This document shows positions 1 through 64,000 of a stretch of 64,000 nucleotides of DNA, piece by piece; the stretch's first letter is position 1; the number at the start of each line of letters is the position of its first letter. Below the pieces are notes generated by a model. It was not told the origin of the DNA. It saw nothing but the letters and a program-made list of their open reading frames with translations, and did no database searches. The DNA comes from Peptostreptococcaceae bacterium (lineage in GTDB: Bacteria; Bacillota; Clostridia; Peptostreptococcales; Anaerovoracaceae). The stretch lies in assembly GCA_016650175.1 (NCBI GenBank), contig JAENWG010000002.1:8214-72213 (forward strand), given 5' to 3'. The translations under genes were made by a program, and so were the position numbers.

Positions 1-1867
1 AGCAAGAAGAACAAACACTGTACTTCAAACTGCTTTCTTTAAATTAGCTAATATAATCCCTATCGACGAAGCTGTAGGTTATCTTAAAGATGCAATCAAG
101 AAAACATATGGTAGAAAAGGCGATAAAATTGTAAACATGAACTGCGAAGCAGTTGATGCAGGTCTTGGTAGTATTCATAAAGTAGTAATTCCTGCTGGTT
201 GGGATAAAGCTACAGATGAAGCTGTAGTTACTAATGTTAAGTACAACAATGCTTTCCAAGAAAAATATATTAAAGATATAATGCTTCCTACAAATTCTAT
301 GGATGGAGATTCAGTTCCTGTTTCAGCATTCTTAGATACACCTGATGGATTACTTCCAGCTGGTACAGCTGCTTTTGAAAAACGTGGTGTTGCAGTAGAA
401 GTTCCAACTTGGCTTCCTGATAATTGTTTACAGTGTAACTGGTGTTCTACTGTATGTCCTCATGCTGCTATTAGACCATTTGTACTTACAGATGAAGAAG
501 CAGATGAAATGGGAGCAGATACAGTTGAATTAAAAGGCGATAAAACTAAGAAATTTACTATAGCTATATCAGCATTAGATTGTACAGGTTGCGGTTCTTG
601 TATCGAAGTATGTCCTGCAAGAAAGAAAGCTTTAGAACCACAACCATTTGGTGAAGTAGTTAAAACTCATCAACCTAAATTTGATTATGCAGTAGCTAAT
701 GTTACTGATAAAGTTTTACCTTTTGATCAATCAACGGTCAAAGGTGCACAATACAAAAAACCACTTCTTGAGTTCTCTGGAGCTTGCCCTGGATGTGGAG
801 AAACACCATATGCTAAACTTGTTACTCAATTATACGGAGATAGAATGTTCATAGCTAATGCTACAGGATGTTCATCAATTTGGGGATGCTCCGCACCTTC
901 AACTCCTTATACTGTAAATAAAGAAGGCAAAGGACCTGCATGGGCTAATTCACTATTTGAAGACAATGCAGAATTTGGTCTTGGTATGGCTGTATCTATG
1001 AAGAATCGTAGAGAAGCTATGCTATCTGTAATAACAAGATTAGCAGAAGATGCTAAATATAAAGAAACAGCTAAAAGATGGATTAAAGGCATGCAAGTAG
1101 CTGAAGAAGCTGAAGATGCTGGAAATCAGTTAGTAGAATTATGTAAAGCTGACAAAGGAAATAAAGATGCTGAATACGTAGTAGAAAATGCTGATATGCT
1201 TACTAAACCATCAATATGGATATTCGGTGGTGACGGATGGGCTTATGACATTGGTTACGGCGGAGTAGATCATGCAATAGCATCAGGCGAAAATGTTAAT
1301 ATCATGGTATTTGACACTGAAGTTTACTCTAATACAGGAGGACAAGCTTCTAAGGCAACTCCAATAGGAGCAGTAGCTAAATTTGCTGCTAATGGTAAGC
1401 CTATCAATAAGAAAAACCTGATTCAGATGGCTATGGCTTACGGTTACGTATATGTAGCACAAATCGCTATAGGTACTAATCCTGATCAATCTTTACAAGC
1501 TATCAGAGAAGCTGAAGCATATGATGGTCCATCACTAATCATAGCCTATGCTCCATGCATTAACCACGGTGTTAAGGCAGGTATGAATAAGTCTATGGAA
1601 GAAATGAAAAAAGCTGTTAGATCAGGTTATTGGAATTTACTAAGATTTAACCCTGAATTGGTTGCTGAAAAGAAAAATCCATTAACTTTAGACAGTCAAG
1701 AACCAACAGAGTCATATAGAGATTTCATCATGGGTGAGGTAAGATACAACTCACTAACTCTTAAGTATCCTGAAAGAGCTAAAAAACTTTTCGCAGAATC
1801 AGAAGACGCTGCTAAAATGAGATATGACGCTTTATTAAGACAACACAAGAGTTATGAACCTAATTAG
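1..1867 (+). CDS. nifJ: Pyruvate:ferredoxin (flavodoxin) oxidoreductase, C-terminal ~620 aa (5' end lies outside the window)
   Basis: The frame is open from the window edge, so the ATG at 137 is internal. Two ferredoxin-type Cys clusters (CLQCNWCSTVCP, CTGCGSCIEVCP). TPP-binding GDGWAYDIG motif. Tail typical of ~1170-aa single-chain PFOR. Confidence 0.9.
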   Translation, partial: ARRTNTVLQTAFFKLANIIPIDEAVGYLKDAIKKTYGRKGDKIVNMNCEAVDAGLGSIHKVVIPAGWDKATDEAVVTNVKYNNAFQEKYIKDIMLPTNSMDGDSVPVSAFLDTPDGLLPAGTAAFEKRGVAVEVPTWLPDNCLQCNWCSTVCPHAAIRPFVLTDEEADEMGADTVELKGDKTKKFTIAISALDCTGCGSCIEVCPARKKALEPQPFGEVVKTHQPKFDYAVANVTDKVLPFDQSTVKGAQYKKPLLEFSGACPGCGETPYAKLVTQLYGDRMFIANATGCSSIWGCSAPSTPYTVNKEGKGPAWANSLFEDNAEFGLGMAVSMKNRREAMLSVITRLAEDAKYKETAKRWIKGMQVAEEAEDAGNQLVELCKADKGNKDAEYVVENADMLTKPSIWIFGGDGWAYDIGYGGVDHAIASGENVNIMVFDTEVYSNTGGQASKATPIGAVAKFAANGKPINKKNLIQMAMAYGYVYVAQIAIGTNPDQSLQAIREAEAYDGPSLIIAYAPCINHGVKAGMNKSMEEMKKAVRSGYWNLLRFNPELVAEKKNPLTLDSQEPTESYRDFIMGEVRYNSLTLKYPERAKKLFAESEDAAKMRYDALLRQHKSYEPN

Positions 1868-1881
1868 GAAGGAGATTACGA

Positions 1882-2730
1882 ATGTTTAAAATTGTAAATA
1901 AAAAACAATTAAGTCATGATATGGTTTGGTTCGATATTGAAGCACCGTTGATTGCAAAAAAAGCTAAGCCTGGTCAATTTGTTATTCTTCGTACTGATGA
2001 ATATGGTGAAAGAATTCCTCTTACTATGGCAGGTCACGATGCAAACAAAGGAACTATAACTATAGTATTCCAAGCAGTAGGAAAATCTACAAAAATCATG
2101 GCAGCTTTAGAAGTAGGCCAAGGATTTGAAGATATAGTAGGGCCTCTTGGAAAGCCAACTGGTACTGAAGGTATTAAAAGAGTATGTGTAGTAGGCGGAG
2201 GTACAGGTAATGCGTTAGCTTATCCAATCGCTACAGGTATGCACGATGCTGGAATAAAAGTTGATATGGTTATGGGATTCAAAAACAAAGAATTAGTAAT
2301 TCTTGAAGAAGAATTCAAAGCAGGAGTGGACAATCTTTACATAACTACAGATGATGGTAGTTATGGTGAAAAAGGATTCACAACTAATAAATTAAAACAA
2401 TTAATTGAAGATGGTAATCAATATGACGAAGTTATAGCAGTTGGACCACCAATCATGATGAAGTTTATCTGCGCAGTAACTAAGGATTACGATATTAAGA
2501 CTGTTGTATCTTTAACAGCTCTTATGATTGACGGCTCAGGAATGTGCGGTTGTTGCCGTGTTACAGTTAATGGAGAAAACAAATATGTATGCATAGATGG
2601 TCCTGAATTTGATGGACAAGGTGTCGATTGGGATAGTGTCATCGCTAGAAATGCTTTCTATTTTGATGAGGAAGAAGATGCTAGACATCACAATTGTCAT
2701 ATAACAGGAGGTGTACGTCAAAATGATTAA
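1882..2730 (+). CDS. nfnA: NfnA-type FAD/[2Fe-2S] subunit (PyrK / sulfide dehydrogenase-like ferredoxin-NADP+ reductase subunit)
   Basis: 282 aa. GGGTGNA nucleotide-binding motif. C-terminal CGCCRV...C [2Fe-2S] pattern. RBS GGAAGGAG upstream. Paired with a GltD-like subunit. Confidence 0.75.
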   Translation: MFKIVNKKQLSHDMVWFDIEAPLIAKKAKPGQFVILRTDEYGERIPLTMAGHDANKGTITIVFQAVGKSTKIMAALEVGQGFEDIVGPLGKPTGTEGIKRVCVVGGGTGNALAYPIATGMHDAGIKVDMVMGFKNKELVILEEEFKAGVDNLYITTDDGSYGEKGFTTNKLKQLIEDGNQYDEVIAVGPPIMMKFICAVTKDYDIKTVVSLTALMIDGSGMCGCCRVTVNGENKYVCIDGPEFDGQGVDWDSVIARNAFYFDEEEDARHHNCHITGGVRQND

Positions 2731-4114
2731 TTTTGTAGAAAATAAAAACCCTATGCCTTCACAAGATCCTAACGTACGTAATAAGAATTTTGTGGAAGTT
2801 ACAAGTGGTTATACGGACAAAATGGCTATAAACGAAGCTATGCGTTGTTTACAGTGTAGAGACAAACCTTGTACAGGTGGATGCCCAGTACTTGTTAAGA
2901 TTCCTGAATTCATAGCTCAAGTAGCTAAAGGCGAATTCGAAGAAGCTTTCCAAATAATAGGTACTACAAATTCGCTTCCTGCTGTATGTGGAAGAGTATG
3001 TCCTCAAGAAAACCAATGTGAAGGTGAATGTGTACGTGGTAAAGACGGCGAACCAGTAGCAATTGGTAGACTTGAAAGATTTGTAGCCGACTGGCATAGA
3101 GACCACTTTGGTGATATTAAAGATCAACCAACCAAAGCTAACGGTCACAAAGCTGCTATTGTAGGTTCTGGCCCTGCCGGACTTGCTTGCGCAGGAGATC
3201 TAATTGTTGAAGGTTACGATGTAACTGTATTTGAAAGTCTTCATAAAGAGGGCGGAGTGCTTGCTTATGGTATCCCTGAATTTCGTCTTCCTAAGAGCAT
3301 TGTTCAAATGGAAGTAGACAAATTAGCTGATAAAGGCGTTAAATTTGTTAAAGATGCAGTTGTTGGTAAGATTTTTTCTGTAGATGAGCTTCTTAACGAA
3401 GGTTATGAATCAGTATTTGTAGGTACAGGCGCAGGCCTTCCTAGATTTATGAATATGCCTGGTGAAAACTTACTTGGAGTATATTCAGCTAATGAATACT
3501 TAACTCGTATTAATCTTATGAAAGCATATAAAGCTGAATATGATACACCTATTAAGGTTAATAAAAATGTAGCCGTAATCGGTGGTGGTAACGTAGCTAT
3601 GGATTCAGCACGTTGTGCTAAACGTATGGGTGCAGAAAATGTTTATATAGTATATAGACGTTCAATGGATGAAATTCCTGCACGTAAGGAAGAAATTGAG
3701 CATGCTATTGAAGAAGGAATAATCTTCAAGCTATTAAACAATCCTGTACAAGTAATAGGTGATGACAAAAAGTACGTAACTGGCCTTGAATGCGTAGAGA
3801 TGGAACTTGGCGAACCTGATGCTTCAGGTAGACGTCGTCCTATCGAAAAGAAGGGTTCAAATTTCGTATTAGATGTTGATGCTGTAATAGTATCTATCGG
3901 TACAAACCTTAACAAACTTATATTAGAAACTACTGAAAATTTAGAGGCTAATAAAAATGGTGGTATAGGTGCGTCTGATGATGACGGAGTTACATCAAAT
4001 CCAGCAGTATTTGCTGGTGGAGATGCCGTAACAGGTGCTGCTACTGTAATACTTGCAATGGGAGCAGGAAAGAAAGCTGCCGCAGGTATGATTTCATACA
4101 TGGAAAACAAATAA
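2723..4114 (+). CDS. nfnB: NfnB / GltD-like NADPH-dependent oxidoreductase beta subunit
   Basis: N-terminal Cys clusters (CLQCRDKPC, CPQENQCEGEC). Two Rossmann motifs (GSGPAGLA, GGGNVAMD). The ATG at 2723 sits behind AGGAGG and overlaps the nfnA stop; the ORF track starts earlier, at GTG 2711. Confidence 0.75.
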   Translation: MINFVENKNPMPSQDPNVRNKNFVEVTSGYTDKMAINEAMRCLQCRDKPCTGGCPVLVKIPEFIAQVAKGEFEEAFQIIGTTNSLPAVCGRVCPQENQCEGECVRGKDGEPVAIGRLERFVADWHRDHFGDIKDQPTKANGHKAAIVGSGPAGLACAGDLIVEGYDVTVFESLHKEGGVLAYGIPEFRLPKSIVQMEVDKLADKGVKFVKDAVVGKIFSVDELLNEGYESVFVGTGAGLPRFMNMPGENLLGVYSANEYLTRINLMKAYKAEYDTPIKVNKNVAVIGGGNVAMDSARCAKRMGAENVYIVYRRSMDEIPARKEEIEHAIEEGIIFKLLNNPVQVIGDDKKYVTGLECVEMELGEPDASGRRRPIEKKGSNFVLDVDAVIVSIGTNLNKLILETTENLEANKNGGIGASDDDGVTSNPAVFAGGDAVTGAATVILAMGAGKKAAAGMISYMENK

Positions 4115-4126
4115 ATAAAGCTTAAA

Positions 4127-4157
4127 CAAAAGAGAGCAATTAATTTTGCTCTCTTTT
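4127..4157 (+). terminator. Rho-independent terminator after nfnB
   Basis: AAAAGAGAGCAA-TTAATT-TTGCTCTCTTTT hairpin followed by T-rich tail. Confidence 0.6.
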
Positions 4158-4196
4158 ATGTTGTCTACAACTGAAATAATGAAAATTCAAAAAAAC

Positions 4197-4227
4197 AAAA
4201 AGAGAGCAATTACTTTGCTCTCTTTTT
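4197..4227 (-). terminator. Rho-independent terminator of the sel operon (near-copy of the 4127-4157 hairpin)
   Basis: AGAGAGCAA / TTGCTCTCT stem begins 2 nt after the selenoprotein stop codon. On the minus strand it is followed by TTTTTGTTTTTTTG. Confidence 0.6.
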
Positions 4228-4228
4228 G

Positions 4229-4555
4229 TTATCTACAACTTCCGCCAGGTCCGCCTTCGACACCAACACCATCAACAAACAGTGTAGTGCTCCAGAAAAA
4301 CTTGCTTAAGTTGAATTTAACGTCTTCTCCGTAAGCATAAACTCTTTTATCAAAATAGACTTTACCTAACTCAGAATCAACTTTTTTAAATGAATTTGTT
4401 TTTAAAACCTTAATATCTTCTTCGCTTGCAAACCTTGCAAGTACCTGTGAAATAGGGCCCCCTCAGCCTTGTGACTGAGCAACGGCAACGATGATATTAG
4501 GTGTTTCTTTTTCATTCATATAATCTTTAACGTCTTGACTTAAAATTATATTCAT
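4229..4555 (-). CDS. Small selenoprotein (108 aa, Sec31), IscA/HesB-like; absent from the ORF track because of an in-frame UGA
   Basis: ATG at 4555-4553 preceded by GGAGGT. Translation: MNIILSQDVKDYMNEKETPNIIVAVAQSQG-U-GGPISQVLARF...GGPGGSCR*. The TGA at 4465-4463 is in frame. A hairpin lies 21 nt downstream. The gene sits directly after selB. The G-U-G-G context resembles the GCSG cluster-ligand motif of IscA/HesB. Confidence 0.7.
4425..4441 (-). promoter_or_regulatory. Candidate bacterial SECIS hairpin for the small selenoprotein
   Basis: mRNA CUUGCAA-GGU-UUGCAAG: 7-bp perfect stem with a G-containing apical loop, starting 21 nt 3' of the UGA. Confidence 0.45.
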
Positions 4556-4622
4556 TAAATTACCTCCATACTCTTATTTGTCTCTATTATAACAATAACT
4601 CTTATATATGTATGTGACTATA

Positions 4623-6476
4623 TCACACAAAATATCTTAAATTTTCCACTTTGTAAGTAATGTTTTTAGCATCGAATGCATCAAGTATTAATAAAGCGTT
4701 TTTTCTTGAAGTGTTTAATTCATCTCTAAAGTCTCCAAGTGATACTCCACCTTTTTGAGATAGTTTTCTAAATAAATCAATTGCTTTATCGAAGTTTGAT
4801 TTACTTATGTATAAATCGTTTCCAAGCCTTATTAAAGCACCTTTTTTTTCAAGGTAGATTAAATAATCTTTGTTATCTTTAGTTGTATTGACAGAAAACT
4901 TTTGATCATCAATTGCTTTTAAAACATCATCTAATTTACTTTGATCTACTTTTACGCTGTGGCCTGGCAAATTCAGATAAACATCATTTGTTACAATTAC
5001 CTTTTTGCTTATTAATATTTTAATTATTTCATCAACGACTTTACTGTTTTCTATATTAAGCTTGTTGGATATTTTACTGTTAAGTTCTTTAATTTTAATA
5101 CCAAGGCTTAAGGTATTGTTGTTTTGATTTTCTTTAAATATTTCAACAATTTTAGTGCTTAAATTATTAAGTCTGTCTTCTGATACCACGCATTCACCAA
5201 CAAATATTACTTTCTTATCATCTATTAGCTCTTTTAGAAGTTCATCAGTGCCATCACCAATTATTCTTTTTAAACTTGTTAATTCAGGAAATCTGCTTTG
5301 TCCATATTCAATTAACGAAAGCAGGGCTTCGGTTTCACTGTTAGAATCAAGCAATTTAAAAGCTTCTATTGATTCTTCTTTTTGTCTTTTATGCTTTTTA
5401 GGCTTAGGATTTAATACTAATCCGCCGCCAAAAGTTTCAAGAGGTGAGAAGAACCTAATAATAAACGGATCGTTTCTTTTAAGTGCTATTTCTTCTTCAA
5501 GTCTTAGTTGAGCATAAGCTTTCTGACCAGCTCTAATTTCGTCTGTACCAATTAAAACGACTTTAGCTATCATTTCCTTAGACCCTACATAAAAATGTAT
5601 TCTATCATTGTTTTTGAGCCTTCTCTTGGTGTTTTCGAACAGGGTTATGGAAACATCTACTATCATAGAAGTCTCCATTGCATTTGGCATCGCAAGTACA
5701 TCGCCTCTTGATATATCTTCTTTTTTTAAGTTTGTAAGATTAATAGCAGTTCTTTGACCTGCCGATGCAGAATTTACATCTTTGTCATGCACCTGAAGAT
5801 TCCTTACTTTAGCTTTAAGCATAGAAGGGTAGAGCACGATTTCATCTCCTGTGCTTAAGCTACCTTCAATCATAGTACCTGTAACTACAGTACCAAAACC
5901 CTTAATTGAAAAGATTCTATCTATAGGCATTCTGAACATTTTTTTATCAGTATTTTTATTACCTATTTCTTTAGCTTTACTTAAAATTTCTTGTTTAAGA
6001 TAATCTATATTTTCCATTGTTTTAGATGAAACTTTAATTATTTCAGTTTCTTCTAAAAAGGTGCCTTTAATTAAAGTATTTATATCATCTTCTACTAAGC
6101 TAAGCATTTCTTCATCAACAGAATCAATTTTGGTAATAACTGGTATACCTTTAGTAATACCTAGACTTTTAACTATATCAAAATGTTCTACAGTTTGAGG
6201 CATTACACCTTCATCTGCTGCTACTACAAGAAGCACTATATCAATGCCTTGCGCGCCTGCTAACATATTTTTAATGAATTTTTCATGACCCGGTACATCA
6301 ATTATCCCTATATCAAGGTTTTCATCATTCGGCATATATGTAAAACCAAGCTCAATTGTAATTCCTCTTCTTTTTTCTTCAATTAGTCTGTCAGTATCCG
6401 TACCTGTTAATGCTTTAATAAGCCAAGTTTTACCGTGATCTACATGGCCGGCTGTTCCAACTACAACATTTTTCAT
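4623..6476 (-). CDS. selB: Selenocysteine-specific translation elongation factor SelB
   Basis: N-terminal GTPase (GHVDHGKT, DVPGHEKF, TKID), EF-Tu-like domains II/III, and a long winged-helix C-terminal extension. Adjacent to selA. Confidence 0.9.
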   Translation of the reverse strand: MKNVVVGTAGHVDHGKTWLIKALTGTDTDRLIEEKRRGITIELGFTYMPNDENLDIGIIDVPGHEKFIKNMLAGAQGIDIVLLVVAADEGVMPQTVEHFDIVKSLGITKGIPVITKIDSVDEEMLSLVEDDINTLIKGTFLEETEIIKVSSKTMENIDYLKQEILSKAKEIGNKNTDKKMFRMPIDRIFSIKGFGTVVTGTMIEGSLSTGDEIVLYPSMLKAKVRNLQVHDKDVNSASAGQRTAINLTNLKKEDISRGDVLAMPNAMETSMIVDVSITLFENTKRRLKNNDRIHFYVGSKEMIAKVVLIGTDEIRAGQKAYAQLRLEEEIALKRNDPFIIRFFSPLETFGGGLVLNPKPKKHKRQKEESIEAFKLLDSNSETEALLSLIEYGQSRFPELTSLKRIIGDGTDELLKELIDDKKVIFVGECVVSEDRLNNLSTKIVEIFKENQNNNTLSLGIKIKELNSKISNKLNIENSKVVDEIIKILISKKVIVTNDVYLNLPGHSVKVDQSKLDDVLKAIDDQKFSVNTTKDNKDYLIYLEKKGALIRLGNDLYISKSNFDKAIDLFRKLSQKGGVSLGDFRDELNTSRKNALLILDAFDAKNITYKVENLRYFV

Positions 6477-6477
6477 T

Positions 6478-7869
6478 TTATAGCTCCTTTATTGCTTTAG
6501 CTATAACTTCTATTTCATCATCGCCAACTGTTCTTAATACAAATATTATTTTATCTTTATATATTCTGCATATAATTGGTGTTTTTGAATTTCTAAGTTT
6601 TCTTTCTAATTTTTCTGAAGTTAACGTCTTATGGCTAATACTTACTCCGTATCCATCTAAGTATGTAGTAGGGGCGGAGCCACCACCAATTTGATCCTTA
6701 GTTTCTACAACTTCAGCTTTAATATCGCAAATTTCATTTAATTCTTCAGATAACTTTTCTGCTTTCTTTTTTATTGTCTCAGGAAGAGATGTTATCATTT
6801 TAAGAGTAGGGATTTCAACCAAAGCTTTATCTTCATCCAAATAGGTTCTTAGTGTTACTTCTAAAGAGGCGAGAGTCATCTTATCTACTCTTAAAGCTCT
6901 TGCTAAAGGATGTCTTTTTAATTTATCGATGTAATTAGACTTACCTATGATTATTCCGCACTGTGGGCCTCCTAAGAGCTTATCACCACTAAAGAGGGCT
7001 ACATCTATACCGCTTTTTACTGCATCAAGTACAGTTGGTTCTGATACACCGTATTTAGTAAGATTTACCATAAGACCACTTCCCATGTCATAAATTACAG
7101 GAAGGGATTTTTCATAACCTAATTTTACCAATTCGTCTAAGCTAACATCTTCTGTAAAGCCAACGATTTTATAGTTACTGGTATGAACCTTCATAAGCGC
7201 AGCTGTTTTTTCATCATCAATAGCCATTTCATAATCAGAAAGTTTTGTCTTATTTGTAGCTCCGACTTCTTTTAACGAGCATCCGCTTTGCATCATTATA
7301 TCTGGTATTCTAAACGAACCTCCGATTTCTACAAGCTCTCCACGAGAAACTATCATTTCTTTTCCATATCCCATAGCAGACAAAGTAAGCATGGTAGCTG
7401 CTGCATTGTTGTTAACTACCATTGCAGCTTCAACTCCAGTAAGCTTCTTTAAGATATATTCTACATGTGTATGACGAAGTCCACGACCACCTTTAGCTAA
7501 ATCATATTCTAGATTTGAATAGGATGTAGCAGAAAGTACGGCAGCTTTTGAAGCCTCATCACTTAGTTTAGATCTACCTAAATTAGTATGAATCACAGTA
7601 CCTGTAGCATTTATTACTTCTCTCATACTAAGTTTCTTTTTCTTTTCGATTCTATTTACTATATCAGCTAAAAGCAAATTGTAATCTAAAGTGTAATTAT
7701 CATCCGCTTTAGATACTTGGGTTCTTAATTCTGATATACATTCTCTAATTGAATCCATTACCAATACTTTTGGCATTTCTTCTAAATACACAAAAAGGCA
7801 TTGCTCTTGCAATACCTCATCTATTTTAGGAATTTTCCTCATCATTTCATTATTCATACTTTCCTCCAA
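6478..7869 (-). CDS. selA: L-seryl-tRNA(Sec) selenium transferase SelA
   Basis: 463 aa. Typical N-terminal KIPKIDEVL. NATGTVIHTNLGRS motif. PLP-lysine region FSGDKLLGGPQ. Confidence 0.9.
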   Translation of the reverse strand: MEESMNNEMMRKIPKIDEVLQEQCLFVYLEEMPKVLVMDSIRECISELRTQVSKADDNYTLDYNLLLADIVNRIEKKKKLSMREVINATGTVIHTNLGRSKLSDEASKAAVLSATSYSNLEYDLAKGGRGLRHTHVEYILKKLTGVEAAMVVNNNAAATMLTLSAMGYGKEMIVSRGELVEIGGSFRIPDIMMQSGCSLKEVGATNKTKLSDYEMAIDDEKTAALMKVHTSNYKIVGFTEDVSLDELVKLGYEKSLPVIYDMGSGLMVNLTKYGVSEPTVLDAVKSGIDVALFSGDKLLGGPQCGIIIGKSNYIDKLKRHPLARALRVDKMTLASLEVTLRTYLDEDKALVEIPTLKMITSLPETIKKKAEKLSEELNEICDIKAEVVETKDQIGGGSAPTTYLDGYGVSISHKTLTSEKLERKLRNSKTPIICRIYKDKIIFVLRTVGDDEIEVIAKAIKEL

Positions 7870-7878
7870 TTAATTAAA

Positions 7879-7975
7879 TGGCGGAAGCATGTGGGAATTG
7901 AACCCACCTAGGAAGCTCTTAACTCCCCAAACCGGTTTTGAAGACCGGAGGGCACACCAGCACCCATCTGCTTCC
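7879..7975 (-). tRNA. selC: tRNA-Sec (anticodon UCA), CCA encoded
   Basis: Minus-strand sequence: GGAAGCAGATGGGTGCTGGTGTGCCCTCCGGTCTTCAAAACCGGTTTGGGGAGTTAAGAGCTTCCTAGGTGGGTTCAATTCCCACATGCTTCCGCCA. Anticodon loop is CT-TCA-AA between CCGGT/ACCGG. Long variable arm and extended acceptor stem. Lies between selD and selA. Confidence 0.85.
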
Positions 7976-7985
7976 AAATTAATTC

Positions 7986-9026
7986 TTAATCTTTTATATG
8001 TATTGTTGTGTTATCGCGTTTCTTTACCTGACCTACAATTTTAGCACATTCTATGCTTTGATTAAGGTCGCTTATTAATTTTAGGGCTTCTTTTTCAGGA
8101 AGTGAAATAAGTAAACCTCCTGCAGTTTCAGGATTAAAAAATACGTTTAACTGATTATCTGATATTTTAGTATCTATTGAAATATCAGCACCAACGTAGC
8201 TCTTATTTCTAAGAGTTCCTCCTGGAATTATGCCAGGCAATGCCATTTCAACTGCTCCATCTAGCATTGGTACTTTGCTTTTGAAAATATCTATAGATTT
8301 TTCGCTACCAATTGCCATTTCATAAAGGTGACCCAGTAGGCCAAATCCTGTAATATCAGTACAACTATTAACTTTATATCTACTCATTATTTCATAAGCA
8401 TATTTATTTAAAGTTACCATATATTCTATAGCCTTATCTGTAGCTATTTTAGGTATATGGCCACCTTTAAATGCGTTGTTTATTATTCCATTACCGATAG
8501 GTTTCGTAAGAATCAGTAAATCGCCTTCTTGAGCATTATCATTTCTAAGAATCTGATTGATATCAGCTATTCCAGTTACTGCAAGTCCATATTTGGGCTC
8601 ATTATCATTTAAAGTATGACCTCCAGCAATTATTGCTCCTGCTTCTAATACTTTTTCATATCCACCTTCTAAAATACTTCTTACATATTCTAAGTTCATA
8701 TCAGAAGGGAAGGCTAAAATATTCATGCAAAGATTAGGGCTAGCACCCATAGCATATATATCACTTAGGGAATTACTTGCCGCTATCTGACCGAAAAGAT
8801 AGGGATCATCTACCATAGGAGGAAATAAATCCACCGATTGTACCATAACTTTCTTTTCGTCTATCTTATATACTGCTGCGTCATCGCTGCTGCCGTAACC
8901 TACGAGTAGGTTAGTGGTATCTCCCATAGGAAGACCACATAAAATCTGTGAAAGGACACCCGGTCCTACCTTAGCTGCTCAGCCACCACTTGTAGTTAGT
9001 TTTGTAAGTTTAAGTTCTTCTGTCAT
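7986..9026 (-). CDS. selD: Selenide, water dikinase SelD, selenocysteine-containing form (Sec16); the ORF track shows only 7986-8927
   Basis: Upstream extension MTEELKLTKLTTSGG-U-AAKVGPGVLSQILCGLP is in frame with the tracked ORF, with the TGA at 8981-8979. This replaces the catalytic Cys of the SGG(C/U)xxK motif. ATG at 9026-9024 is preceded by AGGAGGT. Confidence 0.85.
8953..8967 (-). promoter_or_regulatory. Candidate SECIS hairpin for selD
   Basis: mRNA AGGAC-CGGGU-GUCCU starts 11 nt after the UGA. The stem is only 5 bp, so this is tentative. Confidence 0.4.
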
Positions 9027-9234
9027 ATAAACCTCCTATGTTGATTGCTTATAGTTATTACCACTATTATATACTATTCAAACATTATTTCAATATTAAT
9101 AGGGGAATTAGAAAAAACAGCTAGTAATATGAAAATGGTAATATATAACATATTATTATGTAGAAATGAACAATTATTTACATTGTTAATTAATATGGCT
9201 GGCTTATAATAAAAATGAAAGTAGAGGTAATAGT

Positions 9235-9558
9235 ATGCAATATAGAATTATTAAAGCTCCTTCAGATGGGACAAAAGAAATACTTAAAAAAAGAATAGGT
9301 ATAAGAGAAAATTCAGAAATTGGTGATTATGATACCATTGGCTTAGTGCAAGGTCCGATGATTGATATGATTTGTGCTTCAGATGTGGCTCAAAAGGCAA
9401 CTGGAGTTATGGTTTATGATGTTAAAGGTATATGTCCTCAGCATATGGTTTTATTGGCTATTTTCGGAAGTACGTCTTCAGTTGAAGATGCATTATCAAT
9501 CATGGATGATAAATTAAAAAGTGGTACATATAATAACTTTGATATAAATGTTAAATAG
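9235..9558 (+). CDS. Orphan BMC-domain protein, EutS/PduU-like (circularly permuted) architecture
   Basis: 107 aa. RIIKAPSDGTK...IGLVQGPMIDMICASDVAQKATGV...LLAIFGSTSSVEDAL aligns by eye with the in-window PduU ([11 protein letters not shown]...[25 protein letters not shown]...[14 protein letters not shown]). Has its own promoter-like region and terminator. Confidence 0.5.
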   Translation: MQYRIIKAPSDGTKEILKKRIGIRENSEIGDYDTIGLVQGPMIDMICASDVAQKATGVMVYDVKGICPQHMVLLAIFGSTSSVEDALSIMDDKLKSGTYNNFDINVK

Positions 9559-9607
9559 CTGTAATATGATTAACATATTATAACTAAATTGATTTTTTTA
9601 TGTTCTT

Positions 9608-9640
9608 AATGCGTATTATTCTAATTACGCATTTTTTTTA
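9608..9640 (+). terminator. Rho-independent terminator
   Basis: AATGCGTA-N10-TACGCATT followed by T7. Confidence 0.6.
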
Positions 9641-9963
9641 ATTGGTCTATTTATTTGTTCCTACTTTTTATCATGTAAATCACTATTAGTAGAAGAGGTT
9701 TTTTTAATAATACTTATTAATAATTAATAAATTGGGTAAGTATAAATTGTTGCACTTATTAAATTTGCGAAAATGACAAATAAGTACTTATTTTAAGACA
9801 AAAAAGGAATAACATATACAGATAAAGTAAAATTAAGCGTAAATTGTGAATATATTGCTTAATAATTAATAAATTATTATAGCAGCACTTTACAAAGTGC
9901 AATATATTGTTGTAATATACTAATAATGAAAGTAATCAAAATTTAACAGCTGTATATAAGAGA

Positions 9964-11223
9964 ATGGATGGTTTAAAGATGGAAACAATTAGACCTATTA
10001 AAGAAATTCTAGATTTAGATATGTTGCAAAGAATCCAAGATGAGTTTGCTGAAGCTACAGGTATGGGCTTTGTAACTGTGGATTATCAAGGGACACCAAT
10101 TATAAAACCTAGCGGTTTTACTGATTTTTGTAAACTTGTTAGAAAAAAAAGCAATTTATGCCAGACGTGTGATGCACATGCTGGTTTACGTGCTAAAATC
10201 GAAGGAAAACCAACTATCTATAGATGTCATACCGGATTAGTAGATTTTGCAGTACCTCTATGTGTCAACGGAGATTATTGTGGAGCACTTTTAGGAGGGC
10301 AGATATTTTGTTCTGAGAAAAATTCAGTAGATATTAAAGAAAAATTAATCGAAGAAAAGACTGATTGGGAAGCATACACTGATTTATGTATAGCTAGAAA
10401 ACAAATCAAAACTATTCCAATCTCTAGAATCAAAGCATATCTTAAGGTAATTCAAACTACAATAGAATATCTTTTAAATGAAAGCTATAACAATGTCATA
10501 ATAGATGAAATTATATTGAAAAATAATATAATTCTTGGAGAAAAAGAAAAAATAGCTGATTTAGAATTGGGATTTAATGAACTTAAAGAGCAGTCAGGTT
10601 TGTTAGTTTTAGAAAACAGCAATATACTAAATTATCTCAGTGTAATATCAGACATTGCGTATTTGGAAAATGCACAGCAAACTCAAGATTCTTTATATTT
10701 ATTATCACATCTACTTAGGCATTATTACAAAAAAAACGAAGAGAATGTTATCAATATTAATAATCAAATGGACTATATAAAGTCATATTTAGCTATGGAA
10801 AAAATTCGTATTGGGGATAAACTAAAGTATTCAATAAGCGATTATGAAGATTATAAAGATATCAATCTTCCTTTAAATATCGTGAGACCAATAATAGAAA
10901 ATGCAATTAAATATACTATAGAACCATTTGATGATGGTGGTGAAATAAATATATCATTTACTAGCGATAGTGAGCATTTATTTATTGCAATTACTGATAC
11001 AGGGCAAGGCTTTCCAAATGATGTAATTGATAATATCATGAATGATGAAAATGTCATTCTTGGTGGTAAAAATAGATATGAATTATTTAGAATAAACAAA
11101 CTGCTTATGTTTATTTATGGTAAAAACTATAAGCTTAATATATCAAATAACAAAAATGGTGTAGGCGCTACTGTAGTAATTATGCTACCTTTAAACAATT
11201 GGGATGGAGGTGGAAATGAATAA
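9964..11223 (+). CDS. Cytoplasmic sensor histidine kinase with N-terminal PocR ligand-sensing domain (YesM/LytS-type kinase core)
   Basis: PocR-type motifs (FCKLVRKK...CQTCDAHAG...YRCHTGLVDFAVPL...GALLGGQ). His-kinase region and HATPase (NAIKYT, TDTGQGF) follow. No TM segment. Confidence 0.8.
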   Translation: MDGLKMETIRPIKEILDLDMLQRIQDEFAEATGMGFVTVDYQGTPIIKPSGFTDFCKLVRKKSNLCQTCDAHAGLRAKIEGKPTIYRCHTGLVDFAVPLCVNGDYCGALLGGQIFCSEKNSVDIKEKLIEEKTDWEAYTDLCIARKQIKTIPISRIKAYLKVIQTTIEYLLNESYNNVIIDEIILKNNIILGEKEKIADLELGFNELKEQSGLLVLENSNILNYLSVISDIAYLENAQQTQDSLYLLSHLLRHYYKKNEENVININNQMDYIKSYLAMEKIRIGDKLKYSISDYEDYKDINLPLNIVRPIIENAIKYTIEPFDDGGEINISFTSDSEHLFIAITDTGQGFPNDVIDNIMNDENVILGGKNRYELFRINKLLMFIYGKNYKLNISNNKNGVGATVVIMLPLNNWDGGGNE

Positions 11224-12269
11224 TGTGTGATATTATGATAATGGACAGTAATATAATAAAAAGACAAGTTGTAAGCCAGGTATTAACTAAGGAATTTAAT
11301 AGTGTTAATTATGTTCATGGTGTTGAAAATATTAAAAATGCAGAGAATTTACTCAAAAATAGAAATATCGATTTGATGATTATTGACATAGATGGAAATA
11401 GCTCAGTATCATCCTTTATTAATAAAGCTAAAAAAGTTAACCCTGATCTCGCAACTATATTAACTACTGTAAAAAGCGAAACCGAAGCTATTATAGCTAA
11501 TGTAAGACTTAATGCTGATGATTATTTATTGAAGCCATACTCACCACAAGAAATGATTAATACTGTAGAACGCTATGTATTTGAAATTGATAAGCGCATA
11601 CATGATAATCAAAGGAATCGAGTACATATTGAAACTATAGAAAAAGCAAAACAGGAAATGGAAAGCTTTATGTATAAGGAATGTAGAGATTCTTGTATTG
11701 AATATATTAATCTAATATATGACAGTAACAGTAGTACCTCAATTATTATCGATAAATTATGTGAGTTTATAAAAAGTCTAGTAACATTATTTGGAGAAGG
11801 CGATTTACTACTGCCACTAAACATTGCCACAGCTATTGGTGAAATTCGGTATGAAATGGATAAGTATGAAGATAGAGTCAAATCATATGAATTGGTATTC
11901 GATGTAACTCGTGCATTCTTTATTGATTACGAAAAAAAGCATACGTATTACGATGAAATTAAAAAAGCAGTGAATTACATTAACTTGAATATTACTTCAG
12001 AGATTACTCTTGATAGAGTAGCTGATCATGTAAATGTCAGTAAGTACTACTTCAGTAAGCTCTTCAAGAAGAAAATGAACACAAATTTTATTTCATATGT
12101 CATAGACGAAAAGATGGAAGTTGCAAAAACATTGCTTGAATATACTGATGTACCTGTTTCTGAAATAGCTAGTAAACTATCTTATGATGAAACGAATTAT
12201 TTTAGCAAAGCTTTTAAAAAAACAGTTGGTATAACTCCAAGTGCTTATAGGAAAAGTGCAAAATATTAA
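11223..12269 (+). CDS. Response regulator with C-terminal AraC-type HTH (YesN-like)
   Basis: Receiver domain (DLMIIDID, LKPY) plus AraC HTH (VSKYYFSKLFKK...SYDETNYFSKAFKKTVGITPSAYR). Start overlaps the kinase stop. Confidence 0.8.
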   Translation: MCDIMIMDSNIIKRQVVSQVLTKEFNSVNYVHGVENIKNAENLLKNRNIDLMIIDIDGNSSVSSFINKAKKVNPDLATILTTVKSETEAIIANVRLNADDYLLKPYSPQEMINTVERYVFEIDKRIHDNQRNRVHIETIEKAKQEMESFMYKECRDSCIEYINLIYDSNSSTSIIIDKLCEFIKSLVTLFGEGDLLLPLNIATAIGEIRYEMDKYEDRVKSYELVFDVTRAFFIDYEKKHTYYDEIKKAVNYINLNITSEITLDRVADHVNVSKYYFSKLFKKKMNTNFISYVIDEKMEVAKTLLEYTDVPVSEIASKLSYDETNYFSKAFKKTVGITPSAYRKSAKY

Positions 12270-12293
12270 CAATAGCTTTAATCAATTAGCTAA

Positions 12294-12332
12294 AAAGGAC
12301 TGGATTCTGTATTAAACGGAACCTAGTCCTTT
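12294..12332 (+). terminator. Probable terminator after the two-component genes
   Basis: AAAGGACT ... AGTCCTTT arms with a large loop and a short T tail. The structure is imperfect. Confidence 0.4.
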
Positions 12333-12533
12333 TAAATTGCTCTTAATTTTGCCTTTGGTAATCATTGTTATTTTTTTGCAGCAATTATTTACACTTTGAA
12401 AACAAAAAAATACGTATTATTAATTTAATTTTCACAATATACTTAAATAAATTAACAATCCCTTAACTCGAGCTTACTATCGTGCAGTAAAAATTGAGAA
12501 TTTAATTTGTTAATCGAAAAGGAGAAAAATAAG

Positions 12534-13046
12534 ATGAAACCGAGAATAAGAGTCGAATTTGTAGTTGGTTTTCTAACTATAATCGCATGTTTAGTAATGT
12601 ACATTACAAATCAAGGAGTAGGTATTCCTCTATGGGCAATCTTTATTGGTTGGGCAGAGTACTTTGCATTAGGAGCAAAACCGGAATTATTTAAAACAGC
12701 ATTACCTAGCCTATTTCCAGGAGCAATACTTGCTAGTGTTTGTTTATGGGGCATGTCCCTTTCAGCATTCGCATCATGGGGAATGTGGAACGCAGTATTT
12801 TGGATAACACTTACAGTATTCCTTCTAATGGTTACATTAAACATTCCACAATGTAATATAGGTCTTGTAGGATTCAATTCATTTACAGCTGTATTTATTA
12901 TTGCAACGATAGGACCAACAGCATATCCTACATGGGGCTGTGGAGCTATTATAAGTGGCTCTATATGGGTAGTAATGTCTATAATAATTGGTTATGTATT
13001 TGGATATTTAAGTATTTTGTTACAATTTCCAAAAAAAGTTGATTGA
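12534..13046 (+). CDS. DUF1097 (YcdZ-like) polytopic inner-membrane protein
   Basis: About 5 TM helices. Resembles E. coli YcdZ by recollection of its pattern (W/GWAxYFA...G...). The ATG at 12534 follows AAAGGAGA; the ORF track starts at TTG 12507. Confidence 0.55.
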   Translation: MKPRIRVEFVVGFLTIIACLVMYITNQGVGIPLWAIFIGWAEYFALGAKPELFKTALPSLFPGAILASVCLWGMSLSAFASWGMWNAVFWITLTVFLLMVTLNIPQCNIGLVGFNSFTAVFIIATIGPTAYPTWGCGAIISGSIWVVMSIIIGYVFGYLSILLQFPKKVD

Positions 13047-13150
13047 TTAAAAGCACACTATTTAGCTTTTCAATATAAGTTATTATTTATCTATTAACAA
13101 GGTTTCCGTCTTAATGGCGGAAACCAATAATAGATTAAGGAGGTAATCAA

Positions 13151-13429
13151 ATGGAACATGAAGCATTAGGAATGATAGAAACTAAAGGTTTAGTTGGTGC
13201 TATAGAAGCAGCAGATGCAATGGTAAAGTCTGCAAATGTATCTTTAGTAGGACTAGAAAAAATTGGTACTGGATTAGTTACTGTTATGGTAAGAGGCGAT
13301 GTCGGAGCTGTAAAAGCTGCAGTTGATGCAGGTTCTGTAGCTGCTGGAAAAGTAGGAAACTTAATTTCAGCACACGTAATCCCAAGACCACATGCAGACG
13401 TAGAAGTCATACTGCCTACTAAAAAATAG
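13151..13429 (+). CDS. pduA: BMC-H shell protein PduA
   Basis: 92 aa. Canonical [27 protein letters not shown]...[17 protein letters not shown]...HVIPRPH. Confidence 0.9.
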
Positions 13430-13465
13430 TATTGTAGTAGTGAAGAAGATTATGGAGGTAAATAA

Positions 13466-14281
13466 ATGCAAGACGAATTAATGAATCAGATTATGGATGA
13501 AGTAATGAAAAAAGTTAAATCATCTGAAACTCAAGAATGTAGCACAAGTTCAGCTTCTCAAGCGGAATCTATAAATATTAATACTGGTAGCGGACTTACA
13601 GAATTTGTAGGAATAGCAGAAGGTAAAACTATAGGACTTGTAATTGCAAATCTTGACCACCAAGTACATGAAAAGATGGGTATCGATAAAAAATATAGAT
13701 CAATCGGTATTATTGGTGGAAGAACTGGAGCTGGTCCTCAAATATTCGCAGCTGACGAAGCTGTAAAGGCAACTAACAGTGATATTCTTAAAATCGAACT
13801 TCCTAGAGATACGGAAGGTGGAGCAGGACATGGATGTTTAATTATATTTGGAGCTGAAGATGTATCTGATGTAAGAAGAGCTGTAGAAGTAACGCTTAGA
13901 GAACTTGATAGAACATTTGGTGATGTATATGGTTGTCCTGCTGGTCATCTTGAATTTCAATATACAGCAAGAGCAAGCTTCGCTTTAGAAAAAGCATTTG
14001 GAGCACCTATTGGAAAAGCTTTTGGTATAACTGTAGGCGCACCTGCTGCTATTGGTGTTGTACTTGCAGATACAGCTGTTAAAGCTGCAACTATAGATGT
14101 TACAGGATATGCAAGCCCAGGTAACGGAGGTACTAGTTTTACCAATGAGGTAATACTTTCATTCTCTGGAGATTCTGGAGCTGTTAAGCAGTCAATTATT
14201 GCTGCACGTGAAGTAGGAATCCAATTATTAGGAGCGTTTGGCGAAAAACCAGCTTCTGTAACAAAGCCTCATATTCTATAA
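13466..14281 (+). CDS. pduB: Tandem-BMC (BMC-T) shell protein PduB
   Basis: 271 aa. N-terminal helix, then two permuted BMC repeats. Position between pduA and pduC. Confidence 0.85.
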   Translation: MQDELMNQIMDEVMKKVKSSETQECSTSSASQAESININTGSGLTEFVGIAEGKTIGLVIANLDHQVHEKMGIDKKYRSIGIIGGRTGAGPQIFAADEAVKATNSDILKIELPRDTEGGAGHGCLIIFGAEDVSDVRRAVEVTLRELDRTFGDVYGCPAGHLEFQYTARASFALEKAFGAPIGKAFGITVGAPAAIGVVLADTAVKAATIDVTGYASPGNGGTSFTNEVILSFSGDSGAVKQSIIAAREVGIQLLGAFGEKPASVTKPHIL

Positions 14282-14304
14282 GCATATGACCGGAAGGAGA
14301 TAAG

Positions 14305-15969
14305 ATGAAAAGATCAAAACGATTCGAGGTTTTAGAAAATAGACCTATCCACGAAGATGGGTTTGTAAAAGAGTGGCCTGAAGTCGGTATGATTGCTATG
14401 GACAGTCCTAATGATCCAATTCCAAGTGTTAGAATTGAGAACGGCAAAATAGTTGAAATGGACGGTAAAGAAAGAAAAGATTTTGATATGATAGATTCTT
14501 TTATTGCTGACTATTCAATTAATTTGGATAATGCAGAAAGAGTTGCAAAGATGGATTCTGTACTAATAGCAAGAAAAATATGTGACATAAATATTACGAG
14601 AGATGAAATATTAGATATTTCACTTTCAATGACGCCGGCTAAAATGAATGAAGTAGTATGCAAGATGTCAGCATTAGAAATAATGATGGGACTTGCAAAA
14701 ATGAGAGCTAGAATATCACCTAGCAACCAAGCTCATGTTACAAATTTAAAAGATAACCCAGCACAATTAGCTGCAGATGCCGCAGAAGGTAGTCTTCGTG
14801 GTTTTGATGAAGAAGAAACTACTGTAGGTATATCAAGATATGCACCAATGAACGCAATAAGCATTTTAATAGGATCTCAAACAGGTAGACCAGGAGTACT
14901 TACTCAGTGTTCTGTAGAAGAAGCTACTGAACTAGGAATGGGTATGAGAGGATTTACAACTTATGCCGAGACTGTATCAGTATATGGTACTGAACAAGTA
15001 TTTATGGATGGCGACGATACACCTTTTTCAAAGGCATTTCTCGCATCATGTTACGCTTCAAGAGGATTGAAAATGCGTTTCACATCAGGCACAGGTTCAG
15101 AAGTACAAATGGGATTTGCTGAAGGAAAATCTATGTTATATTTGGAAGCAAGATGCGTATTTATTACAAAAGGCGCAGGATCCCAAGGTATACAAAATGG
15201 TTCTGTATCATGTTGCGGAGTACCTGCTGCTGTACCGTCTGGTATTAAAGCAATGGGTGCTGAGAATTTATTTTCAACATTACTTGACTTAGAATGTGCA
15301 TCGTCAAATGACCAGTCATTTACACATTCAGATCTTAGAAGAAGTACTCGTACAATGATGCAATTTATGCCAGGAACTGATTTTATTTGTTCTGGTTATA
15401 GTTCCGTTCCTAATTACGACAACATGTTTGCAGGTGGTAACTGGGATGCAGAAGATTTTGATGATTGGCTAGTAATTCAAAGAGACTTAAAAATTGATGG
15501 TGGACTCAAACCTGTTAGGGAAGAAAATGTTATCAAAATTAGAAATAAAGCAGCTAAAGCTATTCAAGCTACATTCAAAGGATTAGGCTTGCCAGCAATT
15601 ACTGACGAAGAAGTAGAAGCTGCGACATATTCTCATGGAAGCAAAGATATGCCTAAGAGAAACGTAAATGCTGATTTAAAGGCTATTGAAGAAATGATGG
15701 AAAGCGATACTTCTGCTGTGGATATTATCAAAGCTTTGTATAATGGAGGATTTAAAGATGTTGCAGATGCAGTTTTCAATATGCAAAAGCAAAAAGTTGC
15801 AGGAGATTATCTTCAGACGGCAGCTATATTAACAAAAGATTTCCATGTTGTAAGTGCTGTTAATGCACCTAATGATTATCAAGGACCGCAGACAGGATAT
15901 CAAATTAGCGACGAACGTTGGAATGAAATGAAAGATATCCCTTGGGCTGTAAATCCGGAAGATTATTAA
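14305..15969 (+). CDS. pduC: B12-dependent diol/glycerol dehydratase large subunit
   Basis: 554 aa. N-terminus MKRSKRFEVLENRPIHEDGFVKEWPE is typical of PduC/DhaB1. Confidence 0.95.
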   Translation: MKRSKRFEVLENRPIHEDGFVKEWPEVGMIAMDSPNDPIPSVRIENGKIVEMDGKERKDFDMIDSFIADYSINLDNAERVAKMDSVLIARKICDINITRDEILDISLSMTPAKMNEVVCKMSALEIMMGLAKMRARISPSNQAHVTNLKDNPAQLAADAAEGSLRGFDEEETTVGISRYAPMNAISILIGSQTGRPGVLTQCSVEEATELGMGMRGFTTYAETVSVYGTEQVFMDGDDTPFSKAFLASCYASRGLKMRFTSGTGSEVQMGFAEGKSMLYLEARCVFITKGAGSQGIQNGSVSCCGVPAAVPSGIKAMGAENLFSTLLDLECASSNDQSFTHSDLRRSTRTMMQFMPGTDFICSGYSSVPNYDNMFAGGNWDAEDFDDWLVIQRDLKIDGGLKPVREENVIKIRNKAAKAIQATFKGLGLPAITDEEVEAATYSHGSKDMPKRNVNADLKAIEEMMESDTSAVDIIKALYNGGFKDVADAVFNMQKQKVAGDYLQTAAILTKDFHVVSAVNAPNDYQGPQTGYQISDERWNEMKDIPWAVNPEDY

Positions 15970-15981
15970 GAGGTGAAGAGA

Positions 15982-16656
15982 ATGGCAATGGATAAAGAAA
16001 AATTAAGAAGTATTATATCCGAAGTTCTTAGTGAATTGGATATAGACGAAAAAACAATTAATACAACTAGTTCATCTCCAGTAATCACCAGTAAAACAGC
16101 TGATTCTAATACGTTAAAATTAACTGATACGGGCGATGCGACACCTGGAACTATTACAGATGAAGTAGTAATTGGTATTACTCCTGCTTTCGGAGTGTAT
16201 CAGACAGAAACTATTATTGGCATACCTCACGCTTCTGTACTTAGAGAAATTATGGCAGGCATAGAAGAAGAGGGTGTTAAGTGCAGGGTTATAAGAGTTT
16301 ATAGAACTGCAGATGTAGCATTTACTGGACATGACGCGGCAAAACTTAGCGGTTCTGGTATAGCAATAGGAATACAATCAAAAGGAACTTCAGTAATACA
16401 TCAAAAAGATTTAACGCCGCTTGCTAATTTAGAGCTGTTTCCACAGGCACCTATTATAGATTTGCCTACTTACAGACAAATTGGTAAAAATGCAGCGCAA
16501 TATGCTAAAGGTGAATCTCCAGATCCAGTTCCAGTAAAGAATGATCAAATGGCTAGACCTAAATATCAGGCAATTTCTGCTTTGTTGCATAACAAGGAAG
16601 CAGAACATCAGGATCTAAAGAAAAAACCACAGGCTGTAAAAGTCGAGTATATATAG
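15982..16656 (+). CDS. pduD: Diol/glycerol dehydratase medium subunit
   Basis: B12-binding subunit pattern. The ATG at 15982 follows GAGGTGAAG. N-terminal amphipathic extension. Confidence 0.9.
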
Positions 16657-16666
16657 GAGGTGAAAA

Positions 16667-17197
16667 ATGGATCAGGAACAAATCACAAAAGAAATTGTTG
16701 AAGAAGTTATGAAAGCTATGATGCAAGAAAAAGCTTCAGCAAATAAAGTAGTAACAAAGGCTGAAACATCAAATACTTCTACTAATAGAATTGATTCAAC
16801 GAGTTATCCTTTAAGCGAAAAAATACCTGAAAAAGTTTATTCAAGAACAGGTAAAAAATTATCAGAAATTAAACTTGAAGATGTAATGAATGGAAAACTT
16901 AAAAGTGAAGATTTGAGAGTATCACCAGAAACGATGGAGATGCAGGCTCAAGTTGCCGAATCTATAAAGAGAGAAACTCTTGCTGGTAATTTAAGAAGAG
17001 CAGCGGAACTAATCGACGTTCCAGATAAAAGGCTACTTGAAATCTATAATGCACTTAGACCTTATCGTTCGTCTAAACAAGAATTAATTGATATTGCTAA
17101 TGAACTAGACAACAAATACAATTGTACAACATGTTCAGCGTTAGTTAGAGATGCTGCAAATGTTTATGAACAAAGAGACAGATTAAGACAAGACTAA
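16667..17197 (+). CDS. pduE: Diol/glycerol dehydratase small subunit
   Basis: 176 aa. Conserved C-terminal half (YPL...SRTGK...L...SPETLxxQAQVAE...). Position after pduD. Confidence 0.9.
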   Translation: MDQEQITKEIVEEVMKAMMQEKASANKVVTKAETSNTSTNRIDSTSYPLSEKIPEKVYSRTGKKLSEIKLEDVMNGKLKSEDLRVSPETMEMQAQVAESIKRETLAGNLRRAAELIDVPDKRLLEIYNALRPYRSSKQELIDIANELDNKYNCTTCSALVRDAANVYEQRDRLRQD

Positions 17198-17215
17198 CAG
17201 TTAGCGGAGGAATTT

Positions 17216-19033
17216 ATGAAAATTATCGCGGGTATTGACATAGGTAATGCAACAACAGAAACCGCTTTAGCAGGAGTGGAAAATGACAAAGTGGAATTTT
17301 TAGGTAGCGGAATAGCTTCTACTACTGGTATAAAAGGCACTTCGGATAATATTAAAGGAGTTTTCAATTCTCTTACAAAGGTTCTGAAAAAAGCAAACAT
17401 TACTATGGAACAACTTAGTGAAATAAGAATAAATGAAGCGGCTCCAGTAATTGGCGATGTAGCAATGGAAACAATCACAGAGACAATTATTACCGAATCA
17501 ACTATGATAGGTCATAATCCTTCTACACCAGGAGGATTAGGTGTAGCTTCAGGTACTACAATAATGATTTCAGATCTAGCTAATATAACTGAAAACAAAG
17601 ATTATGTTGTAATAATTCCTCAGAACGTTTCATTTTTAGAAGCTGCTAACGCAATCAACAATAGTAACAAAAGTATTACTGCTGCTATAGTTCAAAGAGA
17701 TGACGGAGTTCTTATCGATAACAGATTAAAGAAAAGAATTCCAATAGTAGATGAAGTAAAACTAATTGAAAAAGTACCACGGGGCATGTTATGTGCTGTT
17801 GAAGTCGCTGGTACAGGTGGCATTGTAGAAGTATTATCAAATCCTTACGGGATTGCTACTTTGTTCAAATTAACACCTGAAGAGACTAAAAAAATCGTAC
17901 TTATAGCAAGAGCTTTAATTGGGAATAGGTCTGCTGTAGTTATTAAAACACCAAAGGGTGATGTTAAAGAAAGAAGAATCCCCGCTGGTACTATAGAAAT
18001 AATAGGTACAGAAGGCAAAACAATTGTTGATGTAGAAGAAGGCTCAGAAAGAATCATGGAAGCTATTGCAAAAGCCGGAAACATGGAAGATGCAATGGGA
18101 GAACCTGGCACTAATGCAGGAGGAATGCTTGATAAAGTTAAGCTAGTTATGGCGCAATTAACTTCAAAAGATATAAGGGATATTAAAATCCAAGATCTGC
18201 TCACAGTAGATACTTTTACTCCTAAAATGGTACAAGGTGGTCTTGCTAATGAATTTTCGGAAGAAAATGCTGTTGGAATTGCAGCCATGGTAAAAGCTGA
18301 TAAGCTTCAAATGGAAATGATTGCAAAAGAATTAACTGAAAAAATAGGCGTGCCTGTGAAAGTCGGAGGAGTAGAAGCAGATATGGCTATAAGAGGTGCT
18401 TTAACTACACCAGGAACTATTAAGCCTCTTGCAATTATAGACATGGGCGCAGGTTCTACGGACGCTTCTATAATTAGTAAAGATGAAAAAATTACTTCTG
18501 TACATCTAGCTGGTGCAGGTAATATGGTTACTATGTTAATTCAGTCTGAACTTGGAATAGATGATTTTGATACAGCAGAGGATATTAAAAGATACCCATT
18601 AGCTAAAGTTGAAAGTTTATTCCACATAAGACATGAAGATGGCACAGTTCAGTTCTTTGATGAACCTTTGGATCCAAAATTGTTTGCAAGGGTAGTTATT
18701 CTAAAAAGTGATGGAATGATTCCTCTTGAAGGAAATCATACATCAATAGAAAAAATAAAGATGATTAGAAGAAATGCAAAAAGAAAAGTCTTTGTTACAA
18801 ATGCGCTTAGATCACTTGCCAAAGTAAGCCCAACTAATAACGTAAGAGACATTGAATTTGTTGTGTTAGTTGGAGGATCTGCTATAGATTTCGAAATACC
18901 TGAATTAGTAACGGATGCACTTTCTCAATATAAGATAGTATCGGGAAGAGCAAATATCCGAGGAACAGAAGGTCCTAGAAATGCTGTAGCTACAGGGTTA
19001 GTTCTTTCAATGAGCGAGAAAGGTGGCAACTGA
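17216..19033 (+). CDS. pduG: Diol dehydratase reactivase large subunit
   Basis: 605 aa. MKIIAGIDIGNATTE actin/Hsp70-like N-terminus typical of PduG/DdrA. Confidence 0.9.
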   Translation: MKIIAGIDIGNATTETALAGVENDKVEFLGSGIASTTGIKGTSDNIKGVFNSLTKVLKKANITMEQLSEIRINEAAPVIGDVAMETITETIITESTMIGHNPSTPGGLGVASGTTIMISDLANITENKDYVVIIPQNVSFLEAANAINNSNKSITAAIVQRDDGVLIDNRLKKRIPIVDEVKLIEKVPRGMLCAVEVAGTGGIVEVLSNPYGIATLFKLTPEETKKIVLIARALIGNRSAVVIKTPKGDVKERRIPAGTIEIIGTEGKTIVDVEEGSERIMEAIAKAGNMEDAMGEPGTNAGGMLDKVKLVMAQLTSKDIRDIKIQDLLTVDTFTPKMVQGGLANEFSEENAVGIAAMVKADKLQMEMIAKELTEKIGVPVKVGGVEADMAIRGALTTPGTIKPLAIIDMGAGSTDASIISKDEKITSVHLAGAGNMVTMLIQSELGIDDFDTAEDIKRYPLAKVESLFHIRHEDGTVQFFDEPLDPKLFARVVILKSDGMIPLEGNHTSIEKIKMIRRNAKRKVFVTNALRSLAKVSPTNNVRDIEFVVLVGGSAIDFEIPELVTDALSQYKIVSGRANIRGTEGPRNAVATGLVLSMSEKGGN

Positions 19034-19383
19034 TGGTTCCAACTAAAACAGTTAAACCTTCAATAAAAATATTTGCAAATTCTGAAATTAGAGAAAATAT
19101 TTATAATGAGTTATTGCTTGGAGTTGAAGAAGAAGGCATACCCTATGATTTAGAAATAAAAAGAGGTAATGCATTAGATATGGCTTTTGAAGCAGCTGAT
19201 ATTTCAATATTAGATGTTGGCATAGGAATAACAAATGATGAAATAATACTTCATTTCAGTAAGTTGAATAAAGAAAAACCACTTTTTAAAATTCCTTTAG
19301 ATTCTAGCGTTGAAAAAATCAGAAATATAGGGTCGAATGGTGCAAGATTAGTTAAAAAAATGCCTTTTAAAGGATTGTTATAA
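19033..19383 (+). CDS. pduH: Diol dehydratase reactivase small subunit
   Basis: 116 aa. Start overlaps the pduG stop. PSIKIF...GVEEEGIP pattern. Confidence 0.8.
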   Translation: MVPTKTVKPSIKIFANSEIRENIYNELLLGVEEEGIPYDLEIKRGNALDMAFEAADISILDVGIGITNDEIILHFSKLNKEKPLFKIPLDSSVEKIRNIGSNGARLVKKMPFKGLL

Positions 19384-19399
19384 GATGAAGGAGACAAAA

Positions 19400-20047
19400 A
19401 TGGAAGTAAAAAGTCTGGGATTGATTGAAACTGTAGGCATGGTAGCTGCAATTGCAGCCGCTGATAGCGCAGTTAAATCTGCCAACGTTAAGCTTGTTGG
19501 GTTTGAGCTAACTGAAGGTGGTGGAATGGTAACAATCAAGGTTGAAGGAGATGTTGGTGCAGTTAAAGCGGCTATTGACGCTGCATCTATGACTGCTAAA
19601 CAGGTAGGAACTTTAGTAAGTGCTCATGTTATACCTAGACCATCTGATTCTACTAATCTTTTAGTAGATAATGAGAAAACTGCAGGTTGCAAAGGTGTTA
19701 AACCTGAAGAATTAATGAAGGGCTATATAAAACCTGAAAAAGCAAAGAAGGTAGATATTAGTACTTCACAAAAGTCTAAACCTAAAGTTACTAAAACCAG
19801 AACAATCAAACCAAATAACGACAGTAAGAAAAAAGTTGATACAACTAAACCCGAGGCAAAAAAAACAGTAAACGTAGAGACTGAAAAAGCAAAACCAACT
19901 ACTATAAAACCAAAAGCAGTTGATAGTAAAAAAGAGGTTAATACAATTAAGCTCGAAGCAACAAAACCAGTAAATGTAGTAATTGAAAATATAAATCCAG
20001 CTACTATAAAACCTGGAACAGTTGATAAGAAAAAAACTACTAAGTAG
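19400..20047 (+). CDS. pduK: BMC-H shell protein with long Lys/Thr/Pro-rich repetitive C-terminal tail (PduK-like by position)
   Basis: BMC domain SLGLIETVGMVAAIAAADSAVKSANV...HVIPRP followed by a ~130-aa tail. The ATG at 19400 follows GAAGGAGA; the ORF track starts at 19385. Confidence 0.7.
   Translation: MEVKSLGLIETVGMVAAIAAADSAVKSANVKLVGFELTEGGGMVTIKVEGDVGAVKAAIDAASMTAKQVGTLVSAHVIPRPSDSTNLLVDNEKTAGCKGVKPEELMKGYIKPEKAKKVDISTSQKSKPKVTKTRTIKPNNDSKKKVDTTKPEAKKTVNVETEKAKPTTIKPKAVDSKKEVNTIKLEATKPVNVVIENINPATIKPGTVDKKKTTK
19796..20044 (+). repeat. In-frame tandem repeat (about 2.4 x 34 aa) inside the PduK-like tail
   Basis: TRTIKPNNDSKKKVDTTKPEAKKTVNVETEKAKP / TTIKPKAVDSKKEVNTIKLEATKPVNVVIENINP / ATIKPGTVDKKKTTK. 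Confidence 0.6.
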
Positions 20048-20092
20048 TAATTAGAAAACACTTTTAGAATAAGATTAATAGGAGGAATTAAG

Positions 20093-20368
20093 ATGAATGA
20101 AGCATTAGGTATGGTAGAAACAGAAGGACTAGTAGGTTCAATAGAAGCAGCAGATGCTATGACAAAATCCGCTAATGTAACTTTAATTGGATATGAAAAG
20201 ATTGGTTCAGGATTAGTTACAGTAATGGTTAGAGGCGATGTTGGTGCTGTAAAAGCCGCAGTAGACGCAGGTGCAGTTGCCGCTGATAAAGTTGGCAAAG
20301 TTGTATCACAGCATGTAATTCCAAGACCACATTCGGATGTTGAGAAAATACTTCCGCAAAAAAAATAG
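20093..20368 (+). CDS. pduJ: BMC-H shell protein PduJ (close paralog of pduA)
   Basis: 91 aa. Close paralog of the pduA product, highly similar by eye. Confidence 0.9.
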
Positions 20369-20377
20369 TATGGAGGA

Positions 20378-21037
20378 ATGACAATGGATACTGTGGATAT
20401 GACAAAAGAAGAATTGACTAAATTAATTACAAAATTGGTAATTGAAAATATGAAAAAGCAGGACCAGAGAATTCATTTAGGAGTGTCTAACAGACATGTA
20501 CATCTTGATAGAGCTGATATGAATATTCTTTTTGGAATAAACTCAGAATTAACCAATAAAAAAGATCTCGGTCAGCCAGGTCAATTTGCTGCTGAAGAAG
20601 TAGTAACTATGTTAGGACCAAAAGGGGAAATCGAACGTGTTCGTATATTAGGTCCTTTAAGATCTAAAACACAAATCGAAATATCCGCATCAGACGGCCG
20701 AAAACTTGGTATAAATGCACCACTTAGAGAATCTGGATTGACTGAAAACACCCCCGGTGTAGAATTAATTGGTCCTGCAGGAAAAGTTCATAAAGATATG
20801 GGAGTTATTGTGTCTTTACGTCATATACATATGACACCTAAAGATGCTCTAAGTGCCGGAGTTAAAGATGGACAACGCGTAAGTGTTCAAGTCGGCGATA
20901 AAACAAAGCGTGGTGCTATACTGCAAAATGTATTAATTAGAATTTCTGATCGATATGCTTTAGAGATGCATATCGATGTAGATGAAGCTCTAGCTTTAGG
21001 AGTTGGAAACGGCGATTATGCTGAGATTGTTGAATAG
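20378..21037 (+). CDS. pduL: Phosphate propanoyltransferase PduL
   Basis: Duplicated PduL motifs (GVSNRHVHL..., SLRHIHMTP...). N-terminal helical extension. Confidence 0.9.
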   Translation: MTMDTVDMTKEELTKLITKLVIENMKKQDQRIHLGVSNRHVHLDRADMNILFGINSELTNKKDLGQPGQFAAEEVVTMLGPKGEIERVRILGPLRSKTQIEISASDGRKLGINAPLRESGLTENTPGVELIGPAGKVHKDMGVIVSLRHIHMTPKDALSAGVKDGQRVSVQVGDKTKRGAILQNVLIRISDRYALEMHIDVDEALALGVGNGDYAEIVE

Positions 21038-21045
21038 GTGTTTGA

Positions 21046-21882
21046 ATGGAATTTGATTTAACAAAATGCAATAAAATACTTGATGAGTTCGAAATATTAG
21101 TAAATGAAGGTAAATGTAACGATTATGAAGGACCTCTTAAAATTGGGGTTGATCTTGGTACTGCTAATATTGTTTTAGCTGCCGTAGATATGAATAATAA
21201 TCCTGTAGCAGGAGTTACATGTAGATCATCTTTAGTTAAAGATGGAATAGTCGTAGATTATATTGGAGCAATAAAAGTAGTTAAAGAATTGAAAATCAAA
21301 TTAGAGAAAATTGTAAATACCGAGTTAACAACAGCAGCAACAGCAATACCACCAGGAATATTAGGTGGAAATATAAAAGTAATTTCAAATGTTGTTTCTG
21401 GAGCAGGATTTTATGTGAATAATGTTATTGATGAACCTACTGCAGCAGCAACAGTTATTCAATGTACAGATGGGGCAGTAGTAGATGTCGGTGGTGGGAC
21501 TACAGGCGTCAGTATTTTAAAAGATGGAGAAGTAATATTTACGGGGGATGAGCCTACAGGTGGTACTCATATGACATTAACCTTAGCAGGTTATTATGGC
21601 ATGACTATAGAAGATGGGGAAGAATATAAGTTAGATAAAGCTAATGAAGATGATGTATTTCATATAGTTGAACCTGTGGTAGAAAAAATGGCTGCGATTA
21701 TTAAAAACTATGTTAAAGACTATGATGTAAATAATATTTATGTGGTAGGAGGTGCTTGCTGTTTTGAAAAATTCCAAACTGTATTTGAACAATACATTGG
21801 TATAAAAACAGTAAAGCCATCAGTACCATTACTAGTAACACCTTTAGGTATAGCTATGAACAGCAAAATTGATTGCTATTAA
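21046..21882 (+). CDS. eutJ: EutJ-type actin/Hsp70-fold chaperone-like protein
   Basis: GVDLGTANIVLA, DVGGGTTG and VVGGAC ATPase motifs. 278 aa. Confidence 0.8.
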   Translation: MEFDLTKCNKILDEFEILVNEGKCNDYEGPLKIGVDLGTANIVLAAVDMNNNPVAGVTCRSSLVKDGIVVDYIGAIKVVKELKIKLEKIVNTELTTAATAIPPGILGGNIKVISNVVSGAGFYVNNVIDEPTAAATVIQCTDGAVVDVGGGTTGVSILKDGEVIFTGDEPTGGTHMTLTLAGYYGMTIEDGEEYKLDKANEDDVFHIVEPVVEKMAAIIKNYVKDYDVNNIYVVGGACCFEKFQTVFEQYIGIKTVKPSVPLLVTPLGIAMNSKIDCY

Positions 21883-21893
21883 GCGGTGATAAA

Positions 21894-22700
21894 ATGACGG
21901 ATTATGAATTGAAAATTTTAATAAAAGAAGCTTTAATATCTATTATTGCCAGGAAAGTGGCAGATAAAGTTATGGATATGAAAAAAAATGCTTTAGTAGT
22001 ATATACAGGTTCTACTATTAATTTTAATGAAAATCTAGATGAGCTTGCAAAACTAAAAGCTGAAGGATTTAAATTTTCATTATATATGACTAATAGTGCC
22101 ATGAAATATTTGGATAAAGAGAAAATAATAAATGTGCTTCAACCGGAAAAAATAATAACTGAGCAAGGCGATGGGGAATTTCCCGAAAAAGTTGCAGCGC
22201 AGTTTGATAATTTCATTGTACCGGCGATGACTATTAATACAGCTTCTAAGTTAGCCGCTTGTATGCCAGATAATTGGCCAGCTAGATTGTTACTTGAAGC
22301 TTTAATGAAAGATAAAAATGTTGTGATTTCAACAGATGGATGTTGCCCTGATAATCCTATTAGGGAAAAGCTTGGATATCATATGAATCAGGCGTTAAAA
22401 GAAAAACTACGCAGCAATAGAAATAGTATGAAAAAGTATGGAGCATTATTGACTGTTCATGACTCTTTATATGCTGATTCAGTAAATCTATTTTTAAAGA
22501 ATCAGAAGCTAAACTATACAGAAGATAAAAAGGCTACTAGTATAATGCGTCAATCAGATACAGGCAGAACTGTAATTGGAAGCAGTTTAATAATATCTCA
22601 AGCAAATATGGGACGTATAGTAATTCCTAAGAATGCTATAGTAACAGCACTTGCTGTTGAAACAGCATCTAAAAATGATATCGAGATCATAAGAGAGTAG
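21894..22700 (+). CDS. pduM: PduM-like microcompartment protein (assigned mainly by position between eutJ and pduN)
   Basis: Synteny with Firmicute pdu loci. N-terminal amphipathic helix ELKILIKEALISIIARKV. No sequence motif that I can verify. The ATG at 21894 is preferred over the tracked TTG at 21873. Confidence 0.5.
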   Translation: MTDYELKILIKEALISIIARKVADKVMDMKKNALVVYTGSTINFNENLDELAKLKAEGFKFSLYMTNSAMKYLDKEKIINVLQPEKIITEQGDGEFPEKVAAQFDNFIVPAMTINTASKLAACMPDNWPARLLLEALMKDKNVVISTDGCCPDNPIREKLGYHMNQALKEKLRSNRNSMKKYGALLTVHDSLYADSVNLFLKNQKLNYTEDKKATSIMRQSDTGRTVIGSSLIISQANMGRIVIPKNAIVTALAVETASKNDIEIIRE

Positions 22701-22710
22701 TAGGTGACAA

Positions 22711-22980
22711 ATGAATTTAGGTAGAATAATTGGAACAGTAGTTTCAACTAAAAAAGATGACCGACTTATAGGGAATAAACTGATGATTGTACAAAAACTC
22801 GATGAATATTTAAAGCCTCAAGGCGATTCATTGATAGCTATTGATACAGTAGGTGCAGGAACTGGTGAGACAATAATTTATGTATCGGGAAGTACAGCTA
22901 GATTTGCTGTGGGAAATTCTGGCGCACCAGTTGATGCTACCATAGTAGGAATAGTTGATTCTGTAGAAGTTGAAAATTAG
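22711..22980 (+). CDS. pduN: BMC-P pentameric vertex protein PduN (EutN/CcmL family)
   Basis: 89 aa. MNLGRIIGTVVSTKKDDRLIGNKLMIVQ is typical of EutN/CcmL. Confidence 0.85.
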   Translation: MNLGRIIGTVVSTKKDDRLIGNKLMIVQKLDEYLKPQGDSLIAIDTVGAGTGETIIYVSGSTARFAVGNSGAPVDATIVGIVDSVEVEN

Positions 22981-22983
22981 GGA

Positions 22984-23982
22984 GTGAATGTAGTGGCAAA
23001 TTTATACACTAGAAAAGGAGATCAAGGAGAGACGTGCTTAGTAGGTGGTATGCGTGTTGAAAAAGACAATCCACGTGTTCAATGCTACGGAACTATAGAC
23101 GAAGTCAATTCTGTTTTAGGTCTTGCATATGCTTCCTGTGACCATGAGGATATAAACGAATATATCAAAACAATTCAACAGAAATTGTTTGTATTTGGTG
23201 CTGAGCTAGCCAGTGATAAAAATGCTGTAGAATCACTTAAAGATAAAATAACTGATCAAGATATAACTGATTTAGAACATCTTATTGATAAGTGTACAGA
23301 AACTATTGGGATACAAAAGGAATTTGTTGTTCCTGGTGTAAATCAAGCATCAGCATCTTTGCATATAGCAAGAACGATTTTAAGAAAAGCTGAACGTGAA
23401 ATGATTACACTAAACCGAACTGAAGAAATAAGATCTGTGTTAATTTGCTATGCTAATCGACTATCAGATGCATTATATGCTTTAGCAAGGCTTGAAGAAG
23501 ATTATGTAAAGTACGAAATAATAAAACTAAAAGTAATTGAAATAGTTAGGAAAAAAATGGGTATGGAAAATAAAAATTTTGATTTAAAGTTTGCAAAAAG
23601 ATTAGCTGTTTTAGTAGAACAGAAGGCTAAGGAAATAAATGTACCTTGCGTATTCACAGCGGTAGATGCAGGCGGTAATATTATACTTCATGAACGTATG
23701 GATGGAGCATTACTAGGAAGTTTAGATATTTCAAAGAATAAAGCATATACTGCAGTGGCCTTTAAAATGCCTACTTCAGCACTTGCAAAAGAAGCAATGC
23801 CAGGTGGCAGTCTTTATGGAATACAAAACACGAACGAGAATAAAACAGTGATTTTTGGTGGTGGTTATCCATATAAGATAAACGGAGAAGTCGTTGGTGG
23901 TATAGGAATCAGTGGTGGAACTGTAGAAGAAGACATGATTATTGCAGAGTACGCACTAAAGAATATTGGAGGTAATATGTAA
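22984..23982 (+). CDS. pduO: PduO-type ATP:cob(I)alamin adenosyltransferase fused to a GlcG/DUF336 (PduO-C) domain
   Basis: YTRKGDQGET N-terminus and RLSDALYALAR helix. C-terminal DUF336-like half (AVDAGGN...ISKNKAYTAVAF...GGGYP...G.IG.SGG). The start may instead be GTG 22993. Confidence 0.85.
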   Translation: MNVVANLYTRKGDQGETCLVGGMRVEKDNPRVQCYGTIDEVNSVLGLAYASCDHEDINEYIKTIQQKLFVFGAELASDKNAVESLKDKITDQDITDLEHLIDKCTETIGIQKEFVVPGVNQASASLHIARTILRKAEREMITLNRTEEIRSVLICYANRLSDALYALARLEEDYVKYEIIKLKVIEIVRKKMGMENKNFDLKFAKRLAVLVEQKAKEINVPCVFTAVDAGGNIILHERMDGALLGSLDISKNKAYTAVAFKMPTSALAKEAMPGGSLYGIQNTNENKTVIFGGGYPYKINGEVVGGIGISGGTVEEDMIIAEYALKNIGGNM

Positions 23983-25388
23983 TGGATATAGATGTAAGCA
24001 TGGTCGAGAAAATAGTAAAAGATGTAATGGCAGTAATGAATGCTAATGGTAGCACATCAAATTCAGAAGAATATAATTATGGAATATTTTCTAACATGAA
24101 TGATGCAATTGAAGCTGCAGATAAAGCAGAAAAAGAATATTTAAAACGTCCATTATCAGACCGTAAGAAATATATACAAGTAATCAGAAATATTGCATCT
24201 TCCAAAGATAATCTTGAATTAATGTCAAGACGTACAGTTGAAGAAACAGGCATGGGTAATTATGAGGACAAGCTTATTAAAAATGAAGTTGCTGCTCTTA
24301 ATTCGCCTGGTATTGAGGATTTAGAAACTAAAGCCATTTCAGGCGATGATGGATTAACTACAGTTGATTTTTCACCATTTGGCGTAATAGGAGCAATTAC
24401 TCCAACTACAAATCCAACTGAAACCATAATTTGTAATTCAATTGGTATGATAGCAGCAGGAGACACTGTAGTATTTAGTCCACATCCTAGAGCTGCTAAA
24501 ATTTCTGCTGATTTAATTAGGATGCTTAACAAAGGGCTTGAAGACGCTGGAGCACCTAGAAATCTAATTGTTACTGTTGAAAAACCTTCACTTGAAAGCA
24601 CAAATACAATGATGGAGCATCCTGCAATTAGAATGCTTGTAGCAACAGGTGGTCCTGGTATTGTAAAAGCTGTACTTTCTAGTGGTAAAAAAGCAATTGG
24701 CGCTGGTGCTGGTAATCCACCTGTAGTAGTTGATGAAACAGCTAACATCGAAAAAGCTGCTAGAGATATTGTTAATGGTGCAAGTTTTGATAACAATCTT
24801 CCTTGTACTTCAGAGAAAGAAATAATAGCTGTAGATTCTATTGCAGATTATTTGATGTTCAATATGAAGAAAAATGGAGCATACGAGATAAAAGATCAAG
24901 ACAAACTTAAACAATTAACAGAATTAGTTACAAAAAATAATGATCCTAATAAAGATTTTGTTGGAAAAAGTGCACAATATATCTTAGATAAAATCGGAAT
25001 CAAAGTTGATTCAGATATTAGATTAATAATATGTGAAGCAGACAAACAACATCCATTTGTTCAAATTGAATTAATGATGCCTATACTTGCATTAGTAAGA
25101 GTAAAGGACGTTGATGAAGCAATTGATTTCGCTGTAGAAGTTGAACATGGAAACAGACATACCGCTTTAATTCATTCAACTAATATCGATGCATTAACTA
25201 AAATGGCTAAACTTATACAAACTACTATATTTGTTAAGAATGGACCATCATATGCTGGCATAGGAGTCGGTGGTGAAGGTTATTCAACATTTACTATAGC
25301 AGGACCTACAGGAGAAGGATTAACTTCAGCTAAATCATTTGCTAGAAGAAGAAGATGTGTGCTAGTTGGAGGATTAGCAGTAAAATAG
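23982..25388 (+). CDS. pduP: CoA-acylating propionaldehyde dehydrogenase PduP
   Basis: 468-aa aldehyde dehydrogenase (EutE/PduP-like) with N-terminal targeting helix. Start overlaps the pduO stop. Confidence 0.85.
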   Translation: MDIDVSMVEKIVKDVMAVMNANGSTSNSEEYNYGIFSNMNDAIEAADKAEKEYLKRPLSDRKKYIQVIRNIASSKDNLELMSRRTVEETGMGNYEDKLIKNEVAALNSPGIEDLETKAISGDDGLTTVDFSPFGVIGAITPTTNPTETIICNSIGMIAAGDTVVFSPHPRAAKISADLIRMLNKGLEDAGAPRNLIVTVEKPSLESTNTMMEHPAIRMLVATGGPGIVKAVLSSGKKAIGAGAGNPPVVVDETANIEKAARDIVNGASFDNNLPCTSEKEIIAVDSIADYLMFNMKKNGAYEIKDQDKLKQLTELVTKNNDPNKDFVGKSAQYILDKIGIKVDSDIRLIICEADKQHPFVQIELMMPILALVRVKDVDEAIDFAVEVEHGNRHTALIHSTNIDALTKMAKLIQTTIFVKNGPSYAGIGVGGEGYSTFTIAGPTGEGLTSAKSFARRRRCVLVGGLAVK

Positions 25389-25403
25389 ATTGGGGTAATA
25401 TGT

Positions 25404-26726
25404 ATGGATAATTTAATTGAAACTATACAAAAGAACGGAATAATAGGAGCTGGTGGAGCAGGATTTCCAACTCAGGTAAAACTTAATACAAAAGCTGATA
25501 CCGTTATAATAAATGGAGCAGAATGTGAACCCTTACTACGTGTTGACCAGCAACTAATGGCTATGCGTCCAGAAGATTTACTTGATGCACTGACTATGAT
25601 TATGAAGCAGTTAGGAGCGAAAAACGGTATAATAGCTATGAAAAGGCATTATGTAGAAGCTGATATGGCTATTTCAAAACTTCTTTCAAAATATGAAAAT
25701 ATATCAATATTTCATTTAGAAGAGTTTTATCCGGCTGGTGATGAACAAGTATTGGTTTATGAGGTTACAGGAAAAATTGTTCCTGAAGGCGGAATACCTA
25801 TTGAAGTTGGAATAGTAGTCAATAATGTAGAAACAGCGCTTAACATATATGATGCTGTGAATAAGAATCAACCTGTTACCGAGTCTTATGTAACTCTTAC
25901 AGGATCTGTAAAAACAAAAATGACAATAAGTCTTCCTCTTGGTATTACTCTTAAAGAAGCGATAGATATGGCTGGTGGTCCAACAATATCTGATTATGCA
26001 ATAATCAACGGTGGCCCTATGATGGGTAAAATAGTTAGTGAAGTTGATAGAATAACGAAGACAACAAAAGGGTTGATAATTTTACCAAAAGATCATTCAT
26101 TGATTATAAGTTTAACTAAACCTATTGGAAATATGATTAAGATTGCGAAAAGTTCATGTATGCATTGTAATATTTGTACTGAAATGTGTCCACGATATTT
26201 AATAGGACATAGAATTGAACCTAATAAAATGATTAGATTTACAAATTATCAAAGCTTTTGCGATAGCGCGACTACTCCAATTAATGCATTTCTTTGCTGT
26301 AATTGCAGATTATGTGAGTATGCGTGCGTTATGGGTCTTCAACCTTGGAAACTGCATATGGCATTTAAGGACGAATTGGGAGCAAAAGGTATTAAAAATG
26401 ACTTACATAATAAACCTGAAAATGCACATCCATTTAGGGAATATCGAAGATATCCTGTTAAGAAATTGATAGCTCAGCTTGAACTTACAGAGCATGATAA
26501 ACCTGCACCTATGGAAAAAAACTCTAAACAATTCAATAAGGTTTCTATATCTCTTAAGCAACATATAGGCGCACCTGCAACGCCAACTGTACGTGTTGGA
26601 GATGTAGTAAAAAGAGGAGATATGATAGCTGAGATGAATGGTAATACACTTGGTACATCATATCATGCAAGTATAAATGGTAAAGTGGTTTCTATAGATT
26701 ATAATGAAATTATAATAGAGAAATAA
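25404..26726 (+). CDS. pduS: Cobalamin reductase PduS (RnfC/NuoF-like flavoprotein with two 4Fe-4S motifs)
   Basis: GAGGAGFPT motif. CMHCNICTEMCP and CCNCRLCEYAC motifs. 440 aa. Confidence 0.85.
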   Translation: MDNLIETIQKNGIIGAGGAGFPTQVKLNTKADTVIINGAECEPLLRVDQQLMAMRPEDLLDALTMIMKQLGAKNGIIAMKRHYVEADMAISKLLSKYENISIFHLEEFYPAGDEQVLVYEVTGKIVPEGGIPIEVGIVVNNVETALNIYDAVNKNQPVTESYVTLTGSVKTKMTISLPLGITLKEAIDMAGGPTISDYAIINGGPMMGKIVSEVDRITKTTKGLIILPKDHSLIISLTKPIGNMIKIAKSSCMHCNICTEMCPRYLIGHRIEPNKMIRFTNYQSFCDSATTPINAFLCCNCRLCEYACVMGLQPWKLHMAFKDELGAKGIKNDLHNKPENAHPFREYRRYPVKKLIAQLELTEHDKPAPMEKNSKQFNKVSISLKQHIGAPATPTVRVGDVVKRGDMIAEMNGNTLGTSYHASINGKVVSIDYNEIIIEK

Positions 26727-26742
26727 TAGACAGGAGTACATT

Positions 26743-27294
26743 ATGGATAGATCTATTGGATTAATAGAATTAAAAAGCATACCAACAGGTGTGGAAACAG
26801 CAGATGTTATGCTTAAAGCAGCAAATGTTGATTTAATAATGGCGAGGCCTACTTGTCCCGGTAAATATGTTATAATAATTACCGGAAATGTAGGAGCTGT
26901 TAAAAATTCAATGAGTTCAGGAATATCAACAGCTGGATATTCATTGGTAAATACACATATAATCAACAATGTTGATCAGAGTTTACCCGCTGCTATAATG
27001 GGTACTACTGACGTTGATAAAATTAGCGCTATAGGAGCAGTTGAAACTATATCGGCTATAACTTCAGTTATAGCTGGTGATATAGCTGCTAAGGCATCTA
27101 ATGTCAAACTAATAGAAATAAGAATAGCTAACGGATTAGGCGGAAAAGGATTTTTAATCTTCACAGGTGAAGTATCTGCTGTTAAATCAGCAATGAAATC
27201 AATTATTGCTAAATTAGGACAAGAAGGTGAAATAACAAGTACTACAGTTATTCCAGCACCTCATAAGAATCTTATTCCTCATATTTTAGGATAA
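26743..27294 (+). CDS. pduT: Tandem BMC-T shell protein PduT
   Basis: 183 aa, two BMC repeats. Cys38 in ARPTCPGKY corresponds to the pore 4Fe-4S ligand of PduT. Confidence 0.85.
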
Positions 27295-27308
27295 ATGAAA
27301 GGATAATA

Positions 27309-27656
27309 ATGGTAGAAGAGGGTAAAACAAGAATAATACAAGAGTTTGTACCTGGTAGGCAGGTTACACTTGCTCATATTATTGCAAAGCCAAATGAAGA
27401 TGTTTATAAAAAATTAGGTTTACTTGATGCTAGTGGCAGTATAGGAATACTGACTATTACACCTAGTGAAGCTGCAATCGTAGCTGCTGATGCTGCTACA
27501 AAAGCGGCTAACGTAAAAATAGGGTTTATAGATAGATTTAATGGATCTTTGCTAATTACTGGACAGGTAATGGCAGTCGAATCAGCAATGAAAAATATTT
27601 TAAATCTTCTTTGTGATAAAATGGGCTATTCTGGTACCAATATTACAAGGACATAA
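27309..27656 (+). CDS. pduU: Permuted BMC shell protein PduU/EutS
   Basis: [19 protein letters not shown] signature. 115 aa. Confidence 0.85.
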
Positions 27657-27661
27657 ACTAT

Positions 27662-28123
27662 ATGGAAACATTAAAAAAGAAGATAATTTTAATTGGAGGT
27701 TCACAAGAAGGTAAAACTACTATATGCCAATATATAAATAATCAGAAGCAAGAATATCAGAAAACGCAAGCAGTTGTTTATGTTGGAGATACTATGATAG
27801 ATACGCCAGGCGAATATGCTGAGCGTAGATCATATTATGGTTCTTTACAGATTATTTCTGTCGATGCTGATGTAGTAATTTTTGTTAAAGATGCATCTAA
27901 ACATATGTCGATTTTTGCACCAACATTTTCATCGATGTTTACAAAACCGGTAATTGGTGTTATTACTCACATAGATGTCGCAACTAAAAAGCAAATTCAA
28001 GATTCACATATATATCTTGAACTTGCAGGTGCTCGTCCTGTTTTTGAAGTGTGTGCTTTAACAGGAAAGGGTATTGATAAAGTCATTAAATACATCAACA
28101 AAATTAATCTTGTTGAGTATTGA
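27662..28123 (+). CDS. pduV: EutP/PduV family small GTPase
   Basis: P-loop GGSQEGKTT, DTPGEY, 153 aa. Position after pduU. Confidence 0.8.
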   Translation: METLKKKIILIGGSQEGKTTICQYINNQKQEYQKTQAVVYVGDTMIDTPGEYAERRSYYGSLQIISVDADVVIFVKDASKHMSIFAPTFSSMFTKPVIGVITHIDVATKKQIQDSHIYLELAGARPVFEVCALTGKGIDKVIKYINKINLVEY

Positions 28124-28179
28124 TGTAATAAATGCACGATAGTTAGTTCACATTTTAGTAACAAATGGAGGTAAAGAAA

Positions 28180-29277
28180 ATGAATAGACTTATTCAATCA
28201 CCAGGCAAATATATCCAGGGTCCAGGGGCTATAAAGCACCTACAGGAATATACTAAAGATTTCGGTAAAACATTTTTAGTACTAGCTACTGATACAGGGC
28301 TAGGAAGAATAAAAGGAAGTATCGAAGAAAGTTTTAAAGGAACAGACAGCACTGTTTATTACGAAGTATTTAACAGAGAATGTTCACAAAAAGAAATAGA
28401 TAGAATTTGTAAAATAATATTAGATAAGAAATGTGAATGTGTTATAGCCGTTGGTGGTGGTAAAACTGCCGATACTGGTAAAGCAGCTGCATATTATTCA
28501 AAAACTAACGTTGTAGTAGTTCCTACTATTGCGTCTACTGATGCTCCTTGTTCAGCACTTTCAGTAGTATATCAAGAAGATGGCGTATTTGAGAGCTATT
28601 TAGTTCTTCCACAAAATCCTTCTATTGTAGTTATGGATGAAGATATTATTGCTCAGTCACCAGTAAGATTATTGGTATCAGGCATGGGCGATGCACTTGC
28701 TACATTTGTTGAAGCAAAAGCAGCTAGACAAGCAGGCGCATTAAATATGGCTGGCTTCCACCCTGCTAATGCAGCTTATGAATTAGCACGTCTTTGTTAC
28801 AATACAATTATAACTGAAGGTTATAAAGCTATGATGGCATCAAAGAACCAAGTTAAGACAGCAGCTGTAGCTGACATTATCGAAGCTAATACTTATCTTT
28901 CAGGTATCGGTTTTGAAAGTGGTTGCCTTGCAGGAGCTCATGCTATCCATAATGGTCTTACAGTAATTCATGAATTGCACGACATGCAACATGGTGAAAA
29001 GGTTGCTTTTGGTACATTAACAGAACTTATTCTTGAAAATGCACCTGAAGAAGACATTCAAGAAGTACTTGCTTTTTGTACATCAGTTGGTTTACCAGTT
29101 TGCTTCGCAGATATGGGATATCCAAACTATGACAAGAAGAAAGTTATGGAAGCTGCAATTGCTTCATGTGCAGAAGGCGAATCTATCCATAATGAACCAT
29201 TTGAAGTTACACCAGCAGATGTATATGCAGCAATGATAACAGCAGATGCTATTGGTACCGCATATAAAGAAGCTTAA
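28180..29277 (+). CDS. gldA: Glycerol dehydrogenase (GldA family, Zn-dependent)
   Basis: Near-colinear with E. coli GldA from memory: IQSPGKYIQG, GGGKTADTGKA, PTIASTDAPCSALSV, GDALAT, NTYLSGIGFESGCLAGAHAIHNG, HGEKVAFG. The ATG at 28180 follows GGAGGT. Confidence 0.85.
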   Translation: MNRLIQSPGKYIQGPGAIKHLQEYTKDFGKTFLVLATDTGLGRIKGSIEESFKGTDSTVYYEVFNRECSQKEIDRICKIILDKKCECVIAVGGGKTADTGKAAAYYSKTNVVVVPTIASTDAPCSALSVVYQEDGVFESYLVLPQNPSIVVMDEDIIAQSPVRLLVSGMGDALATFVEAKAARQAGALNMAGFHPANAAYELARLCYNTIITEGYKAMMASKNQVKTAAVADIIEANTYLSGIGFESGCLAGAHAIHNGLTVIHELHDMQHGEKVAFGTLTELILENAPEEDIQEVLAFCTSVGLPVCFADMGYPNYDKKKVMEAAIASCAEGESIHNEPFEVTPADVYAAMITADAIGTAYKEA

Positions 29278-29343
29278 TTCATAATAATATGTAATTCAAG
29301 TAAATAAATTATTTGCTTTATATTATATATTTAAACCCTATAC

Positions 29344-29380
29344 ATGCTCCGAATGCAAAGACATTCGGAGCATTTGTTTT
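29344..29380 (+). terminator. Rho-independent terminator ending the pdu-gldA transcription unit
   Basis: ATGCTCCGAATG-CAAAGA-CATTCGGAGCAT (12-bp stem) followed by TTGTTTT. Confidence 0.7.
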
Positions 29381-29815
29381 ATGACATTATTTTGGTTTCA
29401 AAGCTCTTAGAAGTTATTTTTTTTACTTCATCGAAGTATTTGACCTTTTCTTTGATTGCGCTACGTTAAGAGCTAACTTGGGGCTTATTTGTACTACAGA
29501 AGGGTGTCTCTATAAAGCTATTTACTGCATAATTTTACCGCTGGCTCTGATCCACTTTATTTATAAAGTTTTCATATATTAATTATCGGAAGGTATTAAA
29601 AGTTTTTATTGTCTTTATAACATAAAAAATAATTTGATTAATGAATTTTTTAAAAAATCACCTAATATAATTCCAAAAATTTAAGGCAGTTAAATTTTTT
29701 ATATAAATACTTGCCTTTATCTATAAATGTATTATACTTTTTTTATAATTATTTAGGTATTCTCATAATAAATGGATTGTATATAGAATAGTTAGTATGG
29801 ATTTTGTGAAAACGG

Positions 29816-29843
29816 TTGAAATACAAAGGATTTTGTGTATAAT
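29816..29843 (+). promoter_or_regulatory. SigA-type promoter upstream of the DUF896 / nifS operon
   Basis: TTGAAA - 16 nt - TATAAT, about 28 nt upstream of the 29871 start. Confidence 0.4.
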
Positions 29844-29870
29844 ATATGTGTTAAATGATAAGGAGATAAT

Positions 29871-30038
29871 ATGAATAATTTAAAAATTAATAGAATAAAT
29901 GAACTGGCTAAAAAGAAAAAAGCAACAGGTCTTAATGCTGAAGAAACAGCTGAACAAGCTGTTTTAAGAGAAGAATACTTAAAGAGTATTAGAAAAAACT
30001 TAAAAGACCAGCTTAATAATATTGAAATAGTAGACTAA
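29871..30038 (+). CDS. DUF896 / UPF0291 (YnzC-like) small protein, 55 aa (below the ORF-track length cutoff)
   Basis: MNNLKINRINELAKKKKATGLNAEETAEQAVLREEYLKSIRKNLKDQLNNIEIVD. RBS AAGGAGA 6 nt upstream. The INELAKK...L...E..EQ..LR.EYL pattern is typical of the family. Confidence 0.6.
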   Translation: MNNLKINRINELAKKKKATGLNAEETAEQAVLREEYLKSIRKNLKDQLNNIEIVD

Positions 30039-30055
30039 ACAAGGAAGTGATGTAT

Positions 30056-31210
30056 ATGGAAAAAAGAAACGTTTATTTGGATTATTCAGCTACTACGCCG
30101 TTAAAAGACGAAGTTCTTGAAGCTATGATGCCATACCTTAAAGAAAAATACGGGAATCCTTCCAGTATTTATTCTAAGGGCATCGAAAACAAAGAAGCCA
30201 TAAAAACTTCTAGATTACAAATTTCAAAATTGATTAATTCTGAAAAAGATGAAATATATTTTACTGGCTCTGGCAGTGAATCTGATAATTGGGCCATATT
30301 TGGAACTGCTAGTTCTTTAAGATGTAAGCATATAATTACTAGTAATATAGAACATCACGCAGTATTAAATAGCTTAGAACACTTAGAAAGTCAAGGTTAT
30401 GAAGTGACTTATCTAAAAGTAAATGAACAAGGTCTTATCAATCCTGATGATTTAGAAAAAGCTATTAAAGATGATACAATTTTAGTAACTATTATGATGG
30501 CTAATAACGAAATTGGTACTATTCAGCCTATAAAAAAATTAGCCAGAATTGCTCATGACAAGGGAGTGCTTTTTCACTGTGACGCTGTTCAAGCTCTAGG
30601 AAATATTCCTATAGATGTAAATAAATTAGGGGTTGATATGATGTCATTTTCAGCTCATAAACTATATGGACCTAAAGGAATAGGTGCTCTTTTTATTAAA
30701 GATGGTGTGGAAATTGATAATTTAATATATGGCGGAGCTCAAGAAAACGGCAAAAGGGCAGGGACAGAAAACGTTCCATCTATTGTTGGCTTTGGAAAGG
30801 CCTCAGCGCTCGCTCTAAGCGGTTTAACCGAACATATTGCACATTGCCTAGAACTCAGGAATTACTTCGCTGACAGGCTATTTGAAGATGTATTTGATAC
30901 ACATGTAAATGGTACTATGCTTGACAGACTACCGGGCAACTTAAATATATCCTTTGATTTTATAGAAGGAGAGGCTATACTCATGATGTTAGATTATATG
31001 GGGATTTCAGTATCAACTGGTTCTGCGTGCAGCTCATCTAGCGGTTCGCCTTCTCATGTTTTATCTGCTATAGGGGTTCCAGAATCGAGAACATATGGTA
31101 CAATTAGGTTCTCAATAGGTGATTTTACAACTAAAGAAGATATAGATTATGTAATAGATGCTATTAAAGACATTACTAAAAAATTAAAGGAGCTATCTCC
31201 TTTTAAATAG
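30056..31210 (+). CDS. nifS: Cysteine desulfurase (NifS/IscS class)
   Basis: YLDYSATTP, SAHKLYGPKG (PLP Lys) and SACSS catalytic loop. The ATG at 30056 follows AAGGAAG. Confidence 0.85.
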   Translation: MEKRNVYLDYSATTPLKDEVLEAMMPYLKEKYGNPSSIYSKGIENKEAIKTSRLQISKLINSEKDEIYFTGSGSESDNWAIFGTASSLRCKHIITSNIEHHAVLNSLEHLESQGYEVTYLKVNEQGLINPDDLEKAIKDDTILVTIMMANNEIGTIQPIKKLARIAHDKGVLFHCDAVQALGNIPIDVNKLGVDMMSFSAHKLYGPKGIGALFIKDGVEIDNLIYGGAQENGKRAGTENVPSIVGFGKASALALSGLTEHIAHCLELRNYFADRLFEDVFDTHVNGTMLDRLPGNLNISFDFIEGEAILMMLDYMGISVSTGSACSSSSGSPSHVLSAIGVPESRTYGTIRFSIGDFTTKEDIDYVIDAIKDITKKLKELSPFK

Positions 31211-31229
31211 AAAAGAGGAACAATATATT

Positions 31230-31691
31230 ATGAATATGTATAACGATACAGTAATGGATCATTTTATGAATCCAAGAAATGTTGGAGAGATGGAAGATCC
31301 TGACGGTATAGGAATATATGGTAGTCCGACATGTGGAGATTTAATGCAAATTCACTTGAAAATAGAGGATGAGGTCATTACTGATGCAAAATTCAAAGCT
31401 TATGGGTGTGGTTCTGCTATAGCATCATCTAGTATGGCTACAACTATCATAATTGGGCTTAGTGTAGAAGACGCATTAAAACTTACAAACGGTGAAATAG
31501 TCGATAAACTTGAAGGTTTACCTGAAGCAAAGATTCATTGCTCTGTTTTAGCTGATATGGCTATTAAAAAGGCAATATTTGATTATGCCGAAACCAATAA
31601 CAAGCATTACAAAGCATTAGAAGGGTTTGACCCTTATGAAATGGTTCAAGAAGAACACGTATGTATATGCGGTAAAGACGAGGAAAAATAA
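31230..31691 (+). CDS. nifU: Fe-S cluster scaffold NifU/IscU
   Basis: NPRNVGE...G.PTCGD...AYGCGSAIASSS...KIHCS motifs. Confidence 0.85.
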   Translation: MNMYNDTVMDHFMNPRNVGEMEDPDGIGIYGSPTCGDLMQIHLKIEDEVITDAKFKAYGCGSAIASSSMATTIIIGLSVEDALKLTNGEIVDKLEGLPEAKIHCSVLADMAIKKAIFDYAETNNKHYKALEGFDPYEMVQEEHVCICGKDEEK

Positions 31692-32740
31692 TGGAAACAT
31701 TAAATGATAACAAAGTAGTGATTGGATTAAGCGGCGGAGTTGATAGTGCAACCGCTGCTTTATTATTATTAAACAAAGGCTACGATGTTCATGCACTTTA
31801 TCTTATAGTAAAGAAAAATGATACCGAACATGAAGAAGCTAATAAAATAGCAGAAAAACTTGGTATTTGTATTAAAGTATTAGATGTATCTGATGATTTT
31901 GATGAAAAGGTTATTAAATACTTCATAGATAGACATAATGAAGGAATGGTGCCATCACCTTGTATTGTATGTAACAGAGAAATCAAATTTAAATACCTAT
32001 TAGATGAAGCTAACAAAATAGGAGCTAAATATATAGCAACAGGTCATTATGCTCAAATAATTGAACTAGATGGTAAAAAATATGTAGGAATGTCTAAAAA
32101 CCGACACAAAGATCAGTCATATATGCTTGCAAATTTAACAGTTGAACAAGTTAATAGGCTTATTCTTCCTTTAGAGAAATTTTCAGATAAGGAATCCATA
32201 AGAGAAATTGCTAAAGATATTGACCGCGACGTTTCAAATAAAAGAGACAGCCAAGAACTTTGCTTTGTAAGCCCTGATATTACTCACATAGACTATTTAA
32301 AAACTAGGGGAGTAGATATTAAAAGCGGAAAATATGTTGATAAAAACGGCAATGTGCTTGGTAGCAATCCAGGCTATCAAAGCTATACAATTGGTCAAAG
32401 AAAAAGATTGAACATTGCTCTTGGGAAAAGAATGTTCGTAACAAAGATTGATTCTAGTAAAAACGAGGTTACGTTAGGTACCAATGATGAACTTTTTATA
32501 AAAAAGGCTTTTACTAGACATAATAATATTATCGTTAACCATGGTGAATTTGACGTAAAAATCAGATCTTCTAGTGGCACAGTAAAAGGCAAAATCGTAA
32601 ACTACAGTAAAGAAAATGATTTACTCGAAATAGAATTCAGCGAGCCTGTAAGAGCAGTTACTCCCGGACAATTTCTAGTCATATATAAAGATGATGTAGT
32701 TATGGGAATAGGCGAAATATGTAATGACACCACTATCTAA
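31691..32740 (+). CDS. mnmA: tRNA 2-thiouridine(34) synthase MnmA
   Basis: GLSGGVDSA PP-loop, TGHYA, KDQSY. Confidence 0.9.
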   Translation: METLNDNKVVIGLSGGVDSATAALLLLNKGYDVHALYLIVKKNDTEHEEANKIAEKLGICIKVLDVSDDFDEKVIKYFIDRHNEGMVPSPCIVCNREIKFKYLLDEANKIGAKYIATGHYAQIIELDGKKYVGMSKNRHKDQSYMLANLTVEQVNRLILPLEKFSDKESIREIAKDIDRDVSNKRDSQELCFVSPDITHIDYLKTRGVDIKSGKYVDKNGNVLGSNPGYQSYTIGQRKRLNIALGKRMFVTKIDSSKNEVTLGTNDELFIKKAFTRHNNIIVNHGEFDVKIRSSSGTVKGKIVNYSKENDLLEIEFSEPVRAVTPGQFLVIYKDDVVMGIGEICNDTTI

Positions 32741-32784
32741 ATATGGTATAATAAATAGTAATATTATCACGAGAGGAAACAAAG

Positions 32785-35376
32785 ATGGACAAATTAGGTT
32801 TAAACGAAATTAGAAAACTTTTCATTGATTTTTTCGAAGAAAAAGGACATTATGTGGCGAAAAGCGCTTCATTAATTCCTAGAAATGATAATAGTTTGCT
32901 TATTATAAATTCAGGAATGGCACCACTAAAGCCATATTTCTCAGGTGTTGAAACTCCACCTGCAAAACGTATGACAACTTGTCAAAAATGTATAAGAACA
33001 GGCGATATAGAAAACGTAGGTGTTACTTCTAGACATGCTACATTCTTTGAAATGCTTGGTAACTTTAGTTTTGGTGACTATTTTAAAGAAGAATCATTAA
33101 ACTGGGGCTGGGAATTTATGACAGATTATCTCCATATGCCTACAGAAAAGATATGGGCTACAGTATATGAAGAAGACGACGAAGCTTATGAAATATGGAA
33201 AAAGATAGGTCTACCTGAAGAAAGAATTGTAAGGCTTGGTAAAAAGGATAACTTTTGGGAAATCGGATTAGGACCATGTGGCCCTTGTTCTGAATTGTTC
33301 TTTGACAGAGGCGAAAAATATGGTTGTGGCAAAGAAGACTGCGCACCTGGTTGTTCTTGTGACAGATATATAGAATTTTGGAATCATGTATTTACACAAT
33401 TTTCAAGAGAAGAAGACGGAAGTTATACTGATTTAGCAAATCCGAATATCGATACAGGTATGGGTCTTGAGAGATTAGCATGTATTATGCAAAACGTTGA
33501 CTCAATATTTGATGTTGATACTATTAAATACATATTAAATGGTGTTACCACTCTTGCTAACGTAGAATATAAAGATGGCGAAGCTGAAACTGATATGAGC
33601 ATAAGAATCATAACTGATCACATAAGATCTATGGTATTTATGATTAGCGACGGAATACTTCCTGGTAATGAAGGCCGAGGTTACGTTTTAAGAAGAATAA
33701 TTAGGCGTGCTGCAAGGCACGGTAAGATGCTTGGAATTGAAGCTGGGTTTTTAACTAATTTAAGTGAACTTGTAATTGAAGTATCAGGCGAAGCTTATCC
33801 TGAACTTATCGAAAAAAACGATTTCATTAAAAAAATCATATCAGTTGAAGAAAATAAATTTTCTCAGACTTTAGACCAAGGCATGCTTAAACTTAAGACA
33901 TACATAGACGAAATGAATGAAGAAAACACCCATAGGTTAGACGGAGATTTAGCTTTTAAATTATACGATACTTATGGTTTTCCCCTTGAGCTTACTGAGG
34001 AAATATTAGCAGAACATAACAAAGCTATTGATTTAACAGGTTTTAAAGAAAACATGCAACAACAGCGTGAAATGGCAAGAAGCGGTAGAAAATGTACAGA
34101 GGAAGAAGCTTGGAAGGATGTAAGCGATTACAGTAACCTTCCTGCAACTAAATTTATAGGATATGATAATTTAATATCCGAATCTAAAGTAATCTATACC
34201 GATTCTAGCAGTTGCGATAAAATGCTGATAGCTCTTGATAAAACACCATTTTATGCTACAAGCGGCGGACAAATTAATGATATGGGTAAGTTATATAACG
34301 AAAACTTTACATGTGATGTTGTTGACGTAGTAAAAGAAAACAAGGTTTTTCTTCATATAACAGAAAACGTAGTTGGTAATCTTAGTGTTGGTGATGTTAT
34401 AAATGCCGAAGTAAATCCGATAGTTAGAAATAATACTTCTAGAAATCATAGTGCTACTCATTTACTTCAAAAAGCTCTTCAGGAAATCGTTGGAGAACAC
34501 GTACATCAAGCAGGTTCATTGGTTGCTAATAATTATTTAAGATTCGATTTTAATCACTTTGAAGCAGTTTCAAAAGATGATTTAAAAAAGGTTGAAAACA
34601 GAGTAAACGAAATGATTAATACATTTTTACCTGTCACTATTGAAGAAATGCCTATAGCTAAAGCTAAAAAATTAGGCGCTATGGCGTTATTCGGTGAAAA
34701 GTACGGTAAGACTGTAAGAGTTATTAAAATGGGAGACTTCAGCATAGAATTATGTGGTGGTACTCATGTCAAAAATACAGGATTTATTGGAAGCTTTAAA
34801 ATATTAAGTGAATCCGGAGTCGCATCAGGTGTAAGAAGAATAGAAGCAGTTACAGGTAAGGAAGTTCTTACTACTTTAAATAAATATGAAGATATGTTAA
34901 ATGAACTGTCTACTCATATGAAAACTACAACATTTGGTATTTCTGAAAGACTTCTTAGTATACTTGACGAAAATAAGGAACTTAAAAAAGCTGTAAAGGA
35001 ATTTAAAAACATTACTATGAACGATGCTACGGCAGGCTTATTAGAAGATGTTAGAGAAATTAAGGGCATAAAGCTCTTAACCAAGAGTTTTAAAGATACT
35101 GATATTAATCAGCTACGAACGCTGACTGATGATATAAATGCAGAAAACAAAGGAATAATTATGGTATTTGCATCAGAGACTAACGGTAAGGTTATGTTTA
35201 TCGTTTCTGTTTCTGATGATTTAGTAGAAAAAGGTTATCATGCAGGAAAGATGATTAAAACTATTGCAAGTGTTGCAGGCGGTGGTGGCGGTGGTAAAGC
35301 TAACATGGCACAAGCAGGCGCAAAGGACCCATCTAAAATTGCTGATGCTTTGGGTATTGCAGAAACTCTAATATAA
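32785..35376 (+). CDS. alaS: Alanine--tRNA ligase
   Basis: 863 aa. FEMLGNFSFGDYFK. Editing-domain HSATHLL / CGGTHV. C-terminal GGGGGK. Confidence 0.95.
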   Translation: MDKLGLNEIRKLFIDFFEEKGHYVAKSASLIPRNDNSLLIINSGMAPLKPYFSGVETPPAKRMTTCQKCIRTGDIENVGVTSRHATFFEMLGNFSFGDYFKEESLNWGWEFMTDYLHMPTEKIWATVYEEDDEAYEIWKKIGLPEERIVRLGKKDNFWEIGLGPCGPCSELFFDRGEKYGCGKEDCAPGCSCDRYIEFWNHVFTQFSREEDGSYTDLANPNIDTGMGLERLACIMQNVDSIFDVDTIKYILNGVTTLANVEYKDGEAETDMSIRIITDHIRSMVFMISDGILPGNEGRGYVLRRIIRRAARHGKMLGIEAGFLTNLSELVIEVSGEAYPELIEKNDFIKKIISVEENKFSQTLDQGMLKLKTYIDEMNEENTHRLDGDLAFKLYDTYGFPLELTEEILAEHNKAIDLTGFKENMQQQREMARSGRKCTEEEAWKDVSDYSNLPATKFIGYDNLISESKVIYTDSSSCDKMLIALDKTPFYATSGGQINDMGKLYNENFTCDVVDVVKENKVFLHITENVVGNLSVGDVINAEVNPIVRNNTSRNHSATHLLQKALQEIVGEHVHQAGSLVANNYLRFDFNHFEAVSKDDLKKVENRVNEMINTFLPVTIEEMPIAKAKKLGAMALFGEKYGKTVRVIKMGDFSIELCGGTHVKNTGFIGSFKILSESGVASGVRRIEAVTGKEVLTTLNKYEDMLNELSTHMKTTTFGISERLLSILDENKELKKAVKEFKNITMNDATAGLLEDVREIKGIKLLTKSFKDTDINQLRTLTDDINAENKGIIMVFASETNGKVMFIVSVSDDLVEKGYHAGKMIKTIASVAGGGGGGKANMAQAGAKDPSKIADALGIAETLI

Positions 35377-35386
35377 GGAGGCTATT

Positions 35387-35632
35387 ATGAAAAGAGACAC
35401 ATTAATGTTTACGACTGAAAAAACAGAAGACAGATCAAAAAAAGAAATACTTACCGAAATTTATACTGCTCTTGAAGAAAGAGGATATAACGCTATAGAT
35501 CAGATGGTAGGTTACCTAACTTCCGGAGACCCTTCATATATTACTAGTCATAATAATGCTAGAAATATGATAACAAAAATGGACAGAGATGATTTATTGG
35601 AAGAAGTTATTAAAGCTTATCTAGGTAAATAA
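35387..35632 (+). CDS. ireB: IreB family (UPF0297/DUF965) regulatory phosphoprotein
   Basis: 81 aa. GYN.IDQ.VGYL.SGDP.YIT motif. Conserved alaS-ireB-ruvX order. Confidence 0.7.
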   Translation: MKRDTLMFTTEKTEDRSKKEILTEIYTALEERGYNAIDQMVGYLTSGDPSYITSHNNARNMITKMDRDDLLEEVIKAYLGK

Positions 35633-35633
35633 T

Positions 35634-36068
35634 ATGCGCATATTAGCACTTGATGTGGGTACTAAAACAATTGGCGTTGCAGTAAGTGATCCTTTAGGCA
35701 TAACTGCTCAAGGCATAACTACCATCGAAAGAATTGGTATTAAAAAAGATACTAATAAGGTTGTAGATTTTGTTAAGGAATACGACTGTAGCGAGGTTGT
35801 ATTAGGTTTACCTATTAATTTAGATGGCTCTGATAGCATACAAACTGAAAAAGTTTATGAATTCAGAACCAAACTAGAAAACAAATTTCGTAGCACTGGG
35901 CTAGTAAATGTTAAAATTGAATGGCAAGATGAAAGATTTACTACTGTTATAGCTGAACGGGTATTGATTGAAGCTGATGTAAGTAGAAAAAATCGCAAAA
36001 AAGTCATTGATAAACAAGCAGCCGTTATTATTTTACAAAGTTATTTAGATAGGATGTCAAATGTATAA
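35634..36068 (+). CDS. ruvX: Holliday junction resolvase-like RuvX/YqgF
   Basis: ILALDVGTKTIGVAVSD, VLGLP.NLDGS, DERFTT. Confidence 0.85.
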   Translation: MRILALDVGTKTIGVAVSDPLGITAQGITTIERIGIKKDTNKVVDFVKEYDCSEVVLGLPINLDGSDSIQTEKVYEFRTKLENKFRSTGLVNVKIEWQDERFTTVIAERVLIEADVSRKNRKKVIDKQAAVIILQSYLDRMSNV

Positions 36069-36771
36069 AGTAAACAAATTGGGATTTTTGAAGGAAAACA
36101 GTTATTGGGGTAGAGGCATAATCATAGGCAAAAATAGTCATAGTGCTGTAGTTGCCTATTTTATTATGGGTAGAAGTGAAAATAGTAGAAACAGATATTT
36201 CTATGAGAAAGATGATAATATTGCTATAGCACCTTTTGAATTAAAGAAGGAATTCGATCCTAGCTTAGTTGTATATTATCCTGTTAAAACATTTAATAAT
36301 AGCTTAATTGTAACGAACGGTGATCAAACTGACACGATACATGAGTTTTTATCAAATAATAGGTCATTTGAAGATGCTCTTAGAACTAGGAAATTCGAAC
36401 CAGATGCTCCGAATTTTACTCCTAGAATAAGTGGCATATTAAATTTCACTGCTTCTGATTTAGAATATAAGATGAGCATACTAAAAAGTAGCAATTCTGA
36501 AGGGGAAGCATGTAATAGACAATTCTTTGAATACTGTGCCAAAGAAGGAGAGGGTCACTTCATTCATACATATATGAAAAATGACAATCCGCTACCTTCA
36601 TTTGAAGGAGAACCTAAGACAGTTGAAATATTAGATGATTTTAATGAGTTTGGAAACACAATTTGGAAAAATCTAGATGAAGATAATAAGATATCTCTTA
36701 TGGTTAGATTTATCAATTTAAATACTGGTGATACTAAAACCAGAATATATAACAAAAGGAAGGGCGACTAA
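36061..36771 (+). CDS. PurO-type (archaeal-like) IMP cyclohydrolase family protein
   Basis: N-terminus YWGRGIIIGKNSHSAVVAYFIMGRSENSRNR resembles the PurO pattern (GR..A.G....G...AYR.SSRSFPNR). Sits between ruvX and purB. Confidence 0.6.
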   Translation: MYKVNKLGFLKENSYWGRGIIIGKNSHSAVVAYFIMGRSENSRNRYFYEKDDNIAIAPFELKKEFDPSLVVYYPVKTFNNSLIVTNGDQTDTIHEFLSNNRSFEDALRTRKFEPDAPNFTPRISGILNFTASDLEYKMSILKSSNSEGEACNRQFFEYCAKEGEGHFIHTYMKNDNPLPSFEGEPKTVEILDDFNEFGNTIWKNLDEDNKISLMVRFINLNTGDTKTRIYNKRKGD

Positions 36772-38207
36772 TGGATAATACACTACTTTATATGTCTCCA
36801 TTTTCTACTCGCTATGCTGGCGAGGATATGAAGTATATCTTTTCAGAGACAAAAAAATTCACAACATGGCATGAGCTTTGGATAGCTCTTGCAAAAGCTG
36901 AGCACGAACTTGGTTTAAATGTTACAAAAGAGCAAATAGACGAACTCGTAGCAAATAAGGATATTATTGATTTTGATGTGGCTAAAGCCAGAGAAAAAGA
37001 AGTAAGACACGATGTTATGAGTCATATTTATGCATACGGTAAAAGATGTCCTAAAGCAGAGCCAATTATACATCTAGGAGCTACTTCTTGCTATGTAGGT
37101 GATAATACTGATGTTATTCTTATGAGAGAATCTCTTCAATTAGTACTAAAAAAATTGGTACAAGTTATGAAGAATCTTTCTTCTTTTTCTGAAGAATACA
37201 AGGAACTTCCTTGTTTAGGATATACTCATCTTCAACCCGCACAACTTACTACTGTAGGTAAAAGAGCTAGTTTATGGCTATATGAGCTATATATGGATGC
37301 TTTAGAAGTTGAAAGAAAAATAGATGAACTTATGCTTCTTGGTTCAAAAGGTACAACAGGTACTCAAGCTAGCTTTATGGAACTATTTGAAGGTGATGAA
37401 ACTAAAGTAAAAGAATTAGATAATATAATTGCAAGAGAAATGGGTTTTGATAATTGCGTTAAAGTATCAGGACAAACTTATTCAAGAAAAGTCGACAGCA
37501 TGGTTTTATCTATTCTGTCTGGTATTGCTCAAAGTGCTTCTAAGTTTTCTAATGATATGAGAATACTTCAATCATTTGGGGAAATGGAAGAGCCTTTTGA
37601 AAAAAGTCAAATAGGATCTTCAGCTATGCCATATAAAAGAAATCCTATGAGATCAGAACGAATTACTTCTATTTCAAGATATGTAATAGTTAATTCTTTA
37701 AATCCTTCAATAACAGCTGCTACCCAATGGTTTGAAAGATCTCTTGACGATTCTGCCAATAAAAGAGTCTCTGTTCCTGAAAGCTTTTTAGCAATTGACG
37801 GTATATTAAACCTATATATTAATATTACTTCTGATATGGTTGTATATCCTATGGTAATTAATTCAAGAATTATGGAAAAACTACCATTTATAGCTACTGA
37901 AAATATTATGATGGAAGCTGTTAAGCGTGGAGGAAATAGGCAAGAGCTACATGAACTTCTAAGAGTTCATTCTCATGCAGCTACTTTAAAGGTTAAAACT
38001 GAAGGCGCTCAAAATGATTTGATAGATAGATTAGCTAACGATAATAAGTTTATGTTAACCAAGGAAGAATTAATGTCTGAGCTAGATCCAATGATATATA
38101 TAGGCAGAAGTGCTTCTCAAGTTACCGAATTAATAGATGATTTAATCAAACCATTTGTAGCAAAATATGCTGAAAACAAAGAGTTGACAGCTGAAATTAA
38201 CGTTTAA
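36771..38207 (+). CDS. purB: Adenylosuccinate lyase
   Basis: 478 aa. GSSAMPYKRNP signature. Confidence 0.9.
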   Translation: MDNTLLYMSPFSTRYAGEDMKYIFSETKKFTTWHELWIALAKAEHELGLNVTKEQIDELVANKDIIDFDVAKAREKEVRHDVMSHIYAYGKRCPKAEPIIHLGATSCYVGDNTDVILMRESLQLVLKKLVQVMKNLSSFSEEYKELPCLGYTHLQPAQLTTVGKRASLWLYELYMDALEVERKIDELMLLGSKGTTGTQASFMELFEGDETKVKELDNIIAREMGFDNCVKVSGQTYSRKVDSMVLSILSGIAQSASKFSNDMRILQSFGEMEEPFEKSQIGSSAMPYKRNPMRSERITSISRYVIVNSLNPSITAATQWFERSLDDSANKRVSVPESFLAIDGILNLYINITSDMVVYPMVINSRIMEKLPFIATENIMMEAVKRGGNRQELHELLRVHSHAATLKVKTEGAQNDLIDRLANDNKFMLTKEELMSELDPMIYIGRSASQVTELIDDLIKPFVAKYAENKELTAEINV

Positions 38208-38220
38208 AGGAGTTAAAAAC

Positions 38221-39399
38221 ATGGAACTTAAATACGGATGTAATCCTAATCAAAAGCCAGCTTCTGTTTATATGGAAGATGGCAAAGATTTGCCTTTTGA
38301 AGTATTAAACGGTAGACCTGGATATATTAACCTATTAGATGCTTTAAATGGTTGGCAATTAGTAGCTGAAATTAAAAAAGCTACTGGTAAACCGGCAGCT
38401 ACTTCTTTTAAACATGTAAGTCCTACAGCTGCTGCAATTGGAAATGTTATGAGTGCCAGATTAAAAAGAGCATATTTTGTAGATGACATAATAGGTTTAG
38501 ATAAATCACCCATAGCTACTGCTTATGCTAGAGCTAGAGGAGCTGACAGAATGTCTTCATTCGGTGATTTTATATCTCTTAGCGATACTTGTGATGAAAC
38601 CTGCGCTAGCATTATAAAAAGGGAAGTATCTGATGGTATAATCGCACCTGATTTTACAGAAGAAGCTTTAGAAATTCTAAAAGAAAAGAAAAAAGGTCAC
38701 TACGTAATCTTAAAAGTGAATCCTGACTATGTTCCAGCAGAAATCGAGAAGAAACAAGTCTTTGGAGTAACTTTTGATCAGAAAAGAAACGATGTAGAGA
38801 TAAATAAAGAATGTATGACAAACATTGTTACTACTAATAAAGACTTAAATGAAGATGCTTTAAACAATCTTTTAATAGCATCTATTACACTTAAATACAC
38901 TCAGTCAAATTCTGTTGCTTTTGCTGCTGACGGCCAAGTAATTGGTGTTGGCGCCGGTCAACAATCACGTATACACTGCACAAGACTAGCAGGAGCTAAA
39001 GCTGATAATTGGATACTAAGACAAAGTGATAAAGTATTAAACCTACCATTTAAACTTGAAATTGGTAGAGCTTTAAGAGACAACTTCATAGATCGATATA
39101 TAGCTATGGAAGATACTCTAGAATCACTTTCTGAATTTGATTTTACAGAGCTATTTAGTGATAGACCTGACATTTTTCTTATTCATGAAAAGCTTGATAT
39201 AATTGCTAAAGCAGAAGATATAGCTTTGGCCTCGGATGCTTTCTTCCCGTTCGGAGATAACATAGACAGAGCTTACCAAAGTAAAGTTAAGTATGTAGTT
39301 CAGGCTGGTGGTTCAATTAGAGATAGTCAAGTTATAGATACATGTAATAAATACGATATGGTTATGATATGTAACGGTATCAGACTATTCCATCATTAA
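38221..39399 (+). CDS. purH: AICAR formyltransferase-only PurH (lacks the N-terminal MGS/IMP cyclohydrolase domain)
   Basis: 392 aa beginning at the AICARFT domain (LKYGCNPNQ...). C-terminal GIRLFHH is the typical PurH ending. Confidence 0.8.
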   Translation: MELKYGCNPNQKPASVYMEDGKDLPFEVLNGRPGYINLLDALNGWQLVAEIKKATGKPAATSFKHVSPTAAAIGNVMSARLKRAYFVDDIIGLDKSPIATAYARARGADRMSSFGDFISLSDTCDETCASIIKREVSDGIIAPDFTEEALEILKEKKKGHYVILKVNPDYVPAEIEKKQVFGVTFDQKRNDVEINKECMTNIVTTNKDLNEDALNNLLIASITLKYTQSNSVAFAADGQVIGVGAGQQSRIHCTRLAGAKADNWILRQSDKVLNLPFKLEIGRALRDNFIDRYIAMEDTLESLSEFDFTELFSDRPDIFLIHEKLDIIAKAEDIALASDAFFPFGDNIDRAYQSKVKYVVQAGGSIRDSQVIDTCNKYDMVMICNGIRLFHH

Positions 39400-39452
39400 G
39401 ATGATATAATGAGCTATGAAATTTAAAGTATTTAAAAATTCATGGGAGTATT

Positions 39453-40184
39453 ATGAATAAATATAAAGAATTAATAAAAAATGAAATATTAAAAATGAAT
39501 GATAATGAGGAGAGGGTACTAAATTTAAACGATACCTCTCCTAATAAGAAGTCTAATGTACCTGATAAGGTTGATAAAGCCGTTAAATCGTTTATATCTA
39601 AGGCTTCTTCTTTTATTTGGGTAAATAGTACCTCTAAACGCGGTAAACGTAATCTAGAGGCTCTTAAACATGATACTAATTTAGAAACTTTATCTGCTTT
39701 CGATAAGGATTCTAAGAAAATCTATGAAAAAGGTGCGTCATTTACGTACAAAGAAGGTGGTATTTTAGGTGCTATAGGCGTTGGTATACCTGACATTCCG
39801 CTGTTTTTAGCAGTACTATTAAGAGGTATGCATTCAATTTCGGCTATATATGGATTTGATTATAAGTCTGACTATGAAAAACATTACATTCTTAAGCTTC
39901 TTTTAGCTTCATTATCTAGTGGTGAAAATAGAAAGAAGTATTTTGAAGAACTAGATACCTTTGAAGTAGGTGATGATAATTACTCAGAATTAGCTCATTT
40001 AATCGCAGCTGAACTAATAGTACAGAAACTTGTTCAAGGAATATTTATTATAGGTGCTGTCGCAGCTATAACTAACAAAAGGACATATATTAAGGTAATG
40101 AAGTGTACCAGATATAAATACAGACAAAGATTCTTAAATAAACTAAATGAAGAATTTTATGATATGACCAGTTTTAAAGAATAG
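39453..40184 (+). CDS. EcsC family protein
   Basis: 243 aa. Central GGILGAIGVGIPDIPLF..LLRGMHSIS.IYGFDY pattern is typical of EcsC. Confidence 0.6.
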   Translation: MNKYKELIKNEILKMNDNEERVLNLNDTSPNKKSNVPDKVDKAVKSFISKASSFIWVNSTSKRGKRNLEALKHDTNLETLSAFDKDSKKIYEKGASFTYKEGGILGAIGVGIPDIPLFLAVLLRGMHSISAIYGFDYKSDYEKHYILKLLLASLSSGENRKKYFEELDTFEVGDDNYSELAHLIAAELIVQKLVQGIFIIGAVAAITNKRTYIKVMKCTRYKYRQRFLNKLNEEFYDMTSFKE

Positions 40185-40254
40185 GTTAGTCATAAAGACA
40201 GGGATAACTATTCCTAAAATCTTAATTTTGGGAATAGTTACTATACAGGAGTGT

Positions 40255-40280
40255 AACCAGGCCCAAAAGCCTGGTTTTTC
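40255..40280 (+). terminator. Rho-independent terminator after ecsC
   Basis: AACCAGGC-CCAAAA-GCCTGGTT followed by TTTTT. Confidence 0.6.
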
Positions 40281-40392
40281 AGTATGTTGCCATGTTTCTA
40301 TATATATCTATTTTAAACAATATATCATTTGGATGTATATCACCTGTGCTCTAATTAAAATCGCTTATATCGAACATAAGAGCTTCTCTTTT

Positions 40393-40716
40393 TTAGACAT
40401 TTTCATCTATTTCAGTTGGTACTATCAAAATCTGTCCTGGGTATATTTGACCATCATCTATGTCGTTTAAGTTTGATATTTCGTAAACAGCTTGTCTTGG
40501 ATCCATATCAGCAGGCATAGTTCTATCTGCTATATCCCAAAGTGTATCACCATAAGTTACTTCGATTTGTTTGTAATAAGTTTTGGTTGTTCCAGATGCG
40601 TTATCAAGTCCAAACATATGAATAGTTAATGTGGCTATTAAGACAAATATTATAGTAACGAATATTACGAATCTCACTGGAGCTATTATCTTATAATGTT
40701 TTTTCATATTTTTCAC
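40393..40716 (-). CDS. yneA: YneA-like SOS cell-division inhibitor (N-terminal TM + C-terminal LysM)
   Basis: 107 aa. One TM helix. LysM (YGDTLWDIA...NLNDIDDGQIYPGQILIVP). LexA boxes in its promoter. Confidence 0.6.
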   Translation of the reverse strand: MKNMKKHYKIIAPVRFVIFVTIIFVLIATLTIHMFGLDNASGTTKTYYKQIEVTYGDTLWDIADRTMPADMDPRQAVYEISNLNDIDDGQIYPGQILIVPTEIDENV

Positions 40717-40726
40717 CTCTCGATTT

Positions 40727-40800
40727 AGAACATTTGTTCTTATAGGTATATTTTACTACCCGAACATATGTTTGTCAAGAGTTTTATGAACATTCGTTCT
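40727..40800 (-). promoter_or_regulatory. SOS promoter with three LexA (Cheo-type GAAC-N4-GTTC) boxes
   Basis: Boxes: AGAACATTTGTTCT (40727-40740), CGAACATATGTTTG (40761-40774), TGAACATTCGTTCT (40787-40800). Minus-strand TTGACA (40778-40773) - 17 nt - TAAAAT (40755-40750). Box 2 overlaps the -35/spacer. Confidence 0.7.
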
Positions 40801-40802
40801 TT

Positions 40803-41276
40803 TTATTTCAGAACATCATAAAATTCAGTGTTTCCAAGGTGTTTGTTGAGTTTTTCAGGGTTTATTTTTATTTGTACTCCCCTTTTTCCTCCACTAATAT
40901 ATATATTATCTAGTAATATTGCGTTTTCATCTATATATGTTTTAAATTGCTTTTTCATACCAATAGGTGAGCACCCTCCCCTTATGTATCCAGTTATACC
41001 AAGCAGTTCTTTTACATGAATCATTTCTAGTTTTTTAACTTCAGCAATTTTAGCGGCCTTTTTTAGATCTAATTCACCTTCTACTGGTATACAGAACACA
41101 AAATAATCCCTTGTGTTTGAAATAAGCACAAGGGTTTTAAATACTTCTAGTGTTGATAGACCAGAATGCTCAGCTGCGTGTACACCTGACAGATCATTTT
41201 CATCATATTCATATTCTTTCATTTCGTAATCGATGCCTGCAGCATCTAAAATTCTCATAGCATTTGTTTTATTCAT
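40803..41276 (-). CDS. ybaK: Cys-tRNA(Pro) deacylase YbaK/EbsC
   Basis: 157 aa. NAMRILD..GI.Y, TGY..GG.SP.G motifs. Confidence 0.85.
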   Translation of the reverse strand: MNKTNAMRILDAAGIDYEMKEYEYDENDLSGVHAAEHSGLSTLEVFKTLVLISNTRDYFVFCIPVEGELDLKKAAKIAEVKKLEMIHVKELLGITGYIRGGCSPIGMKKQFKTYIDENAILLDNIYISGGKRGVQIKINPEKLNKHLGNTEFYDVLK

Positions 41277-41302
41277 ATTTACATAATTTACTTATCGTAA
41301 AG

Positions 41303-42112
41303 TCACTCCTTCTTTGTTTTAGAATCAACAAATTCCATTATTTTTTTTCGGTTTTTAATGAATATATAAAATATTGCTATGGCTATTACTGCCAAAACTG
41401 CCATACCAATATAGTTTTTACTTTCAAGCATACTTCCTATTAAAAGACTTCCCATAATACCAGGAGTTCTTCCTATTGTAGATATAATCAGAAACGGAAT
41501 TATTTTAATTTCAGAAATACCAGCTACATAACACATTATATCTTTTGGTATCCCTGGTATCATATATATTAATATTATTATTCCATAAGATTTAGTACTA
41601 TTTAATTTCTTAATTATATCATTTACTCTTTTTTCACCAAACAAAATATGCAGTGCGTCTTTTCCTAGGAATCTAGCCAAGTGATAAGTTACAAATGTAC
41701 CTACAACGGCTCCTGCCATCGAAATAAGATAGCCGTTCCAAAATCCATATATATAACTAGATGCAAACTGTATAGGTTGCCCAGGTATTACGCTTATTAT
41801 TATTTGCATAGCTTGAAGGCCCATAAGGGCTAAATAAGTAGCACCTTTGTAATTTTCTACGAATGCAACTAATTCTTTAGCACTACTAAACTGATTTAAA
41901 AAATCTTTATTAAACACAAATATAAGTACAGGTACTCCAACGCTTATTATTAGAAGTAAAAATAATTTAGCAAACGCTACCAGTCTGTCGTGCATGCTAG
42001 TTTTATTAACATTATATCTTACGTCATCGTAAAATATATGTCTTCCTTGGCGTCTATTTGTTCTACTTTTATAAGAGAACGCTTTTACGTTGATTTTCTT
42101 TTTCTTTTTCAT
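41303..42112 (-). CDS. TVP38/TMEM64 (DedA-related, SNARE-associated) membrane protein
   Basis: Polytopic. IPGQP...F..G...G motif region and R..PG.P.D...Y.AG. Confidence 0.65.
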   Translation of the reverse strand: MKKKKKINVKAFSYKSRTNRRQGRHIFYDDVRYNVNKTSMHDRLVAFAKLFLLLIISVGVPVLIFVFNKDFLNQFSSAKELVAFVENYKGATYLALMGLQAMQIIISVIPGQPIQFASSYIYGFWNGYLISMAGAVVGTFVTYHLARFLGKDALHILFGEKRVNDIIKKLNSTKSYGIIILIYMIPGIPKDIMCYVAGISEIKIIPFLIISTIGRTPGIMGSLLIGSMLESKNYIGMAVLAVIAIAIFYIFIKNRKKIMEFVDSKTKKE

Positions 42113-42121
42113 TTTTTGTCC

Positions 42122-43411
42122 TTATAATTCTATATATCCTCTTTTTATTAATTCATCTAAAGCTTTAATTACTCCAAATTTAGAATGCTCGTAAGTAAGT
42201 CCACCTTGAAAATATGCAATGTAGGGCTCTCTTAACGGTGCATCAGCACTTAATTCTATTGATGACCCCTGAACAAATGCTCCTGCAGCCATTACTACTT
42301 GATCTTCATATCCTGGCATATCCCAAGGAATGGGTGCTACGTGAGCATCTATTGGAGATGCTGACTGTATGCCTTGACAAAATGAAACCAATTTGTCTGG
42401 ATTGTTAAATTTAATAGCCTGTATAATGTCACTTCTTTTAGAATTCATGTCCGGACATATTTCATATCCGAGTTCATCAAATACTGAACCACATAATATT
42501 GCTCCTTTTAAAGCTCCGTTAACCACCTTAGGTGCTAAGAATATACCTTGAAGAATAGCTCTTGTCTGTCCAAAAGTAAGTCCACATTCTGCTCCAATTC
42601 CAGGGCAAGTAAGTCTATACGATATATTATTTATTAAATCTTTTCTGCCTACTACATATCCACCTGATAAGGCCAATCCGCCACCTGGATTTTTAATAAG
42701 CGATCCTGCCATTACATCAACACCAACATCCGTTGGTTCTATATCGGATACAAACTCTCCGTAACAATTATCAACCATTACTATGATATCTTTATTTATC
42801 CTGTGTATCGTTTCTGTGATGTTTTTAATTTCTTCAATTGTAAGAGCATTTCTCCAAGCATAACCAGTTGATCTTTGCATAGCTACAACTTTTGTTTGTT
42901 CTGTTATAGTCTTTTTAATAATTTCTTCATCCATCTGACCATTACTTAAAGCTACTTCCTTATATTTAATACCATAATCCTTAAGAGATCCAAAGCTACT
43001 TCCAGTATTACCAATTACTTCTTGTAAAGTATCATATGGCGCTCCTGAGCAATATATAAGTTCTTCTCCCGGTTTTAATATACCAAATAATGTACATGCT
43101 AGAGCATGCGTGCCATTAACTATATTGGGTCTAACTAAAGCAGCTTCTGTATTAAATATATCTGCATATACTTTTTCAGTAGCTTCTCTTCCAGGGTCAT
43201 CATATCCGTAACCAGTATTCCATGCAAAATGCATGTCGCTTATTCGGTTTTTTTGAAAAGCTTTTAATACCTTTAATTGATTCTTTTCCATTATCTCATC
43301 ATACGAATTAAATCTATCAATTAATTTATCTTGATTACTGTTTACAATATCTAATACTTTTTCTTCTATGTTAAATTCTTCTATAATATATTCTTTAGTA
43401 CTTTTATTCAT
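42122..43411 (-). CDS. ynbB: Methionine gamma-lyase family PLP protein (YnbB / 'aluminium resistance' family)
   Basis: 429 aa. GYGYDD.GR, GSLIKNPGGG (PLP Lys) pattern. Confidence 0.75.
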   Translation of the reverse strand: MNKSTKEYIIEEFNIEEKVLDIVNSNQDKLIDRFNSYDEIMEKNQLKVLKAFQKNRISDMHFAWNTGYGYDDPGREATEKVYADIFNTEAALVRPNIVNGTHALACTLFGILKPGEELIYCSGAPYDTLQEVIGNTGSSFGSLKDYGIKYKEVALSNGQMDEEIIKKTITEQTKVVAMQRSTGYAWRNALTIEEIKNITETIHRINKDIIVMVDNCYGEFVSDIEPTDVGVDVMAGSLIKNPGGGLALSGGYVVGRKDLINNISYRLTCPGIGAECGLTFGQTRAILQGIFLAPKVVNGALKGAILCGSVFDELGYEICPDMNSKRSDIIQAIKFNNPDKLVSFCQGIQSASPIDAHVAPIPWDMPGYEDQVVMAAGAFVQGSSIELSADAPLREPYIAYFQGGLTYEHSKFGVIKALDELIKRGYIEL

Positions 43412-44541
43412 TATTCTTTAGATTCCTTTCTTTCAAGTTCCCATTCCATATCTTTTACTAAGTCTCTTTTTACATTTTGCTTATGTTTAGCATAAAGCTG
43501 AGTTGTAGTTACTTGTTCGTGATCAAGTAACGCCTGTACATCATATATTGAATTTCCTCTACCTATTAAACTAGTCGCTGCTGTTGCTCTTAGCTTATGA
43601 GGGCTGTAACCAGCTCTTCTGCTTGTTTTTAAAGCAATAGATGTATATTTCTTTACAAGCTCTCTAATAGACCTTTCTGTAAGCCTTTTACCTTGAAGGG
43701 ATAAAAATAATGCATCCTCATTTCCTTCAACGATTTTTTCTTCATTTGGTCTTTCAACTGTTACATAATCGTCTATTACTAAACTCACTGATTTATTAAG
43801 AGGCATCATAGATTCTTTGCCTCTTTTTCTATATATTTTAAATTCTCCTCTATTAAAATTAAATGAAGATATATTTAGCTGTTGTAGTTCTGATAGTCTT
43901 AATCCATAAGTCAGAAAAAGCACTAATATTGCTTTGTCACGCAGTTTAGTTTTCTCCCAATAGCTTTTTTCGTGCTCAGTCAAACCTTCTCCGTTAGTAA
44001 CAGAATCAAGCATTATCATAACTTCATCATCTTGTAATGCTTTTATTTCATTTTCTCCTGTTTTAGGAACTCTTATTGGGTCAAACCCATCAGTTATATT
44101 TTCTTTAAGTAGACCATCTCTATAGAGTTGTTTGAATAATACGGAAACAGATGATCGTTTTCTTGCTAAGGTTCTATTACCATTTTGATAAACCACTATA
44201 GTTTCTTTTGATTCTACAGTATATTTTCGGCAGTAATCTAAAAAGATATTAATATCCATAGCTGTAATTTCATTTAATTCTTCTACTTTAACGTCAGTTG
44301 GTATGCTTGCTTTAGTAATACCAGATTCAAAAACAAGGTAATTAAAGAAGAACAATATGTCATGTAAATATGCAGATCTTGTCATAGGAAGTACATTTGA
44401 TTTTAAGTATATAAAATAACTTCTTAGATATTTAGGTAGCTGTTTTTGTATGGCTTCGCATTCAAAAAACACGTTATTCTCTTTTTCAATTATATTATTT
44501 GGTTTATCGGTTTTATTATGTATTCTCACATTTTTACTCAT
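43411..44541 (-). CDS. Tyrosine recombinase (Xer/phage-integrase fold), embedded in a housekeeping operon
   Basis: Catalytic R (YGLRLSEL), HKLRAT and LLDHEQVTTTQLY give the R-H-R-H-Y set. Start overlaps the miaA stop (ATGA) and its stop overlaps the ynbB start. Confidence 0.8.
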   Translation of the reverse strand: MSKNVRIHNKTDKPNNIIEKENNVFFECEAIQKQLPKYLRSYFIYLKSNVLPMTRSAYLHDILFFFNYLVFESGITKASIPTDVKVEELNEITAMDINIFLDYCRKYTVESKETIVVYQNGNRTLARKRSSVSVLFKQLYRDGLLKENITDGFDPIRVPKTGENEIKALQDDEVMIMLDSVTNGEGLTEHEKSYWEKTKLRDKAILVLFLTYGLRLSELQQLNISSFNFNRGEFKIYRKRGKESMMPLNKSVSLVIDDYVTVERPNEEKIVEGNEDALFLSLQGKRLTERSIRELVKKYTSIALKTSRRAGYSPHKLRATAATSLIGRGNSIYDVQALLDHEQVTTTQLYAKHKQNVKRDLVKDMEWELERKESKE

Positions 44542-45431
44542 AAAATCTTCTCCACAATATCAGCTACTTCAGTGTCTTCATCAACATCAATCCAAATCAT
44601 GTCTTCATATTTTTTAAACCACGTTTGTTGCCTTTTTGCAAAGTGCCTAGTGTTTCTTTTGATTAAATATATGGCATCTTCTAAATTATAATTACCATTT
44701 AAATATTCAATGATTTCCTTATATCCTATACCTTTCATTGAAAAATTATCGCATGTAAGTCCTAATGAAAACATATGTTTTACTTCATCTACTAAACCCT
44801 CAGATATCATATTTTCTACTCTTTGGTTTATTCTTTCATACAGTACTTTTCTATCCCAATTTAGTCCATATAACTTAAAATCATATGCTTGATTCTTAAT
44901 GTTACATTCTTCAAAGGGTTTCACTTCTTTACCTAGCTCAGTAGCTTCTATTGCTCTAATTACTTTTTTCTTATTATTAGGATGTATTCTTCCTGCAGCT
45001 CCGCAGTTAATTTCCGAAAGATAGGCATATAACACTTCTGCGCTCATAGATTCTAATTCTATTCTTCTCTTAGCATTTAGCGGCTTTGCCGCAAAATCCA
45101 TCTCATATATTAAAGAATTTAAATAAAGTCCTGTGCCACCAACCACTACTGGAGTTTTACCTCTGGAAACTATATCGTCAATAGCTTCATATGCTAATTT
45201 TTGATATTTTGCTACAGTAAAAAACTCACTTGGATCAACTACGCCAATTAGATGGTGTTTTACTTCTTCAAGTTCTTCTTTTGTAGGTTTTGCACTACCT
45301 ATATTCATATATTTATATAGCTGCATTGAATCGCAACTTACAATTTCTCCATTTATTCGTTTGGCAAGTTCAATAGCTACTTTAGTTTTACCAGTTGCCG
45401 TTGGTCCTGCTATAACATATATGTTTACCAT
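44538..45431 (-). CDS. miaA: tRNA dimethylallyltransferase
   Basis: GPTATGKT P-loop, DSMQ.Y, VGGTGLY. Confidence 0.9.
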   Translation of the reverse strand: MVNIYVIAGPTATGKTKVAIELAKRINGEIVSCDSMQLYKYMNIGSAKPTKEELEEVKHHLIGVVDPSEFFTVAKYQKLAYEAIDDIVSRGKTPVVVGGTGLYLNSLIYEMDFAAKPLNAKRRIELESMSAEVLYAYLSEINCGAAGRIHPNNKKKVIRAIEATELGKEVKPFEECNIKNQAYDFKLYGLNWDRKVLYERINQRVENMISEGLVDEVKHMFSLGLTCDNFSMKGIGYKEIIEYLNGNYNLEDAIYLIKRNTRHFAKRQQTWFKKYEDMIWIDVDEDTEVADIVEKIL

Positions 45432-45453
45432 AACTTTATTATGTCACCTTTCT

Positions 45454-47193
45454 TTATTTTCTATGAAAAGATTTCTCAATATCAGACTTAGAAAGCTTTA
45501 AAAACGTCGGTCTACCATGTGGGCAATTGTATGGATTTATGCAATTTTTGATAGTATTTAGCAATACCAATTGTTCACTTTCTGACAATTTGTTATTGCC
45601 TTTTATCGCATTTTTGCATGATTTGGTTATCAATTTGTCTATAACTATGTTATTATCTATTACTTCATCTTGGTTTACAGCCTCTATAAAGTCATTAACA
45701 AACAGTTCAGCCTCAGTTAGTGACATATTTTCTGGTATTTCTCTAATTAAGAACGTATTTTCTCCAAATTCACTGATATTATAACCAATTTTGTCTAATA
45801 TTCCCATCCAATCTCTATTTTTATTGTAGAAACTTTTACTAGTATTTATAACTATAGGTATAAGTATCGGTTGCGATATTTTGTTTTCACTTAGATAATT
45901 GTTAACAAGTTTCTCATAAAATATTCTTTCATGTGCTGCATGCTGATCTATGTAGTAAATGTTATCATTTTGGTCTTCAGTTATTATATATGTATTAAAA
46001 ACATATCCTACTATTCTCAATTCATCGAATACAAAAGGTCTATTATATGGTGGTTCTATAGAAAATTCATCATTAATTACAGGTTTCTTTTCTTGTAACA
46101 CTTTTTTGATACCAATTTGTTCAGTTTTTAGTGTTTTTATGTATTCTGGCTCATAAGTTTGCTCTATTTCTACTTTTTCACTTAATTTAGGCATCTGAAA
46201 CTCACTTATACCTTCAGTTTTAAATATACTGTTTGATATAGCATTACCAATTGCATCTATTACTTCTTTTTCTCTGTTAAATCTAATTTCTCTTTTATTA
46301 GGATGTATATTTACGTCTATAGTTTCGGGATTTAAAGAAATAAACAGTATTGATATAGGAAATCCCGAAAAAACTCTTTCTTTATAGCCTAGTTTAATAC
46401 CTTTTTCTATTATTTTACTGTCAATTATTCTACCATTAACGAAAAATATTTGACCTTGTTTAGTGGATTTAGTAAGGCCTGGATTTGAAACGAATCCATA
46501 TACAAATATTCCGTTTTCTTCATGCTTTATTTCTATTAAATTAGCATAATCTCTTGTAGGAAATATACTCATTATTGTATTTTGATGGTTACCATCTCCT
46601 GTTGTTGCAAACACTACAGTGTTATTATTTATTAATTTAAATGAAATATCAGCATAGTTTAACGCAAATTTTGATACAAATTCAGTTATTTTACCAGCTT
46701 CATTTCCGTCATTTTTCATAAACTTTTTTCTGGCCGGTGTGTTATAGAATACGTCTTCAATTATGAAAGTAGTACCGTCTGGGCATCCTGTTGTTTCTTT
46801 AGAAACAACTTTACTGCCATGAATAGTTAGTTTAGTACCAACACTGTCTTCTCTTCTTTTAGTCAGAACCTTAAGCCTAGTTACTGCGGCAATGCTAGCT
46901 AGCGCTTCTCCTCTAAATCCTAAAGTATTAATAGCATTTAGATCTTCTAAACTAGTTATTTTACCTGTAGCATGCCTTAAAAATGCTGTTTCTACTTCAT
47001 CATTAGATATTCCTATACCATCATCAGACACTCTTATATATGTTTTACCGCCGTTTTTGATATCAACTATTATCATTTTTGCGCCTGCATCAACTGAATT
47101 TTCTAGCAGTTCTTTAATAATCGATACTGGCCTTTCAATTACTTCTCCAGCTGCTATTTTATCAGCAACACTTTTATCAAGTAGCTTAATCAT
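45454..47193 (-). CDS. mutL: DNA mismatch repair protein MutL
   Basis: IAAGEVIERP, ELLENSVDAG, GFRGEAL. C-terminal endonuclease-type CPHGRP. Confidence 0.9.
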   Translation of the reverse strand: MIKLLDKSVADKIAAGEVIERPVSIIKELLENSVDAGAKMIIVDIKNGGKTYIRVSDDGIGISNDEVETAFLRHATGKITSLEDLNAINTLGFRGEALASIAAVTRLKVLTKRREDSVGTKLTIHGSKVVSKETTGCPDGTTFIIEDVFYNTPARKKFMKNDGNEAGKITEFVSKFALNYADISFKLINNNTVVFATTGDGNHQNTIMSIFPTRDYANLIEIKHEENGIFVYGFVSNPGLTKSTKQGQIFFVNGRIIDSKIIEKGIKLGYKERVFSGFPISILFISLNPETIDVNIHPNKREIRFNREKEVIDAIGNAISNSIFKTEGISEFQMPKLSEKVEIEQTYEPEYIKTLKTEQIGIKKVLQEKKPVINDEFSIEPPYNRPFVFDELRIVGYVFNTYIITEDQNDNIYYIDQHAAHERIFYEKLVNNYLSENKISQPILIPIVINTSKSFYNKNRDWMGILDKIGYNISEFGENTFLIREIPENMSLTEAELFVNDFIEAVNQDEVIDNNIVIDKLITKSCKNAIKGNNKLSESEQLVLLNTIKNCINPYNCPHGRPTFLKLSKSDIEKSFHRK

Positions 47194-47195
47194 AA

Positions 47196-49781
47196 CTATT
47201 CCTCAATTTCTCTTTTAAGTTCTTCTAATATTGATAAGGCCCTCATAGGCGTAATGTTATTTACATCTAAATGTTCTAATCTAAACTTTACAGCTTCATA
47301 ACTTTCATCTACTTCATTGTCAAATATTGAAAGTTGAAGTGGCTCAGTCTCTTTAGTTTCAGAACTTTCTAACTCCATTAACTTTATTTGAGCATTTTTT
47401 AGTATTGATTTAGGTATTCCTGCTATTTTTGCTACATGTATCCCATAACTTTTACTTGCAGGTCCTTTTTTTATTCTGTGCAAAAATACTATATTACCGT
47501 TTTTTTCACTAACGTCAATTGAAAAGTTCTTTACGCAATCTATTTTTTTCTCCATTACTGTTAATTCATGATAGTGAGTTGCAAATAGTGTTCTTACTTT
47601 TACGTCACCTTGACTTAGGTATTCTACTGCGGCCCATGCAATTGATAGTCCATCAAATGTACTTGTGCCTCTTCCTATTTCATCTAATATTATTAAACTT
47701 CTATCTTTTGCGTTTCTAAGTATATTAGCTAATTCACTCATTTCAACAAAGAATGTAGATTGTCCTTGTGATAAGTTGTCTGATGCTCCTATCCTAGTAA
47801 ATACTCTGTCTACCACTCCAATTTCCGCTTTTTTACAAGGTACGAAGCATCCAATTTGAGCCATTAGTACAATTAATGCTGTTTGTCTCATATATGTTGA
47901 TTTTCCTGACATGTTAGGCCCTGTAATGATCAGCATACTTTGATCTACGTTATTCATGCTTAAATCATTTGGTACAAATTGTCCTTGCCCTAGTATTTGC
48001 TCGATTGCAGGATGTCTTCCCTCTTCAATGTTCATTTCATAGCTATCATTTACTATTGGCATTATATAGCTGTTCTTTTGACTTACATCTGCAAATGATA
48101 CTAGTACATCTAATATAGCAACGCCATCTGAAGATACTTGTAGCCTTCTAATATATGGCTCTATACTTTCTCTTAAACTATCAAATAGTCTGTATTCTAG
48201 ATCATTTATTTTTGTTTCTGCATTTAATACAGTATTTTCCATTTCCTTTAGTTCAGGAGTAATATATCTTTCGCAATTAGTAAGTGTTTGTTTCCTTATA
48301 TATTGTTCTGGCACTTTGGATACATTTAATTTGGTTACCTCTAGGTAATATCCAAATACTCTGTTGTATCCTACTTTCAGAGTTTTTATGCCTGTTTTTT
48401 CTCTTTCTTCGTTTTCTAAGTTAGCTATCCAGGTTTTACCACCGCTAATTGAATCTTTTAATTCATCTAGTTCCTTAGAATATCCAGATTTAATGATTCC
48501 ACCTTCTTTTATAGTAAAAGAAGGATCATCTACTATTGCATCTTCAATTAGTGCATGTAACTCCGTAAAGCATTCTATTGAATCATTTAATTTTCTAATT
48601 AGTTCCGAATCAAGATTATCTAAAAGCTCTTTAACATCAGGTAATACAGCTAGTGTTGATTTTAATGCTATTAAATCTTTTCCGTTTGCACGTCCACTTG
48701 CTATTCTTCCTGTTAATCTTTCAAAATCATATATTTGTTTCAAGTTTTCTCTGATATCATTTTTATATAATAAATTTTCACTAAGCGTTTTAACGGCGCT
48801 TAGTCTCTCATTTACTAGTTCCGAGTTGTTTAATGGCTCTCTTATCCAAGACTTTAACTTTCTTGAACCCATAGCAGTAGATGTTTTATCAAGTACTCCT
48901 AAAAGAGATCCTTTGCTATCTTTACTGTACAGTGTTTCTAATAGTTCTAAATTCCTAATTGTTGCTTTATCAAGTGACATATGGTTTTTTACTTCAATGT
49001 ATTCTAAGTGCTTTATTTGTGATAAATTCTGCTTCTGAGTTTCGAAAAGATATAGGAATAGTGAACCTGTAGCTATTATGCTTAATTCCTTGTCTTCTAT
49101 TCCAATAGGCATCAGTGACACCATGTTAAATTGACTCAAAATCGCCTCCGTGCAGGTTTTTAATGTGAAGTACGATTCATCTATCACATTAATATATCCG
49201 CCTACCTGAGAGCGAAGATTATCCTCTCCTACTCTATCTAATATTTCATCAGTTAGTAATATTTCCTTAGGTGATATTTTAACTAATTCACTTATTAAAT
49301 TATCAAAATATATACTGTCATTAAATGACGTCGTATACATTTGACCTGTAGTAATATCTCCATACGCTATCCCTACGGTTTTACCCATTTGGAATATTGA
49401 TGCTATGTATAAATTTTCCTTATCGGATATTGCACTTTTTATGGTGTTTGTACCAGGCGTCATAATTCTTACTACGTCTCTTTTAACTAGTCCTTTTGCT
49501 TTCGAAGGGTCTTCTGTTTGTTCGCATATTGCTACTTTATATCCCTTTTCTAAAAGCTTACCTATATATGCTTCTGCTGCATGATAAGGTACTCCACACA
49601 TGGGAGCTCTTTCCTCAAGCCCACAGTTTTTTCCTGTAAGCGTTATTTCTAATTCTCTAGATACGAGTTTTGCATCTTCAAAGAACATTTCATAAAAATC
49701 TCCTAACCTAAAAAAGAGAATACAGTCCTTATGCTGTCCTCTAATTTCTAGGTATTGTTGCATCATTGGTGATAGTGCCAT
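47196..49781 (-). CDS. mutS: DNA mismatch repair protein MutS
   Basis: TPMMQQY, GDFYE, Walker A GPNMSGKST, DEIGRGTST, THYHEL. Confidence 0.95.
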   Translation of the reverse strand: MALSPMMQQYLEIRGQHKDCILFFRLGDFYEMFFEDAKLVSRELEITLTGKNCGLEERAPMCGVPYHAAEAYIGKLLEKGYKVAICEQTEDPSKAKGLVKRDVVRIMTPGTNTIKSAISDKENLYIASIFQMGKTVGIAYGDITTGQMYTTSFNDSIYFDNLISELVKISPKEILLTDEILDRVGEDNLRSQVGGYINVIDESYFTLKTCTEAILSQFNMVSLMPIGIEDKELSIIATGSLFLYLFETQKQNLSQIKHLEYIEVKNHMSLDKATIRNLELLETLYSKDSKGSLLGVLDKTSTAMGSRKLKSWIREPLNNSELVNERLSAVKTLSENLLYKNDIRENLKQIYDFERLTGRIASGRANGKDLIALKSTLAVLPDVKELLDNLDSELIRKLNDSIECFTELHALIEDAIVDDPSFTIKEGGIIKSGYSKELDELKDSISGGKTWIANLENEEREKTGIKTLKVGYNRVFGYYLEVTKLNVSKVPEQYIRKQTLTNCERYITPELKEMENTVLNAETKINDLEYRLFDSLRESIEPYIRRLQVSSDGVAILDVLVSFADVSQKNSYIMPIVNDSYEMNIEEGRHPAIEQILGQGQFVPNDLSMNNVDQSMLIITGPNMSGKSTYMRQTALIVLMAQIGCFVPCKKAEIGVVDRVFTRIGASDNLSQGQSTFFVEMSELANILRNAKDRSLIILDEIGRGTSTFDGLSIAWAAVEYLSQGDVKVRTLFATHYHELTVMEKKIDCVKNFSIDVSEKNGNIVFLHRIKKGPASKSYGIHVAKIAGIPKSILKNAQIKLMELESSETKETEPLQLSIFDNEVDESYEAVKFRLEHLDVNNITPMRALSILEELKREIEE

Positions 49782-49905
49782 ATTATTTCTCCTACCTGTT
49801 TATTATTAGTAATATTGTATCATATTTTAGGAATAGTTTCATTATTTTCTTTATACTTGTGACTATGGTATAATTACTTTACCTTAAAGAAAGGATGGTT
49901 ATATT

Positions 49906-50889
49906 ATGAATAAATTTAAGAAGATATTTAATCCTGAATACTTTCAGGGTAACATAAAAAGCAACAACTATTTTGAAGGTTGGTACTATAAATTAACCAA
50001 TTTGGAAGAGTCGTTTTCCTATGCGATCATACCTGGTGTTTCGTTATCTGACAGCAGTCATGCCTTTATACAGGTAATTGAAGGCAGCACTGGTAAAACA
50101 TATAACTTTACCTTTGATCTTAAAGATTTTTCATACGGTACAAATGAGTTTTTTGTAAAAATTGGTGATAATGTTTTTGCAAAAAAAAGTATAAAGCTAA
50201 ATTTAAAAAACGAAGAATTCGAATTAAGCGGAATAATCGACTTTGATGAAGTAGTTGACTTTCCAAAAAATATACTAAGCCCAGGTATTATGGGTATTTT
50301 TTCATATATTCCTTATATGCAGTGCAACCACGGAGTTGTTAATATTACGCATAAAACAAGTGGCCAACTGTTACTTAACAATATTAAACTTCCTATGGAT
50401 AACGGTTACGGTTATATTGAAAAAGACTGGGGTAATTCTTTCCCTTCAAGCTGGCTTTGGCTACAAGGTAATAACTTTGAAAATACCGAAGCATCATTTA
50501 TGCTATCTGTTGCTAATGTTCCTTTTATGGGCTCTGAATTTGTAGGTTTTTTAGGCTTTCTGTATTTTGACGGAGAAGTTCATAAATTTGCGACCTACAA
50601 TAGAAGCAAAATTAAAAACATTGAATTAAACGGTAACAATCTATCAGTTACAATAAAAAAGAACCAATACACTCTAAAGATAAGTGCTACGAATGACGGA
50701 GTCGGTACGCTAAAAGCTCCTGTAAACGGTTCTATGACTTCAACTGTTAATGAAAGTATTAATGCTAATATAACTATTACACTAGAAAAGGACAATGAAG
50801 TTATTTTTCAGGACACTTCATACATGTGCGGAATGGAAGTCTCAGAACTATCAGACGAGCTAATTGGTAAAATTAATAAAGGGAGTTGA
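49906..50889 (+). CDS. Tocopherol cyclase-like family protein
   Basis: YFEGWYYKL near the N-terminus and IEKDWGNSFPSSWLWLQGNNF resemble the FFEGWYFK / EKNWG..FP..W.W.Q.N.F motifs of VTE1-type cyclases, recalled from memory. Confidence 0.6.
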   Translation: MNKFKKIFNPEYFQGNIKSNNYFEGWYYKLTNLEESFSYAIIPGVSLSDSSHAFIQVIEGSTGKTYNFTFDLKDFSYGTNEFFVKIGDNVFAKKSIKLNLKNEEFELSGIIDFDEVVDFPKNILSPGIMGIFSYIPYMQCNHGVVNITHKTSGQLLLNNIKLPMDNGYGYIEKDWGNSFPSSWLWLQGNNFENTEASFMLSVANVPFMGSEFVGFLGFLYFDGEVHKFATYNRSKIKNIELNGNNLSVTIKKNQYTLKISATNDGVGTLKAPVNGSMTSTVNESINANITITLEKDNEVIFQDTSYMCGMEVSELSDELIGKINKGS

Positions 50890-50893
50890 TTTT

Positions 50894-51907
50894 ATGATTA
50901 AGAAAAGTTTTGACATGAACAAGGTATTAAAATACTCATTTTTAGTATCTATTGCCTTAATGATTCTAATTTACTTAACATCACTTACCCTTGGCAGATT
51001 TCATGTTATGTTACTTGAAGATCAAGGTTCTTCTTGGTACTACTGGAAGCTACCAAAACTTAGTATAATCGCTACAGCTTCTGCTTGGATATTATATCTT
51101 ACACACCAATTTACTGTTTGGTACCTTATTTTAAAAATGAAAAAACAGCCCATGTCAGATGCTGGCAAAGTTTCGGGTTTAAACGTTCTTATGCTTTTAG
51201 TAAATCTAGGCTTTATACTTCTTCATATAGGTCAAACCATGCTTTTTTACGATGGCCTTGCTCAGAATCTACCAATAATGACTTCTCAAGGCTCAGTAAT
51301 TGTAATGCTTGTCCTTATACTGATAATTCTTAATTCTAGAAGAGGTTTATTCTTTGGTAAATCCGTAAAACTAACTGAAAAAGCGACCTTATCAGTATAT
51401 AAATATCATGGTATGTATATTTCTTGGGCTCTTGTATATACTTTTTGGTTCCACCCTACCGAAGGCACCATTGGTCATTTAATGGGTTTCTTTTATATGT
51501 TCCTTTTAATGATACAAATGTCAATGTCAAATACAACACACCATTTTAATATTAAATGGATTACTCTATTAGAAGTATACGTAGCAGTTCATGGAGCAAT
51601 AGTAGCTATTGAGGCAGGTAACGGAATGTGGCCGATGTTCCTGTTTGGTTTCCTATTTATGTTTGTGGTTACGCAGGCTTACGGCGTTATAGACAAAAAG
51701 TCAGCGCTGATTGGCATTACAGTAGCGTATATATTGTCTGCTATAGTAGTATTTAGTGGTGTACTTGGTAATGACAATACAATAACTGATCTTTATCAAA
51801 TTACTTGGATCCCTATTGTTCTTTATGCCCTTGTATTTGTAATAGCATACGCACTCGAAGGTACTAATAAATTAATAAATGTAAGTAAAAATGTGAGGTT
51901 AAAATGA
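50894..51907 (+). CDS. Polytopic membrane protein, unknown family (about 8 TM)
   Basis: Hydrophobic segments throughout. The ATG at 50894 follows AAGGGAG; the ORF track starts at 50864. Its 3' end overlaps the next gene's start (ATGA). Confidence 0.5.
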   Translation: MIKKSFDMNKVLKYSFLVSIALMILIYLTSLTLGRFHVMLLEDQGSSWYYWKLPKLSIIATASAWILYLTHQFTVWYLILKMKKQPMSDAGKVSGLNVLMLLVNLGFILLHIGQTMLFYDGLAQNLPIMTSQGSVIVMLVLILIILNSRRGLFFGKSVKLTEKATLSVYKYHGMYISWALVYTFWFHPTEGTIGHLMGFFYMFLLMIQMSMSNTTHHFNIKWITLLEVYVAVHGAIVAIEAGNGMWPMFLFGFLFMFVVTQAYGVIDKKSALIGITVAYILSAIVVFSGVLGNDNTITDLYQITWIPIVLYALVFVIAYALEGTNKLINVSKNVRLK

Positions 51908-52797
51908 AAATAGTTGCTAAATCAATTTTAATAAAAGAACAAATTTTAGATAAAGTTAATAAAGGCTGTGATGCACTTGAAATACAGCTAGCGGAAGAAC
52001 TTTATACGTCCCCTCCTCCTCATAATATTAATGATTTATTTGATAATGATCTATTAAATATTACTGATATTTATTCTGTGCATCTTCCTTTAGGAAAACA
52101 TAGATTTGATACTAATTTAGATGATGTTTTTTCAAGTGATAGGATTTTTGCTTTTTATGACGGATGCAGTATTGCACAAAAGTCAGCAAAAATATGGAAT
52201 CATCCAGTTAGGCTTATTCTTCATTTTGAAATGGATTTTGATAAGATGATTAGAGCTGACTATATTACTGATCACATCATAACAGTATTTCGTAATGCTC
52301 TAAATGACTATCCTGATGTAATATTCGCCATAGAAAATGTAATACCCCTCCTTCCTAAACAAAACGGATGGTATTTAAGTTCTAACGGATTTGATGACTG
52401 TGTAAGACTAGTCGAATACTTAAGAACGCAATTAAATACTAAAAGGTTCTCCGTAGTTCTAGATACCTGTCATGCAGGTATGACTATTTACTATCTAGAT
52501 GTCCTATATAGCCTTTTAAACCAAGCTCACGACAAATACGCTATGGAAGATTTTTTCAAAGCTTACAGTGAATACTGTGATACTATTCATCTTTGTACAT
52601 TTAAAGAAGATGGCTTTTATAAAAACCACGGAATTGGATTTCAAGATAATCATAAGCTACTTGAAGAATATGTTGATTTATGGAACAAATATACAAAAAA
52701 CGCAGCACTTGTATTAGAGGTGCGTGAAGATGATTATACAAACAGTATTAACTTTTATGAAAACTCACTTCTAATTAAAGAATATTTAGAAGTATAA
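51904..52797 (+). CDS. Xylose-isomerase-like TIM-barrel (sugar phosphate isomerase/epimerase, AP_endonuc_2-like) protein
   Basis: Spaced H/E/D pattern: SVHLP, ILHFE, AIENV, VLDTCHAG, IHLC, LVLEV. Motif-level evidence only. Confidence 0.45.
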   Translation: MKIVAKSILIKEQILDKVNKGCDALEIQLAEELYTSPPPHNINDLFDNDLLNITDIYSVHLPLGKHRFDTNLDDVFSSDRIFAFYDGCSIAQKSAKIWNHPVRLILHFEMDFDKMIRADYITDHIITVFRNALNDYPDVIFAIENVIPLLPKQNGWYLSSNGFDDCVRLVEYLRTQLNTKRFSVVLDTCHAGMTIYYLDVLYSLLNQAHDKYAMEDFFKAYSEYCDTIHLCTFKEDGFYKNHGIGFQDNHKLLEEYVDLWNKYTKNAALVLEVREDDYTNSINFYENSLLIKEYLEV

Positions 52798-52890
52798 GAA
52801 AATATATATTAGCATAACTATATATAATAATTCACTGTCACCTTAATAGGCGACTCTTTTACTTTTATGGTTATAACTTTTTTGTTAAAG

Positions 52891-52916
52891 GATGGTTCTT
52901 AACAATCATCTTTTTT
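52891..52916 (+). terminator. Rho-independent terminator after the three-gene operon
   Basis: GATGGTT-CTTAAC-AATCATC stem (one G-T pair) followed by TTTTTT. Confidence 0.5.
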
Positions 52917-53087
52917 CAGTCGCCCAACATTGCATAATATCAAGGGTAAAAGTCCCAAGTACAAAAACAATAGAAATATAACGCACATATGATTTTAAAT
53001 AATGTTAAAATGTGTATGACAATGTTCAAATTCATCTTCTTAAATCCTTACGGATTTTCTTAGTAATTGCGTATATTTAAATAGTAG

Positions 53088-53792
53088 TTATTCACAATAC
53101 TTGCTATATTCTTTTTCACATTCATTAAAAAAAGTTCCCCAATCAGAATTAACTTTCTTTTCATTTGTAGTTAAATAATAGAGAAGTTTATATATACCTT
53201 TTAACAGATTTGAGTTCTTATGAAAAACACGAATAGCATAAATCAATTCATATACCTTAATAGCTCCAAGAGAATGTAAAAATGGATTTAATTCAGTTCT
53301 ATTAATTAAAGAAATTGCATTTGAGTCATTTGTAGAAAAATAAATTAATTTCTTTGCAACTGCATAAGAAATAGATTTAACTTCACCACGATCATTGCGA
53401 TTATCCATATGTGGATTAAAATTTGTAAACTGTGATATTTTTTCTTCTATTGTATTTCTAATAGATTTTTCATTTGGCGTTAAATCATCATCTTTTAGCA
53501 ATATAATTTCACCAGAAGTAATTTTAATATCAATATATTTTTTTATAATCTCAGTTTCAGAAATCTCACGATAAACAGCTTCGTGGATTGCTACATTTGA
53601 GAATACACTCAATAAAGGTTCTATAAAAGCATCTTTATATTTTTCAAACGGTATATTTAAACTAGCAGAATTTTTCAAATCAAGGTCTGACCGATCTGGT
53701 GGAATAATCAAATTTGCATCAATAATTACAGTTTGACTTTTATCTTTTAATAATTCAATAAATTCTTGATTTGGGATGATTACTTTAGCCAT
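53088..53792 (-). CDS. PIN-like (DUF4411-like) putative nuclease; candidate toxin/effector
   Basis: 234 aa. Acidic residues at PIN-like spacing: D25 (VIIDANLI), E71 (IHEAVYRE), D134/E137 (NDRGEVKSISYAVA), D156 (YFSTNDSNA). Start overlaps the upstream stop (TAATG). Confidence 0.45.
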   Translation of the reverse strand: MAKVIIPNQEFIELLKDKSQTVIIDANLIIPPDRSDLDLKNSASLNIPFEKYKDAFIEPLLSVFSNVAIHEAVYREISETEIIKKYIDIKITSGEIILLKDDDLTPNEKSIRNTIEEKISQFTNFNPHMDNRNDRGEVKSISYAVAKKLIYFSTNDSNAISLINRTELNPFLHSLGAIKVYELIYAIRVFHKNSNLLKGIYKLLYYLTTNEKKVNSDWGTFFNECEKEYSKYCE

Positions 53793-54679
53793 TAGTCATC
53801 AGCTCCAAACAATTCCGCTATTTCATCAATATCATCTTCATTCACATTAATTTTGTAACCAAAATCTTCTATTTTTTTGTCAAATATCTTCAAATCCCTA
53901 ATAGTTGAATCTAGTGTTATCGTCTCTTCATCATAGTTTTGTAATATTGTATTCAAAGCCTCCATATCGACACCATGCTTATTTGTTTCTCTATTTAATC
54001 TTACGAAGACAAATTCATTTATTGTTTTCCCAATTTTGTAATATACGCTTTCATTATCTCTTTCATTAATAGATAATAATTCATATTTTAAGCTCTGTTC
54101 AATTGCCCCAATCTCGTTAAGACGTTTTACTATCATTTTATACGGAACCTGATAATCAATTTGAATTTGAACAATCAATCTTAATAGAGCATTGTTACTC
54201 CATTTGTCCAAATCAACACTTCCACGGTTCTGTTTTTTAACCAATGTAATTAAGGTTTCTGTCGGAAGTAAAAATTCAGCAGCAAACCTATTTGCTTTTG
54301 AATTTATAAGTTCATCATCAGGTTCTGAAATTCTTTGAATGTGTAAATAATTTTTATTATCATCAATATGATGATAATATTCATGACATGCGTTAAAAAT
54401 TTGTAAATCTAAAGGTACTAATGTATTAATCGCAATGTAATACGATTGTATACCAGTTACAGAGCTACTCTTCTCTAAATAAAAGGCTACAAGTCCCTTT
54501 GTATTTTCCGTTTTTATAGCAAAATTTAATAACTGAATATTATTATCTCTAAAAACTGAAAATATTTTTTCACCAATTGGTCCCATACCTAAGTCTAGTA
54601 ATCTTCGCTTTGATTTTGTTAATTCAACAAGATTCAACTCTTCATTTGGGTTTAACACTACTTTATTAATACCTTCCAT
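53792..54679 (-). CDS. ImmA/IrrE family (COG2856) Zn metallopeptidase with extra C-terminal domain
   Basis: HEYYH (H99-E100-x-x-H103) and ANRFAAEFLLP downstream motif. About 150 further residues of unknown domain. Confidence 0.75.
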   Translation of the reverse strand: MEGINKVVLNPNEELNLVELTKSKRRLLDLGMGPIGEKIFSVFRDNNIQLLNFAIKTENTKGLVAFYLEKSSSVTGIQSYYIAINTLVPLDLQIFNACHEYYHHIDDNKNYLHIQRISEPDDELINSKANRFAAEFLLPTETLITLVKKQNRGSVDLDKWSNNALLRLIVQIQIDYQVPYKMIVKRLNEIGAIEQSLKYELLSINERDNESVYYKIGKTINEFVFVRLNRETNKHGVDMEALNTILQNYDEETITLDSTIRDLKIFDKKIEDFGYKINVNEDDIDEIAELFGADD

Positions 54680-55019
54680 AATTGTTTTCCCTTAAGTTTT
54701 TATGTTTATCTAAACATAAAATCATTTCAATCAACTCGTTGAAAACTTTCTTTTCTTCAGCTGATTTTGCCTCTCCTTTTAAAGCTATTATAACATCTTG
54801 CTTACTTTCAACCTCAAGTATATCAGCGAAGTCATTACCTGTTACTTCTAGTATTTTTTCTATTTGATCCAATTTAGGTAGATGTTGCCCTCTTTCTATT
54901 TTTCCATATATCTGATCATTAAGCGATAGCAAATCTGCCATTTCTACTTGATTTAATTGATTTACTTTTTTATATTTCAAACAAATATTTGCAAGTTTAT
55001 TAATATTGATTTTTGACAT
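54666..55019 (-). CDS. XRE-family HTH transcriptional regulator
   Basis: LNQVEMADLLSLNDQIYGKIERGQHLPKLDQIEKI is a Cro/C1-type HTH. Its 3' end overlaps the ImmA start by 14 nt. Confidence 0.75.
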   Translation of the reverse strand: MSKININKLANICLKYKKVNQLNQVEMADLLSLNDQIYGKIERGQHLPKLDQIEKILEVTGNDFADILEVESKQDVIIALKGEAKSAEEKKVFNELIEMILCLDKHKNLRENNYGRY

Positions 55020-55064
55020 AACAATTCTCCTTTCAAAAAAACAATCATTTCTTCCTGTACACGT

Positions 55065-55093
55065 ATTATATACTTTAATTATATATAATGCAA
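55065..55093 (-). promoter_or_regulatory. SigA-type promoter of the XRE-ImmA-PIN operon
   Basis: Minus strand TTGCAT (55093-55088) - 17 nt - TATAAT (55070-55065), about 45 nt upstream of the XRE start. RBS AAAGGAGAA. Confidence 0.45.
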
Positions 55094-55537
55094 ACTATTC
55101 ATTATATTTCATTACTATTTATTGTTTTAGCATATTTGTAATATACTATTTCCTATCATTAATTTTTTTTACTAACAATATTTCACTTTGTAATGATATA
55201 GATTCTCTTATATAAAAGCTTATAATCAATCAGGGAGTCATTTTTAATATACTACAAACATCTGATAAATTATGTTTCATAAAGAGTATTTATTCCTTAA
55301 AAATAAGTTGCAATGCTTCTTCAATAAAAAAAAACATTGAATGATTTTATATTTTGCTCACTCAATAGCCCGTTGTTCAAATTCTCCATATACAACTTCT
55401 CTAAAATCAGTTCATGATTCAAAGAATATCCTTCATTTCAAACTAGTAAGTAATTCTTAAAAGTTACTTATTCCATATTTTATAGGGCGGCATGTCCTAG
55501 ATATATTAACTTACAATATTCCACGATAGGCCCTAAA

Positions 55538-55891
55538 TCATTTACTTAATAACGCAAGGATACTAATAAAAACTGCTACGGCAGAAATAAACATAGGAAT
55601 CATCCATTTCCAAAAATCATAATATTTACGTTCAATCATTTCGTTTGCTTTGGTTGTGGCAAATGAAACAAACCTTGAGTCCATTGAAAACTGTGGTAGT
55701 TCAAAATTTATCCATTCTCCTTCAACATTCTTGGTTATTATATATTGCTCTTTATTTAAATTTTCAAGCAAAAATATATTTGCATAATCCTTACCAAATT
55801 TTTTCTGCAATTTCCCCCAAGTTATACCGTGCATACTGTGATTATGTACATATTTCAGAATTTTCATTGTTTTTTTATCAAACGCTACCAT
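55538..55891 (-). CDS. Hypothetical protein, soluble N-terminal (possibly winged-helix) domain plus C-terminal TM anchor
   Basis: The ATG at 55891 is 9 nt after GGAGGTG. C-terminal WKWMIPMFISAVAVFISILALL is a TM helix. No family recognised. Confidence 0.4.
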   Translation of the reverse strand: MVAFDKKTMKILKYVHNHSMHGITWGKLQKKFGKDYANIFLLENLNKEQYIITKNVEGEWINFELPQFSMDSRFVSFATTKANEMIERKYYDFWKWMIPMFISAVAVFISILALLSK

Positions 55892-56036
55892 GCACAAACA
55901 CCTCCTTATTCACATTCTTATTATACGCCTCTAAAATTCGTTCTATATATACTAATCTACTACGCTAAAACACATCATATTATGCAACGTTTTTCTTCTT
56001 TCATCGGTTACCTTTGCACTTGACACAAAATTAATT

Positions 56037-56492
56037 TTAATAAGTACTTAATTTCAGGTTCTTTTTAACGATATACATTTGCTCCTCCAAAAAATCATAA
56101 TAATCAACATCATCTGGTACATTCAGATCATTATGTACTATCTCCGCAATATTTTTCAGTGAGCAAACTGCATCTATTAATTTTTTTCTTCTCGGTATAC
56201 CAATACAAACCCTCGGTTTTATTTCAATCAATCCTTTAAGACTCGCTGCCAAATCTTTTAATTCTATAGTTACATTATTATAATCAAAAAGATATTTATT
56301 GCTACTGCTTTGCATAATATCGACTTTATCAAATAAATTATAATCATATAATTCAAACATTTTAGCTATTTCCTTTTTAATTTGTTTATATTCTTTTAAT
56401 GGCTCTATCCATATTTCTTTAGCACTTTCGGTAACCGAAAATATAACTATACTACTTATTACGGTAATTAATATAGGTAAAAAATTATCCAT
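56037..56492 (-). CDS. Hypothetical protein with N-terminal TM anchor
   Basis: 151 aa. FLPILITVISSIVIFSV is a TM helix. RBS GAGG upstream. No family recognised. Confidence 0.4.
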   Translation of the reverse strand: MDNFLPILITVISSIVIFSVTESAKEIWIEPLKEYKQIKKEIAKMFELYDYNLFDKVDIMQSSSNKYLFDYNNVTIELKDLAASLKGLIEIKPRVCIGIPRRKKLIDAVCSLKNIAEIVHNDLNVPDDVDYYDFLEEQMYIVKKNLKLSTY

Positions 56493-56646
56493 TTTTTACC
56501 TCTTCTCCTAAGTGATTTCTCAATTTATGTTTTCTGACTATTCAATTATATAATCAATTGCTTCCCTTAAATTACTACTCCTATATTATGTCTATAAATA
56601 TTGAACTTTTTTACCTTAGTGTTTTGTTTCTCCTTTATAAATCCTA

Positions 56647-57348
56647 TTACATCCAAAAATCATTATAGCATTCTAAGGTACCATCTTCATCAAAATAGTA
56701 ATATACAGCAGATATAGTCCCTAGGTTAGCATCTTCTGGATGATAGAATTCTTTAATAGTCTCATTCTTAGTAATAATCTCTTCATATGCATCGTTCATA
56801 GTATATCCATGCATTTCTAATGTTTTAGTATTAGATATTTGTTTATTAGTATTATTATCATAGTAGTAACATATGTATGAAGTTAAATTTCCACTTGCTT
56901 CAAAAGAAATTTCAGTTTTAATTGCAAGTACTGAGATATTTAAATTATCTTTAGTAAGTTCATAGTTAATTGTAACTGAAGTCATTTTACTATATGGATT
57001 TTCTTCGTTATATTCACTTAGAGTCATTTCCAAGTCTTCCTTACTGTCATAACCATCAAGACCAGCGTATGGAATATCAGTATTAATTAAATCTCCGTTT
57101 AATACATTTTCCGTAACATTAGGTATTACAATATTTACAGCCACATCATTTATTGTTTCGTTAATTGTAAATCCATCTTCAACTTCTAAATACTCTGCTT
57201 TATCTATTGTCACTTCTTCAGGTTTCGCTTCTTCAGTATTAAGTACTTCATTCGTAGAATCTGTATTATCATTAGAACAAGCTACTAGGGACACTAATAC
57301 AAAAGCTATTAATACTATTAACATTTTCTTTTTCATTATTTTCTCCAT
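56647..57348 (-). CDS. Lipoprotein, unknown function
   Basis: Signal peptide with lipobox (LVSLVAC-S). Acidic and Asn/Thr-rich mature part. Confidence 0.65.
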   Translation of the reverse strand: MEKIMKKKMLIVLIAFVLVSLVACSNDNTDSTNEVLNTEEAKPEEVTIDKAEYLEVEDGFTINETINDVAVNIVIPNVTENVLNGDLINTDIPYAGLDGYDSKEDLEMTLSEYNEENPYSKMTSVTINYELTKDNLNISVLAIKTEISFEASGNLTSYICYYYDNNTNKQISNTKTLEMHGYTMNDAYEEIITKNETIKEFYHPEDANLGTISAVYYYFDEDGTLECYNDFWM

Positions 57349-57374
57349 TCGTCTATTATTCTAAGTAATATTTA

Positions 57375-57407
57375 AGGCAGACACAAGCTTTAAAATTGTG
57401 TCTGCCT
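57375..57407 (-). terminator. Hairpin between the sortase and lipoprotein genes
   Basis: AGGCAGACACAA-N9-TTGTGTCTGCCT (12-bp stem). The T tail on the minus strand is weak. Confidence 0.45.
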
Positions 57408-57412
57408 CTTAT

Positions 57413-58159
57413 CTACTGTTCGTCTACCAGCACTGCTGTAATTAAGAACCTATAATCATGGTCATGATCTATTGTACAGGTTGATAAAGTAATTATTTTA
57501 TCATCAACTGTAACTTCTTTATCCGTATAATTATCTCTTGCCATATTCGTATTATTCAGTGAATCAAGAAAAGCTTGATATCCATCTTTATCATCAAGGT
57601 CATATAACGCCGTAATCAATTTGTTATTGTAAGTAACCGCTGCAAATATTTCATACGTATATATATGCTCAGGCGTATATATTATGATTTCCTTGTTTTC
57701 TTTAAAAAATTCTTCATCATAAAACTTCTGTAAGTCACCAAACATAGTACCTTGACCGTTATCACTTGCCATATGAACATTATGACCATATATTACCGTA
57801 TTGTTATCCGTTAAATCCGAACTGTTAGTCAGATTAATATATATACTTCCCGGTATCCAGTTTTCTACTTTGTTTAAATCATGATTCACATAGTAGTTAT
57901 CCTCATCAGGACTTTGTAGAAGAGGATAATCGACTGTAGTATTTGGTATAGTAATCCAAGCTATTACGTCTTCATTTACATCCCATGCAGCTTCAAAATC
58001 AATCGGTATATCAACTTTTTCAACTACTTTTTCTTTTAGTTCATCTACTGCCTTTTCTGATCTATTACTCGCTAACTTAGAGTTAATTATAAAGGCTGCG
58101 CAGCATATTACTATAACCCCTAATACTATTAGTATTATTGTTCTTCTCTTCTTTGTCAT
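57413..58159 (-). CDS. srtB: Class B sortase
   Basis: N-terminal TM. WI.IP.T.VDYP..Q, IYGHN, TLSTC catalytic motif. 248 aa. Confidence 0.75.
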   Translation of the reverse strand: MTKKRRTIILIVLGVIVICCAAFIINSKLASNRSEKAVDELKEKVVEKVDIPIDFEAAWDVNEDVIAWITIPNTTVDYPLLQSPDEDNYYVNHDLNKVENWIPGSIYINLTNSSDLTDNNTVIYGHNVHMASDNGQGTMFGDLQKFYDEEFFKENKEIIIYTPEHIYTYEIFAAVTYNNKLITALYDLDDKDGYQAFLDSLNNTNMARDNYTDKEVTVDDKIITLSTCTIDHDHDYRFLITAVLVDEQ

Positions 58160-58302
58160 CTACTTCTCCTGTCGAATCAATATACTGAGATTATATCAAA
58201 TATATTCAACATTTACAATAAGACCATAAGTATAACCTTTATTTATAGTTATACTTTCTTAATCTTTTCGTAAGTTATACCTGCTCAAAACATTTCTTCA
58301 AG

Positions 58303-58653
58303 TTATTTAAGAAATTTGCTATACAGACAATATATTATTACAATCCATAAAATTACTATAGGAATTCCATAATACCACTTACCCTTTAAGTCTATATCTT
58401 CCTCTGTTAAAACAATACTTTTAGGTATAAGTTTTAATGATATGAAAATAAAAAGAGGAATAAGCAATAAGTCATCAACATATCCTAACACTGGTATGAA
58501 ATCAGGTATCAAGTCAATTGGTGATAATGCATACGCAATTGTAAACCCAATCATAGCTTTAGCATACCAGGGCATATCAGGATGACTAATTGCACCAGCT
58601 AACATCTTCACCTGTTTATTTATCTTTCTTATTTTTTCTTTTATATTATCCAT
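58303..58653 (-). CDS. DUF1232 (YkvA-like) membrane protein
   Basis: YALSPIDLIPDFIPVLGYVDDL signature. Confidence 0.65.
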   Translation of the reverse strand: MDNIKEKIRKINKQVKMLAGAISHPDMPWYAKAMIGFTIAYALSPIDLIPDFIPVLGYVDDLLLIPLFIFISLKLIPKSIVLTEEDIDLKGKWYYGIPIVILWIVIIYCLYSKFLK

Positions 58654-58856
58654 TAATTAAAGCGCCCAAATATTCTAACTGTTTGAGTAGTGTCAATATT
58701 AGTAATTATACTTTTTTCCATGTTTATTTCTATTGGGTCATTATCATTCCATTCATAACAAGTAAGTATGTCTTTCTTATTAATTCCATAATAATCATTT
58801 GTAATCGTTACCAATTCGCCTGTTTCCTCAATCATAAAATCAAAATATTTAATCAT
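58653..58856 (-). CDS. Hypothetical 67-aa protein, translationally coupled to the DUF1232 gene
   Basis: TAATG overlap with the downstream gene. 12 nt after the NERD gene stop. No family recognised. Confidence 0.35.
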   Translation of the reverse strand: MIKYFDFMIEETGELVTITNDYYGINKKDILTCYEWNDNDPIEINMEKSIITNIDTTQTVRIFGRFN

Positions 58857-58868
58857 AATTCCTCTCCA

Positions 58869-59561
58869 TTACTTTTCAATCTTAGTCTTTATACCTTGTA
58901 TATGTTTCAGCTTAATATCATTAGATACATTTGTATATCTATCTAGTTGTTTATAGATTTTTTTTACTTCTTCAATAGTTATCAAATCTGGCATTTTATT
59001 AAGTTTTCTATAAATTCCTTTTATCATGCCACCTCTATAACCTACGAATGTATCTTTAGACTTATTACTAATTTTTTTTAGTGTACATCTTTGGCTAAAT
59101 ACTATATATGATTTAAACAATTCGTCATCTTCTATATTTAAAGCTCTTTTAATATTAGTAATGTGACCATTATTTTGCCATATAGGATTGAAGAATTTTT
59201 CCTTCTTTCCATTTTTAAATGTTTGTGTCCAAGTCTTATGTCTATCGTCTCCATATATCCAACCACTATAGTTTTTTGATTCGAATACAAAGATGCCTTT
59301 CTTACTAATCATTACTAAATCTACTTCAGTCATTCCTCCATCTTTAGTAGGTAAATATATATTTGTTAACAGTTTTTTGTAAATATTAAATTTCTCTAAT
59401 AACCTAAAAGTATCATATTCACCATAATTTCCTTTATTAAATCTTACTTGTCCGTAAGCATTACCGGATGCTTCCGAATATTTAGACTTTTTATATTCCT
59501 TGTAGCCTAAGAATTCTTTTAATGCAATCATTATCAATAATACAATAATTGATTTATACAT
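58869..59561 (-). CDS. NERD (nuclease-related domain) protein with N-terminal TM
   Basis: G.YGE......L......L.N.......G..TEVDLVMISKKGIFVFESKNYSGWIYG pattern is typical of NERD. Confidence 0.7.
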   Translation of the reverse strand: MYKSIIVLLIMIALKEFLGYKEYKKSKYSEASGNAYGQVRFNKGNYGEYDTFRLLEKFNIYKKLLTNIYLPTKDGGMTEVDLVMISKKGIFVFESKNYSGWIYGDDRHKTWTQTFKNGKKEKFFNPIWQNNGHITNIKRALNIEDDELFKSYIVFSQRCTLKKISNKSKDTFVGYRGGMIKGIYRKLNKMPDLITIEEVKKIYKQLDRYTNVSNDIKLKHIQGIKTKIEK

Positions 59562-59591
59562 CTGCTCTCCCTTACAATTTCATTGGAAATA

Positions 59592-60506
59592 TTATATAAA
59601 TTCTTTCAACTGCTTATTGTTTTCTTCTTGATCTATAACAAGATAATATACACCATCTATCATTGAATCATGACAAAATCCATCAACTGGGAATCTTTTT
59701 TGTTCTAATGTTTTCATATTAGATGTAGCTACTGAGGTCATCAATGATACAATTTCACCTTTTTTATAGCTAGTTTCAACATAAGGCAACACTTTATTTA
59801 AAACACCTGTCATTTCACCGATGTCGCTAACATCTAGTGTATTAAATAACACTTCAAGAACTTCTCTTTGTCTATCTGTTCTTTCAAAATCACCATTACC
59901 TTGATATCTAATCCTGCAATAGCCTAATGCTTGAGTACCATCTAAATGATGTTCTCCAGCTGTATTTATGCCATAATTTTTCATAGCACTAATCTCATAG
60001 TCCTTTATAGTTATATCTATACCACCTACTTCATCAATTATATCTGTTAATCCTTCAAAATCAACATAAACATAATCTCGTATATCAAGTTCAAAATTTT
60101 GATTTATAGTTTTTATTGATAACAATGGACCTCCATAAGCATAGGCATGATTTATTTTTGTCATACCATAACCTTCAACAGCTACATATGTATCTCTCAT
60201 AATAGATGAAAGTTTAATTTTGTTTTCTTCATAATCAAGTGATAATATAATTATAGTATCTGATCTTCCTATGTCATTGTTTCTACTATCTACACCAAAC
60301 AGAGCTATATTTACAGTTTCTCCATTCTGTCCCATAAATTCCTCATCAATACCTAGTTCTTCATTGGTATTAGGTAAGTCATTAATAGTAACCTTATTTA
60401 ACACTGTGTTTATATATATTGCACCTAATCCAATTATCAGTAAAAGAACAGCAACTATAATTATTGTTACTTTCTTCCACCTCTTTAACTTTTTCCATTT
60501 TGCCAT
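59592..60506 (-). CDS. LCP (LytR-CpsA-Psr) family glycopolymer transferase
   Basis: N-terminal TM. NIALFGVDSR....RSDTIIILS, MRDTYV, INHAYAYGG. Confidence 0.85.
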   Translation of the reverse strand: MAKWKKLKRWKKVTIIIVAVLLLIIGLGAIYINTVLNKVTINDLPNTNEELGIDEEFMGQNGETVNIALFGVDSRNNDIGRSDTIIILSLDYEENKIKLSSIMRDTYVAVEGYGMTKINHAYAYGGPLLSIKTINQNFELDIRDYVYVDFEGLTDIIDEVGGIDITIKDYEISAMKNYGINTAGEHHLDGTQALGYCRIRYQGNGDFERTDRQREVLEVLFNTLDVSDIGEMTGVLNKVLPYVETSYKKGEIVSLMTSVATSNMKTLEQKRFPVDGFCHDSMIDGVYYLVIDQEENNKQLKEFI

Positions 60507-60573
60507 TATTTTTATTGCTCCCTTTTACGCATAGTAATCAATCCGATTACATAAATTTTATTATATTTGATAC

Positions 60574-60770
60574 TTAATCCCTACTAAATAAATCCCTTGT
60601 ATATACCTTATCTTCTACATCTTTTAACTCTTCTGAAAGTCTATTAGCGACTATTATATCACTTATTTTCTTAAATTCATCAAAATCTTTTATTACCTTT
60701 GATTTAAAGAATTCTTCTTCATTAATAGAAGGTTCAAATACTACTACTTCAATAATTATTTTTATATGAA
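60574..60770 (-). pseudogene. 3'-terminal remnant (~60 codons) of a UDP-glucose 6-dehydrogenase (ugd) gene
   Basis: Minus-strand translation: ...IIEVVVFEPSINEEEFFKSKVIKDFDEFKKISDIIVANRLSEELKDVEDKVYTRDLFSRD*. This matches the characteristic Ugd C-terminus (IIANR...L.DV..KVYTRDLF..D). There is no start codon or N-terminal domain, and an in-frame stop lies just upstream. Confidence 0.55.
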
Positions 60771-60901
60771 CACATTAACAGTACTAGCAAATATTCAAAC
60801 TTAAGAATATTAGACATTGTCTTAATCAATTTATTATTAAACGCTTTATTAATATATTCCATATTTTATTCGATTTCACTAACAATACGTCTATATTTTA
60901 A

Positions 60902-61363
60902 TTACATCTTTTGATTTTCAATATTTATATATATATCTTTCATTTTTATAAGATAATCTAATGGAATCCATATATATGCTGTCTGTTGAGTGTGCTTATC
61001 ATCCTTATAGTCTTTTATTTCCAAATAATTATTTCTTATGCTCGCATTTCCATGTGCAATTCCATTTCTAATATGTCTTAATAAATCTCTTGCTATGCTA
61101 TTTCCACTATTCATTTCAATATATAAATTTAAATCCTTAGCAGTAGTAGTATTAATTTCGTTAGCTTTTTTAATAATAAAATTGTCCTTTTTTATATAAT
61201 CCAATTTTTTAATTTTGTTAGTATATCTAGCAACTTTATTAACACCTTTTTTCTTCCATTTATAATTTTCAAATTTATTATCATTAAAAATCCAATCTAT
61301 TGTTTCAGCCCATGAATTTCTATTACTTTTATCTATCTTTAAGTTTAAGTCTATAAAAAACAT
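60902..61363 (-). CDS. Orphan protein with HEPN-like Rx4H motif
   Basis: 153 aa. ARDLLRHIRNGIAHGN contains R99-N-G-I-A-H104. RBS GAGGAGAA. No partner gene adjacent. Confidence 0.4.
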   Translation of the reverse strand: MFFIDLNLKIDKSNRNSWAETIDWIFNDNKFENYKWKKKGVNKVARYTNKIKKLDYIKKDNFIIKKANEINTTTAKDLNLYIEMNSGNSIARDLLRHIRNGIAHGNASIRNNYLEIKDYKDDKHTQQTAYIWIPLDYLIKMKDIYINIENQKM

Positions 61364-61434
61364 TTTATAATATTCTCCTCACTATCAACCCTTTACTTTT
61401 GTAATTATATTAAAGTAATATAACCTTTCTGCTA

Positions 61435-62565
61435 TCATATTATTTGGATTCTAAAAAATTCTTTTATTTTTTCACATACATATAGCACTTCATTTTCAGT
61501 TATTTCAGGATATATTGGTAATGCTAACACTTCATTACAAAGGTTTTCAGATACAGGAAAATCACCTGGTTTGTAGCCCAAGTAATCAAAACATTTTTGT
61601 AAGTGTAACGGCCTAGGATAATAAATAGTAGTTTGTATTCCATTTTTCTTTAAAAAGGCTTGTAGTTCATCTCTTTTTTTCGCTTTAATATTAAATACAT
61701 AATACACTGGTAGTTGATTACCTTTAATTGATGGTAATGTTATTTGGATGATACCTATTAATTGTTCATAATACCATTCGGCTACGATTTTACGTTTTTC
61801 TATTGCTTTGTCAATGTTTTTCAATTTAATATTTAATATTGCAGCTTGTATGGTGTCCATTCTTGCATTATACCCAATATAGTCATGATGATACTTCTTA
61901 GTTGCACCATGCACTCTATATGATTTTGCTTTATCATATAGCTCTTCATTATTTGTTACTATCATTCCTGCATCACCATAAGCACCTAATGTTTTAGTAG
62001 GAAAAAAAGAAAATATTCCCATATCGCCTATAGTACCCGAATGTTTTAAATCACTATTTGTTCCTTGCCACTTCATTCCAAAAGCTTCTGCTGCATCTTC
62101 AAGGACTTTTAAATTATATTTTCCAGCTAAAGTATTTACTTTATCCATATCAGTCATTTGTGAAAACAAATGAACAGGTAATATACCTGCTGTGTTTTTA
62201 TTTATTTTTTCTTCTACTAAATTCATATCCATATTAAAAGTATCTTTATCTACATCTACAAATACGGGTTTAGCACCTGAATGATATAAGCAAGAAGCTG
62301 AAGAGAAAAAAGTAAACGGACTAGTAATTACTTCTTTATTGTTGTTGAATTCTAATACATCCGTAGCCAAAGCTAATGCATCTGAACCTGAAGATACTGC
62401 TATAGCATATTTTGCACCCGTATAATCAGCTATACTTTTTTCGAATTCTTTGACTTGATTACCCATAATGAAATTTCCAGCTTTTAGAACTTCGGACACT
62501 GCATTATCTAATTTATCTTTATTATTATTATACTCTCGAGTTGGATCAAAAAACTTAACTTCCAT
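61435..62565 (-). CDS. DegT/DnrJ/EryC1/StrS family sugar aminotransferase (WbpE-like)
   Basis: 376 aa. SSGSDAL and SFFPTKTLGAYGDAG (PLP Lys) motifs. Confidence 0.85.
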   Translation of the reverse strand: MEVKFFDPTREYNNNKDKLDNAVSEVLKAGNFIMGNQVKEFEKSIADYTGAKYAIAVSSGSDALALATDVLEFNNNKEVITSPFTFFSSASCLYHSGAKPVFVDVDKDTFNMDMNLVEEKINKNTAGILPVHLFSQMTDMDKVNTLAGKYNLKVLEDAAEAFGMKWQGTNSDLKHSGTIGDMGIFSFFPTKTLGAYGDAGMIVTNNEELYDKAKSYRVHGATKKYHHDYIGYNARMDTIQAAILNIKLKNIDKAIEKRKIVAEWYYEQLIGIIQITLPSIKGNQLPVYYVFNIKAKKRDELQAFLKKNGIQTTIYYPRPLHLQKCFDYLGYKPGDFPVSENLCNEVLALPIYPEITENEVLYVCEKIKEFFRIQII

Positions 62566-62575
62566 ATTTCATCCT

Positions 62576-63145
62576 CTACTTACTTTCTGTTAATTTAAAT
62601 TCATTTATTAAAACATATCTTTTAGAACAATCTGGACACATTAATTTATTATCTAACACTTGACCACATTCACAAGCCCAGCCTTTTAGTTCTGCTGGTG
62701 CGCCTAACATTAACGCATAATCAGGTACATCCTTTGTTACTATTGCTCCAGAACCTATTAATGCATATTTACCTATTGTATTTCCACAAACTATGGTAGC
62801 ATTTGCACCTATAGTCGCACCAAATTTAACCAAGGTTTTTTTATAGTTAACACTTCCTTTAGGATATTGAGCTCGAGGTGTTAAATCATTAGTAAATACC
62901 ATTGAAGGTCCACAAAACACGTCATCTTCTATCTCCACACCCTCATATACTGAAACATTGTTTTGTATTTTAACACCATTTCCGATTTTAACGTTGTTAG
63001 AAATATTTACATTTTGACCTAATGAACAATTTTCACCTATAACTGCTCCTTTTTGAACGTGACAAAAGTGCCATACTTTAGTACCTTCACCTATTTTAAC
63101 ATTATCATCTATATAACTTGATTCATGAACAAAATAATTTGACAT
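62576..63145 (-). CDS. Hexapeptide-repeat N-acetyltransferase (WbpD-like) with C-terminal CxxC...CxxC tail
   Basis: Left-handed beta-helix repeats (IGEN/IGNG...). C-terminus CECGQVLDNKLMCPDCSKRY. Confidence 0.8.
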   Translation of the reverse strand: MSNYFVHESSYIDDNVKIGEGTKVWHFCHVQKGAVIGENCSLGQNVNISNNVKIGNGVKIQNNVSVYEGVEIEDDVFCGPSMVFTNDLTPRAQYPKGSVNYKKTLVKFGATIGANATIVCGNTIGKYALIGSGAIVTKDVPDYALMLGAPAELKGWACECGQVLDNKLMCPDCSKRYVLINEFKLTESK

Positions 63146-64000
63146 TAGAATTCACCTTTCATATCTATACTTGAAAATTTATTTAATGGCAATTTTACAG
63201 GTTTGCCTTCTTTCTGACTTTTGTATATAGCTAATATTATTTCCAAAGCATTTTTGCCTGCTACAGCGTCTACATATGGTTTCCTGTCTTCATTAATTGC
63301 TTCCATCATATCTTTAAATAATAAGGTGTGACCATTTCCGTATATATTACTTGTTTCTTCAGCTAGCTCTTTATTATTAATATCTTCTGCAGTTTCATCT
63401 TTAAAACTCCAAACGTCAATATTATTTGTTGATTTACCACCTATTTTAACAGTACCATTCTCGCCAAATACATATAGAGTTTCTTCTAAATTACTTGGGT
63501 ACACATTAGTAGTTCCTTCTATAGTGGCTATTGCGCCATTTTTAAACTTAACTACAGCCATTCCTATATCTTCTGCTTCTAAATAATCATGAAAATGTTG
63601 CCTTGTACTTCCATAAACTTCTTCAACTTCATCTCCGAACATCCATCTTAATAAATCTATTCCATGAATACATTGGTTCATTAAACAGCCACCATCTTGT
63701 GCCCACGTTCCTCTCCATGGTGCCTGTTTATAATAACCTTCATTACGATTCCACCTTACATGAATTGAACCATGTGATAATTTACCAAATCTATTTTCCT
63801 CTATGGCTTTTCTAAGCTCTTGCACTGCAACGTTAAATCTGTTTTGATGGCATGCCGATACTTTCACATTGTTAATTTCAGATCTTTTAATTATTTCATT
63901 TGCATCTTCCATACTCATAGCCATAGGTTTTTCAATAATCACGTTTATTCCATTGTCTATACAATATAGCGCAATTTCTGCATGTATTCCACTTTCAGTA
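63145..64000 (-). CDS. Gfo/Idh/MocA family oxidoreductase (WbpB-like), N-terminus outside the window
   Basis: The frame stays open to the window end (…HAEIALYCIDNGINVIIEKPMAMS…). The EKP motif and C-terminal dimerisation-domain pattern are present. Confidence 0.8.
   Translation of the reverse strand, partial: TESGIHAEIALYCIDNGINVIIEKPMAMSMEDANEIIKRSEINNVKVSACHQNRFNVAVQELRKAIEENRFGKLSHGSIHVRWNRNEGYYKQAPWRGTWAQDGGCLMNQCIHGIDLLRWMFGDEVEEVYGSTRQHFHDYLEAEDIGMAVVKFKNGAIATIEGTTNVYPSNLEETLYVFGENGTVKIGGKSTNNIDVWSFKDETAEDINNKELAEETSNIYGNGHTLLFKDMMEAINEDRKPYVDAVAGKNALEIILAIYKSQKEGKPVKLPLNKFSSIDMKGEF

What the first reader, a model, noticed from the sequence alone, without database searches (positions are those of the whole stretch)
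4229..4555. Unannotated 108-aa selenoprotein (G-U-G-G, IscA/HesB-like) as the last gene of the selD-selC-selA-selB operon
Seen directly:
- A minus-strand reading frame with a strong RBS (GGAGGT) and an ATG at 4555 is interrupted only by one in-frame TGA (4465-4463). It then continues for 77 more codons to a TAA abutting a terminator.
- A perfect 7-bp hairpin with a GGU loop starts 21 nt after the TGA.
- The gene sits 67 nt downstream of selB.
- The ORF track shows nothing here apart from a spurious plus-strand ORF.

Inference: the N-terminal beta-strand pattern (IIVAVAQSQG-U-GG) resembles the GCSG cluster-ligand loop of A-type Fe-S carriers, which suggests a HesB-like selenoprotein. Co-transcription of a selenoprotein with its own insertion machinery is notable.
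Basis: partly seen in the sequence, partly recalled or inferred. Interest (0 to 1): 0.7.

Follow-up and report, generated by a model that had tools for sequence, protein, structure and literature searches.

The report
Missed selenoprotein gene next to selB
A real 108-residue selenocysteine protein gene, missed by standard gene callers because its UGA reads as a stop, sits just after the selenocysteine-insertion genes; it is a divergent member of a known small selenoprotein family with an IscA/HesB-like fold.

Summary
On the minus strand there is a GGAGGT ribosome-binding site, an ATG at 4555, one in-frame TGA at 4465-4463, 77 further open codons, a TAA at 4231-4229 and a terminator.

The TGA very likely encodes selenocysteine (not shown experimentally):
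- Every relative I could read (about six distinct sequences, 63-93% identical) keeps the TGA.
- dN/dS downstream of the TGA is 0.02-0.2.
- A 7-bp hairpin with a GGU loop lies 28 nt after the UGA. It meets the published bacterial SECIS model and shows compensatory changes in 5 of 8 pairs across the family.
- More distant homologues have Cys at that position.
- selD (itself Sec-containing), tRNA-Sec, selA and selB lie directly upstream.

The closest curated family is the known "CC/Se motif" selenoprotein family (NF041239/PF28096), not the classic HesB-like families, which it does not match by HMM. However, two AlphaFold models hit only IscA/SufA/HesB structures, and profile comparison aligns the Sec columns.

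This selB-linked clade replaces the family's CxxU motif with S-x-G-U-G-G-P and adds a C-terminal Cys tail, which is the HesB-like layout. Function is unknown. Co-transcription with selB is unproven, and a conserved promoter-like spacer exists. I rate it a new variant of a known kind, of moderate interest.

The parts
4229..4555 (-). Coding sequence of a 108-residue selenoprotein (ATG 4555-4553, Sec-UGA as codon 31, TAA 4231-4229). Sequence: MNIILSQDVKDYMNEKETPNIIVAVAQSQG-U-GGPISQV...GGPGGSCR
   Evidence: Full-length homologues of 63-93% identity all keep the TGA. dN/dS over codons 32-100 is 0.02-0.2. NF041239 matches end to end at 31.2 bits.
4463..4465 (-). In-frame UGA read as selenocysteine (residue 31), in the turn between predicted strands beta2 and beta3
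   Evidence: TGA is present at the same codon in every subfamily locus fetched (L001-L011 and L018-L020, about five distinct sequences besides the window; L021 is the same contig as L001) and in the distant members L016, L017, L022, L023 and L025. Cys occupies this column in the Cys-form homologues P0011, P0030, P0042 and P0055. Secondary structure.
4425..4441 (-). bSECIS core hairpin CUUGCAA-GGU-UUGCAAG (stem 4441-4435 paired with 4431-4425, loop 4434-4432). The loop begins 28 nt after the UGA.
   Evidence: It meets the bSECIS model constraints quoted in PMC13188914. On alignment A5, 91.7% of cells are paired, 5 of 8 pairs show compensatory changes, 0 of 500 shuffles reach the observed values, and slid controls give 15-44% paired.
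4562..4567 (-). Shine-Dalgarno sequence GGAGGT, 6 nt upstream of the ATG
   Evidence: (A/G)GGAGGTA is conserved in all homologous loci.
4194..4230 (-). Intrinsic terminator (16-pair stem, T-run) that overlaps the TAA stop
   Evidence: Equivalent hairpins followed by T-runs occur after the gene in L009, L010 and L011.
4586..4594 (-). Putative extended -10 element TGTTATAAT in the selB-gene spacer. A possible own promoter (inferred, not shown).
   Evidence: TG-n-TATAAT or TATAGT sits at the same place in L009 and L010, and TATAAT in L005, L011 and L020. The L010 spacer passes the promoter scan as CTTACA-16-TATAAT with TG. The window spacer does not pass the two-hexamer scan.
4613..4627 (.). Conserved palindrome TGTGATATAGTCACA that overlaps the selB TGA stop codon. 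It could be an operator or an RNA hairpin; its function is unknown.
   Evidence: the only match in the window. ATGTGA-N5-TCAC(A/T)T is conserved in the spacers of L005, L009, L010, L011 and L020.
4623..6476 (-). selB, the Sec-specific elongation factor
   Evidence: TIGR00475 at 360.5 bits; Pfam SelB beta-barrel and winged-helix domains.
6478..7869 (-). selA, selenocysteine synthase
   Evidence: TIGR00474 at 590.9 bits.
7879..7975 (-). selC, tRNA-Sec (anticodon UCA)
   Evidence: ARAGORN. Rfam RF01852 at 76.7 bits, E = 4e-15.
7986..9026 (-). selD, selenophosphate synthetase. It is itself a selenoprotein (UGA 8981-8979, codon 16, motif GG-U-AAK) with a SECIS-like hairpin AGGAC-CGGGU-GUCCU.
   Evidence: TIGR00476 at 330.9 bits for the part after the UGA. 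Read-through translation. Fold.
9066..9093 (-). Best promoter-like site of the cluster (TTGAAA-16-TATAAT, 11 of 12 matches), upstream of selD
   Evidence: This is a consensus match only.

Best explanation
Window 4555-4229 (minus strand) is a genuine, normally missed selenoprotein gene.

**How the UGA is decoded.** During translation, SelB carrying Sec-tRNA(Sec) binds a small coding-region SECIS hairpin (7 bp, GGU loop, 28 nt downstream). It inserts selenocysteine at UGA codon 31, and the ribosome then completes a 108-residue protein.

**What the protein is.** Its nearest curated family is the 'CC/Se motif' small selenoprotein family (NCBIfam NF041239, Pfam PF28096), although the window protein scores below the NCBIfam cut-off. 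That family adopts the alpha/beta fold of A-type Fe-S carriers (IscA/SufA/HesB).
- Sec31 sits in the beta2-beta3 turn. This is the position of the first cluster-ligand Cys of IscA (GCSG) and of Sec in the classic HesB-like selenoproteins (G-U-G-G-P).
- In this selB-linked clade, the family's usual partner Cys (CxxU or CC) has been replaced by an invariant Ser.
- A flexible Gly-rich C-terminal tail ending in an invariant Cys (Cys107) has been added.

**Inferred mechanism.** Sec31 and Cys107 form the reactive centre. They could act as a selenenylsulfide redox couple, or as Se/S ligands that hold a metal, an Fe-S cluster or a selenium species at a dimer interface, as Cys35 and Cys99/101 do in IscA. 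The invariable position just after selD-selC-selA-selB suggests a role tied to selenium handling. That role is inferred, not shown.

**Transcription.** It may come by read-through from the sel cluster, from a conserved promoter-like element in the 67-nt spacer, or from both.
For: **Shown directly or by computation**
- Anatomy: RBS, ATG, a single TGA, 77 open codons with no internal start, TAA and a terminator.
- TGA conservation: the TGA is at codon 31 in all subfamily loci fetched (L001-L011, L018-L020), from three MAGs labelled Clostridiales, Oscillospiraceae and Anaerovoracaceae.
- Purifying selection: dN/dS over codons 32-100 is 0.02-0.2, as low as or lower than upstream of the TGA.
- SECIS model: the hairpin has a 3-nt loop starting with GG, a 7-bp stem and 28-nt spacing, and the context folds at -8.6 to -9.7 kcal/mol. 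These meet the constraints quoted.
- SECIS covariation: 5 of 8 pairs change on both sides and 91.7% of cells are paired, against 15-44% in slid controls; 0 of 500 shuffles reach this.
- Controls on the hairpin: it is absent from a Cys-form gene and decayed in a TGG variant.
- Cys/Sec pairing: the column holds Cys in Cys-form relatives.
- Genetic code: TGA is an ordinary stop in the window, ending 7 of 36 long frames including selB. This rules out code 4 or 25.
- Sec machinery: selD with its own Sec codon, tRNA-Sec, selA and selB are adjacent.
- Family: NF041239 aligns end to end at 31.2 bits. Homologues carry precomputed PF28096 CC_Se_fam. 17 of 48 relatives hit NF041239.
- Fold: model 1 (85% identical homologue) has pLDDT 83 and pTM 0.70. 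Model 2 (a canonical CxxU member) has pLDDT 95 and pTM 0.85. For both, the top 8 PDB hits are all IscA/SufA/HesB proteins, with probability up to 1.0 and TM up to 0.56, followed by a sharp drop.
- Profile comparison: hhalign against published HesB-like selenoproteins gives 72.7% probability and E = 3e-5, with G-U-G-G-P in register. That set aligns its Sec with the IscA GCSG Cys and its C-terminal Cys with the IscA C-terminal Cys.
- Synteny: the gene follows selB in all 3 genome loci and in every metagenome contig long enough to show the neighbour.
Against: - No experimental evidence for Sec insertion exists.
- The hairpin is thermodynamically unremarkable in its context (z about +1).
- No Rfam family matched it.
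- The window protein scores below the NF041239 curated cut-off (31.2 against 40 bits). It lacks the family's name-giving CxxU/CC motif.
- The Foldseek E-values are modest (3e-3 to 6e-2, none at or below 1e-3) and TM is only 0.33-0.56. The link to A-type carriers is therefore remote homology or fold similarity, not established descent.
- The C-terminal tail is modelled at pLDDT below 50, so contact between Sec31 and Cys107 is not shown.
- Wider family members are not linked to selB: they lie next to a POR gamma-subunit gene or an HTH regulator gene. A selenium-pathway role is thus specific to this clade at best.
- The covariation set is small: 9 sequences, some of them closely related.
Confidence: 0.85

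Rival explanations
1. The TGA is a true stop. The locus would encode only a 30-residue peptide, or be a decayed pseudogene, and the open frame behind the TGA would be chance or a relic.
For: Standard ORF calling gives only the 30-aa fragment. Public records annotate only fragments (30, 46 and 51 aa, labelled 'hypothetical protein'). The hairpin is no more stable than shuffled sequence in its context.
Against: - The 77 downstream codons are under strong purifying selection, with dN/dS 0.02-0.2 and dS up to above 1.
- They have no usable internal start.
- They contain the most conserved block of the protein, FNLSKFFWSTTLFVDGVGVE, which is invariant.
- The TGA is kept in every relative read (about six distinct subfamily sequences and four distinct distant members), and Cys takes its place in others.
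- The hairpin covaries.
Confidence: 0.03
2. It is an ordinary member of the classic HesB-like selenoprotein family (TIGR01911 / NF038090 / Pfam Fe-S_biosyn). That would make it a bona fide A-type Fe-S carrier with Sec in place of the first ligand Cys, working in Fe-S cluster transfer. Its position next to selB would be incidental.
For: - It shares the G-U-G-G-P motif, length, N-terminal helix and strand, and Gly-rich tail ending in Cys with the published HesB-like selenoproteins.
- Fold hits are to IscA/SufA only.
- hhalign gives 73% probability in register.
- One relative weakly hits NF038090 (E = 0.0095).
Against: - The window protein gives no hit at E <= 1 to PF01521, TIGR01911, NF038090 or TIGR00049. 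The published HesB-like selenoproteins hit all four of these models, though often below the curated cut-offs.
- Its only family match is NF041239.
- It has a single C-terminal Cys instead of the CxC or multi-Cys tails of A-type carriers.
- The selB linkage is conserved across three MAGs with different taxonomic labels, which argues against an incidental position.
Confidence: 0.07
3. It is a thiol/selenol oxidoreductase of general redox function, like most CxxU selenoproteins. Under this reading the IscA-like fold has no functional meaning and there is no connection to selenium metabolism.
For: Most members of the wider family carry CxxU/CxxC or UC/CC motifs. The 2026 review lists the family motif as CxxU and notes that such motifs usually mark redox proteins (PMC13188914). 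Wider family members are not selB-linked.
Against: This clade has lost the CxxU partner Cys (Ser28 is invariant) and relies on a distant tail Cys. The fold is not thioredoxin-like. The selB linkage is strictly conserved in this clade.
Confidence: 0.2

Closest known systems
CC/Se motif family (seleno)protein (NCBIfam NF041239 'Moor_selen_rel'; Pfam PF28096 CC_Se_fam). [quoted passage not shown]
   Same: - About 100 residues, with an end-to-end HMM alignment (1-97 against 1-91 of 91).
- Sec or Cys at about residue 31, at the end of strand beta2.
- The ARFA motif follows, and the SECIS hairpin is built on its codons.
- Same predicted fold.
   Different: - The score is below the curated cut-off (31.2 against 40 bits).
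- The CxxU/CC partner Cys is replaced by an invariant Ser, giving S-x-G-U-G-G-P.
- There is an extra tail of about 10 residues, rich in Gly/Ser and ending in an invariant Cys.
- The gene is strictly linked to selB, whereas the three other family-member contexts examined lie elsewhere.
HesB-like selenoproteins (Kryukov and Gladyshev family; TIGR01911 HesB_rel_seleno, NF038090 IscA_HesB_Se; motif UxGP). Sequences taken from PMC1794560, supplementary file 4.
   Same: - G-U-G-G-P motif at about residue 31, following a strand.
- N-terminal helix.
- Gly-rich C-terminal tail with Cys.
- IscA-like fold.
- hhalign gives 73% probability with the Sec columns aligned.
   Different: - No HMM hit at E <= 1 to TIGR01911, NF038090 or PF01521.
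- The middle of the protein (ARFA, ELGKVY, FNLSKFFW) is unrelated in sequence.
- The tail has a single Cys.
A-type Fe-S carriers IscA/SufA/ErpA (PDB 1r94, 1s98, 2d2a, 1x0g; Pfam PF01521)
   Same: They are the only credible structural neighbours of both models. Sec31 occupies the turn that holds the first ligand Cys (the GCSG Cys). The C-terminal tail Cys corresponds in position to the first C-terminal ligand Cys.
   Different: Sequence identity is 6-15% and TM 0.33-0.56. There is no C-terminal CGC motif. Sec takes the place of Cys. Nothing is known about Fe or Fe-S binding.
Selenoprotein genes embedded in or flanking sel gene clusters: Sec-containing selD, and fdhA next to selA-selB-selC (Zhang et al. 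2006, PMC1794560)
   Same: A selenoprotein gene lies physically next to its own insertion machinery. selD in this very cluster is one such gene.
   Different: Those partners have known functions (selenophosphate synthesis, formate oxidation). This small protein has none. I did not find the linkage described in the papers I could search.

Membership tests
Bacterial selenoprotein gene (Sec-UGA plus bSECIS) | An in-frame UGA followed by an open, conserved reading frame in the same frame | tested here: met
   77 open codons follow the UGA. dN/dS is 0.02-0.2 downstream. A block of 20 residues is invariant.
Bacterial selenoprotein gene (Sec-UGA plus bSECIS) | bSECIS model: 3-9-nt apical loop, 4-16-bp stem, G in the first two loop positions (G[G|U]), 16-37 nt between the UGA and the loop, and MFE <= -7.5 kcal/mol (PMC13188914) | tested here: met
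   The loop is GGU, the stem 7 bp and the spacing 28 nt. The 61-66-nt context folds at -8.6 to -9.7 kcal/mol, and the hairpin alone at -6.7. Covariation occurs in 5 of 8 pairs. bSECISearch itself was not run.
Bacterial selenoprotein gene (Sec-UGA plus bSECIS) | UGA-containing orthologues exist, and homologues have Cys aligned with the UGA | tested here: met
   TGA is present in all subfamily loci and in five loci of distant members. Cys occupies the column in P0011, P0030, P0042 and P0055, among others.
Bacterial selenoprotein gene (Sec-UGA plus bSECIS) | The genome encodes SelA, SelB, SelC and SelD | tested here: met
Bacterial selenoprotein gene (Sec-UGA plus bSECIS) | Selenium is incorporated into the protein | not testable with these tools
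   This needs 75Se labelling or mass spectrometry.
CC/Se motif family (NF041239 / PF28096) | HMM score at or above the curated cut-off (40 bits for NF041239) | tested here: not met
   31.2 bits with U replaced by C (E = 1.7e-7, full-length alignment). P0001 scores 23.2 bits. PF28096 is absent from the local Pfam copy. It is recorded as a precomputed hit on the homologues P0001, P0003, P0004 and P0005, weak at one locus.
CC/Se motif family (NF041239 / PF28096) | CxxU/CxxC or CC/UC motif near residue 30 | tested here: not met
   The window clade has S-x-G-U-G-G, with Ser28 invariant and no Cys within 20 residues. Wider members show CxxU, CxxC, UC or CC.
CC/Se motif family (NF041239 / PF28096) | Homology over the whole length to family members | tested here: met
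   A profile of the clade retrieves 47 proteins at E <= 1e-3, aligned across residues 1-97. 17 of 48 aligned sequences (which include three from the window clade) hit NF041239, best E = 6e-14.
HesB-like selenoprotein (TIGR01911 / NF038090) | HMM match | tested here: not met
   No hit at E <= 1. Published members score 30-99 bits on TIGR01911, with only one of four above its cut-off, and 36-66 bits on NF038090, all below its cut-off.
HesB-like selenoprotein (TIGR01911 / NF038090) | UxGP motif after a beta strand, and a C-terminal Cys | tested here: met
   The motif is G-U-G-G-P, and the protein ends in GGPGGSCR.
A-type Fe-S carrier (IscA/SufA/ErpA, Pfam PF01521) | Pfam Fe-S_biosyn HMM match | tested here: not met
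   No hit at E <= 1. No PDB sequence hit to IscA with the family profile.
A-type Fe-S carrier (IscA/SufA/ErpA, Pfam PF01521) | IscA fold | tested here: met
   For two models, the top 8 Foldseek hits are all A-type carriers, with probability 0.57-1.0 and TM 0.33-0.56. The E-values are modest, so the match is remote.
A-type Fe-S carrier (IscA/SufA/ErpA, Pfam PF01521) | Three ligand cysteines (one central Cys plus a C-terminal C-x-C) | tested here: not met
   Only Sec31 and Cys107 are present; there is no CxC.
A-type Fe-S carrier (IscA/SufA/ErpA, Pfam PF01521) | Binds and transfers Fe or an Fe-S cluster | not testable with these tools
   This needs biochemistry.

The most novel reading that the evidence does not exclude
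The selB-linked clade may be a dedicated accessory factor of the selenocysteine pathway, in effect a fifth sel gene. It would be an IscA-fold selenium carrier that uses Sec31 and the tail Cys107 to hold or deliver reduced selenium to SelD, or to keep the Sec residue of SelD reduced. It would be expressed from its own promoter under a conserved palindromic operator that overlaps the selB stop codon. It would also be an example of a CxxU redox protein re-engineered into the HesB-like layout of a loop Sec plus a tail Cys.
Probability: 0.15. Interest if true: 0.7.

Novelty: new variant of a known kind. Interest (0 to 1): 0.42.

Why it matters
**Annotation.** The gene is missed or truncated in public records. 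GenBank holds only 46-51-aa 'hypothetical' fragments. Metagenome catalogues carry it with a false Trp, because some gene callers used code 4. The curated NCBIfam model scores it below cut-off. Lowering that cut-off, or adding a sub-model, would recover this clade.

**Biology.** Three points follow.
- The CC/Se motif selenoprotein family, whose function is unknown, appears to have the A-type Fe-S carrier fold. I did not find this link stated in the papers I could search.
- One clade has moved its partner cysteine from the CxxU motif to a flexible C-terminal tail, reproducing the architecture of HesB-like selenoproteins.
- That clade is always placed right after selD-selC-selA-selB. This gives a concrete, testable candidate for an unrecognised helper in selenium handling in anaerobic Firmicutes.

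If the position turns out to be incidental, the finding remains a correct but ordinary selenoprotein annotation.

Tried and rejected
- **Rfam.** A scan of 4100-9200 at E <= 10 found tRNA-Sec but no SECIS family. The other hits were spurious microRNA/snoRNA matches to the terminator hairpins.
- **Local Pfam.** It lacks PF28096, so Pfam membership of the window protein could not be scored directly.
- **PDB sequence search.** The family profile found nothing meaningful; the best hit was eS28 at E = 0.017. Only fold comparison showed the link to IscA.
- **Representatives search.** I reran it with database homologues only.
- **The search for related loci.** The diverse alignment had no conserved stretch to search with. 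With the close alignment, the genome scan gave only 3 loci and the metagenome scan only 4, one of them a duplicate. The clade is therefore rare in those collections.
- **Genetic code 4 or 25.** Rejected, because TGA ends 7 of 36 long frames, including selB.
- **Other selenoprotein genes in the window.** A crude scan for further TGA read-through plus hairpin candidates gave one other hit, TGA at 19626 (minus strand). I rejected it because it lies antisense to a 220-aa plus-strand ORF.
- **Palindrome.** It has no other copy in the window, so no regulon could be inferred.
- **Literature.** PMC2398784 and PMC5029168 contain no text on the Moorella family. PMC12013261 (Haft and Tolstoy 2025) is not held.
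- **Organism.** The organism of the window was not identified. The nearest genome locus is a Clostridiales MAG, with 85% protein identity.
Full report
**1. Observation**

The minus strand of 4555-4229 reads MNIILSQDVKDYMNEKETPNIIVAVAQSQG*GGPISQVLARFASEEDIKVLKTNSFKKVDSELGKVYFDKRVYAYGEDVKFNLSKFFWSTTLFVDGVGVEGGPGGSCR*.

- GGAGGT lies at 4567-4562, six nt before the ATG at 4555.
- The only internal stop is TGA at 4465-4463 (codon 31). TAA is at 4231-4229.
- A 16-pair terminator with a T-run spans 4230-4194.
- The hairpin CTTGCAA-GGT-TTGCAAG occupies 4441-4425 and starts 21 nt after the TGA.
- selB ends at 4623, 67 nt upstream of the ATG.
- Mechanical ORF listing gives only the 30-aa N-terminal piece and unrelated short ORFs. 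The 77 downstream codons have no in-frame start that would give 20 aa or more.
- At 32% GC, such an open stretch has P about 0.002 from base composition.

**2. Is the UGA decoded?**

*Homologues keep the TGA.* A protein search with U replaced by C found five clusters of 63-93% identity. They are recorded with 'W' at position 31. Their DNA shows TGA in every case, so these genes were called with a TGA=Trp code. Three genome loci and three further metagenome loci also have TGA at codon 31. The genome loci come from MAGs labelled Clostridiales, Oscillospiraceae and Anaerovoracaceae.

*The downstream frame is under selection.* The residues after the TGA are the best conserved part of the protein; FNLSKFFWSTTLFVDGVGVE is invariant. 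dN/dS for codons 32-100 is 0.02-0.2, with dS up to above 1. That is as low as or lower than for codons 1-30.

*The genetic code is standard.* TGA is an ordinary stop elsewhere in the window. It ends 7 of 36 long frames, including selB.

*The Sec machinery is adjacent*:

| Gene | Coordinates (minus strand) | Evidence |
|---|---|---|
| selD | 9026-7986 | Own Sec codon at 8981-8979 (GG-U-AAK) and a small SECIS-like hairpin |
| tRNA-Sec | 7975-7879 | Rfam 76.7 bits |
| selA | 7869-6478 | TIGR00474 |
| selB | 6476-4623 | TIGR00475 |

**3. The SECIS element**

The published bacterial model requires four things (PMC13188914):
- a 4-16-bp stem;
- 16-37 nt between the UGA and the loop;
- MFE <= -7.5 kcal/mol.

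The window element has a GGU loop, a 7-bp stem and 28-nt spacing. The UGA-plus-60-nt context folds at -8.6 to -9.7 kcal/mol.

Stability alone is not significant. The hairpin by itself has z = -1.8, and its context has z about +1. The decisive evidence is comparative.

- The hairpin sits at the same codon register in distant family members of about 25% protein identity, but with different stem sequences. Examples are AUCGGCAA-GUU-UUGCCGAU in L016, GUUGGUAA-GUU-UUACCGAC in L022 and CAGCAA-GUU-UUGCUG in L023.
- On a codon-anchored alignment of 9 distinct sequences, 91.7% of cells pair and 5 of 8 pairs carry changes on both sides.
- No shuffle out of 500 reaches the observed pairing or covariation. 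Slid controls pair at only 15-44%.
- A Cys-form gene (TGC, L012) has no such hairpin.
- One variant with TGG instead of TGA (L024) has lost the loop G and one stem pair.

**4. What family is it?**

*Curated models.* NCBIfam NF041239, 'CC/Se motif family (seleno)protein', aligns end to end at 31.2 bits, below its 40-bit cut-off. The close homologues carry a precomputed Pfam PF28096 CC_Se_fam hit. My local Pfam copy lacks that model.

*Wider family.* A profile search of 1.8 billion representatives found 47 relatives. Of the 48 aligned sequences, 17 hit NF041239.
- At the Sec column they show 'W' or Cys. The 'W' is TGA in four of the five distinct wider-family sequences whose DNA was read, and TGG in the fifth (L024, see section 3).
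- The motif is usually CxxU/CxxC (for example C-N-T-U-G-G or C-S-S-C-S-G) or UC/CC.
- Several 62-67-aa and 30-aa entries are code-11 truncations at the TGA.
- The 2026 review lists this family as a known selenoprotein family of unknown function with motif CxxU.

*How the window clade differs.* The Cys three residues before Sec is an invariant Ser, giving S-x-G-U-G-G-P. The protein also carries an extra Gly/Ser-rich tail ending in an invariant Cys (GGPGGSCR), which the wider family lacks.

**5. Is it IscA/HesB-like?**

*Against membership.* The window protein has no hit at E <= 1 to Pfam Fe-S_biosyn, TIGR01911, NF038090 or TIGR00049. Four published HesB-like selenoproteins, taken from supplementary file 4 of PMC1794560, hit all of those models, though often below the curated cut-offs. 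It is therefore not a member of those families.

*For relatedness.*
- The published HesB-like selenoproteins have the same layout: G-U-G-G-P at about residue 31 and a Gly-rich tail ending in Cys.
- hhalign of the 48-sequence family alignment against 10 of them gives 72.7% probability and E = 3e-5 over 84 columns, with G-U-G-G-P in register. With only the five close sequences the probability was 26.7%.
- An AlphaFold model of the 85%-identical homologue (pLDDT 83, pTM 0.70) has, as its top eight PDB neighbours, only IscA, SufA, HI1723 and AQ_1857. Probabilities are 0.57-1.0 and TM 0.33-0.51. Everything below has probability under 0.25.
- A second model, of a canonical CxxU member (pLDDT 95, pTM 0.85), gives the same eight neighbours at probability 0.97-1.0 and TM 0.44-0.56. 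Its ninth hit is chain B of an ODPA-YNER integrative model (9a4q). From my own knowledge, not tested here, YneR is a HesB-family protein of Bacillus subtilis.
- The HesB-like selenoprotein profile hits the same PDB chains by sequence (E = 2e-16 to 8e-8). Its Sec aligns with the IscA GCSG Cys and its tail Cys with the first C-terminal ligand Cys.

In the models, Sec31 lies in the turn between strands 21-30 and 33-42, and the tail is disordered. It does not hold for curated family membership.

**6. Genomic context and expression**

*Synteny.* The order selD, tRNA-Sec, selA, selB, then this gene is conserved in all three genome loci. selB precedes the gene in every metagenome contig long enough to show it. 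Downstream neighbours vary: an Fe-ADH gene in some loci, and convergent NfnAB-like and PFOR genes in the window and in L009.

*Wider family.* Other members are not selB-linked. A Cys form overlaps the stop of a POR gamma-subunit gene, and two Sec forms follow an HTH regulator gene.

*Transcription.* No terminator separates selB from the gene, so read-through transcription is plausible. The spacer nevertheless holds three conserved elements in order:
- a palindrome ATGTGA-N5-TCAC(A/T)T that overlaps the selB stop (window 4627-4613);
- a weak -35-like element;
- a TG-n-TATAAT extended -10 (window 4594-4586).

In L010 this passes the promoter scan. In the window it does not. Co-transcription is therefore unproven, and an independent, possibly regulated, promoter is a real possibility.

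**7. Mechanism**

*Shown by computation:* UGA recoding signals, family, fold and conserved residues.

*Inferred:* Sec31 and Cys107 form the reactive centre. They could work as a selenenylsulfide couple, or as Se/S ligands for a metal, an Fe-S cluster or selenium at a dimer interface, by analogy with the IscA ligand cysteines.

*Speculative:* a role in selenium handling for the Sec pathway, suggested only by the conserved linkage.

**8. Novelty and score**

The gene is a correct catch of an unannotated selenoprotein. GenBank homologues are annotated only as 46-51-aa fragments. The family is already curated and reviewed, and a selenoprotein next to sel genes has precedent. selD in this same cluster is one example. 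fdhA next to selABC is another (PMC1794560).

Three things appear not to be described in the literature I could search:
- the A-type-carrier fold of the CC/Se family;
- the motif change in this clade, from CxxU to S-x-G-U plus a tail Cys;
- the strict linkage of this clade to selB.

I rate it a new variant of a known kind, with interest about 0.4.

Noticed in passing
window 4613-4627 (palindrome) and 4586-4594 (TGTTATAAT); L005, L009, L010, L011 and L020 spacers: A conserved palindrome, ATGTGA-N5-TCAC(A/T)T, overlaps the selB TGA stop codon. It is followed by a weak -35-like element and an extended -10. This looks like an operator plus promoter, or an RNA hairpin at the 3' end of selB. It is the only copy in the window.
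   Followed up: partly
window 7795-7818 (minus strand); L010 4800-4825: A terminator-like hairpin, GAGGTATTGC-AAGA-GCAATGCCTT followed by a T-rich run, lies inside the 5' coding region of selA, about 60-80 nt after tRNA-Sec. It is conserved in the Oscillospiraceae locus. It could be a tRNA-Sec terminator or attenuator, a SelB-binding regulatory hairpin, or simply conserved coding sequence.
   Followed up: no
window 7986-9026 (minus strand): selD is itself a selenoprotein. The ATG is at 9026 and the UGA at 8981-8979 (codon 16, motif SGG-U-AAK), followed by the hairpin AGGAC-CGGGU-GUCCU. Plain ORF listing shows only the 313-aa part after the UGA.
   Followed up: yes
window 4128-4157 (+) and 4194-4230 (-): Two nearly identical hairpins (AAAAGAGAGCAA...TTGCTCTCTTTT) sit back to back between the selenoprotein gene and the convergent NfnB/GltA-like gene. 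They are probably convergent terminators. They also attract spurious Rfam microRNA and snoRNA hits.
   Followed up: partly
L024 730-1035 (protein P0049): A CC/Se family member has TGG (Trp) where its close relatives have TGA. Its hairpin has lost the loop G (AGU to AUU) and one stem pair. This could be decay after loss of Sec, or a sequencing error in a low-coverage contig.
   Followed up: partly
L012-L015 (protein P0055); window 137-4114: A Cys-form family member overlaps by 4 nt the end of a gene carrying the Pfam POR domain (pyruvate/2-oxoacid:ferredoxin oxidoreductase gamma). In the window, and apparently in L009 and L010 (judged there only from matching ORF sizes of 1175, 282-284 and 468-470 aa), a PFOR gene and an NfnAB-like pair lie convergent to the selenoprotein gene. 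This may be a recurring association with ferredoxin-linked oxidoreductases.
   Followed up: no
proteins P0001-P0005, P0026/P0027, P0062, P0065: Public protein catalogues hold these selenoproteins in two wrong forms. One is full length with a false Trp at the Sec position, from genes called with a TGA=Trp code. The other is 30-, 46- or 51-aa fragments, for example GenBank NLY81440.1 and HKK95230.1, labelled 'hypothetical protein'. P0027 is identical to the 30-aa N-terminal fragment of the window gene.
   Followed up: yes
window 9964-12269 (+): Divergent from selD lie a PocR-domain sensor histidine kinase and a response regulator with an AraC-type output domain (the PocR-like model NF047788 splits over the two proteins). 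The pairing with the sel cluster looks conserved in L009 and L010, judged from ORF sizes only.
   Followed up: no

Follow-up and report, generated by a model that had tools for sequence, protein, structure and literature searches.

The window analyzed here, a 64,000-nt stretch of DNA from a Peptostreptococcaceae bacterium (contig JAENWG010000002.1, positions 8,214 to 72,213), contains three minus-strand genes encoding an XRE-family helix-turn-helix (HTH) protein, an ImmA/IrrE-type metallopeptidase, and a third protein for which the initial annotation could name no family with certainty. The locus raises the question of whether the peptidase and the presumed repressor gate a nuclease effector, as initially proposed, or whether the same arrangement of genes serves another function. 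The features on which the answer depends are the following.

53088..53792, minus strand: gene 3, predicted PIN-like nuclease of 234 aa, presumed effector/toxin (ORF list and AlphaFold model).
53792..54679, minus strand: gene 2, M78 (ImmA/IrrE/CapP-like) zinc metallopeptidase of 295 aa (ORF list and Peptidase_M78 match).
54666..55019, minus strand: gene 1, XRE-family HTH protein of 117 aa (ORF list and HTH_3 match).
55026..55030, minus strand: ribosome-binding site GGAGA, 6 nt 5' of the gene 1 ATG at 55019 (read directly).
55065..55093, minus strand: promoter, with -35 box TTGCAT (55093-55088), 17-nt spacer, and -10 box TATAAT (55070-55065) (read directly and consensus scan).
In the spacer and -10 box of 55065..55093, minus strand: candidate operator TATATA-N7-TATATAAT (conserved in orthologs).
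55130..55146, minus strand: imperfect palindrome GTATATTACAAATATGC, candidate second operator (palindrome at the equivalent position in orthologs).
53013..55216, minus strand: full span of the transferable cassette (conserved DNA in close relatives whose flanks are unrelated).

The three genes form a real, tightly coupled cassette. Genes 1 and 2 overlap by 14 nt (54666-54679) and genes 2 and 3 by one base, within a TAATG at 53792; both overlaps and the single TTGCAT-17-TATAAT promoter, re-read in the sequence, are as initially annotated. The overlap of the XRE and ImmA genes is kept in 65 of 66 loci, and of 69 loci compared at the junction of the ImmA gene with gene 3, 96% show either an overlap or a spacing of no more than 10 nt. 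The initial annotation had allowed that homologs of gene 3 might not co-occur with the other two genes. They nearly always do, and in the same order: of the 73 loci with enough upstream sequence, 72 have an ImmA homolog immediately 5' of gene 3, and of 69 intact loci, 66 have an XRE homolog immediately 5' of the ImmA gene. No intrinsic terminator was found after gene 3.

Promoter-like hexamers were not enriched in this AT-rich DNA (17 observed versus 20.9 expected in the consensus scan), so that the promoter motif by itself proves nothing, and we relied instead on conservation in orthologs. Across five orthologous upstream regions the -10 box is invariant, the TTG of the -35 box is kept in four, and the TATATA-N7-TATATAAT block, which we infer to be an operator, is conserved despite diverged flanks. 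At the ribosome-binding site of gene 1, AAAGGAG is conserved in the orthologs, which also display a TATATAyT..AAAATATA palindrome where the window has GTATATTACAAATATGC; this palindrome might be a second operator. The GTATATTACAAATATGC stretch is part of a 36-nt repeat (D1) with copies at 54017-54052 and 55117-55152. With at least 77% identity over 30 nt as the definition of a comparable repeat, no counterpart was present in the related loci L100, L004, L005, L006, and L007, and the repeat was rejected as a conserved auxiliary operator or family feature; only its short core TATATTAYAA is common to L100.

Gene 1 matches HTH_3 of Pfam above the cut-off (2.8e-5) and the RstR family (1.8e-7), in keeping with its designation as a Cro/C1-type HTH protein. 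Its conserved parts are residues 1-65, which form the HTH, and a second region toward the C terminus, residues 77-110. It is presumed to be an autorepressor and the substrate of the protease, and it is possibly an antitoxin as well.

For gene 2, the assignment to the COG2856/ImmA-IrrE peptidases, made from its HEYYH (residues 99-103) and ANRFAAEFLLP (residues 129-139) motifs, agrees with a match to Peptidase_M78 (PF06114) over residues 63-188 (1.9e-13; 50.7 bits versus a cut-off of 22). All 43 sequences compared retain H99, E100, H103, and E135, and the protein thus has both the HEXXH motif and the downstream Glu zinc ligand of the M78/ImmA-IrrE (COG2856) family. Foldseek comparison of its structural model (pLDDT 83.7) with the PDB gave CapP (7t5t; 1.2e-4) and IrrE (3dti; 5.9e-4) as best matches, with a probability of 1.0, in alignments that span just ~188 columns. 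The IrrE/CapP-like core extends to about residue 190, leaving a C-terminal domain of ~100 residues (~195-295) rather than the ~150 residues, of no recognizable family, that had initially been estimated. Residues 195-295 are predicted to be all-helical. This domain is strongly acidic (pI 4.3; charge, -13), ends in a conserved D-D-I-D-E-I-x-E-L-F tail, and occurs mainly in the ImmA proteins of XRE-ImmA-PIN triads (37 full-length homologs); weaker matches among gene 2 homologs cover mainly the protease part.

On sensing a signal, CapP and IrrE cleave XRE-type repressors in the C-terminal dimerization domain (PMC13228613). Genes 1 and 2 resemble the CapH/CapP and IrrE/DdrO pairs in combining an XRE-type repressor with an M78 metallopeptidase carrying HEXXH and a downstream Glu ligand, and gene 1, like CapH and DdrO, consists of an HTH and a conserved C-terminal region. 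The differences lie in sensing and in the position of the effector. CapP and IrrE have a GAF domain, which in CapP is C-terminal and forms an ssDNA groove with the peptidase domain, whereas gene 2 has no GAF domain and carries in its place the ~100-aa acidic, predicted helical domain. In many, although not all, CapP proteins, the loop that joins HEXXH to the Glu ligand also carries a cysteine switch (PMC13228613); this switch is missing from gene 2, because the residues between H103 and E135 (104-134, IDDNKNYLHIQRISEPDDELINSKANRFAA) include no Cys. In the absence of a GAF domain and a cysteine switch, the ssDNA trigger of CapP cannot simply be transferred to gene 2. The CapH/CapP pair sits beside a separate multi-gene immune operon, whereas in the window the effector gene belongs to the operon of the pair itself, as its downstream, co-transcribed member. 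The acidic helical domain might be a new sensor, or an autoinhibitory (nucleic-acid-mimicking) module, of a stand-alone protease-gated PIN immune system. We regard this as distinctly doubtful; if true, the cassette would respond not to ssDNA but to some different signal, such as a DNA-binding protein of a phage, by a sensing principle not yet described for M78 peptidases.

As anticipated, gene 3 had no match in Pfam, NCBIfam, or PHROG. Nothing was found at an E value of ≤1 against the Pfam PIN models (PF01850, PIN; PF13638, PIN_4; PF14367, DUF4411), and a profile run against PDB sequences likewise gave no match; membership in DUF4411 or in a Pfam PIN family was thereby rejected. Distant members of the gene 3 family gave sub-threshold matches to PF01850 (0.029 and 0.11) and PIN_4 (0.23). 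The AlphaFold model of gene 3 (pLDDT 90.2; pTM 0.87) agrees with the alpha/beta/alpha architecture of VapC, built on a parallel beta-sheet, and found PIN domains as all of its best 15 PDB matches (probability, 0.96 to 1.0), with target-normalized TM-scores of up to 0.64 and weak E values of 2.5e-3 to 0.08; PIN matches include 1y82, the VapC structures 5ecw, 3h87, and 6a7v, FitB, Rrp44, and HARP. The acidic residues that had been singled out as a PIN-like set (D25, E71, D134/E137, and D156) held up in an alignment of 77 sequences: no variation is seen at D25, H70, E76, D134, or E137, and conservation reaches at least 90% at E71 and at D156. As in PIN domains, which have three to four conserved acidic residues at strand ends or helix starts, strand 22-24 of the model is followed by D25, strand 67-70 by E71, and strand 150-153 by D156; the helix that E71 begins contains E76, and helix 132-146 has D134 and E137 at its start. 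A helical C-terminal extension is predicted at residues 180-232. The PIN assignment is drawn from two sources, the predicted fold and the sub-threshold matches of distant relatives; judged by these, gene 3 is a PIN-superfamily protein that current Pfam, NCBIfam, and PHROG models do not detect. One gene 3 homolog (P0102) is labeled 'rRNA-processing protein FCF1' by JGI.

As in VapBC, the PIN-fold protein has conserved acidic residues, and a DNA-binding protein is encoded upstream of it in an overlapping operon. However, gene 3 is ~100 aa longer, with insertions and the helical C-terminal extension, and VapC structures are only 9 to 13% identical to it. In addition, a protease gene lies between the HTH and PIN genes, and the HTH protein is of the XRE type, whereas VapBC antitoxins are RHH, AbrB, or Phd proteins.

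Three-component toxin-antitoxin (TA) systems combining an HTH protein, a DUF955/COG2856 protein, and a PIN-like protein were predicted by Makarova 2009 (PMC2701414), Matelska 2017 (PMC5499597), and Ernits 2023 (PMC10440598), and the triad is already a PADLOC candidate, so the novelty implied by the initial annotation was overstated. The predicted systems have the same triad and the same logic, in which the protease would cut the Xre repressor/antitoxin and the PIN nuclease would become active. In these systems the HTH is often fused to the protease, whereas the window has separate genes. The PIN groups reported in three-component systems are COG2405, DUF4411, PIN_14, PIN_20, and PIN_26 (Matelska 2017, PMC5499597), while gene 3 matches neither DUF4411 nor any Pfam PIN model. 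The cassette is a further member of the predicted HTH+COG2856+PIN type and not a new type.

The PADLOC candidate is PDC-M69, all three component models of which match adjacent same-strand genes of the cassette in the order A-B-C. PDC-M69A matches gene 1 weakly (2.5e-4), PDC-M69B matches gene 2 over positions 18-270 of 272, C-terminal domain included (2e-29), and PDC-M69C matches gene 3 over positions 24-179 of 188 (3.8e-14). At 234 aa, gene 3 exceeds the 188-position model and represents a long form; only its residues 56-214 align, the N-terminal part with D25 being outside the best stretch. By these HMM matches, the cassette is a long-form relative of PDC-M69. The PDC systems are 145 candidate 'guilt-by-embedding' defense systems of Payne et al. 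(10.1101/2024.01.29.577857); PDC-M69 is tied to that study by the 'PDC' prefix alone, and the name is absent from the searchable text of the literature.

We consider, with a probability of roughly 0.55, that the cassette is a self-contained mobile module acting as a protease-gated nuclease switch and a candidate for defense of the TA or abortive-infection type. The XRE protein would bind TATATA-type operators overlapping its own promoter and thereby keep the expression of the three translationally coupled genes low, and its conserved C-terminal region may additionally restrain the nuclease. The IrrE/CapP-like M78 metallopeptidase would be latent until a stress or infection signal, sensed via the non-GAF acidic C-terminal domain, led it to cleave the XRE protein in the C-terminal region. 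Loss of the XRE protein would derepress the operon, release the PIN-like metal-dependent nuclease, or both, and the released nuclease would degrade RNA, less likely DNA, leading to cell arrest. These steps, from repression and cleavage of the XRE protein through the trigger to nuclease activity, toxicity, and any defense phenotype, are predictions; computation supports the earlier interpretation of a protease and a repressor gating a nuclease effector. A point against the switch is that the three genes form one autoregulated operon, so that derepression would raise not only the nuclease but also the repressor and the protease. The link to defense is drawn from the matches of the three proteins to PDC-M69, from the triad of L010, which lies directly upstream of a type I restriction-modification system (the sort of context used to define PDCs), and from other triad neighbors, some of which are AbiE, MADS, AbiL, or RT systems; this enrichment is modest and assessed by count only. 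No recognized defense system adjoins the cassette in the window, and this also counts against the switch.

The roles of the proteins could be distributed differently, as in RosmerTA (RmrT/RmrA), a system validated as both a TA and an anti-phage system, in which an ImmA-type zinc peptidase is combined with a variable toxin. The ImmA-like protein would then be the antitoxin, its family-specific C-terminal domain binding and neutralizing the PIN toxin, and the XRE protein would only autoregulate. This antitoxin may be lost or inactivated on infection, and the XRE protein may not be the key proteolytic target. Experiments have established the ImmA-domain protein RmrA as an antitoxin, and PIN-like domains are among the partners of ImmA nodes (PMC10440598; 10.1101/2022.05.11.491447). 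Gene 2 matches several RmrA models (best, 1.2e-9), with the alignment confined to residues 12-195. The near confinement of the C-terminal domain to triad ImmA proteins favors this distribution of roles, as does the coupling of the ImmA gene to gene 3 in 96% of loci, which is expected of a stoichiometric complex. However, RosmerTA comprises two genes in variable order, with the HTH fused to the peptidase in RmrA, whereas the window has three separate, overlapping genes in fixed order, and the characterized RmrT toxins are unrelated to PIN (e.g., membrane depolarizing). The C-terminal domain is acidic, as is the PIN active site, and would make a poor active-site plug. The conserved catalytic HEXXH+E implies that proteolysis is important, and the conserved C-terminal region of the XRE protein is as found in protease substrates and antitoxins. 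We consider an ImmA-like antitoxin unlikely.

The protease-gated switch was described above as a mobile module. DNA matches (blastn) to the window extend from 55216 to 53177 in L100 (87.6% identity), where the L100 contig ends, and from 55099 to 53013 in the Fusibacter locus L004 (74.9% identity). The DNA common to close relatives is limited to ~2.1 to 2.2 kb comprising the promoter and the three genes, and the flanking genes differ. The cassette moves horizontally between bacterial genomes as a 2.1- to 2.2-kb unit. The distribution of the triad is patchy (Clostridia, Bacilli, Negativicutes, and Spirochaetes), and the family is small (242 representatives among 1.84 billion). A much more distant branch repeats the triad with an ImmA protein 24 to 31% identical to that of the window and a short-form third gene of 186 to 190 aa, homologous to gene 3 by hhalign (probability, 95 to 97%; ~21% identity).

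An alternative is that the XRE-ImmA pair is the immunity switch of a mobile element, of the ImmR/ImmA type, with gene 3 as a passenger (e.g., for superinfection exclusion) and the copy in the window as a decayed remnant of an integrative and conjugative element (ICE) or prophage. ImmR/ImmA control the induction of ICEBs1 and of prophages (PMC13228613), and they likewise comprise, behind a sigma-A-type promoter, a gene for an XRE repressor that overlaps the next gene, for an M78 anti-repressor protease. Some relatives do reside in mobile elements: the L088 triad lies in a prophage with TerL and portal genes, those of L085-L087 adjoin two or three large serine recombinases, the short-form triads of L092-L095 are flanked on one side by a phage lysis cassette and on the other by same-strand serine recombinases, and that of L100 adjoins a Toprim/DUF3991 gene. 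In the window, the GC content is lowered between 52.5 and 61.5 kb (0.23 to 0.29, below that of core genes). However, the invariant partner of the pair is the third gene, encoding a PIN-like protein and not an integrase, and homology with relatives ends at the cassette borders. The 127 first neighbors of relatives match 137 Pfam families and include serine recombinases in 4 cases and transposases in 3 to 5; this census revealed no conserved fourth gene or surrounding element. The initial annotation had considered that the triad might always belong to an intact ICE or prophage, as its regulatory end, yet neighbors are diverse and an element context (L088, L085-L087, and L092-L095) is found in a minority. 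Gene 3 had no tblastn match in 50,697 phage genomes, only 5 real matches in 2.9 million IMG/VR contigs, and no structural match in BFVD, and phage origin as a general explanation was rejected on these results together with the lack of a PHROG.

The genes around the cassette in the window encode a sortase, DUF1232, NERD, and LytR proteins, small unknown ORFs, and a tocopherol-cyclase-like protein. The initial statement that no integrase, excisionase, or phage gene is nearby stands insofar as none adjoins the cassette, but a tyrosine recombinase gene is located 8.5 kb away (43411-44541). This recombinase was rejected as the integrase of the cassette, since mutS-mutL-miaA intervene and the recombinase gene is co-oriented with them. 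No element surrounds the window cassette or most of its relatives, and control of a mobile element is very unlikely to be its function.

Decayed loci bear on the toxicity of gene 3. In L007, gene 3 lacks residues ~8-102, including D25 and E71, whereas the XRE and ImmA genes are intact; in sequence terms this deletion looks like toxin decay. Conversely, gene 3 of L062 is an intact orphan, lacking both XRE and ImmA, and L006 combines an intact gene 3 with a frameshifted XRE gene and a truncated ImmA gene, two cases that count against the switch. Provided that L006 and L062 do not reflect errors of assembly, expression of the nuclease is by itself not enough to kill the cell. These unguarded copies argue against obligate toxicity and, together with IrrE being among the closest folds to the protease and with the FCF1 label of P0102, favor a chromosomal regulator of the IrrE/DdrO type, in which DNA damage or another stress would activate the protease and lead to XRE cleavage and the PIN-like enzyme would act in beneficial RNA or DNA processing and not as a toxin, but this is highly improbable given the patchy, mobile, and small family typical of an accessory selfish or defense module and not of housekeeping genes, the match of all three proteins to a PADLOC candidate, and the decay-like deletion in L007.

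Pairs of an XRE protein and an M78 peptidase increasingly look like general switches from signal to transcription, both in bacterial immunity (CapH/CapP and RosmerTA) and in element induction (ImmR/ImmA). We found no report of an experimental test of such a pair hard-wired to a single PIN nuclease, an arrangement predicted since 2009. The cassette is a convenient minimal model because it is compact (2.1 to 2.2 kb) and self-contained and has a clear catalytic read-out. The questions that it could serve to address are how the protease is activated without a GAF/ssDNA sensor, whether the antitoxin is the repressor, the protease, or both, and whether the cassette protects against phages. At the level of annotation, three genes that would otherwise be 'hypothetical' or generic receive a specific candidate role.

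The open reading frames and the sequence itself confirmed the three packed minus-strand genes described in the initial annotation: genes 1 and 2 share 14 nt, and genes 2 and 3 share one base at a TAATG stop/start junction. The features of the cassette are as follows.

54666-55019, minus strand: gene 1, open reading frame of 117 aa (XRE)
53792-54679, minus strand: gene 2, open reading frame of 295 aa (ImmA)
53088-53792, minus strand: gene 3, open reading frame of 234 aa (PIN-like)
55093-55088 (-35, TTGCAT) and 55070-55065 (-10, TATAAT), minus strand: promoter with a 17-nt spacer, from reading of the sequence
53792-53870, minus strand: acidic tail of the gene 2 product, DDIDEIAELFGADD, residues ~270-295, modeled with low confidence
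54017-54052 and 55117-55152: two copies of a direct repeat, 36 nt long and identical at 30/36 positions (83%)

The promoter previously placed ahead of gene 1 is present and is followed by GGAGA and by the ATG at 55019. By itself, this motif is weak evidence, since promoter-like hexamers were not more frequent than in shuffled AT-rich sequence (17 seen versus 20.9 expected). Alignment of five orthologous upstream regions revealed an invariant -10 box between diverged flanks, retention of the -35 TTG in 4/5 regions, and conservation of the block TATATA-N7-TATATAAT, which covers the spacer and the -10 box.

Gene 1 matched HTH_3 of Pfam above the cut-off (2.8e-5) and RstR-type repressors (1.8e-7), indicating that it encodes an XRE/Cro-C1 helix-turn-helix (HTH) protein, in agreement with its earlier assignment. 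Among 65 aligned orthologs, conservation was concentrated in the HTH (residues 1-65) and in residues 77-110 near the C terminus, a layout shared with the protease-cleavable repressors CapH and DdrO and equally with type II antitoxins. Gene 2 encodes an M78 ImmA/IrrE peptidase, as also proposed before: residues 63-188 matched the Pfam M78 family (1.9e-13), HEXXH residues H99, E100, and H103 as well as E135 were invariant in 43 homologs, and the folds nearest to the AlphaFold model (pLDDT 83.7) were those of CapP (7t5t; 1.2e-4) and IrrE (3dti; 5.9e-4), with ~188 columns aligned. The C-terminal ~100 residues, which are helical and very acidic (pI 4.3; charge -13), had no match in the PDB. The tail pattern D-x-D-E-x-x-E-L-F is kept throughout the gene 2 family, and much more distant ImmA-like proteins close with a similar tail, SDEELDxIMEE. 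Unlike CapP, which has a GAF domain and a cysteine switch, the gene 2 product lacks a GAF domain, and its stretch from HEXXH to E135 is free of cysteine. The mechanism described for CapP, based on an ssDNA groove and the cysteine switch (PMC13228613), is therefore not simply transferable to gene 2.

Gene 3 matched no family in Pfam, NCBIfam, or PHROG. Its 132 homologs contained no Pfam domain and functional names were almost absent among them; the source of the protein identical to the gene 3 product is a Peptostreptococcaceae MAG. The structural model was confident (pLDDT 90.2; pTM 0.87), and the best 15 matches in the PDB were all PIN domains (15/15; probability 0.96-1.0). The matches included Pyrococcus PIN 1y82, VapC (5ecw, 3h87, and 6a7v), FitB, Rrp44, and HARP RNase P, with target-normalized TM-scores of up to 0.64 and modest E-values. 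In an alignment of 77 sequences, the invariant residues included D25, P32, R34, H70, E76, N131, D134, G136, E137, and K139, and conservation of E71 and D156 was at least 90%. The conserved acidic residues are located at predicted strand ends or helix starts, as in PIN enzymes, and distant family members gave sub-threshold matches to PF01850. Based on the PIN folds, the placement of these residues, and the PF01850 matches, gene 3 is predicted to encode a PIN-like nuclease of a family missed by public domain models; the protein also contains insertions and is extended at its C terminus by ~50 aa of helix. Both the PIN-like fold and the PIN-typical contexts of the acidic residues had been suggested by the initial annotation.

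Scanning a single genome for each species gave 80 loci, from Clostridia, Bacilli, Negativicutes, Spirochaetes, and one "Woesearchaeota" MAG. Gene 3 homologs co-occurred with XRE and ImmA: an ImmA homolog was found immediately 5' of gene 3 at 72 of 73 loci for which sufficient sequence was available, and an XRE homolog directly preceded ImmA at 66 of the 69 loci that were intact, the three others being two contig ends and one frameshifted copy. XRE and ImmA overlapped in 65/66 loci, and ImmA and gene 3 overlapped or were no more than 10 nt apart in 96% of loci. First neighbors of the triad (n = 127) were spread over 137 Pfam families, most commonly serine recombinases (4) and DDE transposases (3). 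A few known defense genes were among the neighbors (AbiE, MADS, AbiL, an RT, and a type I specificity subunit), and hsdM-hsdS-hsdR lay directly 3' of the triad at one locus (L010). At the DNA level, the closest relatives matched the window only over the cassette (L100, window 55216->53177, 87.6% identity; L004, window 55099->53013, 75% identity), and the flanks of both were unrelated. The gene 3 family is small: a profile run against 1.84 billion representatives gave 242 matches, many of them fragments. IMG/VR contained only five real matches, of which one is a prophage and three adjoin tandem large serine recombinases, and two Paenibacillus megaplasmids carry the same triad. Together, these results indicate that the three genes are conserved and move as an autonomous unit. 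The triad of the "Woesearchaeota" MAG (labeled Candidatus Woesearchaeota UBA119; L015, 1063-2978) is followed by large opposite-strand open reading frames, gave tblastn values nearly equal to those of Firmicute loci (L011, for example), and was probably mis-binned or recently transferred.

ImmA relatives at 24-31% identity showed the same HTH-ImmA-X order, with a third gene of 186-190 aa homologous to gene 3 according to profile comparison (probability 95-97%). The architecture is therefore older than the split between this short form and the long form present in the window. The short-form triads L092-L095 and L096-L099 encode HTH proteins of 114-115 aa and ImmA proteins of 271-286 aa ahead of the 186-190-aa product. 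At L092-L095 (~3664-5423), the triad has a phage holin/endolysin cassette on one side and two same-strand serine recombinases on the other, and XRE-ImmA could additionally serve as the immunity switch of the element in that lineage.

The best-supported reading of the cassette is a protease-gated nuclease switch, in which all steps beyond the anatomy are modeled on ImmA/ImmR, IrrE/DdrO, and CapP/CapH. XRE would autorepress the operon through candidate operators located over the -10 box and spacer and ~70 nt upstream, a signal would lead the M78 protease to cut XRE, and the PIN nuclease would then be set free through derepression and/or exit from a complex. Loss of residues ~8-102 of gene 3 next to intact XRE and ImmA (L007, 3756-4151) fits toxin logic. 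Two loci are at odds with a simple form of this logic: an orphan gene 3, catalytically intact by sequence, that adjoins an IS4-type transposase without XRE or ImmA (L062, 1848-2561), and an intact gene 3 with a frameshifted XRE and a truncated ImmA (L006, 8813-10729). Should these states not be assembly errors, expression alone may not suffice to activate the nuclease, or its toxicity may be only mild. The main rival, a less probable reading, is that the ImmA protein is itself the antitoxin through its family-specific C-terminal domain, as in the RosmerTA systems, for which phage defense with ImmA-type antitoxins was reported together with PIN-like domains among the partners of the ImmA antitoxin node (Ernits et al. 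2023, PMC10440598). The decayed end of an ICE or prophage and a housekeeping stress regulon are both disfavored by the distribution data. Against the element end, the neighbors were diverse, and the gene 3 family was found in none of 50,697 phage genomes.

One copy of the direct repeat (54017-54052) falls within the coding sequence of ImmA and is translated as ..ESVYYKIGKTIN.., and the other (55117-55152) lies upstream of the promoter and spans the candidate upstream operator. By a rough binomial estimate made by hand, ~1e-4 such 36-nt pairs are expected by chance in this 2.6-kb stretch; at a threshold of 77% identity over 30 nt, none of five orthologous loci contained a similar repeat (0/5). 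The core TATATTAYAA is common to the window and L100 at both sites, with the same C/T difference at both. Three independent assemblies with an identical gene 3 (L001-L003; Logan contigs, SRR13106731-33) end 45-48 nt 5' of the gene 3 start (window ~53840), in the 3' end of ImmA, and an ImmA allele with 88% identity is found elsewhere (protein P0122 of L100). These breaks and the second allele may reflect strain-level variation or module shuffling 5' of gene 3.

On the promoter side of the cassette, 4-6 kb away, the window encodes a NERD-domain protein (58869-59561; 1.4e-28), with weak PADLOC matches to the N termini of PglW and MkoA, and a HEPN pEK499_p136-like protein (60902-61363), with a weak match under the Pfam cut-off (1.3e-4). 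The GC content of 52500-61500 is 0.23-0.29, versus 0.30-0.33 in adjacent core genes, and this stretch, in which no complete known defense system was recognized, may be a variable or accessory region. A tyrosine recombinase gene (43411-44541; Phage_integrase, 1.9e-27) has a 4-nt overlap with the end of miaA within a mutS-mutL-miaA string, with no obvious mobile element around it. A tocopherol-cyclase-family protein (49906-50889; PF14249, 3.9e-24), which is unusual in an anaerobic Firmicute, is encoded in an apparent operon, ahead of the genes for a polytopic membrane protein and for a 297-aa protein with no annotation.

All three proteins of the cassette matched the PADLOC phage-defense candidate system PDC-M69 (components A, 2.5e-4; B, 2e-29; C, 3.8e-14). 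The PDC systems are 145 untested candidates obtained via "guilt-by-embedding" in BREX, DISARM, and type I R-M loci (10.1101/2024.01.29.577857). The domain triad and the logic behind it had been predicted by Makarova et al. in 2009, with a COG2856 protease as the enzyme that cuts an Xre repressor associated with PIN or RelE toxins (PMC2701414), and by Matelska et al. in 2017, with HTH, DUF955, and PIN-like proteins (COG2405, DUF4411, PIN_14, PIN_20, and PIN_26) (PMC5499597). Our literature search found no experimental study of the three-gene PIN version. The tripartite toxin-antitoxin or anti-phage module proposed in the initial annotation stands as a well-founded candidate. The cassette is a divergent new member of a type that has been repeatedly predicted and is already catalogued as a candidate. 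Three points were not found in catalogues or earlier descriptions: by its predicted fold, the 234-aa protein belongs to the PIN superfamily; the long and short forms are linked; and the protease has an acidic C-terminal domain of a non-GAF type.
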